A DNA stretch of 64,000 nt from positions 20,697 to 84,696 of IMG/VR virus record IMGVR_UViG_3300022699_000217. One strand, 5' to 3'. The stretch comes from a virus. Position 1 is the stretch's first letter. Each line of letters starts with the position of its first letter. The position numbers and the translations under genes were made by a program. This document shows positions 1-64,000 of this stretch, piece after piece. A model generated the notes under the pieces. That model was not told the DNA's origin. It was given only the letters and a program-made list of their open reading frames with translations, and ran no database searches.

Positions 1-2
1 AG

Positions 3-62
3 CGCGGATGGAGAATCACAGCGAATGACGGCGAGCCCGTCGTCGAGTCAGAATCTGCGTGA
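3..62 (+). CDS. 3' end of an upstream gene (partial; ...RGWRITANDGEPVVESESA*)
   Basis: Open frame from position 3 to TGA at 60-62, which overlaps the ATG of the next gene (TGATG coupling). Confidence 0.5.
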   Translation, partial: RGWRITANDGEPVVESESA

Positions 63-415
63 TGGAGGAACTGATGAAACGGATCGATATTCTCAACACC
101 GAGAAGGTCCCGCGTCGTTACAATCTCCCGCACCAGGAGGTCTGTGTGAAGTCGGGGCGCTGCATTTGCGACCCGAAAACAGGGGCTTGTGCATCGCTAC
201 ATATCCCGGCTCGCAATCGTGCCAGGCACGTCGAGGAGGCTGTCCTGTTCGCGGAGGAAATCCGACAAGCTGTGGAAGACAACCGGCTTATCGTATACCC
301 ATCGAAGCGTGACTTTGTGCCCCCCACGGAGCAGGTGGCAGCAGAAGACAAGACGCAGAAAACATCGGCTGGGAGCCGCAAAGCAACCCGCAAGGGTAAA
401 ACTTCGAAGGAGTAA
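62..415 (+). CDS. hypothetical protein upstream of tail sheath
   Basis: ORF 59..415 with ATG at 62 coupled to the upstream stop; followed by AGGAG and the sheath start. Confidence 0.7.
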   Translation: MEELMKRIDILNTEKVPRRYNLPHQEVCVKSGRCICDPKTGACASLHIPARNRARHVEEAVLFAEEIRQAVEDNRLIVYPSKRDFVPPTEQVAAEDKTQKTSAGSRKATRKGKTSKE

Positions 416-418
416 AAC

Positions 419-2686
419 ATGGCATCGACGGAACTGCTTTCGAGCAAAGTCGTCATTCTTGAGGAAGAGCCGCAAATCCCCAGCGTCGCCGCACTGCCGA
501 GCGCGGTGTTGCTTTGCCTGGGCATTTGTGAGCGCGGACCGATCTCGGATGCGCGGCTCGTGACCTCTGAGGACGAGTATGAAAAAATCTTCGGCGGCTT
601 CACGGCCGACGCAGAATGCGCCATCGCGGCGCGCGGGTTCTTCAGTAACGGCGGCGTGTTCATGTGGGTCGTCCGCACGGTGCACTACACCGACCTGAGC
701 GACCCGGCCTTGCACACCGCACTGAAGGGTCAGGTAAACCTACAGAACAGCGGCAGCGCGGCTACGGCTGCGGCTGTGACCGGCACAGCAACGCAGCCCT
801 TCAACATGCAATTCGAGGCCACGAAGACACTCGACATCACGACCGATCTGGGCGGACCGACCACCGTGACGATGACCGGCACGGCGGCGACGATTACGTC
901 CGGCTCCGCGGAGACTTACAACCTTACCGGCGGTGAGACGCTCACGTTCAAGGTCGACCGTGGCCCGGTGCAAACGGTAACGTTCGGCGTTGGCGACATC
1001 GCTGTTCCTGGTGCTGCCACGGCTGCCGAAGTTGCCCTTCGGCTAAACCTGGACGGTGTTGGCATCGTGGCTGAAGATGATGCCGGCTCGGTCAAGATCA
1101 CTTCCGACACGGAAGGAACCGGCTCGTACTTGGAAGTCACGGGCGGCACCGCAAACGTCGCTTTTTCGTTTGCGACGGCGGAAGTGGCTGGTGCGGGCAA
1201 CGTAGTGGACATGTCGGCTGTTACGGGTGCGGAGATCGAAGCCGCCGTTGAGGCGCTCATCGCCGATGTAGATGTGGTTGTCAACGGCACCGGGACGCTG
1301 ACGTTCCAGACGGCGCTGACCGGCTCGACGAAGACCATCCAGGTTGAAGCGTCGTCCGGCTTGGATACGCTGCTCGGTTTGGACAACGTTCTACACAGCG
1401 GGACGGACGCCAGCCCCGTGAACACGCTCCAAGTGGATGGCAAGTGGTTCGGTGCCTACACCGACGACATCAAGATCGGCATCGAGAATGCCCCGAGCGG
1501 CGAGGCCACCGAGTTCACGCTCAAGGTGTACAAGGCGGGCGTGCTCCGCGAGGTGTTCCCGAACGTAACGATGGATGACACGCTCACGAACTACGTGGAG
1601 ACCGTGGTCAACGATGAGAATTTCGGCTCGAAGTACATCGCCGTGACCGACCTCGACGTGGGTCCGGCAGCGGCGACCGAGCGTCCCGTTAACGTGCTGA
1701 GCGCCTTCATGGCGGGCGGTGACGACGGGTTGGTCGGCATCGCCGATGCGGACTACCTCGGAAACGTGGCTGGCCCGACCGGGCTGTACTGCTTTGACCG
1801 CGTCACTTCTGGACGTATCCTCATCGTGCCGGGCGTCGCCACTGCGGCGGTGCATATCGGGATGCTGGATTACGCCGAGGTGCACCGGAACGGCTCGATG
1901 TTCTGCGTTCTGGATAGCCCCGAGGGGTACACGAAGGCGCAGATCGTCACGTACATGACCACCAACCTCTTGGAATACAGCGAGTACGGCGCCATCTACT
2001 GGCCGCGCATCAAGGTTGCGAACCCGAGCACGACCGTGTTCGGCGATTCCAACACGATCACCGTGGCACCCAGTGGGTGGATTGCCGGGCTGTACGCCCG
2101 CAACGACCAGCAGCTCGGTGGGGTATACGAATCCCCCGCCGGAGTGGGCATCGGTCATGCCTACGGCGTGATTCGCGGGATGCTCGGCGTCGAGGACGAC
2201 CCCGGCGGTGGCACGTACCATGAGGTGTTGGATGAGGCGACGCGCGACTACGTCTACCCGAAGCGCATCAACCCGATCACCAAGCTGGAAGGGCAGCCCT
2301 GGCACATCGACGGTGGCCGGACGCTGAAATCCACCGGCAACTTCCCGAACGTCGGCGAGCGACGCGGCGTGATCTTCATCGAGCAAAGCTTGAAGGCCGC
2401 GCTGGTCGTGTTCAAGCACCGCTTCAACAACCGAGAGAACCGCAAACGCGCGAACCGCATGATCACCGCGTTCCTGATTCGCGAGATGAACAAGGGCGCG
2501 TTCCGCTCGACCGTTCCAAGCGAGGCGTTCTTCGTCGACACCAGCGACCAATTGAACCCGCTCGTCAACGTGTTCGCGGGCATCATGACCATCCGCATCG
2601 GTTTGGCGACAAACAAGCCCAACGAGTTTATCGTGGTGCTCGTCACTCAGGACACGCGGGCGCTGCAAGAAGAGCTTGCGGCATAA
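419..2686 (+). CDS. contractile tail sheath protein
   Basis: N-terminal VILEEEPQIPSVAALPSAVLLCLGICERGP; C-terminal AIYWPRIKV...APSGWIAGLYARND...RINPITK...NVGERRGVIFIEQSL, typical of the phage sheath family; large Gly/Thr/Ala-rich insertion. Confidence 0.93.
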   Translation: MASTELLSSKVVILEEEPQIPSVAALPSAVLLCLGICERGPISDARLVTSEDEYEKIFGGFTADAECAIAARGFFSNGGVFMWVVRTVHYTDLSDPALHTALKGQVNLQNSGSAATAAAVTGTATQPFNMQFEATKTLDITTDLGGPTTVTMTGTAATITSGSAETYNLTGGETLTFKVDRGPVQTVTFGVGDIAVPGAATAAEVALRLNLDGVGIVAEDDAGSVKITSDTEGTGSYLEVTGGTANVAFSFATAEVAGAGNVVDMSAVTGAEIEAAVEALIADVDVVVNGTGTLTFQTALTGSTKTIQVEASSGLDTLLGLDNVLHSGTDASPVNTLQVDGKWFGAYTDDIKIGIENAPSGEATEFTLKVYKAGVLREVFPNVTMDDTLTNYVETVVNDENFGSKYIAVTDLDVGPAAATERPVNVLSAFMAGGDDGLVGIADADYLGNVAGPTGLYCFDRVTSGRILIVPGVATAAVHIGMLDYAEVHRNGSMFCVLDSPEGYTKAQIVTYMTTNLLEYSEYGAIYWPRIKVANPSTTVFGDSNTITVAPSGWIAGLYARNDQQLGGVYESPAGVGIGHAYGVIRGMLGVEDDPGGGTYHEVLDEATRDYVYPKRINPITKLEGQPWHIDGGRTLKSTGNFPNVGERRGVIFIEQSLKAALVVFKHRFNNRENRKRANRMITAFLIREMNKGAFRSTVPSEAFFVDTSDQLNPLVNVFAGIMTIRIGLATNKPNEFIVVLVTQDTRALQEELAA

Positions 2687-2699
2687 GGAGGAAGAGTAG

Positions 2700-3155
2700 A
2701 TGGGAACGCCAGTTAACTATTTCAAGAAGTTCAAGTTCGTCGTGGAGATCGACGGCATCGCGCGAGCCGCGTTTACCACGTGTTCGGAGTTGCGCATCGC
2801 CGCCGAGACGGTCGAACACCGCGAGGGCGGGCGGCTGCACCCGCACAAGGCTCCGGGGCTGGTCACGTTTGCGCCCATCACGCTCACGCGGGGCGTGGCC
2901 GACGACTATGACCTGTACAACTGGATGAAGGATACGGTCGACGCGGCGGCGGGCACCGGGCTCGTGACCCCCGACCTGTATCGCACCATCGAGATTGTGC
3001 AGCAGGACCGAGCCGGCAACGAGGTTCAGCGCCACATCTGCTATGATTGCTGGTGCAAAGAGTTCTCGGCGGGCGACTGGGACAACAATGCTTCCGAGGT
3101 GCGCATGGAAGAGGTCATCTTCGAGTGCGATTATTGGGAGCAGGTCCCGAGCTGA
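2700..3155 (+). CDS. tail tube protein (T4 gp19-like / eCIS-tube-like family)
   Basis: FKFVVEIDGIARAAF..CSEL..E.VEHREGG...ITLTRG...LYNW...RTIEIVQQDRAGNEV..W.NN..EV..EEV; directly after the sheath; strong SD AGGAGG. Confidence 0.92.
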   Translation: MGTPVNYFKKFKFVVEIDGIARAAFTTCSELRIAAETVEHREGGRLHPHKAPGLVTFAPITLTRGVADDYDLYNWMKDTVDAAAGTGLVTPDLYRTIEIVQQDRAGNEVQRHICYDCWCKEFSAGDWDNNASEVRMEEVIFECDYWEQVPS

Positions 3156-3175
3156 TGGTATCCTTGTTCCGCGCA

Positions 3176-3205
3176 GCGGGGGGCAGTGGCAACGCTGTCT
3201 CCCGC
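3176..3205 (+). terminator. GC-rich hairpin after the tube gene (possible attenuator/terminator)
   Basis: GCGGGGGGCAG...CTGTCTCCCGC, 11-bp stem with G-U pairs, followed only by a short TTGT tail. Confidence 0.4.
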
Positions 3206-3251
3206 TTGTGCGGCGATGTAGAGCAGTTTAGTTGTTGAAGCAGGAGGAAGT

Positions 3252-4070
3252 ATGCGACAGGAATCTATAAAGCTGCCGTCAGGCGCGGAAGTCACCCTAC
3301 GACAATTGTTGATGCGTGAAGAGAACATGCTGGCTCAGGCGGCCCGCGCGCGGGGACGCAGCCAGGCAAACGCGTTGAACGACGTGCTTAATGCGTGTTT
3401 GGTCGGGTGGGTCGACACCGGCCCATACAAGGCAGAGCTGGATAGCAAGCCCGACGTGAAAGATTTTTTGATGGGCGATAAGTTCGCCATGATGATCGAG
3501 CTGCGCGTCATCACCTACCGCGACGGGCATTCGTACACAATCCATGGCGCCGAGTGTCCCACCGGCGGCTGTGCGCCGTTCGACTACGAGATCGATCTAC
3601 GTGCCGACCTGATACGGCGCAACCTAAGCGACGAGGACGCGGCGACCTTCGCGGCTGGCGAGCCGTTCGTCTGCGAGATCGACGGCAAGAAGGTCACGTT
3701 CCTCCTCGCGGACGGCAAGACCGAGGAGCGCCTGCAGAAGCTGATGAAGCAACACCCAGGCCGACCCATGGCGTGCACGCTGCGGTCTCGCATCGAGGAC
3801 GTGGAGGGCATCGACCGGCGGGCGATCTTGGACTGGCTGGATGGTGACAACGGCGCGAGCAAGGAGTTCGACGGCCTCGGTGGGCAGGAGTGCGAAGATC
3901 TACGGGACGCCATGGATCTGCACGAGTGCGGCATTGATACCGAGGTGCTGATGGAGTGTCCCCACTGTGGGAGAGAGGCGTACATCGACGTCCCTTTCGA
4001 TTCGGGCTTTTTGCTGCCATCGAAGGGGATTGTGGCGCGGAAAAAGCAGCGCCGCCTTGGGAGGGCATAA
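3252..4070 (+). CDS. tail assembly chaperone / T4 gp26-like protein
   Basis: Lies between tube and tape measure; ECPTGGC and ECPHCG zinc motifs; SD GGAGG. Confidence 0.7.
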   Translation: MRQESIKLPSGAEVTLRQLLMREENMLAQAARARGRSQANALNDVLNACLVGWVDTGPYKAELDSKPDVKDFLMGDKFAMMIELRVITYRDGHSYTIHGAECPTGGCAPFDYEIDLRADLIRRNLSDEDAATFAAGEPFVCEIDGKKVTFLLADGKTEERLQKLMKQHPGRPMACTLRSRIEDVEGIDRRAILDWLDGDNGASKEFDGLGGQECEDLRDAMDLHECGIDTEVLMECPHCGREAYIDVPFDSGFLLPSKGIVARKKQRRLGRA

Positions 4071-4282
4071 TTGGCCTGTACGATGAGGATGCCATCTTCG
4101 AGGTGCGCAAGATCCTATCGTGGCAGCCGATCCTTGGCGGCGGGTTCCGCATCGGTTGGTTCGAGACGCTTGATCTCACTCCGTGGGAAGCTCAACGCCT
4201 CGTAGAAGATTACGAGGAATCGCGCGGCGCAGAATTGCGGGCCTTTGCGAAGGCGTTCTCGGCGCGGCGCTCAGGAGGCTGA
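3956..4282 (+). CDS. second tail assembly chaperone segment, probably reached by -1 frameshift
   Basis: -1 frame ORF overlapping the end of 3252..4070 and ending just before the tape measure; LTPWEAQRLVEDYEE resembles TAC C-terminal segments; slippery runs at 4007-4013 and 4040-4046. Confidence 0.6.
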   Translation: MSPLWERGVHRRPFRFGLFAAIEGDCGAEKAAPPWEGIIGLYDEDAIFEVRKILSWQPILGGGFRIGWFETLDLTPWEAQRLVEDYEESRGAELRAFAKAFSARRSGG

Positions 4283-4285
4283 CCG

Positions 4286-6778
4286 ATGGCGATGAATAAT
4301 ATGGGTGCCGGGTTTGTTCTGACAGGGGTTGACAAGGCATCGCCGGTCGTCAATCGCTTTCGTGGCACCCTCTCTGGGTTGAGGGCGGCCCTCGGGGGAG
4401 TCGGCATGGCCATGGCGGCCATCGGGGGCGCTTCGCTGAAGATGGGCAAGGGCATCACCGGCGGCTTAATGAAAGCCGCGGATGCGGCTGGTAACTTCGA
4501 GCAGGGCATCGCGTCGGTTGGCGCCGTCACAAAGGCCAGCACCGCAGAGGTGGAGGCGCTCCGTGACGCAGCCATCCAAGCGGGCATCGAAACGCAGTTC
4601 TCTCCAGATCAGGCGGTCGCGGGGCTCCAATCCTTGGCAACCGCTGGCCAGATGGCCACGGAAGCAACGAAGACGTTGATCCCCGTACTAGACCTCGCAG
4701 CGGGCTCCCTCGGGCAGCTCGGGGTTGCCGAGGCGGCTGAAGCGGTTGTTGGTACCCTGAATGCTTACGGCATGGAAGCTGATCGGGCCGCCGAAGTGAC
4801 CGACAAGCTGCTTCGCGTAACGCAGTTGACCAACTTTCAAGCACGGGATTTCGAGGCGGGACTCGCAAAAGCCGCTGCGACGGGCGGCATTTACGAGCAG
4901 AGCCTAAACGATGTGCTCATCACCCTGGGTATGATGCGCAACAGAAATATCGATGCGAGCAGCGCGGCGACGAACTACCGGGAAGCTCTGCGTCGGGTCG
5001 GCTCCGATGCGGGCGCGCAGAACGCCATCATGGAAGCCGGCGTCGATGTGTTCGACAAGCAGACGGGCAAGATGCGGGAGATCGTAGATGTGATGCTGGA
5101 CTTCGACAACAAGACGAAGGACATGACCGCATCCCAGCGCAACATGCTGATCAACCAGGCGTTCGGTGCTCGTGGTATGCTCGCGTTTGCCGCGGTTCAA
5201 AAGTCCATGTTCACCACCATGGAGGACGGCGAAAAGGTCGTATACCGGGGCGCCGATGCCATCGACAAGCTACGTGAGCAGATGGCAAACGCGAAGGGCA
5301 CGGCGAAGGAATTTCGAGAGGCACTCCTGGACACCTACAAGGGGCAAAAAACGCTCCTCGCGGGAACGTTGGACACCATCATGATCGCATTCGGCGAGCC
5401 GCTGGCCAAGCTGCTCAAGCCCGTGGTCAGCTTCATCATCGATTCGGCGAACAACTTGCTGAAAGCCTTTGAAAGCCTGCCGATGCCGGTGAAGAAGTTT
5501 TTGACCGGCATCGCTGGCGTCGGCGGCACGCTCTTGACGGTTGTCGGTGGCTTCATCGTCCTGATCGGCGTGATGCGGATCTTCGGGGTTACGCTGTTCG
5601 GCCTGATCTCGTCCGTGGGCGCGTTCGTTGGCATCATGATTCCGCTCACGCTGTTAGTCGCCGGGCTCGGGGTTGGTTTCGTCGCGGCGTCAAAGGCGAT
5701 GCGGAAGGAGACGAAGAACAACGAATCTACGTGGGAGATGATGGCGCGCAAGATCAAGTGGGCCTACCAGGGTGTCGTGCAGATTCTCAAGAACGGCGAG
5801 CTGTCTGCGGCCTTCACGAAGCAGCTTGAGAGCATGAACGAAACAGGCGTTCTCAAGTTTCTGCGGGGGTTCGAGGCGTTCACCGAGCGGATGAAACATT
5901 TCTGGGACGGGCTTGTGATGGGGTTCGAGATTGGCGTGGCGCAGCTCGGGCCGAACATCCAACGGCTCAAAGATGAGTTCGGTGGGATCTTCGATCTGTT
6001 TTCCGACGACCCAACCGGCGAGACGATGGAGAAGTGGGTGGACAACGGCATCAGCGCCGGGGAAACGCTGGCGTCCCTCGGCGGCGTCGTGATCGACATG
6101 TTCACCAACATTGTCAAATGGGGCAAGGAGGTCTCGAAGTCGATGCGCGGCATGACCGCGACCGGCATCACGGCCTCCATAAAGGAGGCGGTGGATAACT
6201 TCAACGACCTGATTTATGTGCTCAAAAAGGTGTGGGCATTTTTCAGGATGATCGGGCGCGCCGTCAGCGGTATTTTTAACGCCATCCAAACGGTGGGTGC
6301 TGCCATCGGTGAGGGGCTCGGGTTCCTCGTTTCCGGTGCGGACCCCAACGATAAATCCGGATTCATACCGTGGACCGAAACCAAGAAGCAGTTCGGGGAG
6401 ATGGTCAACGCCTTCGCCGGGGAGGACGTGTTCGGTGACGAGAAGCCATCCGGGCCACGGCAAACCAAGGCGGAACAGAAGCGGTTGTCCGAGGTCCGCA
6501 CGAAGCAGCTCCAAACTCTGGCGGGCGATTTGCGCTTCGAGGCTGCCACGTTGGAGCAGGCCGCCGAGGACGCAAAGACAAAGAAGAAGCGCGAGCAGAT
6601 CAACGAGGAGCTGGCGCAGACCATGGCGAAGCTGAACACGGTTTTGGATCGGCTGGAGCGCAGCGGTGTCAAGGCCCAGGTGTCCTACGAGGCGGTTGCC
6701 GATGCGGCGAACCAACACGCCGCGAACGACGCCGGCAGGAATCTGAGCCCCAACCCTGAGTTGGCGATGGGATTTTAG
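4286..6778 (+). CDS. tape measure protein (TP901-type core)
   Basis: [42 protein letters not shown]...VLDLAAG; helical Ala/Gly-rich; hydrophobic central segment. Confidence 0.92.
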
Positions 6779-6792
6779 CAAGGAGCGGTAGC

Positions 6793-7461
6793 ATGGCATC
6801 CAACGCAAGCGCACAGCCGAATTTACGAGACGTCTTCGGGCGTGCCGTCACCAAGGGAACGCAGGGCGTCAAGGGGTATGTGCAGAACACGCTTCTGTAC
6901 AACGATGAGAACCCTGTAGCGCCGGATACGCTCGAGCTGTGGTTTCGCCCGACGATGATCAATGAGCAAGTCTCCGCTGAGTACGACACGTCCACGCCCA
7001 TCGGCATGTCGCACAGTTACCGCACGTTCCGCTCGACCACGTCCTTTGTGTACCGCTTCGAGATTTATTGGAACGCCCTGATGATGCTCAAGGAGATCGG
7101 GCGCGGACGCGAGGATGTCCCGCCGACGGCGGGCAACGGAACCAAGGAAGGCAGCGCGGACGACATGGAGCTGATTGGCCGCATGATCGAGGAGGACCGC
7201 CGCTGGCTGGAGGCCCTCACCCTGCCCGCGCAATCGAACGAGGGGCTTGTGGGGTCCGCGCCCCCGATTTGCATCCTAGTCATTCCGGGCATCGTGACCA
7301 TGCGGTGTATGCTGTTGAACATTTCCTTCGACTTTGAGCAGAGCGACATTCGTGGCAACCACAAGATCTTGCGGGCGCTGACGACGTGGGAGGAAGCCCC
7401 GTTGTCGAGGATTACGATGCAAGATCAGGTAACAAACGGGTCATTCCGGAATTGGGGTTGA
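6793..7461 (+). CDS. tube initiator / baseplate-proximal tube protein (gpU/gp48-like)
   Basis: Follows the tape measure; LELWFRPTMINEQVSAEYD...PIGMSH and PPICILVIPG...LLNISFDFEQ pattern of CIS tube-initiator proteins. Confidence 0.6.
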   Translation: MASNASAQPNLRDVFGRAVTKGTQGVKGYVQNTLLYNDENPVAPDTLELWFRPTMINEQVSAEYDTSTPIGMSHSYRTFRSTTSFVYRFEIYWNALMMLKEIGRGREDVPPTAGNGTKEGSADDMELIGRMIEEDRRWLEALTLPAQSNEGLVGSAPPICILVIPGIVTMRCMLLNISFDFEQSDIRGNHKILRALTTWEEAPLSRITMQDQVTNGSFRNWG

Positions 7462-7463
7462 CG

Positions 7464-7799
7464 ATGATTTTCCCGACGAGCCGATACCGCTATTGCATTG
7501 AATACCAGGATGACGATGGCAATGGGTACCTGGATGAGCGCGAGCCGTTCCGCTACCAGGAAATCGAGGACAATCGCTTCCACAAGGTCATCGACGGGGA
7601 CACGTGGTGGGGCATTGCGGCGCTGTACTTCCAAGGCTTCCCGCGCGCCTGCGGGCTGTGGTGGTTGCTGTGCGAGTATCAGCCCGAGCCCGTCATCGAC
7701 CCGACCATCGCGCTTGCCCCCGGCACCGTGGTTGTCGTGCCGCCCATGCGGCTGGTTCGGATGGAGGTGTTCAATAGCGACCGCAGGAGATTCCACTAG
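7464..7799 (+). CDS. LysM-like tail/baseplate protein (P2 gpX / T4 gp53-like)
   Basis: HKVIDGDTWWGIAALYF...LWWLLCEYQP....DPTIALAPGTVVVVP LysM-like signature; ATG at 7464 inside ORF 7386..7799. Confidence 0.75.
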   Translation: MIFPTSRYRYCIEYQDDDGNGYLDEREPFRYQEIEDNRFHKVIDGDTWWGIAALYFQGFPRACGLWWLLCEYQPEPVIDPTIALAPGTVVVVPPMRLVRMEVFNSDRRRFH

Positions 7800-9206
7800 A
7801 TGCCGTACCGCAATCCCCAGATATTTCTCCAGCCGATCAACATCGACTACGGCGACGACAACTGGGTAGACACGACGCAGCGGCTCCTGGATTACATCCG
7901 CGACCGGATGATCATGTTCGATTTTTCAGATCACAGCGAAAAGATCGATGAGCTTAAAATCGCCTTTCACAATGCCGATCATGAACTGACGGACTTCCCG
8001 TCCTTCGTCGTTGGCCAAAAATTTCGAGTCGCGTGGGGGTGGCCGGGCAACCTATGCGAGCCGCGGCAGATGATCGTCGCGAAGCGCGAGCCGGGCGATC
8101 CCCACGTGGTTTGGCTGCGGGACCCGATGGTCATGCTGGCGCAGCGGGCGGGTTACTACCACCGCAGCAACATCACCGATTCTGAATGGGTCCGCCAAAT
8201 CGCTGAGGAGTGGGGCTATACTGGACCGCTTGCGCGCATCCAGGAGACCACTCGGCGCGGGGAAATCACGCAGCCCAAGAACCGCACCGATGCCGAGCAG
8301 CTTCACCGACTGGCAATCCGGAACGGCTTCGAGGTGTACATCGACGGGTCCGGTCTGTACTGGGGACCGCGCCAGCTAGACGCGGAGCCCGTCGAGGAGT
8401 TCATCTGGCGAACTGACCCCCGGTTCGGGACCATCCTGCAGGAGCCGTCCATCACGCAGAACACCGACCGTGGTGCGGCCCAGGTTATCGTCGAAGCGCG
8501 CGACCCGCTGACCAAGGAGTCCATCACGGTCAAGGTGAGTGCCAGCACGTCGAACCTCACTGCGCTCGGGCAGGAGATCGAGCTGGATGATCCGGAGAAC
8601 AGCCCTGGCTCGAAGCGCGTGAAACGGGTGTCCCGCATCAAGGTGCGTCCCGTTGGGTATATGACCGAGGACGAAGCGAAGCTATTGGCGCAAGCGTACT
8701 ACCGCGATGAGATTCAGGGGATGTACAAGATCAAGTTCCCCATCATCGGCGACCCACGCATAATGGCGAAACGACTGTTTCGACTAACCGGGCATTCGAA
8801 GTCCTACGATGGGCTGTACTACATCCGGGAAGCGCGGCACGTTATCAGGCCGGGGCAATACACGGTGGAGGTGAACGGCGAGCGGGATGCGCTCACCGAG
8901 GTTCGGGTGGAGAAGAAAGCCCGGCGCCCCATCGTGAACAAGTTCCAGTCGCAGAGCACGACGGAGACGTCCAAGGACGAGAACACGGCTCGGACGCCGG
9001 AGGGCGAAGCGCCGCTCCAGCGCAGGCTAACAGTGACCATCAATGCGAGTGGGAACCCCACGGCGTCCTGGATGTTCGTAGCGGATGCCAACGATACGGT
9101 CGGGCAGACGCGGGATCTCACCCAGGAGGAGCTCGCGGCGCTTAGCGAAAAAACGCTTAGGACGCTCGCGCGGCAGGGGGTACAGACGACCCTGCCGGAT
9201 GTGTAG
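7800..9206 (+). CDS. baseplate hub protein (P2 gpD / T4 gp27-like)
   Basis: TDSEWVRQIAEEWG, TDAEQLHRLAIRNGFEVYID and IIGDPRIMAKRLFRLTG...DGLYYIREARHVI motifs; position before the spike gene. Confidence 0.8.
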   Translation: MPYRNPQIFLQPINIDYGDDNWVDTTQRLLDYIRDRMIMFDFSDHSEKIDELKIAFHNADHELTDFPSFVVGQKFRVAWGWPGNLCEPRQMIVAKREPGDPHVVWLRDPMVMLAQRAGYYHRSNITDSEWVRQIAEEWGYTGPLARIQETTRRGEITQPKNRTDAEQLHRLAIRNGFEVYIDGSGLYWGPRQLDAEPVEEFIWRTDPRFGTILQEPSITQNTDRGAAQVIVEARDPLTKESITVKVSASTSNLTALGQEIELDDPENSPGSKRVKRVSRIKVRPVGYMTEDEAKLLAQAYYRDEIQGMYKIKFPIIGDPRIMAKRLFRLTGHSKSYDGLYYIREARHVIRPGQYTVEVNGERDALTEVRVEKKARRPIVNKFQSQSTTETSKDENTARTPEGEAPLQRRLTVTINASGNPTASWMFVADANDTVGQTRDLTQEELAALSEKTLRTLARQGVQTTLPDV

Positions 9207-9218
9207 AAGGAGACAAGG

Positions 9219-9788
9219 ATGCCAGTCAGTGGCGGCAAATTTGCGGCAGATCAATATTGGGGCGTGTACGGCGGGACCGTGGCGAACCGGGATGACCCGG
9301 AGGGCCTCGGGCGGATCAAGGTGTCCATCCCCGGTCTCATCGACGAGGAGAGCAACTGGGCCTTGCCCCGCTCGGGCGGCAGCAAAAACTGGGGCAGCAT
9401 CCACATCCCGCCCGTGGGCGCGGACGTGTTCGTTCAGTTCCTAAACGGCGACATCGACCACCCGATCTGGGAGCCTGGCCCGTTCGGGCTTGGCGAGGAG
9501 TTCCCGGAGCACGAGTCGGCAGATGTGTCCGTGTGGGGCGTTGGCCCGTTTCGCATGGTGATCGACAACCGCGAAGGTGTAAAAACGGCGACGTTCAAGA
9601 TCGTGAAGACGGTCGCCGGAAATGAGGAATCGGTGTGCGAGCTGCTGTTTAACGCGGACACGAACAGCGTGCGGCTTTACGCCACTTCGGCGTTACAGGT
9701 GGAGGCCGGCGGCATCATCGACGTTGACGCGAGTGCCGTCCAGGTGCGTGGTCGCAAGGTGATGCCGGTCAATCGGCCGATTAACTGA
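9219..9788 (+). CDS. baseplate central spike (gp5 OB-fold / gpV-like), short
   Basis: GTVANRDDPEGLGRIKVSIP..SNWA...IPPVGADVFVQFLNGDIDHPIW is the gp5/VgrG OB-fold signature. Confidence 0.88.
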   Translation: MPVSGGKFAADQYWGVYGGTVANRDDPEGLGRIKVSIPGLIDEESNWALPRSGGSKNWGSIHIPPVGADVFVQFLNGDIDHPIWEPGPFGLGEEFPEHESADVSVWGVGPFRMVIDNREGVKTATFKIVKTVAGNEESVCELLFNADTNSVRLYATSALQVEAGGIIDVDASAVQVRGRKVMPVNRPIN

Positions 9789-9793
9789 GGTGG

Positions 9794-10570
9794 ATGATGG
9801 CGTTTCCCCCTGATGATTTATGCTTCCGGCTGCCAGAGGTGCCCACGGCTGACAAAATCTGCCTGCCGGGCGGGCTGTGCCTGGATTACATCTGGGACAG
9901 CATCGGCAAGGTGCCCCATGCGGCGGACATCCCGTTGGATTTCTTCTCGCAAATCGGCCCGGCGATGGCACCGTTGAAGCCGTTTTTTGACATGCTGGAT
10001 ACCGTGCTATCGCTGTTCAACTGCGTGAAAGCCATCCCGAATGCCATCGTCAAGCTTGATCCGACCGAGCTGCTCGAGTGCTTGCCCGCCTTGGCGAAGG
10101 CGGTGGACAATGTGCTCAAGCTGATCCCGCAGCTTTCGATCCCGAAGATGGTTATCGCCATCATCAAAAACATCGCAACGCTGCTGCGTGCCATCGCGTC
10201 CGATTTGACCTACATCCAGAGCCAGATTCAGCGGATCAATGATATGGTGGACCGGGCTGCGGAATTGCAGGACCACAAGCTGAATGGGTTTTTGGTGTGC
10301 GCCCAGGATGATTTGGAGAAGACCACGCTCAGCACCGCCGAGGCCCTCCGCGGGATCGGGTCCATCGTGCTGGTGGTCAACATCCTTATGGGGCTCTTTG
10401 GTGGCCCGGAGATCCCGTGCTTCGGCGATTTGTTTACCGGGTCGCTTGACGCGCTGGATGGAGCCATCGATTTGCTCACCGGGCTCGCTGATTTGTTGAC
10501 CGACATCGCCGAGGCAATACCGGACCCCGATCTGGTCCTTACCTTGGCACTAGGAGCGCAGAGGTGCTAA
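9794..10570 (+). CDS. hypothetical helical virion protein between spike and gp25
   Basis: Tightly packed ORF with SD GAGG; no recognisable family; amphipathic helices with scattered Cys. Confidence 0.7.
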   Translation: MMAFPPDDLCFRLPEVPTADKICLPGGLCLDYIWDSIGKVPHAADIPLDFFSQIGPAMAPLKPFFDMLDTVLSLFNCVKAIPNAIVKLDPTELLECLPALAKAVDNVLKLIPQLSIPKMVIAIIKNIATLLRAIASDLTYIQSQIQRINDMVDRAAELQDHKLNGFLVCAQDDLEKTTLSTAEALRGIGSIVLVVNILMGLFGGPEIPCFGDLFTGSLDALDGAIDLLTGLADLLTDIAEAIPDPDLVLTLALGAQRC

Positions 10571-10582
10571 CCTGGAGGCATT

Positions 10583-10993
10583 GTGGCGAATGAAATCGAA
10601 CAATTTGGACGCGGCATAATCTGCCCATTTCAGCGTGATGGGAAGGGCGATTTTGCGAATGCGGGTGGTACGCGGTTGTTATCCAGCGACATCGGGGAAC
10701 TGCTCGGGGTGCTCGGGCCTACGCCGACGAAGCCGGGGGAGCTACCGTGGCGCACGGAGATTGGAAGCCGGCTTCATGCGCTGCGGCATCGCAGGATGCA
10801 TTCAGAGCTGGTCCGTGCGATGGCAGAACAGATGACATCCGGCCCCGTTCGTCAGTGGGAGCCGCGAGTGCGCCCTGGCCCCACGCAGGTGTCCGAGGAT
10901 GGCGAGAGCACGATGCAGATCCGATTTTCGTATATCCCAGTCGGCAACCGCCAGGAGGCGACCGTCGCTCACGTGTTCACGGTGGAGGAATAA
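10583..10993 (+). CDS. baseplate wedge / sheath initiator (T4 gp25 / P2 gpW-like)
   Basis: GIICPFQR...PGELPWRTEIGSRL...QWEPRV gp25 pattern; GTG start with GGAGG. Confidence 0.85.
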   Translation: MANEIEQFGRGIICPFQRDGKGDFANAGGTRLLSSDIGELLGVLGPTPTKPGELPWRTEIGSRLHALRHRRMHSELVRAMAEQMTSGPVRQWEPRVRPGPTQVSEDGESTMQIRFSYIPVGNRQEATVAHVFTVEE

Positions 10994-12520
10994 ATGCCGA
11001 TCTTGCCCGCATCAACCGATTATACCGATAAGGATTTCGATAGCCTGCGAGCGCGACTATTCAATCTGATTCAATCGGTGTTCCCAAACTGGTCTGTGAC
11101 AGCCGTTGCCAACTTCGGGAACCTGCTCGTGGAATCGTTCGCGTTCATCGGAGACGTGCTCACGTTCTACCAGGACCAGCAAGCCCGCGAGGGGCGTCTG
11201 GCGACCGTGCAACTGCGGAAGAACATGATCGCCCTGGCAAAGCTCATCGGCTACGATCTTCGCCCGGCGGCGGCGGCGTCAGCCGATGTGGTGCTCACGC
11301 TGACCAACGCGGCGGATCTCGTCGGCACCGTGACCCCGGACCCGGCCGCGTTGTCGGTCGTCCTGCGAACCAACGAGATCACAAATCCGATTCGCGGTGA
11401 GCTGGTCGGTCCCGTCTCGTTCAACTTGGCGGCTGGGGAAACCTCGAAGACTTTTACCTGGCGACACGCTTTAACCCGTCCGACCTATGTGGTTGCGAGC
11501 ACGGGCAAGCCCGACCAGGTCCTTTATGCCCCGTATACGCCGTTCCTCGCGGATGGCAGTGAGGTCGTATCGACCACTGCCGACGGCACGTTCACGCGGG
11601 TCGAGTCGTTCCTTGAATCCGGGCCGAACGATTTGCACTACGTTCGTCTGATCGATCAGAATGACCGAGCGGCCTTCCGCTTTGGCGATGGTCGCAACGG
11701 CAAGGTGCCCACCGGCGACATTCGGATCCAGTACAAGACCGGAGGCGGCATCGACGGCAACGTGGATCAGGACAGCCTCGTCTCCGTGGAGACGTCGTTC
11801 TTTGACACGACCGGGCGACGTGCGTACCTATCGGCGACGAATCCGGCGGCGGCATCGGGCGGCGTCGCGCGCGAGGAGGTCGAGGCGGCTCGGGTCAACG
11901 CGCCGGAGAGCCTGCGGGTTCTGAACCGCACGGTTGCGCGCGAGGACTATGAGATCAACGCGCGTCGGGTCGACGGGGTGGGTAGAGCCCTCATGCTCAC
12001 GAGCAACGAGGACGTCACTGTGGGCGAGAACCGTGGCAAGCTATACGTCATACCAAGCTCGGGCGGCACGCCGTCAGGAGCGCTCCTGGACGCGGTAAAG
12101 ACGATGTGCACGGTCACGTACCCGAACACGATAACGTTCCAGCTCGAGGTGCTACCAGCCGCCTACGAAACCATTGACATCGTCGCCATGGTTTGGCTGC
12201 GGGAGAACTACACCCCCTCCACTGTGAAGGCCGACATCCTCGCGGCGCTGGCGGCGTTCTTCCAACCGATGAATACGGATGGCACGGCGAACGACGCTGT
12301 GGACTTCGGGTTTAACTACAAGGATGCCGATGGGCTGCCCGCTGGCGAGATCGCCTGGTCGGATGTGTTCAACGCGATTCGCGACCGCGCGGGTGTGCGC
12401 AAGCTTGATCAGGCGATGTTGCTTAATGGGGCGGTTGACGACGTATCGATCTCCAACTGGGAGTTTCCGGCACTGGGAACCGTGACGATCATCAATGGTG
12501 ACACCGGCACCGCATTGTAG
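10994..12520 (+). CDS. baseplate wedge protein (P2 gpJ / T4 gp6-like)
   Basis: YTDKDFDSLRARL...LLVESFAFIGDVLTFYQDQQARE...LAKLIGY; FGDGRNGKVP; YKTGGGIDGNV; RTVAREDYE. Confidence 0.92.
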   Translation: MPILPASTDYTDKDFDSLRARLFNLIQSVFPNWSVTAVANFGNLLVESFAFIGDVLTFYQDQQAREGRLATVQLRKNMIALAKLIGYDLRPAAAASADVVLTLTNAADLVGTVTPDPAALSVVLRTNEITNPIRGELVGPVSFNLAAGETSKTFTWRHALTRPTYVVASTGKPDQVLYAPYTPFLADGSEVVSTTADGTFTRVESFLESGPNDLHYVRLIDQNDRAAFRFGDGRNGKVPTGDIRIQYKTGGGIDGNVDQDSLVSVETSFFDTTGRRAYLSATNPAAASGGVAREEVEAARVNAPESLRVLNRTVAREDYEINARRVDGVGRALMLTSNEDVTVGENRGKLYVIPSSGGTPSGALLDAVKTMCTVTYPNTITFQLEVLPAAYETIDIVAMVWLRENYTPSTVKADILAALAAFFQPMNTDGTANDAVDFGFNYKDADGLPAGEIAWSDVFNAIRDRAGVRKLDQAMLLNGAVDDVSISNWEFPALGTVTIINGDTGTAL

Positions 12521-12528
12521 GAGGAGCC

Positions 12529-13926
12529 GTGGCAGACTTTCTAAATCCGTACTTCGCAGAGCCAGCGGCCTCGGGGGTCCCCGGGGAGGCGGAGGATTGG
12601 ACCTGGTCGTCTGTCAGCGGGGCGGTCGCGTGGGCCGAGTTCAACACGGCGGCGTTCGTGGCCGCCTACCAGCGTGCACGCGAGGACTTTGAAGCCGGCT
12701 TCAGCTTGGCTTGGGATAAGAGCTACGCGAACGAGGCCGCGCGGTTGTCCGATGCCACGCTTACGCCTGCCGACATCGGCGTCATCGCTCGGCAGGAGGA
12801 CACCGATACGCTGTACGTCCTCGAGCACGATTCGCCGCCCATCTGGCAAGAGGTTCCCTCGACAAACCATGAATGGGTCGATGCGCTCATCGCGGGCATC
12901 GTCATCGCAGGCGTGTTCAACGGGGCGTCCAGCACCTTCGAGGCGACGCTGGAAACGTTCAGCGTTTGGGGCGAGCTGACGTGGCTCGTGCCGGGCCGCC
13001 CTTGGGTGGAGGTGCCGACCCTCGTGCGGCAGGATTCCAGCGGCGGGCTGACGCCCCCCTTCGACCTCGGCTTCCGGGGGTGGTATGGCACCGCGCTGCT
13101 CTCCAACGATTGGCTGCTTGGACAGGAGTCCTTCGAGGAGGGATGGGAGAACTCCCCGTTCGATGCGGCAGCGGTGCAGTGGCATCCGGGCACCGCGCCC
13201 GGCGGCATCCTGCGAAGCACCGCACTGACGTTCCCGATCACCATCCCATCCGGCAAGACCAAGTTCTTTGTCTGGCACCCGACGCTCGATGCGTTCTACC
13301 GCATCACGCTGCCGTCCGGGGTGTACGCGACCGCCGCGGATCTCGCAGCGGAGCTCGAGACCCAATGGACCGCCGCCGTGGCACCCATCGCAACCGGGCT
13401 GGAATGGGGGACCTGGTCGGAGAGCGACGGCACAGAGGGCATCACGTTCGGGCATAGCGGAGCGGTGTTCAACGAGGCGGCCATGTTCGGCGTGCATGTG
13501 GATGAGATCGAGGAGGATGTGCGCGGCCTGATCGGCTTGCATGGCCTCGGGCCGGGCGGCACCGGACCATCCTACGTGGTTTGCCAGGCGGATTATGCGA
13601 GCGACTACCCGGTGGACGTCGATGGCGAAGATCGCATCCTGCTGGACCGCTGGAGCTATCTGGATTTCATCGTCGAGTGGGACGCGACTTTGTTGTTCCA
13701 CGTGGTCGAATACGGCCAGGTCGGCGCGGTATTCAATGCGTTTTCTACGGGGCCGGACACGAAGCTGGAGACCTATCTGCTTGCCGATTGGTTCGGGGCA
13801 GGGGCAGTATGGAAGACGACGCCAACGCCGTCCGCAACCGCGCCGTTCTCGGGCGGGGTGGGCACGCTTGGCACGATTGAGAGTTTTGAATCCCCGGCGA
13901 CCAACTGGCCGGATGAATTGTACTAG
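12529..13926 (+). CDS. acidic Trp-rich baseplate-associated protein, unknown function
   Basis: GTG start after AGGAG, in the structural operon; no family recognised. Confidence 0.75.
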   Translation: MADFLNPYFAEPAASGVPGEAEDWTWSSVSGAVAWAEFNTAAFVAAYQRAREDFEAGFSLAWDKSYANEAARLSDATLTPADIGVIARQEDTDTLYVLEHDSPPIWQEVPSTNHEWVDALIAGIVIAGVFNGASSTFEATLETFSVWGELTWLVPGRPWVEVPTLVRQDSSGGLTPPFDLGFRGWYGTALLSNDWLLGQESFEEGWENSPFDAAAVQWHPGTAPGGILRSTALTFPITIPSGKTKFFVWHPTLDAFYRITLPSGVYATAADLAAELETQWTAAVAPIATGLEWGTWSESDGTEGITFGHSGAVFNEAAMFGVHVDEIEEDVRGLIGLHGLGPGGTGPSYVVCQADYASDYPVDVDGEDRILLDRWSYLDFIVEWDATLLFHVVEYGQVGAVFNAFSTGPDTKLETYLLADWFGAGAVWKTTPTPSATAPFSGGVGTLGTIESFESPATNWPDELY

Positions 13927-13934
13927 GAGCAACC

Positions 13935-14684
13935 ATGGGACAGGCAGACTGGAACGACCTCGGAGGCGCGCTATCGACGGCCAGCCTCGCACGTGGCGTC
14001 ACCGGCGGGATCGACCGGCCATCGGGTGGCGGCGATTTCGTCTATGGGTTTAACTCGCTGGATGGCACCGTGACGGGCGCTGCGGGGAAGTACGTTGACC
14101 TGACCGGCTTCACCCCGACGGGCACGCTGCTCACCGCGCCGGACGGCGGCGGAAGCATCCGTGGTGCCGTCAAGCGCGTGGCGAGCCCGAACAACACCGG
14201 GTTCAGCCCGTTCTTGTTCTTCGCCGCGCAGGGCGGCCCGCCCAACGTAAACGATGACGCCTACATGCTTGGCCTGAGCGACGCCGACCCGTACAAGATC
14301 ATGCTCGCCAAGGGGCCGATCATCGCTGGTCTCGTGGATGACGATTCGAGCCTGTACATCATCGGGGAATCCTCCGCACAGTACAGCATGGGCGACGGGC
14401 TGTGGCATCACCTCCGGCTGGATGTGATCGTCGAGCCGAACGGCGACGTTCTGCTCAAGGTGTTCGAGAACGACCTGTCGGCGAACCCAATCGCGAGCCC
14501 CGGCGGCCCGAGCTGGGTCAACGTGCCCGGCTTCAACGCGGGGGGCTTCGTCGATGACGTGCTCCAGGTGAACACCGGCAGCGCTCCGCTCTGGGGCGGA
14601 TACTGCGGGTTTGCCTTCGCGGTGGCCCAAGCGCTTAACCGTCGGGCGGCCTTCGATGGAATCGAAGCCTATAGGATGACCTGA
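13935..14684 (+). CDS. beta-sandwich (lectin/ConA-like) structural protein
   Basis: WHHLRLDVIVEPNGDVLLKVFEND resembles a ConA-like beta-sandwich; SD AGGAG. Confidence 0.55.
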   Translation: MGQADWNDLGGALSTASLARGVTGGIDRPSGGGDFVYGFNSLDGTVTGAAGKYVDLTGFTPTGTLLTAPDGGGSIRGAVKRVASPNNTGFSPFLFFAAQGGPPNVNDDAYMLGLSDADPYKIMLAKGPIIAGLVDDDSSLYIIGESSAQYSMGDGLWHHLRLDVIVEPNGDVLLKVFENDLSANPIASPGGPSWVNVPGFNAGGFVDDVLQVNTGSAPLWGGYCGFAFAVAQALNRRAAFDGIEAYRMT

Positions 14685-15823
14685 TGAGCACGTGGTTCGA
14701 CAGGCTACGTGGCGAGACGCAAGGGCGCATCGTTCCACAGGTGTTGACTGCGACCGAGGGGACCCACGTGTTCGTGCTCGGTTCGGAGCAGGGCGGCGAG
14801 GCCGCTATCCTGCAGGCGAACGACTACACCGAGGTCCACCAAACCTTGGATCTCACGGGCATCGATCTCGTCGGCGCGACGATGGAAACGCTCGGTGTAG
14901 CGATGGACCAATTCGAGCACCCCGTCGGCATGGGCGTGGATGGCTCTACGCTCGGGCTGTGGCCCATGGATGAGAACTACAAGGGCGCGGCCAACCTCGT
15001 CCAGCCGGGCGTCAACTTGTTAGGGAAGGGCGACATCGCTATCGCGACCGAGTCCTACTCGGCGGTGGCCTCGCGCTGCCGCAAGTTCCCGGTGGCATCC
15101 GCCGACGCGCAACTGGAGGGCGTAAACACCCCGGAGATCTTGCCCGTGCCCGGCGCGTCGAATACGTACACCCTTTTGTGGTGGCTCAACTTCGATGCCG
15201 ATCAATACGTCTCATCGGACGGGGTAAACCCGGTGATTTTCAAGTGCGTCGAGGCCGGACAGAACGGGCTCGAGGTGGGGCTGCTCGGGGAAACCGGCGT
15301 CGGCCCGCCCCATCGATGGTGGATCTACGTGCGGCACCTCAACGCCGCCGCAGACCAAACCGTCGTGTTCACTGGATACCCAATAACGACGTCTGCCGGA
15401 TGGAAGATGTTTGCCATCGTGTTCGACCGAGCGCTGGTCGGTACGGCGCGCCTGAAGCTGTACGTGGACGGCGTGTTCGTGACCAACGTTGCGACGATCC
15501 CGGTCAACGCCGTGGGGCACCCCGCCGCTGGCTCGCCCTTCTACATCGGGGACTCGGCGCTGACGGGGTTGATCGATCAAGTCAAGTTCCACGGCCCGGC
15601 GATGACGCCCGTGGCAGTCAGCGATGAATATGATGCCTGCGTAGACCCGCAGGTAGTCAACGCCGCCGCGTGGAAAATGAGCGTCCGTATCGATGACGTC
15701 GTTTATTGCGAACGAACGATTGTCGCTTCCGAGGCAAGACGGTGGCGTGACTTTTACGCCCCGGTCCGGCACCTTAACGGGAATCACAAGGTTGCTTTCC
15801 GACTCCAGATCGAAGAGGTTTAG
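14684..15823 (+). CDS. LamG/concanavalin A-like domain virion protein
   Basis: YTLLWWLNF...GWKMFAIVFDR...LKLYVDGV...FYIG...GLIDQVKF..AMTP.AV is a LamG pattern. Confidence 0.75.
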   Translation: MSTWFDRLRGETQGRIVPQVLTATEGTHVFVLGSEQGGEAAILQANDYTEVHQTLDLTGIDLVGATMETLGVAMDQFEHPVGMGVDGSTLGLWPMDENYKGAANLVQPGVNLLGKGDIAIATESYSAVASRCRKFPVASADAQLEGVNTPEILPVPGASNTYTLLWWLNFDADQYVSSDGVNPVIFKCVEAGQNGLEVGLLGETGVGPPHRWWIYVRHLNAAADQTVVFTGYPITTSAGWKMFAIVFDRALVGTARLKLYVDGVFVTNVATIPVNAVGHPAAGSPFYIGDSALTGLIDQVKFHGPAMTPVAVSDEYDACVDPQVVNAAAWKMSVRIDDVVYCERTIVASEARRWRDFYAPVRHLNGNHKVAFRLQIEEV

Positions 15824-15825
15824 CG

Positions 15826-16272
15826 ATGGCTACATCGACCAGCGTTTTGAGCATCACCTATCCGAGCGAGTTCGAAGACCCGTTCCACGTCTCGCACGCG
15901 ACAGGCATGGAGGAGCTTGATGAGTGGCTCCGCATCATCTGGGAGGAGGCCACGCTTATGGTGGTCGGGGGTGGCACGTTCACCCTGGTGGGCGACACCT
16001 TCTCCTGGGATGACACCATCGAGATCATTAACCCTAGAACGAACAAGCGCATCACGGTCGCTGCGGGCAGCATCACGATTCCCGATGGCCGCGTCGCATC
16101 GCTGACCGGCGTGACACGCCCGATGGCAAATCAGGCGCTTTCCGCCTGGGAGATTAACGTTGGCGGGCCGCTGTACGACAAGACCAAGCTTGCGGTATTC
16201 CGGCGCTCCGGGTCGAACGTTTACATCTTCCGTCCGGGCATCGGGATGGAGCGCGTGACGGTTGAGGTTTAA
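15826..16272 (+). CDS. hypothetical structural protein
   Basis: Tightly coupled, beta-rich ORF in the baseplate operon. Confidence 0.7.
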   Translation: MATSTSVLSITYPSEFEDPFHVSHATGMEELDEWLRIIWEEATLMVVGGGTFTLVGDTFSWDDTIEIINPRTNKRITVAAGSITIPDGRVASLTGVTRPMANQALSAWEINVGGPLYDKTKLAVFRRSGSNVYIFRPGIGMERVTVEV

Positions 16273-16274
16273 CG

Positions 16275-18473
16275 ATGGCGATAACGATTGACCAGCTCCT
16301 TGTCACCCTCGGTGTTGATGCGTCCGAAGCGCTGGTCGTGGCTGGCCGGTTCGTCATCATCACCCGCGACCCGCAACCGGATGAGGTCGGCGTCCCCGCG
16401 AATAGCTCGGTCTATCTGCGCGTGGTCGATCTTGACGGCGTTCCCGCTGTGCCGTCGACGATTGACTTTCGGGTGTACATCGATCAAGGCGCGGGCGAGG
16501 TGCAGGCGTTTGACGGCACCAACCCGGTCGCGCCCTGGGATGGCCCCCTTGCGGTCGTCGGGCAATCGACGATTGCCGATCCATACTGCTTCAAGGATGT
16601 GCGGCTCGACCAAGCCCCCACGCTGTTCCCCAGCGAGCAGGATGTCACCGTGCACGTCGCGCTGGTCATCGGCGCCGGGGGCTGGGGCTATGCCTCCTGG
16701 GGGCACTTCCCCTGGGGGCACACTGGCGGCGTGCCGACCGTCTCCGATGTTTACTACACGTTCACCGCCGCAGACACCATCGCCCCAAACATCGTGCTCG
16801 CGGAGGCCATCGATGCGGAGACCATCCGCGTCACGTTCGACGATTCGATGGCCCTCGGCGGGCTCGGCTCGGGGCTTGCGGACGATCTGGCCGCGTGGCA
16901 GCCTGCGGGCGATTCCGTGGGCATCACGCGCCTAAACGTGGACCCGGACCCCGGCGTGACGCTGAGCGTCGAGGCCGTCTCGGCCGTGCCCGGCACGAAC
17001 GCCACGCAGTTCGATCTGACCGTCAACTGGGAGATGACGCCGCTGTGCCTGTATCAGCTCGAGGTGCGCGGCACCGTGACCGATGATGCGGGCAACGCCA
17101 TCAACTTGGCGACGGCGCAATTCGTTGGCTTCCAGCCGATCATCCCGGATGGGCGACGCTTCGACTACTGGCGCATGATGATCCCGTACAAGAACCGGGT
17201 GGAGGATGCGTCCTCGGATCTGCGGCGCTTCGCCAACTGCATCGCCGAGGTGATGCGGCTGCTCCTGTCCGACATAGATCGCTTCACCGACCAATTCGAC
17301 ATCGACCTGGCGACCGACGCCCAGATCGATGCCATGCTGTACGACATGGGGAACCCGTTCGACTGGGTGGACCTCGACCTGACGGCGGCTCAGCGGCGCA
17401 AGCTGCTCCGCGTCCTCGTCGAGATCTACAAGCTGAAGGGCACGGATACGGGCATCGAGTCCGTGGTCCTGTTCCTGCTCGGCGAGGTGGTCCGGGTCGT
17501 CGAGGCCATGGAGGGCGGCTGGGTTCTCGGCGTCGACGAGCTTGGCGAGGGCGCCATCGCACAGCTCACCAGCACCAACCCCGAGACGTACAACTTCGCC
17601 GCGCTTCCGATGGATCTGGAGCTGCTCATCGATGGAGCCCCGGTCACGTTCACCTTCGTCGCTGGCGACTTCGTCAACCCCGCTGCCGCTACGGCGCGCG
17701 AGGTGGCAGATGCGCTCAGTGGTCGGCGGTTCGTGCCGGCTACGGGCACGTACATCACGCGCCCGGAGGGGTCCCTGTTGGGCGGCGGGGCCTACGTCGA
17801 CGTGCCCGGAACGGCGGCTGTCGCCCTCGCGGGCGTCGCCGAGCCCTATGCGCTGAATGGCGGCGACACGCTGGAGCTCACCGTCAATGGCGATGCCGTC
17901 GTCATCACGTTCCATGCCGATGACTTTGCTGTGCCGGGGGCTGCGACTGCCGCAGAGGTGGCGACGCGCATCGAGCTTGACGCCCCCGCGTTGGATAGTT
18001 ATGCGGACGGCGGTGTTCTGTACTTCAGGACCCGTCACACGGGCGCGGACGCGGAGATCGTCGCGGCGGGCGGGACCGGGCTTGCATCGCTCGCCATTCT
18101 CATCGGCACAACCTGGACCGGCACGGATCTTCCCAAGGTGACGATCTACTCGAGCACAGCGGGCGCGGATGCCTCCATCCAGGCCACCGGCGGCGGCGCG
18201 CGCACCGTGCTCGGGTTCTCGACGGCGGTCAGCAGCGGCACGGGCGGGGCCATCCTCGCGCCGTCCGAAAGTTATACCCTGTATTCCTTCGACATCGAGA
18301 CGAACGGTCTGCTAGAATCGGATGTGATAGCAATCATCCGGCGGATTGCTGACTACATGAAACCGGCGCACACCCATTTGATCAATGTGCGCCCCGCTCT
18401 TGGGCTGCCGTGGCCTGAGGCGTGGTTGATTGGTATCGACGAGCTGGACATCGGGACGATGTTGGCAAGCTGA
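16275..18473 (+). CDS. baseplate wedge protein gpI/gp7-like, with Ig-like and sheath-like insertion domains
   Basis: DIDLATDAQIDAMLYDMG...RRKLLRVLVEIYKLKGTDTGIESVVLFLLG (P2 gpI core); C-terminal RRIADYMKPAHT; N-terminal DTIAPNIV..ETIRVTFDDSM is Ig-like. Confidence 0.82.
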   Translation: MAITIDQLLVTLGVDASEALVVAGRFVIITRDPQPDEVGVPANSSVYLRVVDLDGVPAVPSTIDFRVYIDQGAGEVQAFDGTNPVAPWDGPLAVVGQSTIADPYCFKDVRLDQAPTLFPSEQDVTVHVALVIGAGGWGYASWGHFPWGHTGGVPTVSDVYYTFTAADTIAPNIVLAEAIDAETIRVTFDDSMALGGLGSGLADDLAAWQPAGDSVGITRLNVDPDPGVTLSVEAVSAVPGTNATQFDLTVNWEMTPLCLYQLEVRGTVTDDAGNAINLATAQFVGFQPIIPDGRRFDYWRMMIPYKNRVEDASSDLRRFANCIAEVMRLLLSDIDRFTDQFDIDLATDAQIDAMLYDMGNPFDWVDLDLTAAQRRKLLRVLVEIYKLKGTDTGIESVVLFLLGEVVRVVEAMEGGWVLGVDELGEGAIAQLTSTNPETYNFAALPMDLELLIDGAPVTFTFVAGDFVNPAAATAREVADALSGRRFVPATGTYITRPEGSLLGGGAYVDVPGTAAVALAGVAEPYALNGGDTLELTVNGDAVVITFHADDFAVPGAATAAEVATRIELDAPALDSYADGGVLYFRTRHTGADAEIVAAGGTGLASLAILIGTTWTGTDLPKVTIYSSTAGADASIQATGGGARTVLGFSTAVSSGTGGAILAPSESYTLYSFDIETNGLLESDVIAIIRRIADYMKPAHTHLINVRPALGLPWPEAWLIGIDELDIGTMLAS

Positions 18474-18504
18474 AAAGGATAGCGATTTTATGAGTAGAAA
18501 AAAC

Positions 18505-19257
18505 CTATCGACTTCGCCTGTTCCAGGTGTCTTGAGATGCGCATTTCCTGGAGCAGTATCTTCGTTGTCGGTTGGTGTTGTTGTTCGGAACCTGGAACTC
18601 CTTCCCACAAAGCTCGCATTGTTTTTTAATTTCATAGCTGTGGTCTTTGTCCGGGAGATTGCCAATTTGATGCAAGTAACGATGACAGCGACGGCAAAGG
18701 ACGATCAAATTGGATGGCTGGAACAGAAGTCTTTCGCTTCTGTTTTTGTCCGGATCTTTGATGTGATGAACGACAAGATGTCCACTTTTTTTGCCATTGT
18801 CAATGCCGCAATTTTCGCATCTACCTTTCGCCTCAATAAGTGCATTGCTAAATTCAATCCATCCAAGACTGTTTCTCCACTTGTTTTTTTCAACTACTCG
18901 TTCATTGTATCTCTCAGTTCTTTTAGCCTTCCCAAAGCACTCCTGAGAACAATACTTTGCGCCATGTTGTTCATAGGACGATTTACACTTTCTAAATTGC
19001 TTGCCGCATTCCTCGCATGTAAGAAAAACGCCGAGGTTATCCGTCTTCCAGTTGCCATTGCATTGACGGCTACAAAAGACTTTGTCCTTGTTTGGTATGC
19101 GACATGCCGCCTTGTGGAATGTTTTGCCGCATTGCATACAAGTCCACTCGTGGTCTTTGCTTGCACGGCTGTTCGCGCATTGTTTGGAACAAAATTTCCT
19201 GTTCTTGTCGTAGCTTTCAAACGCTTTTCCGCAGTTTTCGCATGTGATTGCCTTCAT
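18505..19257 (-). mobile_element. free-standing HNH homing endonuclease with multiple CxxC...CSxxC zinc modules
   Basis: HLVVHHIKD...SNLIVLCRRCHRYLH HNH core; four CxxCGK.F...(F/Y)CS..C repeats; lower GC than the flanks; the only antisense gene; SD GAAGGAAGG. Confidence 0.9.
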
Positions 19258-19297
19258 CGTTTTTTACCTTCCTTCTTTTGTGGCACCAACTATCCGT

Positions 19298-19326
19298 ATT
19301 GTACACCGATTTCGACTGCAATACAA
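19298..19326 (-). promoter_or_regulatory. sigma70-like promoter for the HNH gene
   Basis: Minus strand TTGTAT-N17-TACAAT, about 40 nt upstream of the HNH ATG. Confidence 0.55.
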
Positions 19327-19341
19327 CTGAGAGGTATGTAG

Positions 19342-21828
19342 ATGGACAGGGAGAATTGGTTTTATAAGCAAATCGTAACTCAGGCCCGGATGGATGAGGC
19401 ATTCGATTGGGTCGAGGACGCGGATCAGGATTTCGCCGTGGATCAGAACATGAGCGGGCTCCTAACGGAAATCGACGGCGGCTCCTCCGAGTGGGATGCG
19501 CAGCCGACCACGCCCGCATCCATGTCCATCGAGATCCAAAACGGCCCGCACCGCGCCTACGACAAGCTCGGTCAGCGGATCTACTTTGCCAGCGCCGTCG
19601 AATCCATCGACTGCTCGGTTGACGAGTACGGAGTTTCCACGACGGTGACGGGCGCAGCCAACGAGCGCATCGTTTCTGTCTTCGCCCGGTTCAAGCGGAA
19701 CCTGACGGACCCGGAGGTTGATGGCAGCTCGGTCCTGGTCTACACGAGGGAGCTGGAGGATGCGGAGCTGTTCGTGCGGCAGGGCGCGGAGGCGGCGGCG
19801 GGCGCTGCGGTCGCACCGGCACTGCTCACAAATGCCCTGCTCGTGTGCGACATCACCCTGGCGTTCGGTCAAACTAGTATTCAGTTGGTGCATATCGACC
19901 AATCCAGGACGGAGTGGTTCGGCAGCATCACGGGGCTCTCCGTCTACGGCGACGTCATCGTGCCGAACGTCAAGGCGGGGATCGCCGCCCTGTGGAATGC
20001 GCTCGACGCAGTAGCGGGCGGCGGCGGCCCGTTCACCTTCACGAGCACGTGGTTCGGCGGAGCGGCAGTCGGGGGTGGTGCCCCGGCAACGTTCTCGCAG
20101 GCGTTGGATGCCATCGTCGACGATCTCGCGGCGGCGACGGGCTCCTCGCTCATCGGGACGCCGGATGTGACCACGACCTACGTGTCCTGGGCCAGCCAAT
20201 CGATAAGCGGGGCGCTGTCTGCGCTTGCGACCGCCGTGGACGGTCACATTGGCGGTGCGGCTCCGAATCACCCGGCTACGGCTATCACGTACAACGACGC
20301 GTCGTATTCCTGGGGTACGCCCTCCACGGTGCAGGAAGCCATCGATGACATCGAAGACAAGCTGAGCGATCAAGGCGCCGGCGTCGGTGTCGATCTCATC
20401 GGCGGGAAGGCGGTCTCCGCGACCAACGGGGGCGAGGACACGCTGGTCAATGACACCCTCGGCGCTCACATCGAGGAGATGATGGGCTGGATCAATGCGT
20501 CTCCGCGGATCAACCGGAGCGAGCTGATCCCGCGCGACCATGACAGCACGAAATTTTGGCAGCTCCCCTCATCGCTGGTCGGAAATGCGCGGCCCGGGCA
20601 CGGCGCGGGCACGCTGACGACCGAGATGTTTTACGGGCGAAGCGGCCCGACGGTCGGTCTGTCCAAGCAGCCGACCGGCATGATGAATTGGCATCCGGGG
20701 GTCACGGGCGTCAACTTCACGTTTGTCTGTCCTGGGTACTTGCCGCAGGAGAACAAGATGCTCCCGTTCTTCATCGGGAACAACTTCAATGGCGTGCTCT
20801 ATTTTGACCCCGAGGTATTTGTTGCGCAGACGCTGTTCTCCGGAACGTGGCCGACCATCACCGGGTTCGTACCCTACATGGTTCGCTGCGATGGCGAGAA
20901 GACGTACATCGCTTGTTATTCGACCGCCACGCAGGAGATTCGGTTGCTCCGCTTCGACACCGCGACCGAGGCGCTGGAGGAGAACAAGTATTTCGGCGCG
21001 ACGGTAAAGCGCGAGCCGTTTGTCTGGATGCGGAACAATATGATCCTGACGGAAGACGCCGTTTACCTGACCATTGAATCTCCCGCAGGGGCCTCGACGC
21101 CGATCTTGGGGGTCAAGAAGGATGACTTCGACATCTGGGCAATCGGTGGCGGCAACCTCCCGGCAGCGACAACTGGGTATACCGACGGCGGCTTGTGCGG
21201 CGTGTTCGGCACCTGCCGATACGCCTGGTGGAACGTGTCCGGGGGTGGCCTGGCAAACGATGGGTATATCTGCGAATGCCAGCTAGATTATAGCGGCGCA
21301 CCGGCGATTATCGCCGTTCCTGGGTCCATCCATGCTGCCCCCTACGACATCGGCGCTCACATCTCAGACATCAAGTTCGATGGGGTTTATACGTGGTATA
21401 TGAACTATGCGGACCGCTGGCTCAAGACTTGCTACGAGATCGAAACCGCCGCGTCCATCCTGTACATCCACCGCTGGGAGGGCACGTGGCTCAACGATTT
21501 CCTCCGCTCCACGGTGCACTATCAGTACTTGGGATTCGACGGGCAAAACCTCTACTGGGTCGGCCTCGAGGACGGGCAGGACCGCATCGTGATGTCGCAG
21601 ATTGATTGTCGGCGGACCATTTACGACGCGTCGGATCCGAGCCTTACGAACATGTCGCAGACGCCGATCTTCATCTCGGAGCCCGACTTCCCATCTCGGC
21701 CGTCTGGCCGGACCACGGTCGGGCGGATTGCTTGTGCGGGGGGCATCATCGGCATCCTAACGGATGACGATCCCAACGACGAGGTCTTTTTGCTGTACGA
21801 CGCCTCGGCGATCAACGCGAACATATAG
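19342..21828 (+). CDS. tail fibre / receptor-binding protein
   Basis: Follows the wedge genes; repeated fibre motifs (FSQALDAIVDDL, SISGALSALATAV, TVQEAIDDIEDKL); aromatic beta-rich C-terminus. Confidence 0.75.
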   Translation: MDRENWFYKQIVTQARMDEAFDWVEDADQDFAVDQNMSGLLTEIDGGSSEWDAQPTTPASMSIEIQNGPHRAYDKLGQRIYFASAVESIDCSVDEYGVSTTVTGAANERIVSVFARFKRNLTDPEVDGSSVLVYTRELEDAELFVRQGAEAAAGAAVAPALLTNALLVCDITLAFGQTSIQLVHIDQSRTEWFGSITGLSVYGDVIVPNVKAGIAALWNALDAVAGGGGPFTFTSTWFGGAAVGGGAPATFSQALDAIVDDLAAATGSSLIGTPDVTTTYVSWASQSISGALSALATAVDGHIGGAAPNHPATAITYNDASYSWGTPSTVQEAIDDIEDKLSDQGAGVGVDLIGGKAVSATNGGEDTLVNDTLGAHIEEMMGWINASPRINRSELIPRDHDSTKFWQLPSSLVGNARPGHGAGTLTTEMFYGRSGPTVGLSKQPTGMMNWHPGVTGVNFTFVCPGYLPQENKMLPFFIGNNFNGVLYFDPEVFVAQTLFSGTWPTITGFVPYMVRCDGEKTYIACYSTATQEIRLLRFDTATEALEENKYFGATVKREPFVWMRNNMILTEDAVYLTIESPAGASTPILGVKKDDFDIWAIGGGNLPAATTGYTDGGLCGVFGTCRYAWWNVSGGGLANDGYICECQLDYSGAPAIIAVPGSIHAAPYDIGAHISDIKFDGVYTWYMNYADRWLKTCYEIETAASILYIHRWEGTWLNDFLRSTVHYQYLGFDGQNLYWVGLEDGQDRIVMSQIDCRRTIYDASDPSLTNMSQTPIFISEPDFPSRPSGRTTVGRIACAGGIIGILTDDDPNDEVFLLYDASAINANI

Positions 21829-21836
21829 GAGACGCG

Positions 21837-22259
21837 ATGAACACGTTAAAACGAAAAGCAGGTGCGGCGCCGCAGATTGCGGTCACATCTTTTCCGCCCG
21901 GGGAAACCGTTGTCGAGGTGCCGTTGTATCCCCCGTTCGTAGACGGTGCGGATGTGGTCATCCTTGCGACCGCGCAGGGCGCGTTCGGCGTGCACGTCAG
22001 CGACGTGTCGGAGAGCGGGTTCAAGCTGCACCTTGCCGAGCCCCAGAAGGATGCGGTACGGGTCGCCTGGCAGGTCGCGGTTGCCAAGCCCCAGCTCCAG
22101 CCTCGCACCGGTGATGGCCTCCCCGTGCGGACGAAGCCGTCGAAGCCCCACCCGAAGCCCAGCGACATGGTAAGCGCAGCGGACTTGGCGAAGAAAATGT
22201 CGGATGCACGTAAGACCGCACAGGCCGTCCACGCGATTGCCGGATTCCGTGGAGTGTGA
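21837..22259 (+). CDS. hypothetical protein after the fibre (fibre chaperone or accessory?)
   Basis: SD GGAG; small beta domain plus basic tail. Confidence 0.6.
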   Translation: MNTLKRKAGAAPQIAVTSFPPGETVVEVPLYPPFVDGADVVILATAQGAFGVHVSDVSESGFKLHLAEPQKDAVRVAWQVAVAKPQLQPRTGDGLPVRTKPSKPHPKPSDMVSAADLAKKMSDARKTAQAVHAIAGFRGV

Positions 22260-22771
22260 CGGTGCAGTATAAGGGCAGGCTGATGGCGATACGGCGGTCA
22301 TACAAGGAGAGCTCGAGCAGTGACAGCGCCTGTGCGAATACCGAGTGCGCGCAGATGTTCGGGGTTATCGCGGAGGCGCTGGATGATCTGTCCGTTGAGG
22401 TGAAAGCATCCCGGTCAGACATAAGCGCGGTGAACGAGCGCATCGCGGCACAGGAGGCGAAGACGCATAACGCGTGGCACTCTATCTCCCGCGTGGAGGA
22501 GCGGCTAAACAATCTGCCGCGCGAGATCGCCGATTCCATCACGCGGCATGAGCAGTCGTGTCCGGGGCGAGACTATGCACGGCACAAGCTCACGGCCAGC
22601 TATCCAACCCCATCGGTGAACAAGCGGCAGGAGCGCCCGTCGGGAAAGCCGGGCACGCTGCACGATGATTCCGGGTTGTCCATCCCGAAATGGATCGCTT
22701 ATCTGGGCGCGATTCTCGGCGCGGCGGGGGCGGCGGCGGGATACTTGCTGCATTCCGTCGGTGTGTTTTAA
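22256..22771 (+). CDS. coiled-coil protein with C-terminal transmembrane helix (holin-like or membrane accessory)
   Basis: Heptad LDDLSVEVKASRSDISAVNERIAAQE; hydrophobic C-terminus WIAYLGAILGAAGAAAGYLL. Confidence 0.55.
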   Translation: MTVQYKGRLMAIRRSYKESSSSDSACANTECAQMFGVIAEALDDLSVEVKASRSDISAVNERIAAQEAKTHNAWHSISRVEERLNNLPREIADSITRHEQSCPGRDYARHKLTASYPTPSVNKRQERPSGKPGTLHDDSGLSIPKWIAYLGAILGAAGAAAGYLLHSVGVF

Positions 22772-23417
22772 CGCACTCACACACACATAAGCGCACACCG
22801 TTTACAGTGTAGTTTTTATAACCACACCAGCTCTCTTGTGCTCCCATATAATGATAGTCAATATGTTTACTATATAAGGGCGCTCCCTTTGGCAGTGTTT
22901 TTTGGAGAGCCCCGGACGATTTTTGCCCGAAAAAAACTAAAAAATAACTGCCTTACACGCTGTTTTTAGTGCACCCCAGCACAAAAAACCGAACAAAAAA
23001 CGCAATGATTCCAGCAAATTGACGAATGATTGATGATTTTACTTGCGCTACCCATCCCGAAGAGCTAAAAAGTAAGTGTTCCGAGGCTCTTTGAAAACAA
23101 AAACAACCGCAGGGCAGAGCAAGCCAAGCAAAGTAACGGATCTCCTGGGTATTAAAGGGAAAGCCAACGCACTATTTACCCAGCCCGCACCAAGCAAAGC
23201 CCAACCTGCCAGCGCCGGGCACAACCACCCCATAGTTGTTTTTGTGATCTTTGAAAATTTAACCAAGTAACAACGGATCAACGCGCTAGCTTTGGCGGGT
23301 GAAACCAAAGTAACGCGCACAAAAAACAGTTTATTTTTTCAACCTCGGGGCGAAACACGTTTGTTTCGCCTCGCATTGAGCAAATAAACAACCCAAAACA
23401 AACAAACGGAGAAAACA
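22772..23417. promoter_or_regulatory. AT-rich non-coding control region separating late and early modules
   Basis: About 650 bp with A-tracts, TATAAT at 22847-22852 and TTGACG at 23019; no credible ORF; sharp drop in GC. Confidence 0.65.
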
Positions 23418-23597
23418 ATGCGCGGAGTAAAAGTAGGTGACTGGGTCGAATTCAAGTATGACATCGAGCAATCCGCTAAAGTCGAGAAGATTGCAAACGG
23501 TCGTATCTATGTTCGTGCCTATGAAGGCGACTACGTTAACAACCAAACTGGCACAGTGATCTCGCTGCGTTTCGGCGAGTTCGAGGTCGTCGATTAG
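23418..23597 (+). CDS. small early protein, 59 aa (MRGVKVGDWVEFKYDIEQSAKVEKIANGRIYVRAYEG...), SH3-like
   Basis: Read directly from the sequence (below the ORF-track cut-off); SD CGGAGA; TAG overlaps the repeat that follows. Confidence 0.7.
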   Translation: MRGVKVGDWVEFKYDIEQSAKVEKIANGRIYVRAYEGDYVNNQTGTVISLRFGEFEVVD

Positions 23598-23650
23598 TTA
23601 TGATCGCATCGAGCGCAAGAAACGATCTTGCGCTTCATTGTGCTCATAAC
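23595..23650 (+). repeat. 56-bp direct repeat, copy 1 (long imperfect palindrome)
   Basis: TAGTTATGATCGCATCGAGCGCAAGAAACGATCTTGCGCTTCATTGTGCTCATAAC, identical to 23872-23927. Confidence 0.95.
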
Positions 23651-23682
23651 AAAAGAACCCAAAGCAAACGGAGAAAAAAACA

Positions 23683-23874
23683 ATGGAAAAAGCTATGAAA
23701 GAAATAATCGACCTGCTCGCTGATGTACAAGACCTGGACGCACAAACAATCGGGGAATATATCCAAGATATTTTCATGGATAATGAAATAACACGTATCG
23801 AAGTTGACAAGTTAGATAGCTCCACGTTCGCACTGTTCGATGGGGAAAAGCGCATCCACGTGACGGTCAAGTAG
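23683..23874 (+). CDS. small acidic early protein (63 aa)
   Basis: SD CGGAGA in an A/C-rich leader; lies between the two 56-bp repeats. Confidence 0.75.
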   Translation: MEKAMKEIIDLLADVQDLDAQTIGEYIQDIFMDNEITRIEVDKLDSSTFALFDGEKRIHVTVK

Positions 23875-23927
23875 TTATGATCGCATCGAGCGCAAGAAAC
23901 GATCTTGCGCTTCATTGTGCTCATAAC
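23872..23927 (+). repeat. 56-bp direct repeat, copy 2
   Basis: Identical to 23595-23650; again begins at the TAG stop of the preceding gene. Confidence 0.95.
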
Positions 23928-23968
23928 GCACACAACCCAAACCGCCCTTAAGGGCAAGGAGAATCATC

Positions 23969-24541
23969 ATGGCAACCGCGAAAAACACCAAAAAAGCCGC
24001 TTCCAAAAACACCGCCAAGTCCGCCTCCGAGACCGCTGCCAAAGTCGCATCGGAAGCCACTCGCGTCGAGGTGACGAAGCCCGCCAACGAGAAGCCCATC
24101 GCCGAGTGCCCCTACGCTGAGAAGCTGGTCGAATCGGGCGCTACTCTGGCCGGACCGTTCAAGGGCGGCATCCAGCCCATCGAGCGCATCGCCGAGGCGG
24201 AGACCACCGTCGGCACGATCCAGATTGTCGTCAAGCTGTACGCCGCCGAGTGGGACGGTTCCATCATCGAGTACAAAGACCGCAAGGACGCCATCGCTGC
24301 CATGCGTGAGAACCGCAGGCGGGCGCGGGCTGCTCGGGGCGGCGGCAAGGACCGCAGGCTCCACAGGCAACTAGAGCGCATCGTAGATAAGCTCTCCACG
24401 CTCCAGGGCGCGGACGAGATTGACGGAGATGCGGAGTACTCGGCCGAGTGGATCGCCGCAAAGACAGCGCTCAATGCCATCATGGGTCAAATCGAGGCGC
24501 GTGTTCCTAGCGTTATCCAGGACAAGGGACCGAGCAAGTAG
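23969..24541 (+). CDS. hypothetical early protein with Lys/Ala-rich N-terminus
   Basis: SD AAGGAG; ATAKNTKKAASKNTAKS histone-like tail. Confidence 0.8.
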   Translation: MATAKNTKKAASKNTAKSASETAAKVASEATRVEVTKPANEKPIAECPYAEKLVESGATLAGPFKGGIQPIERIAEAETTVGTIQIVVKLYAAEWDGSIIEYKDRKDAIAAMRENRRRARAARGGGKDRRLHRQLERIVDKLSTLQGADEIDGDAEYSAEWIAAKTALNAIMGQIEARVPSVIQDKGPSK

Positions 24542-24635
24542 TAAGGAGGGCCGCGCTTGCGGCCTCACCGGGGTCGGCGATTTTCGAGTCGCCCGCTCCG
24601 GTGAGGGCACAAGAAACCAAACCAAGGAGGACGCC

Positions 24636-25007
24636 ATGACAGAGTTTACCGGGTTCACGCACAACCAACCCCGCGGGTTCGTCCGAGAAGAGAACACGGT
24701 CGCCACGCTGAAAGGCGGGCGTCGCGTAAAAGTAAAGATCTATCACGCCCTATTCGGCACCGAGCGCAAGATCTGCCGCACTCAGGTGGAGGCCAATGAC
24801 TGGCTCGACTCGAGGCGCGTCTCCTGGCGAGATCGGGACGGCAAGCTTAACGCCCGCAAGGGCGTCCTCGCTGCGTGCAATGTCGCGAGCAACCGCCTCG
24901 CCGCAGCGATGACCGAGGGCAGCCACGCTCTAACGGCAGAGCAGATCAAAAAAATTCAAGCTGCCATGGAAGCGCTATCCGATGCAGCCGACGCCGTCCG
25001 CCAGTAG
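24636..25007 (+). CDS. hypothetical early protein
   Basis: ATG at 24636 after AAGGAGG and hairpin 24563-24606. Confidence 0.75.
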   Translation: MTEFTGFTHNQPRGFVREENTVATLKGGRRVKVKIYHALFGTERKICRTQVEANDWLDSRRVSWRDRDGKLNARKGVLAACNVASNRLAAAMTEGSHALTAEQIKKIQAAMEALSDAADAVRQ

Positions 25008-25083
25008 GGTTGGGGGCTTGTGCCCCGCTGAGCTACCGATGACTCGGTGGTTGAGCGGAACACAAACCCAAAAGGAGAATCCC

Positions 25084-25296
25084 ATGGAAAAAACAAGACT
25101 ACAAAAGAAGCTAGATCGTCGTCGGCAGGGGCTTGGATCCCGCGCTTGTGGCATCGGAGAGATTCGGCCGGACGGCACCGCCGACCTCGCAACGCGGCTC
25201 GGGGTGTGCGTGTCATGCGGCGAGCCGCTGCTCGGCGATGCTGGCGACAACTGCGAGGACGTTGCCGCCCACGCTGGCGAGTGGGGGATTGTATGA
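25084..25296 (+). CDS. small hypothetical protein with CxxC
   Basis: ATG at 25084 after AAGGAG and hairpin 25025-25058. Confidence 0.6.
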   Translation: MEKTRLQKKLDRRRQGLGSRACGIGEIRPDGTADLATRLGVCVSCGEPLLGDAGDNCEDVAAHAGEWGIV

Positions 25297-25406
25297 CGGA
25301 GTTTGAGTATGTCGTGGTTCACTTAGATCGAGACGAGTTTTTGCCAACCCAAACCGCCCTGGAGATACTCGAGGGCTTCGAGGAGAACCCCTATGACGAG
25401 CGATAA
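25293..25406 (+). CDS. very small acidic protein (MTEFEYVVVHLDRDEF...)
   Basis: ATGA overlap with the previous gene; overlaps the next start. Confidence 0.4.
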   Translation: MTEFEYVVVHLDRDEFLPTQTALEILEGFEENPYDER

Positions 25407-26322
25407 CATCCTATCCGCACTAACAGCTCCCAAGGAGGGCACCCATCTTGGCGACCTATGCGGCTGGTCCTTGCACGGTACGTTCGACCGGGAGACAGTC
25501 GAGCAGGCCACCGAGCAGCTCGGCCTCGAAAACGACTTTCAGTTGCCGCGCCTGACAGCGGTCAACGCCTATCGCCGCGCAGCCGTAGAGGCGTGTAAGG
25601 ACGCCGCGCGCCAAGACCAGCGTGGATGGTCCGCGGAGCTTGTGCAGAACGACGAGGACTACATCGTCCACGAGCTGGTAAGGAAGCAAATAAAGAGCGG
25701 CGGTAACTCGGCGTTGACAGACAAGACAACGGAATTCGCGTCAGAGACGAGAATCCGCTTTGACAAGATCGGATACCGCGCTGGGCGGTCCCCGGAAACG
25801 CTCGTGGAGCTCGAGCACCCAAGCCACCCGATGGCAGCTCGTGCCGCTCAGTTGTTCGTCGAGTATCTCACGAAGTTCCGCGCGAACGACATTCGCTCCG
25901 GCTTCCAGCGGGCGTTTGAGACGTGGGACGGAATGCGCGTCCTCGAGCACGGTGGCTTATGGGTCATCCCATCGCCCCACGCGGAAAAGGTTCGCGCGTG
26001 GAAGGAGTGGCTGCATCGGCTTGGATGCAGTAGCATTATCATTCCGGTCTTCGACACCGAGGAGACCATCGCGTCCATGCGGGCGATGGCCGAGGATAAC
26101 TTGGAGGGCCAGCTTGCGCGCATCTTGGGCGAGCTGGAGTCCTTCAGCACGAAGGAGAACACGCGAGTCAGCACGCTGGAATCGCGCCTCGAATCCTTTG
26201 ATACGCTCCGCTCGAAAACGGAGATGTATGAAAGGTTACTCGGGATGAAGATGGAAGCGCTCAAAACCCGCCTGAGCACGGCCGCTTCGTCCCTAAAGTC
26301 GTCACTCGCCAGTCTTGGTTAG
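25393..26322 (+). CDS. uncharacterised protein preceding the MoxR ATPase (DUF3150/DUF6744-like partner)
   Basis: SD GAGGAG; helical C-terminus; family inferred mainly from context next to AAA+ and VWA. Confidence 0.6.
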   Translation: MTSDNILSALTAPKEGTHLGDLCGWSLHGTFDRETVEQATEQLGLENDFQLPRLTAVNAYRRAAVEACKDAARQDQRGWSAELVQNDEDYIVHELVRKQIKSGGNSALTDKTTEFASETRIRFDKIGYRAGRSPETLVELEHPSHPMAARAAQLFVEYLTKFRANDIRSGFQRAFETWDGMRVLEHGGLWVIPSPHAEKVRAWKEWLHRLGCSSIIIPVFDTEETIASMRAMAEDNLEGQLARILGELESFSTKENTRVSTLESRLESFDTLRSKTEMYERLLGMKMEALKTRLSTAASSLKSSLASLG

Positions 26323-26428
26323 TGTCGACCCTTCCCCCGCGTCCGTTCGCGGGCGCTCCTGAGTGGCTCACGCGTGGGCCGTTCAGGTGTTCTCGCGAAC
26401 AAACAAACCCACAACATAGGAGAACGGC

Positions 26429-27637
26429 ATGAACAAGTCACAACTGAAGGCCCTGGATGATTTTATAAACAGAGATGAGATCACCGCGTTGGAAAACGCG
26501 CGGAAGCGCTTGGCTGCTGGGCGCGCCTCTTTGGAAGCCCGGTTCTTGGAGCGAGAGAAGGAGATCCGAGGGCTGCTCGTATCGGCCTTGTCCGGCACCC
26601 ACCCGCTGCTCCTTGGCCCCCCGGGGACCGGCAAGTCGGCGCTCGTCAACGCCTTCGCCGAGCTGCTCGGCGCTGGCACGTTCTCGCTCCTGCTAACCAA
26701 GTACACCACCCCCGAGGAGGTGTTCGGCCCTGTGGACATCCAGGCGATGAAGAATGGGAGCTATCGTCGTCGCGTTAACGGGCGTGCCTGGGATAGCGAG
26801 GTCGTGTTCATGGACGAGATCTTCAAGGCGTCCAGCTCGATTCTCAACTCGCTGCTCACGCTCATGCAGGAGCGTGTCGCCGACAACGATGGCCGCGTGT
26901 CCGTGCCGCTTGAGGTGCTGGTCGGGGCGTCCAACGAGTACCCGGCGGACAGCTCGCTCGATGCGTTGTTCGACCGCTTCTCGTGCAAGTATTGGGTCGA
27001 CTACATCGGGCAGGCCCAAAACATGCGGTCGCTCCTGCTTGCCGGCGGCGCGGGGAGCACGACCGTGACGTTGGAGCCCAACGATCTTGCCGCGCTCCGG
27101 GATGCCGTCAACGCCGTGCCGTTCGGGCCGCGTGAGGCCGAGCTGCTCCTGGGCGTGAAAGCTGCCGTCGAGGACGCCGGGTTCTATCCGAGTGATCGAA
27201 CCTGGGTCAAATCGATTGCGCTGCTACGTGCAAGCGCCGTGCTCGAGGGGCGCGACACCATCGCAACCAACGACTTCCGCATGCTCGCGGATGTGCTTTG
27301 GAATAAGCACGATGATCGCCCCAAGCTGATGGAGGTCATCGGGAACGCGGCCGACCCCTACGGTAGCCGCGCGGAAGCCATTATCGACGGCATCAAGCTT
27401 GCTCTTCGCGAGATGCCGGACTTTCAAATCGTCGAGTCTGGGCAGATGACCAAGGTCAAAGCTCAGGAGGTGCTCGTCGGCGTCAACAAGAAGCTGATGA
27501 AGGAAGTGGATAAGCTGACCCGGCTCGAGAATGAAGCCGCAGATCATCCGGACGTGCAAGCGCTCCGCGAGAAGGCGAAAGCCGCGATGAAAACATTCGA
27601 CGAGTTCAACGACAAGCTGCTTTGGTTCAGAGGGTAG
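26429..27637 (+). CDS. MoxR/RavA-family AAA+ ATPase
   Basis: Walker A GPPGTGKS, LLTKYTTPEEVFGP, Walker B VVFMDEIFKASSSILNSLL, GASNE, ALFDRF. Confidence 0.93.
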   Translation: MNKSQLKALDDFINRDEITALENARKRLAAGRASLEARFLEREKEIRGLLVSALSGTHPLLLGPPGTGKSALVNAFAELLGAGTFSLLLTKYTTPEEVFGPVDIQAMKNGSYRRRVNGRAWDSEVVFMDEIFKASSSILNSLLTLMQERVADNDGRVSVPLEVLVGASNEYPADSSLDALFDRFSCKYWVDYIGQAQNMRSLLLAGGAGSTTVTLEPNDLAALRDAVNAVPFGPREAELLLGVKAAVEDAGFYPSDRTWVKSIALLRASAVLEGRDTIATNDFRMLADVLWNKHDDRPKLMEVIGNAADPYGSRAEAIIDGIKLALREMPDFQIVESGQMTKVKAQEVLVGVNKKLMKEVDKLTRLENEAADHPDVQALREKAKAAMKTFDEFNDKLLWFRG

Positions 27638-27646
27638 GAGGAAACG

Positions 27647-29104
27647 ATGCCACTATACGATGTGAGCGACTACGAAAAAAATCAGTGGCGCTATCAGCGC
27701 CGCACGAGCGACGCCCACGCCCACGTCGTCAACGCGGGTGAGCGTCGGTACAAGGGGTTCGACCGCTTCAGCGAGGAGGTGTTCCACAAGTTCATCTCGC
27801 CGACGCCGAGGCCGGTCGAGCACCCCGATCCCGGGCAAGAGATCTTCCAGCGATTGCACAGTGCGATGGACGCCGTCCCCGAGGTACAAGACCTCCGGGA
27901 GCGGTGCATCCATGACGAGGACACCTCCGCGCAGGCAACAAACGCTATTATCCAGGAGCTGCTCAGCAAGACGGACGCCCCAAGCGAGCAGGTCCCGAGC
28001 AGCGAGGATGACCTGGAGGCGCTCCGTGCGATGGAAAGCTTCCTGCGGCGGCGCGAGGAAGCCAACGCCCCGCAGGAGACCATCGATAAGATCCGCGAGG
28101 AGATCGAGCGTCTTTCGATGCAAGCGGCGGAGCACGCCCATCGCGCCAAGCACATCGCCGAAGACATGGACGACACCAATATCCGAGCGGCCATTCGTGC
28201 CGGCGCGAAAGCCGCCAACGAAGCCATCGATGCCGAGGCGAATGCATTCGACGCGTTCCCAGGCGATTTGTCGCACAGTGGCAAGAAGCTGCGGCGGGCG
28301 GCCTCGGCTAGCATCGCCGATGTTTTGAAAAACAACGCCCGCCTCGCGGAGATCATCAAACGCGCCGGTCGGTTGCGTCGCATCGCCCTCGACGAACAGC
28401 GCAAAAAGCCCCGTCGGGGCGTCGACGAATACTGCGGCATTGAGCGTGGAGCAGATCTTGAGCGGCTCGTGCCATCTGAATGGGTAACAGCAGACGACCC
28501 CGACTTGGATGTGTTGTTCTACCGCAGCATGAACGAGCGCTCGTTGGCGCAGTTCGAGATCACCGCACGGCAGAAGGAGCAGCAAGGACCTATCGTGTTC
28601 CTGCTCGATAGCTCCGGTTCCATGCGGTACAACCAAGCGGATGCGTGGGCGGCAGCGGTGTGCATGGCGTTCATGCAGGTCGCTATCCTGCAGAAGCGCT
28701 CGTTTGCCATCGTTCACTTTGGCAGCGGGGTTCTTCGAACGGACGTGTTCCCCAAAGGCGAGGCGGTTGATCATGCGAAGATCGCAGACGCGGTTTCGTT
28801 CTTCGCCTCCGATGGCGGAACCAACTTCATGGACACCATCGACGAAGCGTCCAAGATAATAGAGCAAGAAGGCTTCAAAAAAGCAGACATCGTGATGTGT
28901 ACAGACGGGCAAGCATACATCTCCGATGAGTGGCTTGGGCGGTTCCTGGAACAGAAGAAGGAGCGTGACTTTTCGATGTATAGCATCCTGGTCGGGCCGG
29001 AGGTGTCCTCGTCTGTAAACGAACGCTTCTCGGATGAGACCGTCCACCTCAGGGAGATGCTCGACGGCGATGAGGCCATGCATTCCTTCTTCCGGAAGGT
29101 CTGA
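27647..29104 (+). CDS. VWA-domain protein (ViaA-like MoxR partner)
   Basis: MIDAS motif LLDSSGSM, DGGTNF, ADIVMCTDG; GIERGADLERLVPSE pre-VWA motif. Confidence 0.92.
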   Translation: MPLYDVSDYEKNQWRYQRRTSDAHAHVVNAGERRYKGFDRFSEEVFHKFISPTPRPVEHPDPGQEIFQRLHSAMDAVPEVQDLRERCIHDEDTSAQATNAIIQELLSKTDAPSEQVPSSEDDLEALRAMESFLRRREEANAPQETIDKIREEIERLSMQAAEHAHRAKHIAEDMDDTNIRAAIRAGAKAANEAIDAEANAFDAFPGDLSHSGKKLRRAASASIADVLKNNARLAEIIKRAGRLRRIALDEQRKKPRRGVDEYCGIERGADLERLVPSEWVTADDPDLDVLFYRSMNERSLAQFEITARQKEQQGPIVFLLDSSGSMRYNQADAWAAAVCMAFMQVAILQKRSFAIVHFGSGVLRTDVFPKGEAVDHAKIADAVSFFASDGGTNFMDTIDEASKIIEQEGFKKADIVMCTDGQAYISDEWLGRFLEQKKERDFSMYSILVGPEVSSSVNERFSDETVHLREMLDGDEAMHSFFRKV

Positions 29105-29114
29105 ATTGACAATC

Positions 29115-29145
29115 CCTTGGCGGCTAGGCTCACGGTCGCCAAGGG
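29115..29145 (+). terminator. hairpin after the VWA gene
   Basis: CCCTTGGCGGC...GTCGCCAAGGG 11-bp stem followed by CTTGCCTTTT. Confidence 0.5.
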
Positions 29146-29206
29146 CTTGCCTTTTAGCGCTAAGCGCACTAAACAAAGGATAGTGACTGTTCATGAGGAG
29201 AACCCA

Positions 29207-29485
29207 ATGGGCACAGCAACAAACAAGCGCCGCGCCAACGCGCGGATAAACCACCTTTACGCGAACATCGATGTGATTCTCGCAAAAAAGGGTTGGCGGA
29301 TGATCGATCTTGCTCGAGAGATGGGCGTATCAGCCCCGACACTCCGTGGGATTCTCGTCCGTGGGCGGCCTCGTAACGGCACGCTCCTGCGCCTGGCGAA
29401 AGCGCTGGGCGTCGACATCGAAGATCTCGTGATGGCGTCATCCCCCGAGGAGTACGGCGCCGCCATGATCCCCCGTATCCACTAA
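29207..29485 (+). CDS. XRE-family helix-turn-helix regulator (Cro/CI-like)
   Basis: LAKKGWRMIDLAREMGVSAPTLRGIL...TLLRLAKALGVDIEDL. Confidence 0.88.
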   Translation: MGTATNKRRANARINHLYANIDVILAKKGWRMIDLAREMGVSAPTLRGILVRGRPRNGTLLRLAKALGVDIEDLVMASSPEEYGAAMIPRIH

Positions 29486-29601
29486 GCTCCAACGCCTCGA
29501 CCGCGCAATGGAGCCGGGCAGGTTGGCTTTTCTCCTTGGCCTGGGTTGCCTGCCCGTTTCCTTTGTGCGGTCGAGAGATCCAAAAACAAAGAGGTGACCA
29601 A

Positions 29602-30807
29602 ATGAGCGAACTGCAATGGCACGCCTGGCGCAAGCCAGGCATCGGCGCTAGCGAAGCGCCCGTCGTTTATCTGGGGCGCGTGTTCAACTCCACGCGGATG
29701 TCGCTGTACATCAAGAAGGTTTCGACCGAGCCCCCGCAAGTCAACACGGACGACAACCCCAACTTCCGGCGCGGCCACATGTATGAGCCGCTTGCCGCGA
29801 CGCGATTTACCGAGAAGACCGGCATCCAAGCGCACTACCCCGCAGACGACGCGGAACGATATGGGCCGCGTTATTGCTTGGAGGATCCCGACCACCCGCA
29901 TCGTCATGCTTCGCTGGATGCCATCTGCGACGACGGATGGATCCTCGAGGTAAAATCGCCCAAGCAAATCACGTGCGACAAAATCAGATCGGAAGGGCTG
30001 AAGGACTACTATCAAGTCCAAGCCGCGTATCAAGCGGCCATCGCGCAGAAGGTCGGCACGTTCGCTTGGGGTCCTGGGGAATGCAAGGGCGTCCGACTCT
30101 GCATCTGGGAGCCAGAAAACGCCGACACCATGGTCATCGAGCTCCCTTACGACGAGGAGCTGAGTCAACTCGTAGTCGAGTCGGTCGATGACTTTTGGAA
30201 TGAGCATGTTTCCAAGAACGAGCCGCCGATTGATGATCCGGCTCCTCCGTTTGTGAAGAGCAAGGGCGGCAAGTACCAGCATTGTTCCGACCCTGCGTTT
30301 ATCGAGGCGTCCCAAAAGTTTGTCGTCTCCAAGGATGCCTTCGAGGCGGCCAAGATGCGGCTCGATATGGCCAAGGGGCAGCTCGTGGAGATGATGGATC
30401 AAGCCAACATGGATCGCATCCAGCTCCCGAGCGGCATCAAGTTCTTACGGAGCGAGCAGGAAGGGCGCAAGTCGCTGGATCTGGAGTTCCTCCTACACGA
30501 GCACCCGAACATCGACATCGAGCGATACCAAAAGAAAGGACACCCGTTCAAAACGTTCCGCGTCTACGGCGTCAACAAAGTGGAGCGCGACGGCGATGAC
30601 ATGGAGCTATCCGGGCTCTCCATCGAGCTAGCCCAGTTTGTCAAGGAGCAGCACGACCCAGAGCTTCTTTTCGAGGCGTTCGATGACCTGCGGAGCCGCA
30701 CCGAGATCTACACCCGCACGCTCGTGAACGAAGCGGAGGCCCTGGAGCAGCAACTCAAGCACGCCGCCAAGGTGTGCAAGGAAAAAGTCTTTGGAGGTTC
30801 ATTGTGA
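29602..30807 (+). CDS. YqaJ-like viral recombinase exonuclease (lambda-exo family)
   Basis: WHAWRKPGIGASEA; GHMYEPLA; HASLDAI...ILEVKSP; YYQVQ. Confidence 0.88.
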   Translation: MSELQWHAWRKPGIGASEAPVVYLGRVFNSTRMSLYIKKVSTEPPQVNTDDNPNFRRGHMYEPLAATRFTEKTGIQAHYPADDAERYGPRYCLEDPDHPHRHASLDAICDDGWILEVKSPKQITCDKIRSEGLKDYYQVQAAYQAAIAQKVGTFAWGPGECKGVRLCIWEPENADTMVIELPYDEELSQLVVESVDDFWNEHVSKNEPPIDDPAPPFVKSKGGKYQHCSDPAFIEASQKFVVSKDAFEAAKMRLDMAKGQLVEMMDQANMDRIQLPSGIKFLRSEQEGRKSLDLEFLLHEHPNIDIERYQKKGHPFKTFRVYGVNKVERDGDDMELSGLSIELAQFVKEQHDPELLFEAFDDLRSRTEIYTRTLVNEAEALEQQLKHAAKVCKEKVFGGSL

Positions 30808-31490
30808 AAAAGAGCGAACAGATCAACGAGCTGTCAGCAGCGCTTTCCGCCTTCCAGGGCGAGATCAAGGACGCGGTCAAATCCAACGAAGGGTATGGCT
30901 ACAACTATGCCAACCTCTCGGACATCTTGATCATCGCCAGGCCGCTTCTTGCCAAGAATGGCCTTGCGCTTATCCAGCTCGCCGCCAACGCCCCCGAGAT
31001 CGAGGGGCATAACGGAACCAAGATTCAGCAGGTTGCCGTGGAGACCATCCTGACCCACAAGAGCGGGCAATGGATCTCCGAGGTCTACGCGATGCCCATT
31101 GAGCGCAAGATTAGCAACAAGGGCAAGGAGACTCTTTCGCTTGCTCAGTGTGTCGGCGTGACCATCACGTACTGTCGGCGCTACGCCGCAAGCGCCATCC
31201 TCGGGATGACGCAGACGGACAACGACGCCAGCGTGGTCGACTTCGTCACCGGCGCGGAGCTAAAGAAGCTCAAGGACATGGTTTCTAAAACCAACTCCGA
31301 CATCGCCCTGGTGTGCCGGCACTGCGGCATCGATGAGATCGAGGACATCTCCCATGAGAATTTCGTCCGCGTCATGGACATGCTGTCGCGCAAGGCGTCC
31401 GTCAAAACCGATGCGCAATCTGCGACCGAAACCAAAACGGAATCACTCAAGGAGCTGGGACGCAAGGCGAAGGAATCCAAACAGGAATAG
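30804..31490 (+). CDS. ERF-family single-strand annealing protein
   Basis: INELSAALSAFQGEI..A.K...YGYNYANLSDIL..ARPLLAKNGL...TILTHKSGQWI...GVTITYCRRYA.SAILG. Confidence 0.9.
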   Translation: MKKSEQINELSAALSAFQGEIKDAVKSNEGYGYNYANLSDILIIARPLLAKNGLALIQLAANAPEIEGHNGTKIQQVAVETILTHKSGQWISEVYAMPIERKISNKGKETLSLAQCVGVTITYCRRYAASAILGMTQTDNDASVVDFVTGAELKKLKDMVSKTNSDIALVCRHCGIDEIEDISHENFVRVMDMLSRKASVKTDAQSATETKTESLKELGRKAKESKQE

Positions 31491-31497
31491 GTGAGAC

Positions 31498-32949
31498 ATG
31501 AAGCGCAGGTTTGCCAAGGTCGAACGGTTTGTCTGGGATGACGCCCGTTTCCGAGCGCTGTCACTGGATGCCCGGCTGATGTGGCTGTACCTTCTGACGA
31601 CGCCGAACGCCTCCTACTGCCCTGGTCTTGTCATCGCATCGGAGATTGCCATTGGGGAGCACCTCGGGTGGATTGATCCAGATGACATAGACTCCATTGC
31701 GACAGGCGTCGGGCGCGTTCGGGAAGCCCTCGGTATGCTTGCGAAGCCATCCGGAGACAGCGACAGCGGGTGGATCGGGTACGACCGAGCCGCTCGTGTT
31801 ATATTTATACGAAAAGCAGTCCGCCACGACCCGCCTAAAACAGTGAAGCAGGTTAAAAACTGGATCACAAAGTATCGGGAGGTTCCGTCTTGTGCGCTCA
31901 AGGCGGAGTGGCTTCATGCGGCACGAGACGTCACAGCGAGCCTATACGGGGCAGACGATCCCCGTGCGGCGGCTTTTTGCACGTTAGTTCGATCGGTCAA
32001 CAGGCAAAACGACGATTCAGCGGAGCCGTCTGAGCGGGCATACAAGCTAATCGAGGATGGCCCAAGGGCTGTCAAAACAGTCGAACCGACTACAAAAAAG
32101 GAGACGAATTCCATCACGGCTCCATCATGGGGAATCACGGGTCCATCACCAGTCACTCAAATTCCATCACCAGGAATCACGGCTCCATCAGAAAAAATTC
32201 ACGGAGCACTCAAAAAAACTCACGAATCACTCATTCCAGCGCAACCTGTCGGAATTACGGAGGAAATAAATTCAGATAACATCCAAACATGCGATAGGAC
32301 GAAATGCAAAAATCCCAAAACGTCTGCGGTTGCTTCTTTTGATAGCATGAGCAGGGAGCAATTAGAATGCTTACAGCATTCTGAAGAGGGGGGCACATTG
32401 CCCGGCACCCAGCCCAACGATGACGATCAATGTATTAGTGGGGCAAGCGGCGCCGAGCGCCGCACACCCCACCCGTCTCGTGAGTCGTCTTCGTCATCGA
32501 AGAAGAAAAGGGCAGCAAGGAAGCCGCGCAAGTTCGAGGTGGAAGGCAAGCCCGAGCAACCACCGGAGGGCTTCAACGCTCGACAGCGGACGGTCTGGGA
32601 GGCCCTACGCACCGCGACGTTCTACGTCCCAGGGCAGGGGCTCATGACAGCGTGGCAGGCGGTCAGTGACCCGGTCCTCTTAGCAGCTCAGCTCGGCGGC
32701 GATGCCTATCCAGCGGTCGACGTGGGGTTGGTGCATCGGCTGGGCAACTGGACGACCCAGCACAAGCAGCGGGCGAAGCGAGAGGTGGGGCGGTTCCTGC
32801 TTAATCGCTTCTCCACCTCCCAGGAGCGCGGCAACGGGCCTCAGGGCCGCGCAAACACCCAAACCCAGGGTGCACCAAGGGCTGGGAATCAACCCGACCT
32901 AGAGGAGCGCCTAGCTCGGTTAAACAGCGAACGAAAGGGGATGCAATGA
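31498..32949 (+). CDS. phage replication initiator / replisome organiser
   Basis: N-terminal VWDDARFRALSLDARLMWLYLLT HTH-like region, low-complexity middle with DNA repeats, directly before DnaB. Confidence 0.7.
   Translation: MKRRFAKVERFVWDDARFRALSLDARLMWLYLLTTPNASYCPGLVIASEIAIGEHLGWIDPDDIDSIATGVGRVREALGMLAKPSGDSDSGWIGYDRAARVIFIRKAVRHDPPKTVKQVKNWITKYREVPSCALKAEWLHAARDVTASLYGADDPRAAAFCTLVRSVNRQNDDSAEPSERAYKLIEDGPRAVKTVEPTTKKETNSITAPSWGITGPSPVTQIPSPGITAPSEKIHGALKKTHESLIPAQPVGITEEINSDNIQTCDRTKCKNPKTSAVASFDSMSREQLECLQHSEEGGTLPGTQPNDDDQCISGASGAERRTPHPSRESSSSSKKKRAARKPRKFEVEGKPEQPPEGFNARQRTVWEALRTATFYVPGQGLMTAWQAVSDPVLLAAQLGGDAYPAVDVGLVHRLGNWTTQHKQRAKREVGRFLLNRFSTSQERGNGPQGRANTQTQGAPRAGNQPDLEERLARLNSERKGMQ
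32107..32222 (+). repeat. iteron-like repeats inside the initiator gene (putative origin)
   Basis: ATCACGG(C/G)TCCATCA at 32113, 32134 and 32176; AATTCCATCAC at 32107 and 32160; A-tracts follow. Confidence 0.7.
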
Positions 32950-32950
32950 G

Positions 32951-34363
32951 ATGAATAAAGTACCGCCACATGATGCGCAAGCTGAACGCGCTTTGCTCGG
33001 ATCGACACTGATGGATAACAAGGTGCTTCTTCGCGTGGGGGGCATCGTTCAGCCGGAGGATTTCTACTACGAGCAGCATCGGCGCGTTTTTGCCGCGATG
33101 AAAGCGCTTTCATCCGCGAGGGAGCCTATCGACCCGGTCACGTTGGGAACGCGACTTCTCGAGAGCGGCGATCTTGAAAAGGTCGGCGGCGCGATGGCCA
33201 TCAACGATCTTCTGGATGGGACGGCGACAGCGGTAAACGCGGAGCACTATGCACGGAAGATCGCAGAGAAGGCGGTCGTTCGGCGGCTCCTGTACGCGGC
33301 ATCCGAGGTCGTCGCAACCGCGTACAATGGATACGAGGATTTCAACGCCTTCGTCGCCGCAGCGCGGGAATCCATAGTCAAGGCGGCGGTGGCAACGCAA
33401 GACACGGCGAACGCCCCGCGCAAAATCGACGAGGACCTGAAGGAAGCCTGGCGCAACATAACTGAGGGACGCGAGATGGAGGGCGTCATCAAGACAGGCA
33501 TCGATACCGTGGACAGGACAACCGGAGGATTGTTTCCGGGCCTGCTCACGGTGCTTGCCGGGCGGCCATCGATGGGGAAAAGCTGCGTCGGGCTGAACAT
33601 CGCCATCAACGTGGCGAAGCAGGGGAAAAAGGTGCTCCTCCTCACGATGGAGGACACGCGATACTTCGTGGTTCTGCGGCTGCTCGCGCGGTTTGCGGAC
33701 ATCGATCTTCAGCGCCTAACGCTCAGCATGGCTGGTCGCGAGGACTACCCGTCCATCCTAAATGCCATCACCAAGCTGACGGACTTGCCGTTCTGGGTGG
33801 ATGATACGTCCGGATTGACCGTTGACCAGATCCGATCTAGGGTAGCAGCACACCGCGAGGAACACGGGCTTGACCTGCTCGTGGTGGACCACTTGCTGGA
33901 GATCGATGCCGACGCCGAGAACGAGACGCTTAAGGTCTCCAAGGCGGCGGCGGGCTCCAGGGATATAGCGAAGGAGCTGTACATCCCCGTCCTGCTATTA
34001 CATCAGCTCAACCGTGGCGTTGAGCAGCGCTCGGACAAGCGCCCGATGCTGTCCGATCTGAAGCAGACCGGCAAGGTCGAGGAGGTCGCGCGGCAGGTCT
34101 GGTTTCTTTTCCGCCCATCGTACTACGACGGCGATGGTGATGAGAGTCGCCGGGATATTCAGTTGATCATCGCAAAGTCGAACCACGGTCGCACGGGGGT
34201 CGCGAAGCTATGGGGTGACTTGTCGCGGATGTACGTTCGTGGATGGTCTCGCGATGTTGACGGTGCATTCCCGGAAATCGATGCCATGGATGACCCAGCG
34301 GAAAGTAGTGGGAGCGCTAAACCGTGGACGCCGGTGTCCGCGTCACACCTAGCCGATTATTAG
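32951..34363 (+). CDS. dnaB: DnaB-like replicative helicase
   Basis: PPHDAQAERALLGS; LAGRPSMGKS; LLVVDHL; LHQLNRGVEQRSDKRPMLSDLKQTGKVEE; IIAKSNHG.TG. Confidence 0.93.
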   Translation: MNKVPPHDAQAERALLGSTLMDNKVLLRVGGIVQPEDFYYEQHRRVFAAMKALSSAREPIDPVTLGTRLLESGDLEKVGGAMAINDLLDGTATAVNAEHYARKIAEKAVVRRLLYAASEVVATAYNGYEDFNAFVAAARESIVKAAVATQDTANAPRKIDEDLKEAWRNITEGREMEGVIKTGIDTVDRTTGGLFPGLLTVLAGRPSMGKSCVGLNIAINVAKQGKKVLLLTMEDTRYFVVLRLLARFADIDLQRLTLSMAGREDYPSILNAITKLTDLPFWVDDTSGLTVDQIRSRVAAHREEHGLDLLVVDHLLEIDADAENETLKVSKAAAGSRDIAKELYIPVLLLHQLNRGVEQRSDKRPMLSDLKQTGKVEEVARQVWFLFRPSYYDGDGDESRRDIQLIIAKSNHGRTGVAKLWGDLSRMYVRGWSRDVDGAFPEIDAMDDPAESSGSAKPWTPVSASHLADY

Positions 34364-34372
34364 GAGGAACAG

Positions 34373-35593
34373 ATGGAGGATCGCCCAAAGGGGAAGCCCA
34401 CCGAAAACACGACCCTGATTGTGTGCCAATGTGGCGGCGTCGCATTCGCGGAGGAGAAGCGCACCAAGACGGCTGTCGTGTTTCGGTGCATCAAATGCAA
34501 CGAGCGGACGTCGGTGCAGGGGCGCGCAGCCGTTGCGCGCGTACCGCTGGACGAGGTCACGTTCGCTATCCAACACATCCTGTCGCCAGAGTACCGCACG
34601 GACGGGGAGCCGAAGCGGCCCAAGCTCGAGGTGAAGCAGGAGTGGCTGGACTTGTTTCGAGAGGACACGGAAAACATCGACATCGACGAGCGGAACAACC
34701 TGAACGAAGAGCAAAAGGAGCTGCTTGACAACCTCTCGACCAAGGAGGTCGAAGATTTGAAGCTGGCGCTCAACAAGCGGGAGCCCATGCGGTTCGGCTT
34801 TTTGCCGCAAGACAAGTACCTGATCAATCGCTGGCTGAACGGGCTCCGCATCATGCACCACGGCGAGTCGGGCTTTGCCGAGCAAACCTGGCAGAGCAAG
34901 GCGCTCGCGCTCGCCGCCGCGGATGGCTTGGCGGGGTTCCCGCCGCAGGTCCTTGCCGTCCTCGATGCCGTCGACGAAGCCGTGGATCGATTGAGCGAGG
35001 AGGCAAAGGAGAAGGGCAAGAAGTGGAGTAAGCGCAAGGAGACGCGCATCCGTAACGACACCCGCGACGCCTTGTGCCAGCGCTATAACCTGGGCGTCTA
35101 TGCCGATCAGACGAACCTTTTTGAGCCGAAGCCGGACCCGGTTGTCGAGCAGGCGAAAGCCGTCGAAGCGAAGCAGGCGGATGCACGGGCAGCCGAGCAA
35201 AAGAAAGTCGGCATCATCGACGACGGTTATCTCCATCGAGCGCTTATGGACGTCCGAGAATCGTTCGGGCTCCAGGGTGCCATGCTCGTCGGTGGGGCTG
35301 CTGAGTTCGCCATGCTCCAGAAAGCCGCAGATGACAAGGGCGGGTATCTCTTGCGAGTCGAGGGGGACTCGAGGACGACGACCAAGAAAGGCGCTCCTGT
35401 TTACGAGTACGTTTGGCTCGAGGAGGACGACGAGGACGACCCGATTGATTTCGTGCTACCGTACCTGGAGCAGATTGACGACGTGCTCCCAGATGCCCAG
35501 ATCCGAGTCGTGGAGTTGCTGCCGTCGGACTACGATGAAATGGAACCGTGGGATAAGCCCACAATCGCAGATGAAAGGGAGATTTTGAAATGA
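34373..35593 (+). CDS. hypothetical protein with N-terminal zinc ribbon
   Basis: CQCG...CIKC; SD AGGAGG; no family recognised. Confidence 0.75.
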   Translation: MEDRPKGKPTENTTLIVCQCGGVAFAEEKRTKTAVVFRCIKCNERTSVQGRAAVARVPLDEVTFAIQHILSPEYRTDGEPKRPKLEVKQEWLDLFREDTENIDIDERNNLNEEQKELLDNLSTKEVEDLKLALNKREPMRFGFLPQDKYLINRWLNGLRIMHHGESGFAEQTWQSKALALAAADGLAGFPPQVLAVLDAVDEAVDRLSEEAKEKGKKWSKRKETRIRNDTRDALCQRYNLGVYADQTNLFEPKPDPVVEQAKAVEAKQADARAAEQKKVGIIDDGYLHRALMDVRESFGLQGAMLVGGAAEFAMLQKAADDKGGYLLRVEGDSRTTTKKGAPVYEYVWLEEDDEDDPIDFVLPYLEQIDDVLPDAQIRVVELLPSDYDEMEPWDKPTIADEREILK

Positions 35594-35901
35594 CAGAGCA
35601 AAAAAACAACCAAACACCGAAGGCCCAAGACAACCCGTTCTACGCCATGGCGATGGAGGAGTGCGATTCGGAGATCTCGATCATCCGGCACATGTTCGCC
35701 AAGGCGGCCAAGGCGGAAGACACCGAAGCAGCCTGCAAAGCCGCCGAGACCATCGCGCGCATCAAGCAGTCAGCGATGATGAATGCGACAAGGATGAACG
35801 TGCTCATCGCCGAGGCGAACATGCGTGCCCGGCAGATGCCGCAGCCGCAAGCCATGCAAGACCCGGCCGCCAAGCTGTCCGCCGTTAAGGATGAGACATG
35901 A
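35590..35901 (+). CDS. hypothetical protein
   Basis: ATGA overlaps at both ends. Confidence 0.65.
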   Translation: MTEQKNNQTPKAQDNPFYAMAMEECDSEISIIRHMFAKAAKAEDTEAACKAAETIARIKQSAMMNATRMNVLIAEANMRARQMPQPQAMQDPAAKLSAVKDET

Positions 35902-36776
35902 GTCGCCCGGATGTGTTCCTGGAGCATTTCCCGCTCGCGGACGGCGAGGGGTTGTCAACGAGCTTCGCGCTGGATGCGTGCACGTTCGACATCGGGGTTC
36001 CGGTCATCAAATGGTGCGACGCTGGCGGGTTCGATGGGTATGCCCGGAACGTCTCGGTGGAGACGGCGTTGAACCGCAAAACAGGGCGCACCCAGCGCAA
36101 GCGCATTTCCGGCAAGCGATACGGGATGCGGACCAAGGGCAGCCGGTCGATCTCGCAGATCATGATCCATCACACCGGGGGCGACGGGAACGGCGCGGGG
36201 AACGTGTTCAACACGCTCCACAACCAGCGTGGCCTATCGGTGCATTTCGTCATCGATGACGACGGGACCATCTGGCAGTTTTTGGATTGCGCGGAGAAGG
36301 CGTGGCACGCAGGCGGCCACAACAATATCTCCGTTGGCATCGAGTGCAACCTGTATCCGCTTGCGGAAGAGCGCCCCGACTATTACTCGGAAGCCCGGCG
36401 CGAGCGGTTCGGGAATTTGCCGCACGAAATCGTTGAGGACGAGATCCACGGGCGCAAGATGAGGGTCTTTCAAATGCCGGAGCCGCAGCGAGAGGCGCTC
36501 GCCAAGTTATGCGCGGGCATCTGGGTCGCGCTGGGCGCGATTGCGTGCGACGAGGAGAACAAAGACCGCGGCGAAGCGTTGGGGATAGAGCCCCTGTTCC
36601 CGCGGATCCGACGAGCGATCCCGCGCACCGAAATCGCTCGTCCGAAAAAGCACATCGGGATGATCGGGCATCTGCAGGCAACGAAGCGCAAGATCGACCC
36701 AGCGGGCTTTCCGTGGGAAGATTTTGAGCGGAGGGTCGCGATGCACTTCAGCGATTACACCGCATTATGGAGGTGA
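35898..36776 (+). CDS. endolysin, N-acetylmuramoyl-L-alanine amidase (Amidase_2)
   Basis: IMIHHTGG...SVHFVIDDDGTIWQ...AWHAG..N.ISVGIE; C-terminal IGHLQ...KIDPAG. Confidence 0.9.
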   Translation: MSRPDVFLEHFPLADGEGLSTSFALDACTFDIGVPVIKWCDAGGFDGYARNVSVETALNRKTGRTQRKRISGKRYGMRTKGSRSISQIMIHHTGGDGNGAGNVFNTLHNQRGLSVHFVIDDDGTIWQFLDCAEKAWHAGGHNNISVGIECNLYPLAEERPDYYSEARRERFGNLPHEIVEDEIHGRKMRVFQMPEPQREALAKLCAGIWVALGAIACDEENKDRGEALGIEPLFPRIRRAIPRTEIARPKKHIGMIGHLQATKRKIDPAGFPWEDFERRVAMHFSDYTALWR

Positions 36777-36778
36777 GT

Positions 36779-37405
36779 ATGTTTCGTTTGTTTCTTGTGT
36801 TGATGGTGCTCCTGTGCAGCGGCGTGTCTGCCGCGGAACCGCCCGCCGAATCCAGGCAGCAGGAAGTCGCCCCGCCGATTGCACCTTCGGAGTGGAACAC
36901 GGGGACGAAGGTCCTGCTCGCGCGTTCGTGCATCGGCGAAGCCGGCTTCCGCGCGCAAGAGGAATGCGTCGCCATCGCCTATGTTTACGCGGCACGTGCG
37001 ATGCAGACGGGGGCGAGCTTTCGCACGGTTATGCGGCAGTACAGCTCGGCCATCAAGAAGCACGAGCAGCATCGGCGTCCGTGGCTCTTTGAGATCACCG
37101 CAGCGGGCACGCGCCCGACAAGCTGGCCGCGACACCTAAGCTGGCCGAGGCACCGCGAGGCCCTCTTTGCCTTGATGGCGGTCTTGGATCGGTGGGCTGC
37201 TGGAGAGATCCCAAATCCTGTGCCCGGCGCCAACCACTATGGATCAACCCAAGACCTTCATCGCTCGGACTACTTTACCGAGGCCATGTTGGTGCCCGCG
37301 CCAGCACATTTCCGGAATCGGTTCTTCGATGACACGGGTGTGCGAAAGCAAATCGGGATGAGCCTGGTTCGGTGGAGGAAGAAATGCGGCCAACAGAAAC
37401 GATAG
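36779..37405 (+). CDS. secreted SleB/Hydrolase_2-like cell-wall hydrolase
   Basis: Signal peptide MFRLFLVLMVLLCSGVSA; LLARSCIGEA..EECVAIAYV; NPVPGANHY. Confidence 0.6.
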   Translation: MFRLFLVLMVLLCSGVSAAEPPAESRQQEVAPPIAPSEWNTGTKVLLARSCIGEAGFRAQEECVAIAYVYAARAMQTGASFRTVMRQYSSAIKKHEQHRRPWLFEITAAGTRPTSWPRHLSWPRHREALFALMAVLDRWAAGEIPNPVPGANHYGSTQDLHRSDYFTEAMLVPAPAHFRNRFFDDTGVRKQIGMSLVRWRKKCGQQKR

Positions 37406-37608
37406 AAGGACACAACTCAATCGATGACACGATTCGAAAGCTGATTGCAGTTGCGAGGCCGGAGGGGGATGTATTTAGGCGGCTGGAACGGTACGAGTAC
37501 ATGATTTCGCAAAACATATTCATCGGCGAAGCAGCAATGCGGTTCATTGCGGATCTAGTGGACAAATACAACGCGGCAATCGTCGCATCAAAACAGGAGC
37601 AAAAATGA
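37384..37608 (+). CDS. hypothetical protein
   Basis: ATG at 37384 after GGAGGA. Confidence 0.6.
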   Translation: MRPTETIEGHNSIDDTIRKLIAVARPEGDVFRRLERYEYMISQNIFIGEAAMRFIADLVDKYNAAIVASKQEQK

Positions 37609-37964
37609 GCAAGGTGACAATCGGCATTATGGATCGCTCCATGGACCCACCCAAGTGGAAGGGCACCGTCACGATGGACGCTCCGCTTGACGAGCTGAAG
37701 CGCGGCGACAAGTTTGCGCGGGGGGCGTTCAAGGCAGCCGTCGAAGCCAAGATGAGTGAGATGGGGCTGTTCATCGAATCGCTGAACACCGTCCACTCGA
37801 TGCCGGAAGGGATTCCACGATGCGACTACGTGGCGACCGTGCTCCCGAAGGAGGTGTCGCGGGCATTCGCAGCCAAGAAAACTCGGACGCGCCCTGTCAT
37901 CCGTGGTGGCAAGACCATTCAACGAGGGCACGACGTGGGCGTGCCGACGAGGAAGCCGGAATGA
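37605..37964 (+). CDS. hypothetical protein
   Basis: SD CAGGAG; ATGA coupling. Confidence 0.65.
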   Translation: MSKVTIGIMDRSMDPPKWKGTVTMDAPLDELKRGDKFARGAFKAAVEAKMSEMGLFIESLNTVHSMPEGIPRCDYVATVLPKEVSRAFAAKKTRTRPVIRGGKTIQRGHDVGVPTRKPE

Positions 37965-38389
37965 GCGACAAGGGGAAAAGCATTAGCACGTATCAAACGC
38001 TTCTGTCCGACCCGGACGCGCCGTACCCAATTGAGTGTGACATGCCGATTGGGTACAGCCTGATTGGGCGGGCGCCGTACCCGGATATAACGGTTATGGA
38101 CAGCAAGATCGTTCACGTCCGACAGCTAAAATACCAAGTCCTGCTACTTGAGGCGGCGGACGAGGACCAAACCAGGGTGGAGCACGTTCGCATCGGGCGG
38201 CTGGTTGCCGAGCTGGAAGGCGACGCGGGCGACGTGGAGATTCAACGGTTCCTTTTGCCAACCGATGACGATCCAGCGCCAGTTAACCTATCCCGATGCG
38301 CGGCGTGCCTCATGCAAATCCCGGAGGGCGAGGCCGTCGTCGTCGATGGCGAAGCATTCCACAGGCATTGCTACATCGTAGAGGAGTGA
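37961..38389 (+). CDS. hypothetical protein with C-terminal LIM-like zinc finger
   Basis: CAACLMQIPEGEAVVVDGEAFHRHC. Confidence 0.6.
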   Translation: MSDKGKSISTYQTLLSDPDAPYPIECDMPIGYSLIGRAPYPDITVMDSKIVHVRQLKYQVLLLEAADEDQTRVEHVRIGRLVAELEGDAGDVEIQRFLLPTDDDPAPVNLSRCAACLMQIPEGEAVVVDGEAFHRHCYIVEE

Positions 38390-38391
38390 CC

Positions 38392-38625
38392 ATGGAAATC
38401 GCATTGAATCTTTTTTTCGGCGTCGTGCTGGTTGTCGTTTGCATCGCCTTCTTGATGTTGACGATAGCCATGGCGGTAACGAGCGTGCACGACTATAAGA
38501 TGGCGCTGGATGAACGGAAGCCCGGCATCGTCTTTCAAGCTGCCGTGATGGTTCTGACCATGCTGATGGCCACGGTAGTGAGCGGCGGCGCGGCCATCTC
38601 GCAGTTTATGGGGGTGTTTCAATGA
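38392..38625 (+). CDS. small two-TM membrane protein
   Basis: Two long hydrophobic stretches; SD GAGGAG. Confidence 0.65.
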   Translation: MEIALNLFFGVVLVVVCIAFLMLTIAMAVTSVHDYKMALDERKPGIVFQAAVMVLTMLMATVVSGGAAISQFMGVFQ

Positions 38626-38987
38626 CGACCAAGGCGGAAATCATCGCCGCAATTGAGGCCGCCGCAGATGCCTACCTGGCGGGAACGCCATCCAGCGATG
38701 AAGATGAGATCCGGCGCAAGGTCGTGGCGACGGTGCTTGGCAGTGTCGGGAGCCGGATTGAGATCGCCGGGCAAGCGAGCGATAGCAACGCCGGGTTGAG
38801 CCCCGAGCCAACGGTCTTTGCAACCCTGATCGAAGGGTTCGCGGATTGGCTTGTGGGTGCTGGTGTGGGGAATATCGCTGCTATGCGAGCAAAGGTGAAC
38901 GAGCTCATCGCCTCGCACAACCAGCTCATCGCCGACTACAACGCGGGAACCGTGCCCACGACGGCATCGACGGTCACGCTGTTATGA
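38622..38987 (+). CDS. hypothetical protein (C-terminus resembles spike-tip helices)
   Basis: ATGA coupling; AKVNELIASHNQLIADYN. Confidence 0.6.
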   Translation: MTTKAEIIAAIEAAADAYLAGTPSSDEDEIRRKVVATVLGSVGSRIEIAGQASDSNAGLSPEPTVFATLIEGFADWLVGAGVGNIAAMRAKVNELIASHNQLIADYNAGTVPTTASTVTLL

Positions 38988-39298
38988 TCGCCAAAACCAA
39001 GCGCATCAAGGACCGTGCCTTTCTCTCCTTCGCCAAGCAGCAAGGCGGCTTATGCTGCATCTGCCTGCGGTTGCACGGCGTATCGAGGCCAGCCGAGGAA
39101 TTGCATCATTGGGGCGAGAAGGGGATGGGCCAAAAATGCCACGACTACGAGGTGGCTCGCCTTTGTCGGGCTTGCCACCGGGAACAGCAAGGGAAAAAAC
39201 GGATGGCGTACATCCGGAGGGACGAGTTTGAAATCCTAGAAGCGATGACCAGAGACGCTTTGGATTTGATGATCTGCTACGTGCAAGAAGGGAGGTAA
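38984..39298 (+). CDS. DUF968/NinG-like HNH-type zinc nuclease-like protein
   Basis: FLSFAKQQGGLCCIC...ELHHWGEKGMGQKCHDYEVARLCRACHREQ. Confidence 0.7.
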   Translation: MIAKTKRIKDRAFLSFAKQQGGLCCICLRLHGVSRPAEELHHWGEKGMGQKCHDYEVARLCRACHREQQGKKRMAYIRRDEFEILEAMTRDALDLMICYVQEGR

Positions 39299-39300
39299 GG

Positions 39301-39915
39301 ATGCGAGCGTGCCTGTTTGCGATCATCGCAACGATGCTGGGGTGCAGCGTGCAACCGACGCCGTGGCCGCAAACGACGGCCACAGACGATGACGACATGG
39401 AGCTGTGGGCCGATGGCGGCGCAGCTTTTATCGACAGCCAATCGACAGAAGGAAACAAGGAAACAGCGGGCGACACAGAGGAGGAAGAAAGCGAGTGGGT
39501 TGAACATGACTCTGAAAACGACAGCCAATCGACAGCTATACAGCAACCTATCGACAGCGAAACAGAAGGAAGCGATGAGACAGACACAGGCGTGGAGCAG
39601 GATACAGAATTTGAATGCTTAGACGATCTGGAATGCAATACAAGATCGCTGGGTATGATTTGCTGCGACAATAGGTGCATCAACCCACTTGGGAACCCGG
39701 AGCACTGTGGTTCGTGTAAAAATGCTTGCATCGCTGAAGATGATTGCGTCATGGGTTTGTGCAGAGACGGGTTGGATGATGGGGACGATACCGCATCGAC
39801 GGACACAGATACGTGCGAACCGTGCGAGCAGTATGACCCACCGAACGGCATCGACGATGATTGTGACGGGTGGATCGACGAGAACGAAAATGATCCGAGC
39901 TGCGAGGAGGAATAA
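39301..39915 (+). CDS. Cys-rich acidic lipoprotein of myxobacterial type
   Basis: Lipoprotein-like signal MRACLFAIIATMLG-C; Asp/Glu-rich linker; NPEHCGSCKNAC and NGIDDDCDGWIDE motifs. Confidence 0.75.
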   Translation: MRACLFAIIATMLGCSVQPTPWPQTTATDDDDMELWADGGAAFIDSQSTEGNKETAGDTEEEESEWVEHDSENDSQSTAIQQPIDSETEGSDETDTGVEQDTEFECLDDLECNTRSLGMICCDNRCINPLGNPEHCGSCKNACIAEDDCVMGLCRDGLDDGDDTASTDTDTCEPCEQYDPPNGIDDDCDGWIDENENDPSCEEE

Positions 39916-40499
39916 TGCGATGCGTGGTTGTTGAATCGCCATTTGCTGGCAACGTGGATCAAAATACTGACTACGCCAAGCGATGCGTGCTGGACTGCAT
40001 AAGGCGTGGCGAAGCCCCGTTCGCGTCGCACCTACTTTACACTCAAGACGGGGTCCTACGTGACACCGTCGCGTTAGAACGACACAAGGGGATCGAGGTT
40101 GGCATGGCGATTGCCGAGCGAATGGACGCGACGGTGGTTTATACCGATCTAGGAATAAGCACCGGGATGATGTGTGGGATCGGCAACGCGCAGAGACTCG
40201 GGCGGCCGGTGGAATACCGGCGTCTTGATAATGGCATCGTAAGGAGGAAACAGCCCTGTTCATTGGAGGAGCTCGAGTTATGGATGGTTGATCAAGACGT
40301 CGACATCACGCAACGAGAGTGGCTGCTTAAATGGGCGGTGCGCAGAGCGCGCAACGTGTTTGGGTTTCTAGCCGATACCATTTGCGAGATCGCCTCTTTG
40401 AATCATGTCGATGGGGACACGTTGAGTTCAGCGACGTTTTTAGCGAAGCAAGCAATGAAAACAAGCGCAATTGAAGGAGATGAAGATGCAAATAACTGA
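39915..40499 (+). CDS. conserved phage protein (DUF4406/nucleoside-deoxyribosyltransferase-like fold candidate)
   Basis: VVVESPFAG...YAKRCVLDCIRRGEAPFASHLLYTQ...VVYTDLGISTGM. Confidence 0.55.
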   Translation: MRCVVVESPFAGNVDQNTDYAKRCVLDCIRRGEAPFASHLLYTQDGVLRDTVALERHKGIEVGMAIAERMDATVVYTDLGISTGMMCGIGNAQRLGRPVEYRRLDNGIVRRKQPCSLEELELWMVDQDVDITQREWLLKWAVRRARNVFGFLADTICEIASLNHVDGDTLSSATFLAKQAMKTSAIEGDEDANN

Positions 40500-40806
40500 A
40501 GTTCTTTTGACGCCTCAGGTATTGATGCTCGCCGCAGCCATCATCGCCATCGTTTGGAGCGTTGGCATGATCAAGATTGGCGAAACGCAGATCAAGAAAC
40601 ACTGGCTTTGGCGAAACATCGTCCCCATCGTACCGCTCGTGCTCGGTGTGGCGGGCGCCTTTATGCCGGAGGTCATCTGTGATGGGTGCGCCTGGGGCAC
40701 GAAGGTCGTCGCTGGGTTGTGGGCGGGCTTCATCGCCGCCCATGGGTACAAGGTGTTCAAGCGCATCGTGGTTGACAAGCTCCGCGAGCAGGCGGGGGGC
40801 GAATGA
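40486..40806 (+). CDS. holin candidate (3 TM)
   Basis: Three hydrophobic segments and a basic C-terminus (YKVFKRIVVDKLR); directly before spanin-like genes. Confidence 0.6.
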   Translation: MQITEVLLTPQVLMLAAAIIAIVWSVGMIKIGETQIKKHWLWRNIVPIVPLVLGVAGAFMPEVICDGCAWGTKVVAGLWAGFIAAHGYKVFKRIVVDKLREQAGGE

Positions 40807-41180
40807 CTTGGCGCTACGAGCAGGAGCCGTGGTGGAAGCGGTGGCCGGTGATTGTCTGGCTGTGCGTGTCGTTGGGGATCATGCTCATCGCTCGTGCGAT
40901 AACTGGATTGTTTAAAGCACCTCGTAAAGCCGAGCCAGGAGCTGCGTCAAGCGCAGCGGACGCCGCCCTTGCACACTACACACAAAGCAAGCAGGACGCC
41001 CGCCAGGAGCTGTCACAGCTCGGTCAGGATATGGATCGTGCGGACGCTGCCGCAGAGCAGGCAAGAACAGCGGCTCGCAAAGCTGCCCAAACAAGGGAGG
41101 AACAACATGCCGCGATTGACGCCGCTACTGACGGCGATGCTGTTGATGCTGTGCTCTACGGCCATCGCACAGACGACTGA
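40803..41180 (+). CDS. i-spanin (Rz-like) candidate
   Basis: N-terminal TM helix followed by an Ala/Gln-rich coiled coil. Confidence 0.55.
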   Translation: MTWRYEQEPWWKRWPVIVWLCVSLGIMLIARAITGLFKAPRKAEPGAASSAADAALAHYTQSKQDARQELSQLGQDMDRADAAAEQARTAARKAAQTREEQHAAIDAATDGDAVDAVLYGHRTDD

Positions 41181-41565
41181 GCCGTCCCGCCCCACGGAGC
41201 AACGAGCGTTCCCGGAGGCCGCTCGAATCATCATGGATGGCACGGAATATCGGTGCTACGAGGCCAACGGTGACGAGTGGAAGCAGGTAGCGCACATCGT
41301 TGTGGATTACCGAGCGTTCTTCGCGTGGGCGACATGGGCCGATGCCGAAATGGCGAAGTTGGCAATTCTGCATGAGAAAAATCTGGTCCTCGAGCGCTTC
41401 TCTAGGGACACCGAGCTGGCCCTAAAAATTACAACCGATGCGTACCACCAAGAACAGGAGCTGCGGCAGGCCGCCGAGCGGCAAAGGCGGCTGGTCCAGA
41501 TTGTTTTTGGGAGCTGCATCGCCATCGAAGCTGCCGCAATCGTGTGGTTGGCACTAAGGAGGTGA
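41107..41565 (+). CDS. secreted/membrane protein overlapping the i-spanin candidate (o-spanin position)
   Basis: Signal peptide MPRLTPLLTAMLLMLCSTAIA, coiled coil and C-terminal TM; overlaps the upstream gene by 74 nt. Confidence 0.5.
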   Translation: MPRLTPLLTAMLLMLCSTAIAQTTEPSRPTEQRAFPEAARIIMDGTEYRCYEANGDEWKQVAHIVVDYRAFFAWATWADAEMAKLAILHEKNLVLERFSRDTELALKITTDAYHQEQELRQAAERQRRLVQIVFGSCIAIEAAAIVWLALRR

Positions 41566-41566
41566 G

Positions 41567-42082
41567 ATGAACGGTGATTTCCAAGAGGTGGAGCGCCTGC
41601 TTCACACTAGCCAGATAATGTGCAAAACAGTCAAACTGACAATCAGCGGAAAGGACATCTACTTCAAGATCGGCTACGCGAAAGACCGCCCGGTTTACAT
41701 CGATATAACGTTCGGCAGAGACGCCGAGTACATCAGGAAGCACGAGGTAAGATGCTCCAAGTGCAAGAACGAGTATCTAAACGCTGAGGCGAACGATCTG
41801 GCGACCCAGCTCGTGACGAGTGCTCGTGCACACCTGGAAGTGACCGGCCGGATGGCCACGGCGATGCTCCAGTCCGGCGTTTGGGGACTGGATGACATCA
41901 TTGGGATGTGGCGTGCAACCAACTTCGAGCCCGCCGGGCTGTGCCTGCAACTCCCGGCTTTCGACCTGACCAGCGGCGAGGAGATCGAGGGCAGCGCTTC
42001 GATTGTCAACTCCCCGCTGGACGCGTTCGCGCGGTACGCCGAGCGGCGGCGCAGGGATTGGGAAAAGGAGCTGTGCGAATGA
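41567..42082 (+). CDS. stand-alone TSCPD/NrdJ C-terminal-like domain protein
   Basis: TVKLTISGKDIYFKIGY..DRPVYIDITFG...GRMATAMLQSG...IIGMWRATNFEPAG...SPLDAFARY. Confidence 0.6.
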   Translation: MNGDFQEVERLLHTSQIMCKTVKLTISGKDIYFKIGYAKDRPVYIDITFGRDAEYIRKHEVRCSKCKNEYLNAEANDLATQLVTSARAHLEVTGRMATAMLQSGVWGLDDIIGMWRATNFEPAGLCLQLPAFDLTSGEEIEGSASIVNSPLDAFARYAERRRRDWEKELCE

Positions 42083-42276
42083 GCTTTATTGATCCGGAGG
42101 AGGTCGAGGAAAAGCTTGCCGAGTGCCTGGAAGCCATGGATGACGATGACGATCTTTTCACCTCGTGGGAGGTATCGTTCCTCGAGAGCCTGGAGCTCTA
42201 CATCGAGGAGCACGCCATCACGGCCAAGCAATGGGGCACTCTTAAACGAATCTACGAGGCCAAGGTCAATGTTTGA
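42079..42276 (+). CDS. small acidic protein
   Basis: ATGA coupling; FTSWEVSFLESL...TAKQWGTLKRIYE. Confidence 0.6.
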   Translation: MSFIDPEEVEEKLAECLEAMDDDDDLFTSWEVSFLESLELYIEEHAITAKQWGTLKRIYEAKVNV

Positions 42277-42688
42277 GATCACACCGAAAGATGTGTTGCG
42301 CATCCTGCAAGACACGGAGGCCGCGTTCGACATCTCGAATTGCCACGATGCCGTCTTCGCCTGCGAGGATATGCCGGTGTTCCGCATCCACGATGGGGTC
42401 GTGCACCAGGCGTGCACCCGATCCATCCACGGCGTTCACCGACGGTATCGCCACGCGGCGAATGCACTCGAGACCATGGTCGGCAAAGTCGAGCAGGGTA
42501 AATGCCCCGACTGTGACGGGACCGGTTGGCTGCCGGCCGATAGCCCGGGGGCGGCGCGGAACCGCATTCTCTCCATCGTTTGCGGCGTGTTCCGTGGAAT
42601 CAAGCTACCAGTAGACCAGGAGCGTTTGACAGGGGATGATCTTGTGGCTACATTAGGAGGGCAGTTTGGACGCTCTTTTCCCCTTTGA
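42269..42688 (+). CDS. hypothetical protein with CPDCDGTG (DnaJ-type zinc) motif
   Basis: ATG at 42269 overlapping the previous gene. Confidence 0.55.
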   Translation: MFEITPKDVLRILQDTEAAFDISNCHDAVFACEDMPVFRIHDGVVHQACTRSIHGVHRRYRHAANALETMVGKVEQGKCPDCDGTGWLPADSPGAARNRILSIVCGVFRGIKLPVDQERLTGDDLVATLGGQFGRSFPL

Positions 42689-42792
42689 GCGCTCGTTCCT
42701 TTTCCACGGCTCGGTTGGTATGGTCACGCCAACCGGGCCATTTTTTTGCAAGCACTAACAAAGATGACCCGCTACGGCGGGGAGGAGGAGCG

Positions 42793-43203
42793 ATGCAGCC
42801 TAAGAATGTGAAGATCTTTTGTCAACAAGAACAGCGAGTCATCGCCACGATGCCGCTTCCGCAGGCCGGGCGGCTCATCGATGCCAACTGGGTCTGGCGC
42901 GAGTACCGTCCGGCCGCGCAAGACTACGCCCTACCGATGAGGCGAACCAAAGATCGGGAGTACCTGCTTTGCCCGAAATGCTGCGGCAAAGTCGAGCTGG
43001 TTTCTGATGAGATCGAGCAGGTCAGCACGGAGAGCACGGAGCGCAATCTCCCCAAAGCGCCCAGCGTCTCGCGTGATGCGGTCCGGGCGAAAGTTATTTC
43101 GGATCTAAGCGGAAGCTTCCACGAGCGTGTTGACTCGAAAGCGTACAAGCCCGAGGGGCGACCCTTTGTGCTGGGCGCGGTGCGCGTTAGGGGGGGGCGA
43201 TGA
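42793..43203 (+). CDS. hypothetical protein
   Basis: ATG after GGAGGAGGAG; CPKC motif. Confidence 0.6.
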   Translation: MQPKNVKIFCQQEQRVIATMPLPQAGRLIDANWVWREYRPAAQDYALPMRRTKDREYLLCPKCCGKVELVSDEIEQVSTESTERNLPKAPSVSRDAVRAKVISDLSGSFHERVDSKAYKPEGRPFVLGAVRVRGGR

Positions 43204-43406
43204 AACCAACCGACCATCACCTAGTGACCCCTGCCCCGTGTTCACGGTGCGGACAGATGTGCGGCCTCCAGCAAAGCCGCGACGATCTCAGCGAGCCGTT
43301 CATGTTCACCGTTTTCTGTCCAGAGTGCGCTACCGAGGGACCGGCTCGGCGGGAAATCGCGGACGCGGTGTGCGCCTGGAACGAGGTGCAACATGCCGCC
43401 CGTTGA
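43200..43406 (+). CDS. Lar-family restriction alleviation-like protein
   Basis: PCSRCG...VFCPECATEGP....ADAVCAWN Lar pattern. Confidence 0.7.
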   Translation: MKPTDHHLVTPAPCSRCGQMCGLQQSRDDLSEPFMFTVFCPECATEGPARREIADAVCAWNEVQHAAR

Positions 43407-44331
43407 TGCCGCCCAGCGGTTGCTCATGTGGTACGGCCGCAATTATGATCGCAGGAAGCTACCATGGCGAGTCCATGGTGAATCCGTGACCCGCATCGCA
43501 CTCGTGGAGGGCCTGCTCGCACAGACCAGGGCGGGTGCGGTCGCGGATCATTATTGGCACGTGTTCGCGGGCATCGAGTACCCGGAGGATTGGCTTGCGT
43601 TGAGCATCGATGAGCGGCTGAAACGTGTTTCGCCACTCGGGCTACCCAAGCTCAAGGAAGCGGCGGTGACGGGCATTGCCCTTGGCATCCAGCACAGCGG
43701 CGCTTCTCGGCTGGCTGCGGAGCTAACCAAAGCCAAGGGGATTGGTCCGTACACCTCGTCCATGGTCGCGCTGCTGCACGGAGAAGATGCCACCCCCGTG
43801 GATTGCAACATTGAGCGCGTCGCAACGCGGTTCCTCTGTGATGACGATGCCGATGCGACCGCTTGGTCCAGTGCCATCGTCAACGCAGCGAGGCGGGAGC
43901 AGTCAACGACCGGCCATCCACCAGCTTACGAAACTATCTGCGCCGTGATGGATGTTGGGGCGCGCATCTGTACACCGACCACCCGCGATTGTCACCGGTG
44001 CCCGCTACGGCATTCGTGCGAGACGTTTCGACTCTTGGGTGCTCAATGCATTTTGCCGTTTCCCGATGGAGAGGATTTCGCGGCCTACAAAACAGCGCGG
44101 ATTTCTGAAACACCTCTGATCGAAATCGGCATTAAGAGAACCGAGTCAAGCGACCCCAACATGGAGCGATACGCCGAGGAGATCGAGGGGATGCTTTCTG
44201 TTTACGAACGAACCGAGCCGTATAAGATCGCCCGCTTAGTGATTGGCTATTTAGCCTCGCAGCTTGCCGACGAGCGGCTCTGGTGCCGGGTTTCGCCGCC
44301 GGGCGCCACCGGCGTAACCGTTTGGCGATAG
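43393..44331 (+). CDS. MutY-like HhH-GPD DNA glycosylase with [4Fe-4S] motif
   Basis: LLMWY.RN..RKLPWR; VEGLLAQT; HhH KGIGPYTS; PVDCNIER; C-x6-C-x2-C-x5-C (CTPTTRDCHRCPLRHSC). Confidence 0.82.
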   Translation: MPPVDAAQRLLMWYGRNYDRRKLPWRVHGESVTRIALVEGLLAQTRAGAVADHYWHVFAGIEYPEDWLALSIDERLKRVSPLGLPKLKEAAVTGIALGIQHSGASRLAAELTKAKGIGPYTSSMVALLHGEDATPVDCNIERVATRFLCDDDADATAWSSAIVNAARREQSTTGHPPAYETICAVMDVGARICTPTTRDCHRCPLRHSCETFRLLGAQCILPFPDGEDFAAYKTARISETPLIEIGIKRTESSDPNMERYAEEIEGMLSVYERTEPYKIARLVIGYLASQLADERLWCRVSPPGATGVTVWR

Positions 44332-44380
44332 CGAGCGTGTTAGCGAAAACCGTGGCGCAAGCCTTGGCTAATTTATTATC

Positions 44381-44408
44381 TTGCAACCTGGGATGCGACC
44401 GGTATGAT
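44381..44408 (+). promoter_or_regulatory. sigma70-like promoter
   Basis: TTGCAA-N16-TATGAT with an AT-rich upstream tract. Confidence 0.5.
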
Positions 44409-44426
44409 CGCTGGCAGAGGTGGCAA

Positions 44427-45248
44427 ATGAAACAGGGTAATATTTTATCAGACCAGTGGCGCGAGTACAGCGCAGCGATCCCCGGCCTTAAGATCAAATT
44501 CAAGGACGAAAGCCTTTGGTGGCGCATGTCCCCGGAACCGATGCGGGCCGCGTCCACAACCCTCGGGAAAACCATTTTCCTGCCGTCAGAAAAATGGTTC
44601 GAGGCGTCGAGTGAGCGGGCCTTCGCGGTGCTTGCGCATGAGTTCCAACATGCCATGGACCGACAACGGTTCGGGTTCCTTGGTTTCTATCTGCGTTATA
44701 CGTTCCCTCAGATCATCGGGATAATCCCGCTCATCTGCGCCTGCGTGTCCATTGCGCTGCTTCCATGGCTCGCGACTGTCGGTTTGTTCATATTGACAGC
44801 CATTGCGATCATGCCGTGGCGATCATGCACCAGGACCGACATCGAGCGGCGCGGATACGCGATGACCTGTGCTGTGGATTTCCTGTTTCACGGAAAGATC
44901 CGCGAGCACACCAAAGAGTATGTCATTTCTGCGATGTCTGGGTGGTTCTACTACCGGATGGCGTCAGTGGGCGATGCGGTAAAATTGTTCCACGAGATCG
45001 AAGACAACGTCACGGGGCCACGGTGGCCACGTGGCCTCGCAGCGTTCGCGCCGACGGTCGGAGCGATGCTGGAATCTAACGCGGTCTGCGATGTCGCCAG
45101 AGCGGCGTTTCGCTGGCCCATAACTGAGAGTGCGGCAACGCCGCGCGATGGAGCGACAAACAATGAACAAAGTCTTAATTACAGGAAATCTCGGCAAGGA
45201 TCCGGAACTCCGCTACACCCAGAGCGGGACGGCCATGGTCAAGTTTAG
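44427..45248 (+). CDS. membrane-anchored zincin-like metallopeptidase (HEXXH)
   Basis: STTLGKTIFLP...VLAHEFQHAMDRQRFGFLGFYLRY, followed by two TM helices. Confidence 0.6.
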   Translation: MKQGNILSDQWREYSAAIPGLKIKFKDESLWWRMSPEPMRAASTTLGKTIFLPSEKWFEASSERAFAVLAHEFQHAMDRQRFGFLGFYLRYTFPQIIGIIPLICACVSIALLPWLATVGLFILTAIAIMPWRSCTRTDIERRGYAMTCAVDFLFHGKIREHTKEYVISAMSGWFYYRMASVGDAVKLFHEIEDNVTGPRWPRGLAAFAPTVGAMLESNAVCDVARAAFRWPITESAATPRDGATNNEQSLNYRKSRQGSGTPLHPERDGHGQV

Positions 45249-45612
45249 TGTGGCGGTTAACGAGAAATACAAGGACCAGGCGGGCGAGCTCCAAGACAAG
45301 ACGGAATGGTTCAACGTCACGGCATGGAGCGGCCTCGCGGAGACGTGCAACAAGTTCCTGAAAAAAGGCAGCAAGGTGCTCGTAGAAGGCAAGCTCCAGA
45401 CGCGGAGCTGGCAGGACGACGCCGGGCAAACCCGATACATGACGGAGGTCGTTGCGCGGGAGGTCGAGTTCCTGTCGCCGAAGGGCGAGAACAGCGGCGG
45501 CGGGAACTACGGCGGGCAGAAGCCGCCACGCCCGGCGCAGGCACGCCCGGCAGCGCCACCGCAGCAGCAGCCAGCGCCGGACTTCGGGGACGACGAAGAC
45601 ATTCCATTCTGA
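45163..45612 (+). CDS. ssb: single-stranded DNA-binding protein
   Basis: MNKVLITGNLGKDPELRYT...TEWFNV...KKGSKVLVEGKLQTRSW...DDEDIPF. Confidence 0.96.
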   Translation: MNKVLITGNLGKDPELRYTQSGTAMVKFSVAVNEKYKDQAGELQDKTEWFNVTAWSGLAETCNKFLKKGSKVLVEGKLQTRSWQDDAGQTRYMTEVVAREVEFLSPKGENSGGGNYGGQKPPRPAQARPAAPPQQQPAPDFGDDEDIPF

Positions 45613-45712
45613 TGATTTGACGGAATCGACATTTTTTGATTGAGTAAATTTAGCCCGAGTGCCACGTGACCGAACGGTGGTGCTCGGGCCTTTGCCGAAA
45701 AGGAACACCAAA

Positions 45713-46249
45713 ATGCAAGCGAACGAACGACCCTGTCCCGTGTGCGGCGAGCTGATCAAGACGGTCGCCCTCAAGTGCCGGTTCTGCGGTGAGGACATCG
45801 AAGCCTTCCTTCGCCGGAAGCAGCCCGTCGTTGAACGAGAGATCTTCAAGGCGAAACGCCCGGTGGTATCCGATGCGGGCCAGGCGGTGCTGCTCGTACT
45901 TGCCTTCCTGATCTGGATCATCCCAGGGCTGATTGTGCTGTTCATCTATTGGCTCATCGCGACCACAACCCAGTATGAGATCACAACGAAGAAAATCGTC
46001 GTGTCCAGCGGGGTGTTCTCGCGGAACGTCGAACAGATTGATCTTTTCCGCGTCGATGACATCGGCGTCCAGCGTCCGTTTCTCATGCGGTTGATGGGAT
46101 ACGGGTTCCTCACCATGCGATCATCTGATCGCTCTAGCACGCTCGTGAAGATCATAACTAAGAACCCCGAGCAGCTCGTTGAGAAGGTCCGCGAGGGCTG
46201 CTTCCAAGAGCGTGAACGGCTCGGCGTCAACACCTGGGCTCGCGCTTAA
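45713..46249 (+). CDS. zinc-ribbon + bacterial PH-domain membrane protein
   Basis: CPVCGELI...CRFCGE; TM segment; YEITTKKIVVSSGVFSRNVEQIDLFRVDDI.VQRPFLMRLMGYG.L (bPH_2 pattern). Confidence 0.8.
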   Translation: MQANERPCPVCGELIKTVALKCRFCGEDIEAFLRRKQPVVEREIFKAKRPVVSDAGQAVLLVLAFLIWIIPGLIVLFIYWLIATTTQYEITTKKIVVSSGVFSRNVEQIDLFRVDDIGVQRPFLMRLMGYGFLTMRSSDRSSTLVKIITKNPEQLVEKVREGCFQERERLGVNTWARA

Positions 46250-46261
46250 AAAGGAGACAAC

Positions 46262-46789
46262 ATGCAAGCGATTAGCGTTCGGCCCCAGTGGGCCTATGCG
46301 ATGCTATATCTCGGCAAGAGAGTTGAGAACAGAGACTTTGCACCGGAGGCGCTTCTTGGGCGCCGCATCGCCTTTCACGCTGGCAAAAAGATCGGCGACA
46401 CAACGTCACTCCCGTCGACCGCCCGAGGGCTTCGCGAGCTTGCCGTCGACATGGTAGGCGCCAATTTCCTTGCCGCGCCAGTTTGGTTGAAGGGTGAGGA
46501 GCCGTTCCTCGCTTGGCAGCCGCTCGGTGCAAACGATCTAAAATCCTCCCGCATCTTGCGCGCGGACGATTGCCCAACGAGCTGCATCTTTGCGACGGCG
46601 ATCATCGGCGAGCTTGTGCCGCCCGTGCCGGATGCTGACACCCCGCCGTGGTCTCGAAAGGGAAAACACTGGTGGATCTTGGATGACTTCCAGGCGTTGC
46701 CGGAACCCATACCGTGCTCGGGCCAGCGGGGTGTTTGGACCGTGCAAGAGGAAATGGCGAAGGAAATAGAGCGACAGAGGGGTGCCTGA
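46262..46789 (+). CDS. ASCH-domain protein
   Basis: AISVRPQWAYAMLYLGKRVENR...RIAFHAG...PIPCSGQRGVW. Confidence 0.85.
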   Translation: MQAISVRPQWAYAMLYLGKRVENRDFAPEALLGRRIAFHAGKKIGDTTSLPSTARGLRELAVDMVGANFLAAPVWLKGEEPFLAWQPLGANDLKSSRILRADDCPTSCIFATAIIGELVPPVPDADTPPWSRKGKHWWILDDFQALPEPIPCSGQRGVWTVQEEMAKEIERQRGA

Positions 46790-47283
46790 TGAACAAGAAA
46801 ACAATCAAACAGGCAGAGCGAGAGGCGGTCGGGAGCGTGCTCGATGCCATCACAAACCGCGCAATCGAAGGGTCTGAGGAGACCTGCCCGATTTGCAACC
46901 GGCTGATCCGAGTGTACAAGAGGCGGCTTCATGCGACGATGGCCCTGTTCATGGTGGAGCTGTACAAAGCGCATGAGATGGGGCTGTCGTGGGTCAGCGT
47001 GCACGACCTGCCAAGCTACGGCTCGGGGCGACAGCGGGGCGACTACGCCTATTTGCAGCATTGGGATTTGATTGAGAACATGCCCAACGATGACACGAAC
47101 AAACGTTCGTCGGGACACTGGCGATTGACCGAGATGGGCAAGGCGTTTGTCGAGCGGAAGCTCTGGGTTCACTCGCACTGCATCATCCTTAACGGGGAGC
47201 TTCTTGGACTGAACGGGCCGTACATCTGGATCGATGACGCCCTGGGGAAATGCTTTAACTACCGCGAGCTGATGGACGCGTAA
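46789..47283 (+). CDS. hypothetical protein (winged-helix-like with zinc ribbon)
   Basis: CPICNRLIRVYKRRL...DYAYLQHWDLIE...GHWRLTEMGKAFV. Confidence 0.65.
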   Translation: MNKKTIKQAEREAVGSVLDAITNRAIEGSEETCPICNRLIRVYKRRLHATMALFMVELYKAHEMGLSWVSVHDLPSYGSGRQRGDYAYLQHWDLIENMPNDDTNKRSSGHWRLTEMGKAFVERKLWVHSHCIILNGELLGLNGPYIWIDDALGKCFNYRELMDA

Positions 47284-47293
47284 AGGAGGGGAC

Positions 47294-47605
47294 ATGGACT
47301 GCCAAACAATCTGCGTAAAATGCGAGCGCAGGATGGTACCCATCACCATCGGTGAGCGGGTGAAAATCGGAGAGCGCATGTTCAAGGGCGGCGATTTGCT
47401 GCGCTGTCCCGAGTGCGGGCTGGAAGTCATCCACGTGGACAAGGAGACGGCCCCGTATCGCACGGAGGAGGTGTGTGCGGGCCATCTTGTGGAGTGTCGG
47501 GAGATCGCCGAAACGCTGCCGTGTCGCTATTGCGGCGGCTCGCGCCGAGTGTATGACGAGGAGGTTGGCGTGATTCGATGCCCAATGTGCAGAGGAGAAA
47601 AATGA
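47294..47605 (+). CDS. small multi-CxxC zinc-finger protein
   Basis: SD AAAGGAGG; four CxxC pairs. Confidence 0.65.
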   Translation: MDCQTICVKCERRMVPITIGERVKIGERMFKGGDLLRCPECGLEVIHVDKETAPYRTEEVCAGHLVECREIAETLPCRYCGGSRRVYDEEVGVIRCPMCRGEK

Positions 47606-47901
47606 GACGCCGACAAGATGAATACATCGACGGAATGCCGAATGCGAATGCGAGCATGGGGGAGCGGCTGGAGCACATCTACGAAGTGTTGAGCCGCGTG
47701 GAGGAGGTCGCGGAGCGCTTGCATGACAAGCACCTGCGAGGCTGGGCAATCGGCGAGGACTTCATCGATGAGACGCTTTCAGATCTGCGTGTCGCTATCG
47801 CGAAGCGGAAAACACGGGTCGGCGTCATCATCGGTAGAGAGCAAGCCATTCAACCCGTCACGCTGCGAACGAGCAACCTGGCGGACGCGGAGGGATTCTG
47901 A
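47602..47901 (+). CDS. hypothetical protein
   Basis: SD GAGGAG; ATGA coupling. Confidence 0.6.
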   Translation: MRRRQDEYIDGMPNANASMGERLEHIYEVLSRVEEVAERLHDKHLRGWAIGEDFIDETLSDLRVAIAKRKTRVGVIIGREQAIQPVTLRTSNLADAEGF

Positions 47902-48836
47902 TGACGGAGACAAGACAACGCGGTTGGATGATTCCGTACCTCATCGAAGGCGACGAGGTCTTCGGATCCGGTCGGCTAACCTGGTGGATGCGGGTGGAGC
48001 TCGAGGGACGGTTGCCCGATGAACCCATCCCGCAGATTGCATTTCGAAACGCGCATTGTACCGAGGTCGCCGACCGATACTACCTTCGCTCCTTGAGCGA
48101 TCACCTGGTCGCGAAGAAAGCGGGGGACGACCGGCGCAGCTATGCGCTGAGCGCCTATGGGGCGCTGAGTCACATGCGAGATCTCCTCGGACGGCTGGGC
48201 GGAGGGTGGTCAGCCCTCGCGTACATCGTCCGGTGGATTGCGTGGGGCCTCGGCGTGGGGTGCAACCGAGATCAAGTCCCGCACGAACCCGAGGGTGGCT
48301 GGGACGATCTGCTGCATCGATATTTCGAGCTTGGGCGGTTCCAAGCTGCGGACTGCGACATCTTCGGCGGCGTCATCGTGGACAACCTGGGGCACGGGCG
48401 CTGGGGCAACGCGAACGCCTTTTACCCGACGCCGCAGGAGGTGTGCCGCACGATGGCGCTGATGACCATCGATGGGAGTTCCAAGGTCGAGGGCGACCAA
48501 CGGCTGGCTTCGGTAACCGATCCATGCGTCGGCACCGGCCGCATGTTGCTGGAGGCGTCGAACTACTCGGTCCATCTGTACGGCTGCGACATCGACAGCA
48601 TGATGGTGGACTGTACGGCGATCAACATGGCGCTGTTCGCCCCGTGGGGGGCCTACCGCACGGAACGGCAGGCGCAGGTTTTGAGCGAGGTGCCCCGGAG
48701 AACGGAGGAGGTCGTCGCAGAGGCGGCGCGAATCCGAGAGCGGTCCGGGTTTTCGCCGGTGAAGAATCCGGCCACCTTCGATCAACACGGACAGGGGATG
48801 CTTTTCAGCTTCCCGGAGGGATGTGATGCCGACTGA
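47901..48836 (+). CDS. N-6 DNA methylase-like protein (SAM-binding motif I present, NPPY motif absent)
   Basis: FYPTPQEVCRTMA; VTDPCVGTGRMLLEA; LYGCDID...AINM; ends without an (N/D)PP(Y/F). Confidence 0.7.
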   Translation: MTETRQRGWMIPYLIEGDEVFGSGRLTWWMRVELEGRLPDEPIPQIAFRNAHCTEVADRYYLRSLSDHLVAKKAGDDRRSYALSAYGALSHMRDLLGRLGGGWSALAYIVRWIAWGLGVGCNRDQVPHEPEGGWDDLLHRYFELGRFQAADCDIFGGVIVDNLGHGRWGNANAFYPTPQEVCRTMALMTIDGSSKVEGDQRLASVTDPCVGTGRMLLEASNYSVHLYGCDIDSMMVDCTAINMALFAPWGAYRTERQAQVLSEVPRRTEEVVAEAARIRERSGFSPVKNPATFDQHGQGMLFSFPEGCDAD

Positions 48837-49254
48837 TTTTGAAAAGGGACAAATGGTCCAGTCGCCGATGCTTCATTTCGAAGAGGTCGAGCCGCTGGGG
48901 TACGGCATTCGGTTGCTCTGTGCGCCGGAGCACCCGCTGAAGCCGGAGATCGAAATCACCGGCCCGGTCACGCTGGATCTCATGCTCGACCAAAAGAAGG
49001 ATGAAGCGATCATCCACATAGAGGCGACCTGCGGCAGAATCGCCGTTGTCAAGGTGCCATACCGCACGGACTTGGAACCGTGTTCGGCGTGCAACGGCGA
49101 GGGCAAACGCGATGGAAAGATGTGCCTGTGGTGCGCTGGGCACGGCGAGTCGGTGCTTGACGAGGCCAAGCAAATCGCCGCCGCGATTTATTGGTCGTGG
49201 ATTCGATCCGCTGGCGAGAACGGCGGCTATGTCGAGGAGGAGGATTCGGAATGA
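48823..49254 (+). CDS. hypothetical protein with DnaJ-type zinc finger
   Basis: CSACNGEG...CLWCAGHG. Confidence 0.6.
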   Translation: MMPTDFEKGQMVQSPMLHFEEVEPLGYGIRLLCAPEHPLKPEIEITGPVTLDLMLDQKKDEAIIHIEATCGRIAVVKVPYRTDLEPCSACNGEGKRDGKMCLWCAGHGESVLDEAKQIAAAIYWSWIRSAGENGGYVEEEDSE

Positions 49255-49760
49255 CATGCACAAACGACAAGTGCCACCGATGCGGCAAACGGATTCCAAA
49301 GAAGCAGCGAGAAAACTACGTGGACGGATACCCGTTCGGTATGCACGAAGATTGCGAAACGATTACTCGCTTGCAATCGGAGCTGAGCAAGAAACGGGAA
49401 ACATTAGCCAGTGAGCAAAGAAGGTGCAGAATTGCAGCGCAAACCTTGATCGATGAGATTGGTGCTGACGGCCCGATGACCGTTCAGCAAGCTGCGGAGA
49501 AGGCGGTTTCGATCATCAAGGACCTGCGCCAGCCAGAGAAAACGAGCGAAGAGGAGGAACAACCGAAGATCTGGTATTTCACGTTCGGCGTCGGGCACGA
49601 GCACGCCGGGCGCTATGTTGCCTTGGTCGGCACGCTCAATGAAACGCGAGACGAGATGTTCAAGCGGTACGGGAAAAAATGGGCGTTCCAGTATCCGAGC
49701 CCAGAAAAGGCCGGCGTTTATAGATGGGGGCTCAAGCCGCTGGAGTACGACGGTAAGTAA
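49251..49760 (+). CDS. hypothetical two-domain protein
   Basis: N-terminal CHRCG..MHEDC; C-terminal WYFTFGVGH...MFKRYGKKWAFQY phage domain. Confidence 0.65.
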   Translation: MTCTNDKCHRCGKRIPKKQRENYVDGYPFGMHEDCETITRLQSELSKKRETLASEQRRCRIAAQTLIDEIGADGPMTVQQAAEKAVSIIKDLRQPEKTSEEEEQPKIWYFTFGVGHEHAGRYVALVGTLNETRDEMFKRYGKKWAFQYPSPEKAGVYRWGLKPLEYDGK

Positions 49761-49778
49761 TTCCAGGAAGGGGGCGTT

Positions 49779-50075
49779 ATGGGAGTAAGAACAGAAACAG
49801 CGATGCGATGGTTGGGCGATGTGTGTGGCACGTTGATGGAACGGCGAACGGAGCTTGGAGATCGGGGCACGCTCAACGTGCTCCTTATCGCCCAGGCTGC
49901 GGCGCAACTATGGGACGCTGGGGAACCGATAACCACGCATGGTATCGCCCATCGGTTATCCTGGTGCGGTTGGGCTTCGTGCATGACCATCGACGAGTAC
50001 GTCGACGATTTGCGCAGGCACATGGGGGGCGTTCTACTCGACGAAACACCGAACATGGAGAAAGAACTGACATGA
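49779..50075 (+). CDS. hypothetical protein
   Basis: SD AAGGGGG; coupled to the next gene. Confidence 0.55.
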   Translation: MGVRTETAMRWLGDVCGTLMERRTELGDRGTLNVLLIAQAAAQLWDAGEPITTHGIAHRLSWCGWASCMTIDEYVDDLRRHMGGVLLDETPNMEKELT

Positions 50076-50545
50076 AAAAAAACGTGGAAGAAAAAATCGA
50101 GCTGGAACGGAAAACGATAGGCGCGATGGCCGACACCCTCGGGGGTATGATCATGGTGCATTATTACCGTCTGGACAAAGGCGAGGGCTTGACCGAGTCA
50201 CAAGAGGAAACGATTCGAACATCAAAGGCCGCTCAGGGCATCGCAACGATGATCAAGCAGATGACCGAGACAGCTTGCGGGAGTTTGTCGATGATCGTCG
50301 AGGACCCGGATGGCGGTGAGCGAGTGGTCGGCCACCGCTTCGGCTACGACCCGGACCCGGAAAACTACTCGCTGATCCTCAGCCAGTCCGCGTTGATTGC
50401 CCATCAATTTTTGTTGAACGACCTTGGATACGGGGAAAACCGAAATGGGTGTGAGTGCAAATCTTGCGGCTGTTGTGAAGACGGCGAGGACGAGCCAGCC
50501 GAAGGCGTGACGCACCTCTTCGATACCAAAAAGGTGGATGCGTAG
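50072..50545 (+). CDS. hypothetical protein
   Basis: ATGA coupling; C-terminal CECKSCGCC. Confidence 0.6.
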   Translation: MKKNVEEKIELERKTIGAMADTLGGMIMVHYYRLDKGEGLTESQEETIRTSKAAQGIATMIKQMTETACGSLSMIVEDPDGGERVVGHRFGYDPDPENYSLILSQSALIAHQFLLNDLGYGENRNGCECKSCGCCEDGEDEPAEGVTHLFDTKKVDA

Positions 50546-50856
50546 TGTTGCCGCAGCATATCCCGTGCCCGAATTGCGAGGCGGCAACGCGCGTCATCGT
50601 GCGGACGGCAGCGGGCGGGAAGATCTACTACATCGGCGCCAAGTGCCATGCGTGCGGGGCCTACGTGCAAGCGGCAGCGCATTCGCACGAGGACGAGGAG
50701 CAGGCGCAGCAGAACGGACTGCGCGAGCTGCGGCGAATGTGGAAGTATGCAAAGGAAGAGATCGACGATCTAAAAAAACAAAACCCGCGTGATAAAGCAG
50801 CGAAGATCGCCAAGCGGTATTGCGAAAGCCGCGAGATCAAAAGGAGAGAGCAGTGA
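50545..50856 (+). CDS. second Lar-like zinc-ribbon protein
   Basis: PCPNCEA...KCHACGA....EEQAQ...LRRMW; start uncertain. Confidence 0.45.
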   Translation: MLPQHIPCPNCEAATRVIVRTAAGGKIYYIGAKCHACGAYVQAAAHSHEDEEQAQQNGLRELRRMWKYAKEEIDDLKKQNPRDKAAKIAKRYCESREIKRREQ

Positions 50857-51437
50857 GCAGGAACACACTAAACACGACGGAGACGAGACGGGAAGACTGG
50901 GAAACGCCCAAGTGGCTGTTCCATTTTCTGAACGAGGTCGCTGGTTTCAATTTCGCGATAGATCTCGCGGCTGGCGAGAAGAATTCTTTGTGCAAAAAAT
51001 GGATTTGCACGTCACGAAATTTGTTGTCCATGACCAGGGAACAATTGGTCCAGTTTGCGTCAGAGGCAGGAGTAGACATCAAAAACAGGTGGAGTTGGTG
51101 TAACCCGCCCTATGGCAAGAACGGTCTTTCAAAGTGGACGAGCACGTTGACAAAGAACGTGCCGAACGTAGTGGCTCTTGTACCTGCGAGCGTCGGCACC
51201 AAGTGGTTTCGGCCGCTATGGGGCACGGCCTCTGCTGTCGTGCTTATCGGCAAGCGGTTGAAGTTCGGCAACTCCCAGCACGGTGCGCAGTTTGATTCGG
51301 CGCTGTACGTCCGGGGGGACATCCTAACGCTCGCGCAGATGGAGCAACTCCGCGTCCTTGGCGTCGTCATAAAGGCCAATGGCGTCAGCCCATGGCGCGG
51401 GGAAACCTGTTGGGCTAACGCTCAAAATATGCGCTAG
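50853..51437 (+). CDS. phage DNA N6-adenine methyltransferase (T1 Dam-like family)
   Basis: DWETPKWLF..L...F.IDLAA...N; WCNPPYG; VALVPASVGTKWF; RLKFG. Confidence 0.9.
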   Translation: MSRNTLNTTETRREDWETPKWLFHFLNEVAGFNFAIDLAAGEKNSLCKKWICTSRNLLSMTREQLVQFASEAGVDIKNRWSWCNPPYGKNGLSKWTSTLTKNVPNVVALVPASVGTKWFRPLWGTASAVVLIGKRLKFGNSQHGAQFDSALYVRGDILTLAQMEQLRVLGVVIKANGVSPWRGETCWANAQNMR

Positions 51438-51450
51438 TGTTTAACTAATC

Positions 51451-51479
51451 TTGAAGCGAGATAGTTTATCAACTATCAT
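51451..51479 (+). promoter_or_regulatory. sigma70-like promoter with a palindromic operator in the spacer
   Basis: TTGAAG-N17-TATCAT; GATAGTT-tatc-AACTATC inverted repeat at 51460-51477. Confidence 0.6.
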
Positions 51480-51500
51480 GCCATTCATGGAGACAACGAC

Positions 51501-51701
51501 ATGAGCAGGACTAGGGTCAAGAAACCGAAGCCAAACAAGCGGAAGCTGGCCCGGATGCAGCGGGAAGCCTACGCGGAGCAACTTCGACGGCGACAAGCCA
51601 TGATGCAAATAATGGACCGAGCATCACAGGAACACCCGGCATCCAACAAGCCAGAACAAAACGAGAATGCCGATACAACCGGAGCTGATCATAGGGATTG
51701 A
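51501..51701 (+). CDS. small basic protein
   Basis: SD GGAG; Arg/Lys-rich. Confidence 0.55.
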   Translation: MSRTRVKKPKPNKRKLARMQREAYAEQLRRRQAMMQIMDRASQEHPASNKPEQNENADTTGADHRD

Positions 51702-52164
51702 CCCAGGGCAAACCTCGGGTGTCGCTGTTGTAACCGTTGAGCGGCACCCGAGATTGCTGTATGCAAAGGGCATCACGATGGTGCTGAAAAAGATCGACAT
51801 CTCTGTAACCGGCGTTATTCGTTCGCTCGTCGAGAAGCTGGATGGGCGCATCGTGCGTGCCGTTATCGAGCACCAATACGTCGGGCAAAACATGCGGACG
51901 GCGATCACTCTTGCACAGCGTGCCGGGCGGTGGATCGAAGCGTGCTTATCCGTCGGGATCGACATAGAGCGGATTGATGCATCGTCCTGGCAATCGCGCG
52001 AATTGCCCGGCCTGCGGAAGCGGGAGCTTCTCAAGAGGGCCTCTGTTCAACGATCCAAAGGCATCTGGCACGTAAACTTGGGGCCGGACGAATCCGATGC
52101 GGCATTGATGGCGCGATACCGGGCGGTGCAGCTTGCGACGAACGGACGCCTTGGCGCTAATTGA
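51667..52164 (+). CDS. RuvC-like Holliday junction resolvase
   Basis: IIGIDPGQTSGVAVV; AVIEHQY; DESDAALMA acidic catalytic set. Confidence 0.85.
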   Translation: MPIQPELIIGIDPGQTSGVAVVTVERHPRLLYAKGITMVLKKIDISVTGVIRSLVEKLDGRIVRAVIEHQYVGQNMRTAITLAQRAGRWIEACLSVGIDIERIDASSWQSRELPGLRKRELLKRASVQRSKGIWHVNLGPDESDAALMARYRAVQLATNGRLGAN

Positions 52165-52555
52165 GGAGCTGACCTCTCACCAGTTATGCCGCCTCGCGGT
52201 ATGCGCAAGGATAAATGCGCGAATTGCCGAGGCGTTCTGCGTGTTGGACATCGTGGACGCCTTGGAGATGGAGCCAACACAAATCGGACGGTTCCTGCGA
52301 GCGATGAGCCTGCGGGGGTACGTTCGGCGCGTGAACCCGCCGCGCAACTGTGCCCAGCCGCGAGCGGCCTACTACACGATGACCAAGCGCTGGGCCTTGG
52401 TGCGAGCGCTTCTGCGACTTCAGGGGAAAGAGCCCGGGCGGTGCTGCGTCTGTGGCGATGAGAACACGGTGCCGTATCTATGGCGCCAACGATTTTTTTG
52501 TCGACAATGCCTGATGACGGCAAACCGAACAGATTACCCCATGCGACGGGGGTGA
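52133..52555 (+). CDS. winged-HTH + zinc-finger protein
   Basis: DIVDALEMEPTQIGRFLRAMSLRGYV; CCVCG...FCRQC; start uncertain. Confidence 0.55.
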   Translation: MRRTDALALIEELTSHQLCRLAVCARINARIAEAFCVLDIVDALEMEPTQIGRFLRAMSLRGYVRRVNPPRNCAQPRAAYYTMTKRWALVRALLRLQGKEPGRCCVCGDENTVPYLWRQRFFCRQCLMTANRTDYPMRRG

Positions 52556-52564
52556 GGAGATACC

Positions 52565-52930
52565 ATGAGCGACAACAAGAAACCAACGATCGAAGAACGA
52601 GTCAAAAATATGCCTCAGTGGTTACAATCTTGGTACGCAATCACGTTAGAGATTATCGAGGTTGGGCTGGCGAAGACAGTCGTCGACCCAGAACATCGAA
52701 AATCGATAGCTGAAGCGCTCTCCTTCTCGCTTGCGACAAGGGAATATAAGCAGAGGCAGATCAACCGGAAGGTGTATGCCGATGCGATGGAAACCATCAT
52801 GAGCGCGTCCGACGTGTTCGAGCTAAACGTCGGGCACACCCCGCAGATGCGGCTGCGAGTGCAACCGGCCGATGGAAACGGCGTGGTCAACATCGCTTTG
52901 GAGCCTGCGGACGGCGACAGCCACTTGTGA
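52565..52930 (+). CDS. hypothetical protein
   Basis: SD GAGGAG. Confidence 0.65.
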   Translation: MSDNKKPTIEERVKNMPQWLQSWYAITLEIIEVGLAKTVVDPEHRKSIAEALSFSLATREYKQRQINRKVYADAMETIMSASDVFELNVGHTPQMRLRVQPADGNGVVNIALEPADGDSHL

Positions 52931-52961
52931 TCCAACCAACGGGAAGATGAGGGCAATAATC

Positions 52962-53603
52962 ATGGAAATCGTTTCATACATTAAAGACTCGATGGCAGTG
53001 GAGAACAAGGATTACGACGGTGTTCGGATGCGGTTGCAGGATGATCAATACGTCCGCCTATTGCACGCCACGCTCGGCCTCGGCAGCGAGCTTGGGGAGT
53101 TGCTCGAAATCACCGACGGCGACGAGCTGAAGATCGCCGAGGAGCTTGGGGATATTCTGTGGTTCTCCGTGCTCGCGGCCGACGCGCTTGACAAATTGCA
53201 CGCTGGAAGCTTAGCGCCGAAATACTCCTCGCCACCGATGGCATGGCAGATCATCAACGCGATGAAGACGGACTGCGATGCCGCAAACCCGCTCGTGCTG
53301 ATGAGCATGAAGGTCGAGCAGGTGCAGACGGCGGTGAAGGGGTATTTGTTCTACGGCAAAGCGTTCGTGTTCAAAGATCTGGGCGCCTGCATCGCCGACA
53401 TCACCAGGGCTGCCGCGAATGTCGGACGATCGGCAGGGTTCACGCATGAGGAAATCATGGGGTTGAACCGTGAAAAGCTGCGCGGCAAAGCAGGACGGTA
53501 CAAGGATGGCAGGTTTACCGCCGTGGCGGCCATCCACCGGGATGTCGATGCGGAGATGGCAAGCATGGCCCGGCGGAAGGGGGGGGACGACAATGGGGAC
53601 TAA
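52962..53603 (+). CDS. MazG-like nucleotide pyrophosphohydrolase
   Basis: LLHATLGLGSELGELLE...EELGDILWF; NREKL..RY..GRF. Confidence 0.82.
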   Translation: MEIVSYIKDSMAVENKDYDGVRMRLQDDQYVRLLHATLGLGSELGELLEITDGDELKIAEELGDILWFSVLAADALDKLHAGSLAPKYSSPPMAWQIINAMKTDCDAANPLVLMSMKVEQVQTAVKGYLFYGKAFVFKDLGACIADITRAAANVGRSAGFTHEEIMGLNREKLRGKAGRYKDGRFTAVAAIHRDVDAEMASMARRKGGDDNGD

Positions 53604-54270
53604 GAACCAAGCGACCGCCAGGCTCCTGCACAACACCCCGATCTGGGTTGTCGCACGAGCGGCGCGGACGTGCACCGATACCGTGAGCAAGATGGATTCA
53701 TCCCACTTTGGGGACCGCCTCGGCCCGCAGGACAGGGCGCTGATTAGCAAGCGCATCCTACGCCAAGGACAGCCCCATGATCCGCTCAATCCGGCTCATG
53801 AATCCGTGCTCGAGCACATCGTTTATACCTTCGAGCTGGAGTTCTCCCGAGCCGTCCTGCAGGAGCTGGCGCGGCACCGGCTCGCTTCGCCGACCGTGCA
53901 AAGCACCCGGTGGGCGCTGAAGCGGCTCGTCGATAAAATCGATGATGACGATCTTGACAGCTTTTTGACCCAAACCGGAGACGAGGAGATCGACGCCGCG
54001 GCCATCGAGCAGCTCAAGCTCCTGCTGGCGCAAGTGCGAAAGGGCAAGCCCAACGACCGCACGAAGTATCTGGTCGGGGAAGCCTTTCGCAGCAAGGCCA
54101 TCCTGACCATCAACGCGCGGAGCTTGCGCAACCTGTTTGTGCTGCGCACCTCGGCGCGTGCTTTGTGGGAGATCCGCCAGCTTGCGTTCGCAATGGCTGA
54201 GGCGCTCCCGGAAGAGCACCGATTCATGTTCGAAGATCGCATCCACAAGACATCAGAAATCCGACCATAG
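53593..54270 (+). CDS. thyX: FAD-dependent thymidylate synthase
   Basis: HESVLEH..YTF...SRAVLQELARHRLASPTVQSTR (RHRxxSxxxxSxR); INARSLRNLFVLR..RALWEIR.LA. Confidence 0.95.
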   Translation: MGTKNQATARLLHNTPIWVVARAARTCTDTVSKMDSSHFGDRLGPQDRALISKRILRQGQPHDPLNPAHESVLEHIVYTFELEFSRAVLQELARHRLASPTVQSTRWALKRLVDKIDDDDLDSFLTQTGDEEIDAAAIEQLKLLLAQVRKGKPNDRTKYLVGEAFRSKAILTINARSLRNLFVLRTSARALWEIRQLAFAMAEALPEEHRFMFEDRIHKTSEIRP

Positions 54271-54293
54271 ATTTGCATGAAACAGGAGGGAAT

Positions 54294-54575
54294 ATGTCAG
54301 ATCCCAACATGAATGCTGGGAGCATTGCACAGTGCCCCTATTGTGGGCACAAGGACTCGCAACACCGAAACAAGGTCGGCGAAGCCGCGGTGATGGTATG
54401 CACGGATTGTGGGCGGCTTTGGATGGCCTCGGTCATCGGGTCCGTCTATCGCGGCGAGATCGGCCACGGATACGTTCAGCTAATCTGGGAAAACAGGGGA
54501 ATGCGCGTGGACGCTGAGGGGCGTCTCCGCGTGGAGCGCTTGCCGAGCGAGATAGGGGAGGACGACGATGAATGA
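54294..54575 (+). CDS. small zinc-ribbon protein
   Basis: CPYCG...CTDCG; SD CAGGAGG. Confidence 0.6.
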   Translation: MSDPNMNAGSIAQCPYCGHKDSQHRNKVGEAAVMVCTDCGRLWMASVIGSVYRGEIGHGYVQLIWENRGMRVDAEGRLRVERLPSEIGEDDDE

Positions 54576-55266
54576 TGCAGCGATGAAACAATGGCAGCTC
54601 AGGGTTCGGGAGCTGTCGGAACGGATTATGAAGTTCGAGCAGGATTATTGCGCGGTCGCAACGGAGTTCCGCGTACAGCTCCCCGAGCCGGGCACGGACG
54701 CGGCGCGGCTGATGATCGATGCGCGGAACGCGCGCCGCCGATGCGCGGAGCTGGAGACCGAGAACCTGAAGCTGCTCGCGGAGATCGACGAGTGGAAGGA
54801 AGCCAGCGGACTGGAGTGCGGTGGCGACCCGGACGGCGTTACCCCCAAGCAGGCGCGTGACCATTGGGAGAACGTCGAGCGCATCGCACAGCAACGGGAC
54901 GACGCGGTGAACAGCTACATCAACTGCCGCCAGGACCTCGACTGTTGCAAGGAGCTGCTTGTGAGAAAGGACAAGCGGTTTGCGCCCTTCTCGTTCCCAT
55001 GGCTGGCCGAAGGCGAGGTCGCGACGGTGGCTGACATCGTCAGCGCGTACCTCCAGGCGTTTGACTTCGACGGGCTTTATAACGATGACTGCGGGTGCTC
55101 GCTGGATGATCTGGCGCCGTGCGGGGCGATCTGCGACACGTGCTCGCCGGGCAAGCAGGTCAAGGCGCCGCCCTCCACGGGATGGGATTATCTCATCGTG
55201 CCGGCCAGCGAGGTCGCGCGGTACGAGGCGGGAGAGGAGAAGGGCGATGCGGAAGAGCAAGATTGA
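54568..55266 (+). CDS. coiled-coil hypothetical protein with Cys-rich C-terminus
   Basis: FDGLYNDDCGCSLDDLAPCGAICDTCSPG. Confidence 0.65.
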   Translation: MNDAAMKQWQLRVRELSERIMKFEQDYCAVATEFRVQLPEPGTDAARLMIDARNARRRCAELETENLKLLAEIDEWKEASGLECGGDPDGVTPKQARDHWENVERIAQQRDDAVNSYINCRQDLDCCKELLVRKDKRFAPFSFPWLAEGEVATVADIVSAYLQAFDFDGLYNDDCGCSLDDLAPCGAICDTCSPGKQVKAPPSTGWDYLIVPASEVARYEAGEEKGDAEEQD

Positions 55267-56218
55267 GTGGACCGACGCAACGTGGAACCCGGTGACGGGC
55301 TGCACCAAAGTGTCGGCTGGATGCGCGCATTGTTACGCGCTACGGCAGGCAACCCGGATGCACGCCATGGGGGTCGCGGGGTATGAGAACGGGTTCGCCC
55401 CGACGTGCCACCCGAGCCGCCTCGCAGCGCCAGCGTCCTGGGTCAAGCCGCGGAAGGTGTTCGTTTGCAGCATGGGCGATCTATTCCACGACGACGTGCC
55501 GTTCGATTTCATCGAGCGCGTCTTCAAGGTGATGCTGGAAACCCCGAAGCACACCTACCAAATATTGACCAAGCGCCCGCAACGAGCGCACCTGTTTCTT
55601 GACAAGCATCTGCGGAGCGACGTGTTCAAACACTGGCCGTTTCCGAACGTTTGGGTCGGCGTGACCGCTGAGAACCAAGAAACGGCGAACGAGCGGATCC
55701 CGTGGCTGATGCGCATCCCAGCGAAGGTGCGGTTCGTCAGCGCCGAGCCGCTCCTCGGCCCCATCGCCATGACGGAGGCGATGTATGGGCAAGACCCACC
55801 GGGCATGAACGGTTTCGGATTCACGGACGGCCACGGGCACGAGGCCATGATCCACTGGGTGATCGCCGGTGGCGAGAGCGGCCCGGGCGCGCGCCCAATG
55901 CACCCCGCGTGGGCAACCGGCCTGCGGGATCAATGCATCGCAGCAGAGGTGCCGTTCCTTTTCAAGCAGTGGGGCGAATGGTGCGAATATCAGCAGTGGT
56001 TTCTTTTCCCGAACGTGCACAAATTAACGCGAAGAATCGTGCTGATGGATGGGCGCTGCGGCAAGTCCCCGGAGGATCTGGGCTACCACGGCCCGGATGG
56101 CGCGGAGTGGAATGCGCTTTGCCCAAGCGTGATGGTCCGCGTGGGCAAAAAGAACGCCGGACGCCGGCTCGACCGTGAGCTATGGACCGAGTACCCCAAG
56201 CAGGAGGTGGAGAGATGA
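55247..56218 (+). CDS. phage Gp37/Gp68 (DUF5131) radical-SAM-like protein
   Basis: [83 protein letters not shown]. Confidence 0.93.
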   Translation: [323 protein letters not shown]

Positions 56219-56430
56219 GCAGGAAACCGATAACACGGTTAACGCCCAATAAACGCTGGTGCCGCTGCGGATACGACTGTCCCTACATCGGGCGGCCGCG
56301 AGGGCAGTTTGCCGGGGACGCGGCCTGGTGCGATCTGCTGGGAAGCAACGTGAAGCCGATGTGGTTTGCGGACGAGCCGGCGCCTTGTGCCGAGTTCATG
56401 AAAGAAGAGGAGACGACCGATGAGAGTTGA
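56215..56430 (+). CDS. small Cys-containing protein
   Basis: SD AGGAGG; ATGA coupling. Confidence 0.55.
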   Translation: MSRKPITRLTPNKRWCRCGYDCPYIGRPRGQFAGDAAWCDLLGSNVKPMWFADEPAPCAEFMKEEETTDES

Positions 56431-56659
56431 AGCCCCGGCACAGCACATCACCTTCGATGGGCCACGCTGCGGCGATGAGACCGGCGACTGTCCTTTCCTT
56501 AGCTACGAATGGCAGAGCTGCGAGCTGTTCGACGACTACCTTGTGACCATCGAGCCGGAACAACCCTGGCAGGAGTGGGCCTATCAGCGGTGTGCAAAAT
56601 GCTTGCAATACACCGCTGAAAAAACCAGGCGTTGTCTAGCGGCAAACCCTTGCCACTGA
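56420..56659 (+). CDS. small Cys-rich protein
   Basis: SD GAGGAG. Confidence 0.55.
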   Translation: MRVEAPAQHITFDGPRCGDETGDCPFLSYEWQSCELFDDYLVTIEPEQPWQEWAYQRCAKCLQYTAEKTRRCLAANPCH

Positions 56660-56678
56660 CGGATTATAGAGCTAAACT
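56650..56678 (+). promoter_or_regulatory. sigma70-like promoter
   Basis: TTGCCA-N17-TAAACT, 20 nt before the RHH-like gene. Confidence 0.55.
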
Positions 56679-56698
56679 CTTTGTCCTGAGGTTAGCCA

Positions 56699-56923
56699 AT
56701 GAGCAAAGCAAAAAGAAATAACATGGTTCGCGTGCCGATGACGGACGTCGAGGCTTCGGCTGTCCGGAAAAAGGCAGAGGAGATGGGCATCCCGATTGCT
56801 CGGCTGATCCGCCGATGCGTGTTCGGGGTGCGCTATGAGATTGAGCGCCAAATAGACCCGGTCGGTTCGACCGAGCCGACCATAACCATCGCAGAATGCA
56901 AAGTGCGAGTGACCGAGCGTTGA
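56699..56923 (+). CDS. ribbon-helix-helix (MobC/CopG-like) DNA-binding protein
   Basis: MVRVPMTDVEASAVRKKAEEMGIPIARLIRRCVF. Confidence 0.7.
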   Translation: MSKAKRNNMVRVPMTDVEASAVRKKAEEMGIPIARLIRRCVFGVRYEIERQIDPVGSTEPTITIAECKVRVTER

Positions 56924-56934
56924 AAGGGGACCCC

Positions 56935-57279
56935 ATGAAAAGTCAAAACGAGCAAATCGACGTTAACGGCATTGATGCCATGGATATGGACGCCGAAGAG
57001 GCGCGCCAGATTGCCTATCAAAAAAGCTTGCGTGGACGCCTGTTCCTGCGAGCCATGCGAGCCGTTCGCGGCGCTGCGGACAAGGGTGAATACGAGTGCG
57101 CCTTTGTTCATCACTTCAAAAGCTTGGGCCAGTTGGAGATCGAAGCGCTGAACCGCTTGCAACGAGACCTTGAGATCCGCGGCTACAAGGGCGACATAAA
57201 AACCAAACCAACCGAGGGGGACGAGACTCTGTGCGCTGGCCCAGTGTCCGCCACCGTGGAGGTGCGCTGGCATGAGTAA
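56935..57279 (+). CDS. hypothetical protein
   Basis: SD AAGGGG. Confidence 0.6.
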   Translation: MKSQNEQIDVNGIDAMDMDAEEARQIAYQKSLRGRLFLRAMRAVRGAADKGEYECAFVHHFKSLGQLEIEALNRLQRDLEIRGYKGDIKTKPTEGDETLCAGPVSATVEVRWHE

Positions 57280-57742
57280 CGCGCAGCTTTGGCACCGAAT
57301 CCAGCAGAAAGAGGACAGCCGCTTGGAGGCCCGCGCGAAGCAGGATGGCCACGATGGGTGCGTTCGGCTAGCGCTTAGGTGGTCCACCGATGGCGACAAG
57401 CTCCATCTGTACGTCGACGGCAACAAAACGAAGACCGCCTATGAAGCTCACGCGCCAAACGTGCCGCCGGGCGAGGTTGAGCAGGAGGCCCAAGAGGATG
57501 TCGAGCGGCAATATTCTTTGATGCCGTGGATTGCGCGCACCTACAATGTGGGCATCGACATTCTGAAAGCCGACGGGTGGCAGTCCTACGACATCGTTGC
57601 CGCGTCCGGAGCGGAGGCCCTCGCAATGTTCAACGAGGGGGATCCGGGCGTAGTGTTCGACAGTGAGGAAATCGAGACGAAAGGCGCAAGCGACCCGTAC
57701 ATCAACGGCAGCGACCCATACAGCGAGGAGGCCCAAGAATGA
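57272..57742 (+). CDS. hypothetical acidic protein
   Basis: Overlap-coupled to its neighbours. Confidence 0.6.
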   Translation: MSNAQLWHRIQQKEDSRLEARAKQDGHDGCVRLALRWSTDGDKLHLYVDGNKTKTAYEAHAPNVPPGEVEQEAQEDVERQYSLMPWIARTYNVGIDILKADGWQSYDIVAASGAEALAMFNEGDPGVVFDSEEIETKGASDPYINGSDPYSEEAQE

Positions 57743-57966
57743 GCCAACGCCCCCCCTTCCGCCCCAAGGAAGCGGTTGATGCCTCGCCCTTGCACCATCT
57801 GTTGGAGCCAGCGGCATCGCCCTCAGCCGAACCGCTGGCCACCGCCGCGCAAGTCGCAACGCTCCAAGAGTCCATCGACCGCCTGGAGCGGAAGATCGCC
57901 CTCATCTTCGGTGACGCAGTCGTCATCAATGGCCGATTCGCCCATACCGGAGGGGCAAAGGGATGA
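57739..57966 (+). CDS. hypothetical protein
   Basis: ATGA coupling at both ends. Confidence 0.55.
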   Translation: MSQRPPFRPKEAVDASPLHHLLEPAASPSAEPLATAAQVATLQESIDRLERKIALIFGDAVVINGRFAHTGGAKG

Positions 57967-58199
57967 CCGAGCCGCAAAAACACGGCAACCGAGCGTTCGC
58001 CGGCGCATACCGCAAAGGGCGTGAGGCGTACATCGCTGGGGTTCTGGTGGACGAGTGCCCATACAGCGATCACCGCAAAATCAGTGGAAAGCTCACCTGG
58101 TCGCGCGCGTTTCGAACAGCCTGGCGCGACGGGTGGCAGGATGCACAGGCAGAGGATGCAAAGCTTTCGCGTGACACGCGACAAGGATGGTCAAAATGA
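57963..58199 (+). CDS. ribosome modulation factor (Rmf/CrpP)-like protein
   Basis: AYRKGREAYIAG....CPY...AWRDGWQDA matches the RMF pattern A..RGY.AG..G....CPY...W..GW..A. Confidence 0.7.
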   Translation: MTEPQKHGNRAFAGAYRKGREAYIAGVLVDECPYSDHRKISGKLTWSRAFRTAWRDGWQDAQAEDAKLSRDTRQGWSK

Positions 58200-58831
58200 A
58201 AGAGCAAAAAACAACATGCGTCCCAGGGACCACAATCCCTATGCTCCCCGGTCTCGAAAGCTTCTTGATGCCGATTGACGAGGTGCACCCCGACCCAGCC
58301 AACCCGCGCATCCTGAAGAACCTGGATGTCCTAAAGGCCAGCTTGCAACGGTTCGGGCTCCGCAGGCCCATCATCGCCAACCAGCGGGACAAGCAGATCG
58401 AAGCCGGCCATCAGACCCGGCAAGCCCTCCTGGAGCTCGGGGCAACGCATGTCCCGGTCATGTGGGCTGACGATGACCGCATCCAGGCAACCGCCTTCAA
58501 CATCGCCGACAACCGAACCGCCGAGGTGGTCTCGGACTGGGACGAGGAAGCCTTGGCGCGACTGTTGAAGGACCTAAGCGTCGACGGCGCGGTGGATGGC
58601 ATCGGCTTTGATGAGAAGCAGATGACAGCGCTCATCGATTCGTTCGCCGACGGGCAGGATTTGGATGACGAGGCGCTCCCCGAGATCGACCTGGGGGAGC
58701 CCGATGATCTGTGCGGGCGCGTCATCATCATCTACGAGGGCGAGGAGGAGTTCCGCAAGGTCCAGGACCTGCTCGGGGTCAAGCTGGGCAACAAGATAAG
58801 CTGGTCCATTGGGGAGATCGTTGATGGATGA
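58187..58831 (+). CDS. ParB/Srx N-terminal domain protein (copy 1)
   Basis: PIDEVHPDPANPR...LKASLQRFGLRRPIIAN...IEAGHQTRQA..LG...VPV...AFNIADNRTAE..WD...L. Confidence 0.9.
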   Translation: MVKMKEQKTTCVPGTTIPMLPGLESFLMPIDEVHPDPANPRILKNLDVLKASLQRFGLRRPIIANQRDKQIEAGHQTRQALLELGATHVPVMWADDDRIQATAFNIADNRTAEVVSDWDEEALARLLKDLSVDGAVDGIGFDEKQMTALIDSFADGQDLDDEALPEIDLGEPDDLCGRVIIIYEGEEEFRKVQDLLGVKLGNKISWSIGEIVDG

Positions 58832-60128
58832 CAAAGCAAAGAACCTGAGCCTAACGTACCAGAGCCCCCGCTGGTCGAACGAGATCTCGGATTGTGCGCT
58901 CCCGATGACCATCGACCAGTATTCGAATTGTTCGTATAAATGCGCCTACTGCTTCTCGCAGTACCGCCGCGGCATCGGCGGGGGGAAGGACGCCTACAAG
59001 GCGGGCAAGATCAAGGCGATCAACGTGGACAAGGTCAAGCGCCTGTTCCGTGGCGAGATCACCAACGAGAACCACGCCGCGAGCGGCCTCTGGCAGTTCA
59101 ACCAGTTCATCAAGGAGCGCAAGATGGTGCAGTGGGGTGGCCTGAGCGACCCGTTCTGCCTGTACGAGCGCAAGTACGGCCTCGGCCTCGAGCTGATGCG
59201 GTTTTTCCGGGAGATCGAGTATCAGGTTTCGTTCAGCACGAAGGGGACCTGGTGGTTGGATGACCCGCGATATGTGGAGTGCTTCGAGGGCAACCCCCAC
59301 TTCCACGTGAAAATCAGCGTCATCACCGGCGACCCGGCGAAGGCTAAGGCCATCGAGCGCGGCGGCGTGCCGTCCCCGACCGAGCGGCTGCGCGCCATCG
59401 AGCGGCTCGCCAAGATGCTTCCCGGAGACAAGCCCGTCGTGCTGCGGTTGCGGCCGTTCATCATCGGGGTGTCCAACCCGAGCTACGAGCAGTTAATCCG
59501 GGACGCCGCGAACGCTGGAGCCTCGGCGGTGAGCACCGAGTTCTTCTGCGTGGAGACTCGCTCCCACAACCAGGCGGCAGATAACTACAAGATCATCAGC
59601 GAGCAGACCGGCTTCGACGTGTACGAGTTCTATCGGAAGCACAGTCGCGGGGGCGGGTACATGCGGCTTAATCGCGCCATCAAAGGCCGGTACGTGGATA
59701 CGATGCAAGCGCTGTGCAAGGAGCTGGGGCTGGACTTCTACGTGAGCGACCCCCACTACAAGGAGCGCAGCTCCAGCGGGTGTTGCTGCGGCGTGCCAGA
59801 ATCGTGGAACTACTCGCGCGGGCAGCTTTTGGAGGCGCTCTTGATCGCCAAGGAGCGGGGCGAGGTGCACTGGGCCGACATCGCGCAGCATCTTGGCTAC
59901 GCGGACACGTTCAGCTTCCGTCGCGCGCAGGGGTTCAACACGAACAGCGAGGACGTCCGCGCCAAGTTCTTCAACGCAACCATGAAGGATTACCTGCGGC
60001 ACGGCTGGAACACGACCAAGAGCATCGCGTCCCCGTACAAGATGTTCGGCGGCGTGCTGAAGCCGGTCGAGCGCGACGGCAACGGCGACATCGTTTACAA
60101 ATTTGACCACGACCGGGCGAGCAAATGA
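58824..60128 (+). CDS. radical SAM protein, spore-photoproduct-lyase-like
   Basis: TIDQYSNCSYKCAYCF (CxxxCxxC); QWGGLSDPF..E; STKG; PSPTERLRAIERL; VLRLRPFI; extra C-terminal CCCG. Confidence 0.85.
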   Translation: MDDKAKNLSLTYQSPRWSNEISDCALPMTIDQYSNCSYKCAYCFSQYRRGIGGGKDAYKAGKIKAINVDKVKRLFRGEITNENHAASGLWQFNQFIKERKMVQWGGLSDPFCLYERKYGLGLELMRFFREIEYQVSFSTKGTWWLDDPRYVECFEGNPHFHVKISVITGDPAKAKAIERGGVPSPTERLRAIERLAKMLPGDKPVVLRLRPFIIGVSNPSYEQLIRDAANAGASAVSTEFFCVETRSHNQAADNYKIISEQTGFDVYEFYRKHSRGGGYMRLNRAIKGRYVDTMQALCKELGLDFYVSDPHYKERSSSGCCCGVPESWNYSRGQLLEALLIAKERGEVHWADIAQHLGYADTFSFRRAQGFNTNSEDVRAKFFNATMKDYLRHGWNTTKSIASPYKMFGGVLKPVERDGNGDIVYKFDHDRASK

Positions 60129-61411
60129 CACGAGCGGACTTCGTCTTCTTCTATCACCCGCACACCTACGAGACGGTGCCCTCGGCGCAGATTGGGCTTG
60201 GGATGCTGGCCATCGCCACCCATGCGAAAGCCTTGGGCGCCGCCGTGCGGGTGATCAACGCGCAGGCTGAAACGGTCGAATCGGCCATCCAGATGATTCC
60301 CCCGTGCGAGCACCTCTGCTTCTACGGGTGCCTCCTGGATGCCGACATCATCAATCGCATCGCCCACGTGGCCAAAGCCCGCGACCTAGCGCGCACCGTA
60401 TTGGTCGGTGGCCCACTTGGCCAGTCCCCGCAGTACCTCTCCGAAGATCACATCGACGTGGTCGTGGACGGGCCAGGCGAGGACTACGTGGGGAACCTGG
60501 TGCGTCAGCGTGTAACGGCCCCGCGCAACGTGTTCGGCACCCTCCACCTCCACCGCGCGCCCGCCCTGTCCGACATCAGCGGCTACCCGTTCCCGGACCG
60601 CTCCCTCGTCGAGGGCTCGCTTGGGGGGAAGATCTTCATCGGGTCCGGTGACGACGAGCAGTCCACGACGATCCTGATGTCGCGGGGCTGCCGCTACCGC
60701 TGTGCCTTCTGTAGCTCGGGCGCCAGCGCGTGCGCGCCGCTGGACTACGATCTCGACCGCATCGAGCGCGAGCTGGACCACTGCCTCTCGCTCGGCATCC
60801 GGAACGTCCGCGTCTCCGACGACAACATCATGAACGACCCCCACCGGCTCGAGCGCATCTGCGCCCTGTTCCGCGACCGGGGGATCCGCTGGCGCGGCTC
60901 GCTCCGCGTGAAGCCCAGCGCGATTTGGATGTACCGCCTCATGGTGGAGAGCGGCTGCCAGGAGCTGTCGTTCGGCATCGAGTCCGGCGACCAGCACGTC
61001 CTAGCGGTCTTGCGCAAGGGCACCAAGGTCGCGGACAACACCGCCGCCGTGCGGAACGCGAAGGCCGCGGGCGTGCCCATCGTGCGGTCCCTGATGATGA
61101 TGGGGACCCCCGGTGAGACCCCCGCGACACTCGCCCTGAACAAGCAGTGGGTGGCCGAGGCCGCCCCCGACATCGTCAGCCTGAAGATCTTCGTCCCGTA
61201 CCCCGGCACGAGCATCTTCGAGGAGCCCGCCCGGTACCGCTGCGAGCTGCTCGCCACCGGCGACTACAACAACAGCTCGTACCGCCCGGACGACAGCCTC
61301 CCCGCTGCGAACATCCGCCTGCCCGGCGTGATGACCGAGCACGATCTGACCGCCCACTTTCTGGACATGCGTGCATGGCTGGAACAACGAGGAGTTGAGA
61401 ACCGTGGATAA
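60125..61411 (+). CDS. B12-binding-domain radical SAM protein
   Basis: IGLGMLAIATH; VLVGGP; DVVVDGPGED (cobalamin-binding-domain hallmarks); SRGCRYRCAFC; SFGIESGDQ.VL..LRKG; MMGTPGET; FVPYPGTSIF. Confidence 0.9.
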   Translation: MTRADFVFFYHPHTYETVPSAQIGLGMLAIATHAKALGAAVRVINAQAETVESAIQMIPPCEHLCFYGCLLDADIINRIAHVAKARDLARTVLVGGPLGQSPQYLSEDHIDVVVDGPGEDYVGNLVRQRVTAPRNVFGTLHLHRAPALSDISGYPFPDRSLVEGSLGGKIFIGSGDDEQSTTILMSRGCRYRCAFCSSGASACAPLDYDLDRIERELDHCLSLGIRNVRVSDDNIMNDPHRLERICALFRDRGIRWRGSLRVKPSAIWMYRLMVESGCQELSFGIESGDQHVLAVLRKGTKVADNTAAVRNAKAAGVPIVRSLMMMGTPGETPATLALNKQWVAEAAPDIVSLKIFVPYPGTSIFEEPARYRCELLATGDYNNSSYRPDDSLPAANIRLPGVMTEHDLTAHFLDMRAWLEQRGVENRG

Positions 61412-62159
61412 CCATCCCCCCGTCGTCATCCTAAGCCGGGAGCGCGCCACCATCGGGACCACGTGGCGCCTGTTCCCCGAGGCCACCCTGATCGTTCACG
61501 AGTCCGAGCTGGACGCGTACCGCGCCGCTGGGCACACCGGCACGATCTGGACGCACACCAAGGACCGCAGCCCCGCAATCCGCAACGTCATCCTGGACCG
61601 CATCGGTGCCGGGAACGAGGTGGTGATCATGGACGACGACATCAAAGCCGTCGGCCACTTCGAGACCCTCGCCCCCGGGCGCTACAAGGCGGCCAAGCTC
61701 CCCGGCCCGGCCTTCCTCGACGAGATCGCCAAGGGGTTCGCCCTCGCCCGCAAGCACGGCTACCACCTCTTTGGCGTCGCCCCGACCACCAACTGTATGA
61801 ACTACAACCCCCAGCGGACCCTCAAGACCGGCGTCTTCATCAACGGCCCGCTCATGTGCATCCGCGTCCGCGACGATCTCCGCTTCGACGAGGCCCTCCC
61901 GCTCAAGTGCGACTACGAGTTCACCGCGCGCACCATGGCCGCGAAAGCGGGCGTCTTCCGCATGGACCATCTCTGGCAGGACAACGACTTCGACTCGATG
62001 CCCGGCGGCCGCGCGTGCTATAAACGACCGGAGGACGCCGAGCTCTCGTTCCACGTCCTCCTGGACCGATACCCCCGCTACTTCCGGCCCAACCCCCGGC
62101 GGCAGTGGGAGGTCATCCTGAGCGACCCGGCGACCCGGAAACGCAAGGCCGCCCGTTAA
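61404..62159 (+). CDS. TAGT/GREB1-like (GT-A fold) glycosyltransferase
   Basis: VILSRERA...LIVHESELDAY...RNVILD...VVIMDDDI; FDEALPLKCDYEF; MPGG; RYPRYF..NPRRQWEV. Confidence 0.8.
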   Translation: MDNHPPVVILSRERATIGTTWRLFPEATLIVHESELDAYRAAGHTGTIWTHTKDRSPAIRNVILDRIGAGNEVVIMDDDIKAVGHFETLAPGRYKAAKLPGPAFLDEIAKGFALARKHGYHLFGVAPTTNCMNYNPQRTLKTGVFINGPLMCIRVRDDLRFDEALPLKCDYEFTARTMAAKAGVFRMDHLWQDNDFDSMPGGRACYKRPEDAELSFHVLLDRYPRYFRPNPRRQWEVILSDPATRKRKAAR

Positions 62160-62200
62160 CCTCGGCGCCCCGCGCCCCGACGCAGTGAAGGAGCCCGACC

Positions 62201-62758
62201 ATGACCGACACCCCAACGCCCGAATCGGCCCCCGAAGCAAAGCCGAAGCGCAAGCGCAAACCCCCGAAGCCTATGGCGGAACGGCGCAAGTCCACCCCGA
62301 TTATTTCCGTCGAGAAGTACAACGAGATGTTCGCCGCCTACCTCGAGCGCCAGAGCGCGGCTCACGTGGCAAAAACCTGTGAGGTTGCGCAGCGTACCGC
62401 CCGGCGCTACATCGACCAGGGCGACCCCAAGCGGAAGCTCATGGCCCTCAAGGACCGACTCGCCAAGGTGAACGACCTCGCCCGGCAGCGTGCCGACTAC
62501 GATCTAGTCAAGGCCCGCGCCGAGTTCCAGAAGGCCGCCCGCGCCGCGTTCATGAAGACCGCGCAGGCCATCCAGCTCGTCGACGCCAAGGACCTGACCG
62601 CCGACAAGATCCCGGAGCACCTGAACAAGCTGCTCACGGTCATCGAGCGGACCTTCGGGGAGGCCGAGCACAGCCACGAGGTGCGGGGCAAGTTCTCCAA
62701 CTGGACGCTGGCGGAGATTCGGGCGTTCTTGGATGAGGGCATCGACCCCGATAAGTGA
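62201..62758 (+). CDS. terminase small subunit candidate
   Basis: HTH SAAHVAKTCEVAQRTARRY, helical oligomerisation region, C-terminal EHSHEVRG...TLAEIRAFL; position among ParB/modification genes. Confidence 0.55.
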   Translation: MTDTPTPESAPEAKPKRKRKPPKPMAERRKSTPIISVEKYNEMFAAYLERQSAAHVAKTCEVAQRTARRYIDQGDPKRKLMALKDRLAKVNDLARQRADYDLVKARAEFQKAARAAFMKTAQAIQLVDAKDLTADKIPEHLNKLLTVIERTFGEAEHSHEVRGKFSNWTLAEIRAFLDEGIDPDK

Positions 62759-62864
62759 AAAAGGATGCAAGATCCATGAATAGAGTGCCGCAAAAGCCGG
62801 GGCTACAATCCACCGGGCAGCATAAATAACCAAAGAGGCCCCACTCGGGCCGTGCGAGGCGCAG

Positions 62865-63485
62865 ATGAAGAAGACGAAGAAGACCCCCACCCCCCTCCGC
62901 GTGCCAGGCACCGAGGTGGCTTTGCTCCCCGGGCTCAAGCCCCTCCTGGTCCCCATCGATGACGTGCACCCGGACCCTGCGAACCCCCGCGTGTTGAAGA
63001 ACCTGGAAGCGCTCAAGGGCAGCCTGCGCCGGTTCGGCCTGCGTCGCCCGATCATCGCCAACGAGCGCGACGGGCAGATCGAGGCCGGGCACCAAACCCG
63101 GCAAGCCCTCGTGGAGCTCGGGGCGACCCACATCCCGGTGATCTGGGCCGACGATGACCGCATCCAAGCGACGGCGTTCAACATCGCGGACAACAAGACC
63201 GCCGAGGTGGTCGCCGACTGGGATGAGGATGCCTTGACCCGCCTGCTCACCGACATCGCGCAAGCAGGCGATCTGGATGGTATGGGCTTCGACGACAAGG
63301 AGGCCGCCCGGCTGCTTGCGGGCTTGGAGGAGCCGCCTGAGGACGCCGCGTCGGAGGAGGATGCCTCCGAGGCCCCGCAGGAGATGTACCGCATCATGAT
63401 CGAATGCGATGACGAGGCGCATCAGGCGGAACTGCTTGCCCGGTTTATGGAGGAGGGCATCTCATGCCAGTCGTTGATCTTATAG
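62865..63485 (+). CDS. ParB/Srx N-terminal domain protein (copy 2)
   Basis: About 79% identical (hand count 93/118) to copy 1 over the N-terminal domain; different C-terminus (YRIMIECDDEAHQAELLARFMEEGISCQ). Confidence 0.9.
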   Translation: MKKTKKTPTPLRVPGTEVALLPGLKPLLVPIDDVHPDPANPRVLKNLEALKGSLRRFGLRRPIIANERDGQIEAGHQTRQALVELGATHIPVIWADDDRIQATAFNIADNKTAEVVADWDEDALTRLLTDIAQAGDLDGMGFDDKEAARLLAGLEEPPEDAASEEDASEAPQEMYRIMIECDDEAHQAELLARFMEEGISCQSLIL

Positions 63486-64000
63486 CCGAGGTGCCGCTGT
63501 ACGACAGCGTGCGGGTGCGGCAACTCTCGGGGATGTTCGACGTGCCGCTGGGGCAGAAGCTGCGGCGCGAGTGGCACGCCGAGTTGCCGCTGGACGAGGC
63601 CCCGTGGTCGGTCGGCTTGATTGTCGGTCCGTCTGGATCGGGTAAGTCGCTGGTCGCGCGGGAGCTGTTCGGCCCGCTGGTCGATCACAAGCTCGAGTGG
63701 GCGCCGGACAAGGCGGTCGTCGACTGCTTCAACCGGAACCTGTCCGTCCGTGAAATCACCGACGCGTGCTCGGCGGTGGGGTTCAACACCATCCCAAGCT
63801 GGCTCAAGCCCTTCCGGGTGCTCAGCAACGGCGAGCAGTTCCGCGTGGACCTGGCCCGACGCTTGCTCGAGGTGCCCCCGCCTGTCGTCGTCGATGAGTT
63901 CACCTCGGTCGTGGACCGGCAGGTCGCCAAGATCGCCTCCCACGCGGTGCAGAAGTATGCCCGCAGCGGCGACACGCGGTTCGTCGCCATCAGTTGCCAC
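63464..64000 (+). CDS. ABC-type ATPase of the phage ATPase-GNAT family (5' part; runs off the window)
   Basis: Translated by hand from ATG 63464 (missing from the ORF track because no stop lies in the window): MPVVDLIAEV...VGLIVGPSGSGKS...WLKPFRVLSNGEQFRVDLAR...VVVDEFTSVVDRQVAKIAS. Confidence 0.88.
   Translation, partial: MPVVDLIAEVPLYDSVRVRQLSGMFDVPLGQKLRREWHAELPLDEAPWSVGLIVGPSGSGKSLVARELFGPLVDHKLEWAPDKAVVDCFNRNLSVREITDACSAVGFNTIPSWLKPFRVLSNGEQFRVDLARRLLEVPPPVVVDEFTSVVDRQVAKIASHAVQKYARSGDTRFVAISCH

Follow-up and report, generated by a model that had tools for sequence, protein, structure and literature searches.

A candidate DNA-hypermodification locus with two ParB-headed modules ahead of the terminase gene of a 95-kb phage

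Thymine in phage DNA can be modified after replication by ParB-dependent loci built around 5mYOX (TET/JBP) thymine dioxygenases (O'Toole et al., PNAS 2026, PMC13229309; Burke et al. 2021, PMC8256090), of which genes 1-5 of Gordonia phage CaiB provide a cultured example (PMC9302106). Thymidine hypermodification has also been described in phages M6, ViI and PaMx11 (Lee et al. 2018, PMC5889632; 2021, PMC8989533). Cobalamin-dependent radical SAM methyltransferases of class B include Fom3, GenK, PhpK and HpnR.

The locus described here can be read as one for post-replicative DNA hypermodification, with two ParB-headed modules just before the terminase gene. In this reading a radical SAM enzyme (rSAM1) would make an acceptor on thymine without oxygen, a TAGT-family glycosyltransferase would glycosylate it, and a B12-dependent radical SAM enzyme would tailor the sugar. 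This is the favoured reading, at about even odds.

Gene layout and the second ParB module

The window that was analysed is a stretch of 64,000 nucleotides (positions 20,697 to 84,696 of IMG/VR record IMGVR_UViG_3300022699_000217) from a complete phage genome of 94.7 kb. The cassette sits just ahead of the DNA-packaging genes, and all of its open reading frames were found on the + strand at these positions of the window:

57963..58199, +, small protein of the Rmf/CrpP family, 78 aa, opens the run of overlapping genes
58187..58831, +, ParB1, ParB/Srx N-domain protein of 214 aa, predicted to target rSAM1 to DNA or to activate it
58809..60128, +, rSAM1, radical SAM enzyme of 439 aa with the spore photoproduct lyase (SPL) fold, predicted initiating enzyme on thymine in DNA
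60125..61411, +, B12-rSAM, radical SAM enzyme of 428 aa with a B12-binding domain (class-B type), predicted sugar tailoring
61371..62159, +, TAGT-family GT-A glycosyltransferase of 262 aa, predicted 5-hydroxymethyl-pyrimidine DNA glycosyltransferase
62201..62758, +, HTH-like basic protein of 185 aa, candidate small terminase subunit (TerS), unproven
62865..63485, +, ParB2, ParB-N protein of 206 aa, heads the ABC-ATPase/GNAT module
63464..64000 in the window and on to genome position 85335 (L003:161-1336), +, ABC ATPase of 391 aa with a GNAT-like C-terminal half, predicted second, acyl-type DNA modification

The ABC-ATPase gene is followed by a T7-type TerL gene (6e-24) and then by the portal gene. 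A first-pass annotation, made from the sequence alone, had given the genes from ParB1 to the ABC ATPase, their order and the overlap coupling from 57963 through the glycosyltransferase, and all of this held. The 78-aa gene and ParB1 overlap by 13 nt, ParB1 and rSAM1 by 23 nt (or 8 nt if rSAM1 begins at its probable start, the ATG at 58824), rSAM1 and B12-rSAM by 4 nt (ATGA), and B12-rSAM and TAGT by up to 41 nt. The 78-aa protein scores 30.8 bits against NCBIfam NF041886, above the cut-off of 28, and weakly matches Pfam RMF. Gene content is shown directly, and the arrangement of ParB1, rSAM1, B12-rSAM and TAGT is not due to chance, because five further contigs carry the same set of four, which makes six genomes with this one. 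The set is retained even away from the terminase (L092, L107).

Both ParB proteins match phrog_620 (ParB1 at 9e-32, ParB2 at 8e-37), and ParB1 also matches TIGR00180 at 2.6e-5. They are 70% identical over the first 150 aa, with unrelated C-terminal tails, and their genes have 77% nucleotide identity over 404 nt. ParB2 is paired with the ABC ATPase (PF00005; phrog_11143 at 1.6e-50), and ParB+ABC-like pairs are found in Gordonia phages AnClar and Jace. The earlier ABC-ATPase(/GNAT) assignment held; it agrees with look-alikes in the ESM Atlas and with the prediction, already in the literature, that an ABC+GNAT fusion acylates a DNA base (PMC7824862). The GNAT half has no Pfam match; residues 195-391 resemble viral GNAT and ABC_tran+Acetyltransf_1 clusters (0.91; TM 0.82), and the GNAT label, which rests only on these look-alikes, is a lead that may or may not be borne out. 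This second module would be an independent DNA modification of the previously predicted acyl type.

The earlier call of a TerS-like gene held only in part. An HTH-like gene exists, and its 185-aa product belongs to no family in Pfam, PHROG or NCBIfam. In the ESM Atlas it resembles viral proteins of HTH_23/HTH_Tnp_1 type (0.94-0.95), and in sister phages L010 (4e-63) and L090 (8e-62) a homologue lies ahead of ParB. That it is TerS is possible, as a lead only.

The radical SAM enzymes and the glycosyltransferase

The first radical SAM enzyme had been called SPL-like, and this held at the level of structure. The sequence matches PF04055 weakly and NCBIfam Rv2578c/PA0069 (COG1533-type) at 2e-10, and no sequence-level SPL membership was found by family profile searches. 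For an AF2 model with pLDDT 90.9, SPL is the top structural match (Foldseek 5e-7), with a VIA Z of 19.4 over residues 2-314 (270 residues aligned) against 16.1 for the next family. With SplB (PDB 4FHC and related) rSAM1 shares the radical SAM barrel fold, the CX3CX2C motif and a Tyr before the third Cys; SPL acts on thymine in DNA by way of a thymine allylic radical. In an alignment of 192 relatives of rSAM1 the CX3CX2C motif (C41/C45/C48) is 99% conserved, and four extra cysteines are conserved too (C247, C326 and C327 at 100%, C29 at 98%). Where SPL has Y98, the relay for hydrogen-atom return that follows the third Cys, rSAM1 has an invariant Phe (F49). Unlike SplB, rSAM1 also has an added C-terminal domain of 125 aa, for which only weak winged-helix (DNA-binding) matches are found (Z <= 5.4), and it stands in a modification rather than a repair context. 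No SPASM/twitch auxiliary-cluster domain, which could accept an electron, is seen. These features of fold, motif and conservation are shown.

The rSAM1 family comprises more than 1100 protein clusters, with 383 IMG/VR contigs and 69 loci in representative genomes, and no homologue was found among 50,697 GenBank phages; it is a large family of uncultured phages. The hosts are overwhelmingly strict anaerobes, methanogens included. Some relatives are labelled "DNA repair photolyase" by JGI.

The SPL fold and that label would suit a phage-borne spore-photoproduct lyase or other thymine-dimer lyase, engaged in true DNA repair. This explanation can be set aside almost entirely, given the lack of sequence-level SPL membership, the exchange of the relay Tyr for Phe, the strict coupling and occasional fusion of rSAM1 to modification enzymes, and hosts that mostly live in dark, anoxic guts.

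The next two genes had been read as a cobalamin-dependent radical SAM enzyme and a TAGT, and domain matches uphold both. B12-rSAM matches PF04055 at 7.5e-17 and, weakly, the B12-binding PF02310, and its C189/C193/C196 are invariant. It has the N-terminal B12-type domain and radical SAM core of class-B methyltransferases. The best family matches, among them PhpK at 4e-29 and further HpnR, HpnJ and the MCR-Gln methylase, are C- or P-methyltransferases. The protein nevertheless lies outside all curated class-B families (its best score, 101 bits, falls below the cut-off of 600), in a phage-specific family of ~70 clusters that is always beside glycosyltransferases. Its gene is immediately upstream of TAGT in 6/6 cassettes, and relatives with 40-51% identity sit among GT1/GT17, O-methyltransferase and sulfotransferase genes. 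It had earlier been proposed to methylate the base; tailoring of the sugar is more probable, because relatives elsewhere occupy glycan-tailoring clusters. The predicted role, which is inferred, is modification of the installed sugar, most likely by C-methylation.

TAGT matches PF20691 at 27.8 bits (cut-off 27.5) and phrog_842 at 1.6e-7. Its DxD motif, D88-D89-D90, is intact, and 38 homologues conserve it together with R25, N72, N141 and D181. Orthologues in L090, L091, L092, L106 and L107 match at 1e-61 to 1e-137.

The ParB-rSAM1 core, its partners and known acceptor-makers

Neighbourhood analysis, which had been suggested with the first-pass annotation, gave an invariant core of ParB and rSAM1 joined to alternative sets of enzymes from families that work on 5-hydroxymethyl-pyrimidines (5hmU or 5hmC) in DNA; two of these enzymes are found fused to rSAM1. 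This is shown as co-occurrence. Among well-flanked loci, ParB accompanies rSAM1 in 54/54 from IMG/VR and 48/48 from representative genomes. TAGT is a downstream partner of the core in 27 of the 54 and 12 of the 48, and a P-loop kinase with an ADDT amino-acid:DNA transferase (PF18724) in ~23 and ~32, respectively. An AGT-like GT-B is found in the core neighbourhood of sister phage L010 and GT1/GT2 beside the core in L014, and SAM synthetase is another downstream partner. Fusions join rSAM1 to TAGT (P0115, L016, L019, L084) or to HMUDK_HMUD1 (PF18748), a 5-hmU DNA kinase (P0084). Minimal modules consist of ParB and rSAM1 (L022, L023, L033), and no other conserved unknown family of at least 200 aa was found to recur near the core.

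It could be argued that the cassette is not directed at DNA, such that the glycosyltransferase and B12-rSAM decorate virion proteins, the host envelope or a small molecule, while ParB and rSAM1 function in packaging or repair and have no more than a permissive insertion site in common with them. Accessory genes are known to gather ahead of the terminase gene, and B12-rSAM relatives occur without ParB or rSAM1 in large glycosyltransferase/O-methyltransferase/sulfotransferase clusters that are possibly protein- or glycan-directed. This is very improbable, given that TAGT belongs to a family of DNA glycosyltransferases, that rSAM1 is fused to TAGT and to HMUDK and co-occurs with ParB in 100% of well-flanked loci, and that the genes are translationally coupled and stay together away from the terminase.

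The first-pass annotation had seen no TET/JBP, hydroxymethylase, DpdA or PurZ in the window and had named a TET or hydroxymethylase elsewhere in the genome as refuting its reading. The absence held and extends to the complete genome, in which no TET/JBP, ThyA-type hydroxymethylase, C5-methyltransferase, DpdA or PurZ was found. The Tet_JBP search, which recovers CaiB as positive control (6e-6), found 0/80 in related records, 24 of them at least 90% complete. Thymidylat_synt, with M6 gp58 as control (5.5e-20), was found in 0/30, and 20 near-complete relatives are without ThyA-like genes. Five genomes at least 98% complete that carry the kinase and ADDT have neither a TET nor a ThyA-like gene. 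This absence of known acceptor-makers is shown. C5-methyltransferase is present in 2/31 related records, as is ThyX; with C5-methyltransferases nearly absent, 5mC is not available, and thymine is implied as the substrate, as in the 5mYOX loci. A ThyX gene lies at 53470-54270, just upstream of the span 58187-64000. ThyX is not known to act as a hydroxymethylase.

A different possibility that cannot be dismissed is that rSAM1 acts late, as a tailoring enzyme like the N-alpha-GlyT isomerase gp53 of M6 or by some other radical rearrangement. The acceptor would then come from an unrecognised enzyme (for example a highly diverged 5mYOX or some unknown protein), or TAGT and the kinases would use a different acceptor. 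The sole studied relative is indeed that isomerase (PMC8989533), a remote but detectable homologue (hhalign 86%, E 5e-6; ~20% identity). The cultured Clostridium phage CS266P4 has ParB and TAGT before the terminase without TET/JBP or rSAM1, which leaves room for an acceptor-maker that has escaped recognition or for another TAGT acceptor. PF12851 can miss divergent 5mYOX proteins, and thousands of 5mYOX-like contigs have no Pfam annotation (PMC13229309). Against this, a tailoring enzyme is not expected as the one constant partner of a sugar branch, a phosphate/amino-acid branch or no branch, minimal ParB+rSAM1 modules exist, and no other conserved unknown family of at least 200 aa recurs near the core. 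The absence of TET from the 24 near-complete relatives, of ThyA-like genes from the 20, of both from the genome itself and of either maker from the five kinase+ADDT genomes also speaks against it.

The proposed pathway and its relation to known systems

In the favoured reading, with rSAM1 as initiator, ParB1 would bring rSAM1 to duplex phage DNA or activate it there. The 5'-deoxyadenosyl radical of rSAM1 would remove a hydrogen from the C5-methyl group of thymine and, since Phe stands in place of the relay Tyr, rSAM1 would not give it back as SPL does. The allylic radical would be oxidised, with SAM as the oxidant, and trapped by water to yield, with no need for O2, 5-hydroxymethyluracil or a comparable hydroxyl handle. 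TAGT would glycosylate this handle to a base-J-like product, and B12-rSAM would then act on the sugar; in a less likely variant, it would act ahead of TAGT and methylate the hydroxymethyl carbon. Which base is the substrate, how it is hydroxylated, in what order the steps run and what the B12 enzyme does are all inferred, without biochemical or nucleoside data. To our knowledge, there is no direct DNA precedent for water hydroxylation after radical oxidation, and M6 gp53, the one SPL-like enzyme that has been characterised in phage DNA modification, acts downstream as an isomerase and not as an initiator. Base activation without TET/JBP followed by glycosylation, as first proposed, is supported as far as computation goes, with no chemistry demonstrated.

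Alternatively, rSAM1 might initiate modification by other chemistry or on another base, with a product other than 5hmU, such as a covalent adduct through Cys, another C5/C6 adduct or a handle without a hydroxyl. The four extra conserved cysteines could be nucleophiles or radical carriers, no auxiliary-cluster domain is seen, and the radical SAM superfamily catalyses many types of reaction. This is unlikely, in that HMUDK, ADDT, TAGT and the AGT-like glycosyltransferase are known only with 5-hydroxymethyl-pyrimidine DNA (PMC8989533; Pfam names) and 5mC is unavailable.

If initiation by rSAM1 is correct, a radical SAM enzyme occupies the place of the oxygen-dependent TET/JBP oxidases of known pathways. 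The layout is that of 5mYOX loci, in which a ParB-like gene, a base-activating enzyme and then glycosyltransferases or kinases/transferases lie directly upstream of the terminase (ParB-5mYOX-GT-terminase, PMC13229309). Modification would likewise be post-replicative, and here too ParB retains its N-domain but has a divergent, cognate-specific C-terminus. In contrast to those loci, there is no Fe(II)/2-oxoglutarate dioxygenase, and an SPL-fold radical SAM enzyme stands in its place; the mostly strict-anaerobe hosts fit an O2-independent substitute for the dioxygenase. No report of a B12 radical SAM enzyme in 5mYOX-type pathways was found in the literature searched.

With M6, ViI and PaMx11, relatives of this locus have in common the 5-hmdU DNA kinase, ADDT/aGPT-Pplase2 and an SPL-like radical SAM enzyme (M6 gp53). 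Those phages make 5-hmdU before replication by a ThyA-like dUMP hydroxymethylase and use gp53 late, whereas here the hydroxymethylase is absent and the genome carries the glycosyl rather than the amino-acid branch. The second module shares its two-domain architecture, ParB neighbour and terminase adjacency with the predicted ABC-ATPase+GNAT acyl-modification enzyme of Iyer et al. (cited in PMC7824862), but here it adjoins another ParB-headed module in the same phage. Finally, the predicted product, glycosylated 5-hydroxymethyluracil made on DNA, resembles that of base J synthesis by JBP1/2 and the glucosyltransferase JGT, and the glycosyltransferase belongs to the TET/JBP-associated family (PF20691). 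The locus differs from base J synthesis in that the oxidase is not a JBP and the sugar is probably tailored further by B12-rSAM.

Gene layout at the packaging genes

The source record is a complete IMG/VR phage of 94,753 bp with direct terminal repeats of 99 bp, of which the window covers 20697-84696. A cassette of ParB1, a radical SAM enzyme (rSAM1), a B12-type radical SAM enzyme (B12-rSAM) and a TAGT glycosyltransferase is found near the packaging genes, with a second module formed by ParB2 and an ABC ATPase.

Genes of the cassette and its surroundings, in window positions
53470-54270, + strand: ThyX flavin-dependent thymidylate synthase (PF02511 2.2e-32); the cassette begins about 4 kb further downstream
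57963-58199, + strand: Rmf/CrpP family protein, 78 aa
58187-58831, + strand: ParB1
58809-60128, + strand: rSAM1
60125-61411, + strand: B12-type radical SAM enzyme
61371-62159, + strand: TAGT
62201-62758, + strand: HTH-like protein, 185 aa
62865-63485, + strand: ParB2
63464 onwards, + strand: ABC ATPase, 391 aa, with its stop beyond the window end

Downstream of the ABC ATPase lie a T7-type TerL, a portal gene, a Mu-F-like head protein and a prohead protease. The first-pass annotation had described the genes from 57963 to the ABC ATPase, with an overlap-coupled run, at the packaging module, and the observation stands because all genes are present on the + strand and the first five, from the 78-aa gene through TAGT, overlap by 4-41 nt. 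Scanning 56.2-64 kb for promoters and terminators gave results no better than those on shuffled sequence. Elevated GC3 in the cassette was considered as a sign of transfer but dropped, given that other late genes show the same GC3. A metagenome run search returned small shares (<=0.16) in marine-sediment and hot-spring samples, which support no habitat claim.

Other genes on the + strand of the window include a replication and recombination set (29536-34363 and 45130-45612) of YqaJ exonuclease, ERF annealase, DnaB helicase and SSB. The proteins scanned did not include a recognizable DNA polymerase. A MutY-like adenine glycosylase (43393-44331), unusual for a phage with probably modified DNA, matches TIGR01084 at 5.4e-22, far under the cut-off, and has no Pfam match. 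An N6-methyltransferase-like protein (47901-48836; PF02384 1.4e-5) and a small, restriction-alleviation-like zinc protein of the Lar/YnfU type (54273-54575; NF038384 1.4e-7) are also present. A DUF5131 (phage Gp37/Gp68) protein (54980-56218; 5.9e-98), for which a later true start is probable because the domain starts at residue 92, also weakly matches "radical SAM mobile pair protein A" (TIGR04471, 2.8e-11), and could be a third radical-SAM-like enzyme of the genome.

The fold of rSAM1 and its neighbors

rSAM1 is weakly recognized by sequence models, both by PF04055 (1.5e-3) and by the Rv2578c and PA0069 radical SAM models (2e-10). Membership in the sequence models for spore photoproduct lyase (SPL) is not met, with Rv2578c/PA0069 matches of 40 bits versus cut-offs of 430 and 360, and a profile search against PDB sequences returned no SPL, just spurious phosphoprotein matches. 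The AlphaFold model is confident (pLDDT 90.9), and its closest solved fold is the SPL-type partial TIM barrel (Foldseek E 5e-7); residues 2-314 align with SPL at Z 19.4 and rmsd 3.3 over ~270 residues, and the next family follows at Z 16.1. The first-pass description of the enzyme as SPL-like therefore holds at the level of the fold but not of sequence membership.

The cysteines of the CX3CX2C motif (C41, C45 and C48) are 99% conserved in 192 non-redundant relatives, among which the additional cysteines C247, C326 and C327 are conserved at 100% and C29 at 98%. The residue after the third cluster cysteine is Phe49, conserved in at least 97% of the 192 relatives, whereas SPL has at this position a relay tyrosine for H-atom return (Y98 in G. 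thermodenitrificans); the register was set by the SPL motif CMGHCHYC at residue 90 (PMC8989533) and by the Y98F entry 4k9r. Loss of this relay tyrosine would suit an enzyme in which the H atom is not handed back. The C-terminal ~105 residues (about 335-439), folded alone, gave weak matches (Z <=5.4), nearly all to winged-helix nucleic-acid-binding domains, and assignment as a SPASM/twitch auxiliary-cluster domain was rejected. That no auxiliary-cluster domain is visible in rSAM1 counts against its proposal as the initiating enzyme of the pathway.

A second objection to that proposal is that the one characterized SPL-like enzyme of phage DNA modification, gp53 of phage M6, acts late, as an N-alpha-GlyT isomerase (PMC8989533). 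The relation of rSAM1 to gp53 is remote (hhalign probability 86%, E 5e-6, 172 columns, 20% identity), and M6 was not recovered by tblastn with rSAM1. The context differs as well: the gp53-type setting of a dUMP hydroxymethylase, the 5-hmU DNA kinase 5-HMUDK, the amino-acid:DNA transferase ADDT and a PLP decarboxylase is not met by the rSAM1 locus, and no kinase or ADDT homologue is found near the cassette in this genome.

The rSAM1 family comprises more than 1166 protein clusters at 50-63% identity and was detected on 383 IMG/VR contigs by an alignment-based search; a scan of IMG/VR with the single rSAM1 sequence found nothing, so an alignment is needed to detect relatives. A tblastn search of 50,697 GenBank phages gave a single weak match of 26% and no homologue; there is no cultured phage model. 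Species-representative genomes hold 69 loci, three of them in cultured strains, and nearly all are in obligate anaerobes of gut and rumen, with hosts including Methanobrevibacter and Methanomethylophilaceae. The family is testable now, because cultured lysogens exist in Segatella copri HDE04 and H-2632 and in Selenomonas ruminantium S137. In HDE04 the prophage lies at about 1.934-1.948 Mb of NZ_CP152346.1. Contigs from archaeal metagenome bins of Methanomethylophilaceae and Methanobrevibacter (L109 and L114) carry homologues at about 51-52% identity, in L114 together with ParB and SAM synthetase; on this basis the module seems to extend to archaeal viruses.

ParB is present in all 54 IMG/VR loci with adequate flanks, TAGT in 27, SAM synthetase in 16 and a P-loop kinase in ~23, mostly alongside ADDT (PF18724). 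Five of the 54 appear to have ParB alone, although two of these five do have glycosyltransferases: GT1/GT2 in the contig L014 and an AGT-like GT-B in the sister phage L010, the closest relative. Truly minimal modules of ParB and rSAM1 were also found. Independent genome loci show the same invariant ParB (48/48), with kinase in 32/48, ADDT in 23/48 and TAGT in 12/48. Kinase, ADDT and DNA glycosyltransferases alternate around an invariant ParB and rSAM1 pair and are sometimes fused to rSAM1, as in rSAM1-TAGT fusions (protein cluster P0115 and contigs L016, L019 and L084) and a fusion to the 5-hmU DNA kinase domain PF18748 (protein cluster P0084). Kinase, ADDT and DNA glycosyltransferases are each known exclusively for their use of 5-hydroxymethyl-pyrimidines in DNA (PMC8989533, PMC5889632, PMC8256090). 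Genes near rSAM1 that resemble glutamine amidotransferase (L021:7430-8068), the heptose kinase/adenylyltransferase of sugar activation (L085:3131-3562) and APH-like kinase (L047:1379-2458) point to a wider diversity of products.

Proposed sugar tailoring and the second ParB module

The radical SAM core of B12-rSAM is supported (PF04055, 62.4 bits, 7.5e-17), and all 29 sequences compared keep its CX3CX2C cysteines C189, C193 and C196. The N-terminal B12-binding domain is seen weakly (PF02310 at 18.3 bits, below the 32.1 cut-off), and several homologues carry PF02310. Alignment to the HpnR model covers residues 24-370, and the top families are PhpK, HpnR, HpnJ and the MCR-glutamine methylase. 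The family is small, with ~70 clusters. The full set of ParB, rSAM1, B12-rSAM and TAGT is found in this genome and in five related loci (L090, L091, L092, L106 and L107), and the B12 gene is always directly upstream of, and overlapping, a closely related TAGT; L106, in which rSAM1 is displaced, is no exception.

Relatives of B12-rSAM at 40-51% identity sit beside GT1/GT17 glycosyltransferases, methyltransferases of the SAM and TylF types and sulfotransferases, and neither rSAM1 nor TET accompanies them. Because a glycosyltransferase is the common denominator of these neighborhoods, B12-rSAM likely tailors the sugar, most probably by C-methylation; this is inferred from context, as is methyl transfer via methylcobalamin itself. 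Methylation of the hydroxymethyl carbon is possible, but less likely. The first-pass annotation had suggested radical methylation of the base, and its call of the enzyme held for the radical SAM core. The sugar assignment suggests C-methylated DNA glycans, which are not described for DNA in the literature searched. Phage clusters of GT1/GT17, TylF-type or other methyltransferases and sulfotransferases that hold B12-rSAM relatives without ParB, rSAM1 or TET (L093-L098 and the P0157 contig) may be elaborate glycan pathways, their acceptor unknown.

TAGT narrowly meets the gathering score of PF20691 (27.8 versus 27.5 bits; homologues 35.5-40.7 bits) and has a GT-A DxD motif at D88-D89-D90, with D88 conserved at 86% and D89 at 100% in 38 homologues (D90 not scored separately), so that the first-pass call of a TAGT glycosyltransferase held. 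Its action on 5hmC or 5hmU in DNA is inferred only from family name and context.

ParB1 and ParB2 match phage ParB-like families (9e-32 and 8e-37) and are 70% identical over the first 150 residues, with unrelated C-terminal tails, a pattern that would be expected, from sequence alone, for a common nucleotide-binding domain with partner-specific tails. The first-pass reading of an ABC ATPase, possibly with GNAT, held for the ABC domain (PF00005 26-28.8 bits; phrog_11143 1.6e-50). GNAT rests on look-alikes of the C-terminal half in the ESM Atlas (0.91) and on structural similarity (TM 0.82) to viral GNAT and ABC+GNAT fusion clusters, without a Pfam match. The published prediction for the ABC+GNAT architecture is acylation of a DNA base (PMC7824862). 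The ParB2 and ABC-GNAT module recurs alone in the actinophages AnClar and Jace.

A presumed acceptor base without a known source

Six-frame searches of the whole genome gave no match to Tet_JBP at E<=1 and found no ThyA-type synthase/hydroxymethylase, C5-methyltransferase, TGT/DpdA or PurZ-type adenylosuccinate synthetase. The first-pass annotation had seen no TET/JBP, hydroxymethylase, DpdA or PurZ in the window and had held that a TET or hydroxymethylase elsewhere in the genome would refute its proposal; the absence held and now extends to the whole genome. As positive controls, the ThyA-type search recovered M6 gp58 (5.5e-20) and the Tet_JBP search recovered the TET/JBP gene of Gordonia phage CaiB (6e-6; PMC9302106). 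Tet_JBP was found in 0/80 rSAM1-related records, 24 of which are >=90% complete, and a ThyA-like gene in 0/30. Five genomes that are >=98% complete have kinase and ADDT with no known source of 5hmU. Divergent thymine dioxygenases of the TET/JBP type (5mYOX), however, can go unrecognized by Pfam (PMC13229309), which weakens the argument from an absent TET.

Two other sources were considered. 5mC was rejected as a substrate because C5-methyltransferase is rare (2/31 rSAM1-phage genomes) and absent from this genome. ThyX was rejected as a hidden hydroxymethylase of general use because just 2/31 genomes have it; it may instead boost dTTP supply for thymine-directed modification. The cultured Clostridium phage CS266P4 (OP172778.1), which infects an anaerobe, carries ParB_N and TAGT directly before terminase (L103:6160-7615) with neither TET/JBP nor rSAM1. 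Its acceptor source is unexplained, which leaves room for an acceptor-maker not yet recognized or for a different TAGT acceptor.

Given the user families around ParB and rSAM1, the absence of known makers, the 5mYOX-like layout and the SPL fold, the simplest interpretation makes rSAM1 the initiating enzyme, an O2-free supplier of a thymine handle. This is an inference without biochemical data. In it, rSAM1 would install the handle on thymine without O2, with SAM as the proposed two-electron oxidant, also an inference here. SAM acts in this way in radical SAM dehydrogenases, which is established chemistry. No solved radical SAM enzyme other than SPL is known to handle a thymine allylic radical in DNA. 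To our knowledge, there is no route to 5-hydroxymethyl-pyrimidines in DNA without O2 (TET/JBP) or a nucleotide-level hydroxymethylase of the ThyA type, and no paper in the full-text literature searched links radical SAM enzymes with TAGT, 5hmU formation or ParB-headed loci.

A bolder reading, which is somewhat less likely than not, is that rSAM1 is an O2-independent thymine C5-methyl hydroxylase (5hmU synthase) that would act on finished duplex DNA with its cognate ParB, as an anaerobic counterpart of JBP/TET, and that in this phage the product would receive a sugar before its C-methylation by B12-rSAM to an undescribed hypermodified thymine. The large census, the positive controls, the fusions and the conserved cysteines make this reading more likely, though it is still an inference. 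If true, a radical SAM route would explain restriction-resistant hypermodified DNA in phages of strict anaerobes (among them gut Bacteroidota, Bacillota and methanogens), and would be a reaction type new to the radical SAM superfamily in which an SPL-like thymine allylic radical is diverted from repair to oxidation. The ParB-activator principle would reach past dioxygenases, and a thymine-directed, O2-independent DNA-oxidizing enzyme might become available for biotechnology.

ParB-headed modules are interchangeable at the pre-terminase site, because sister Gordonia phages carry alternatives there: ParB-TET-kinase in CaiB or ParB-HNH-ABC-methyltransferase in AnClar. The two are of the same genus (Sourvirus), with terminase nucleotide identity of ~76%. 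The CaiB region (L177:1-3926) encodes ParB, TET/JBP, a hypothetical protein, a kinase and an oxidoreductase, and that of AnClar (L104:1-2962) ParB, HNH, an ABC-like protein and a "tRNA-methyltransferase".

Loci of the order ParB-5mYOX-GT-terminase were described in 2026, with ParB as the activator of a thymine dioxygenase that works on duplex DNA (PMC13229309). Although the present locus is without the Tet_JBP Fe(II)/2OG dioxygenase of these cassettes (no match at E<=1), it has their layout, and their adjacent ParB-like activator, downstream glycosyltransferase or kinase and neighboring terminase are all met here.
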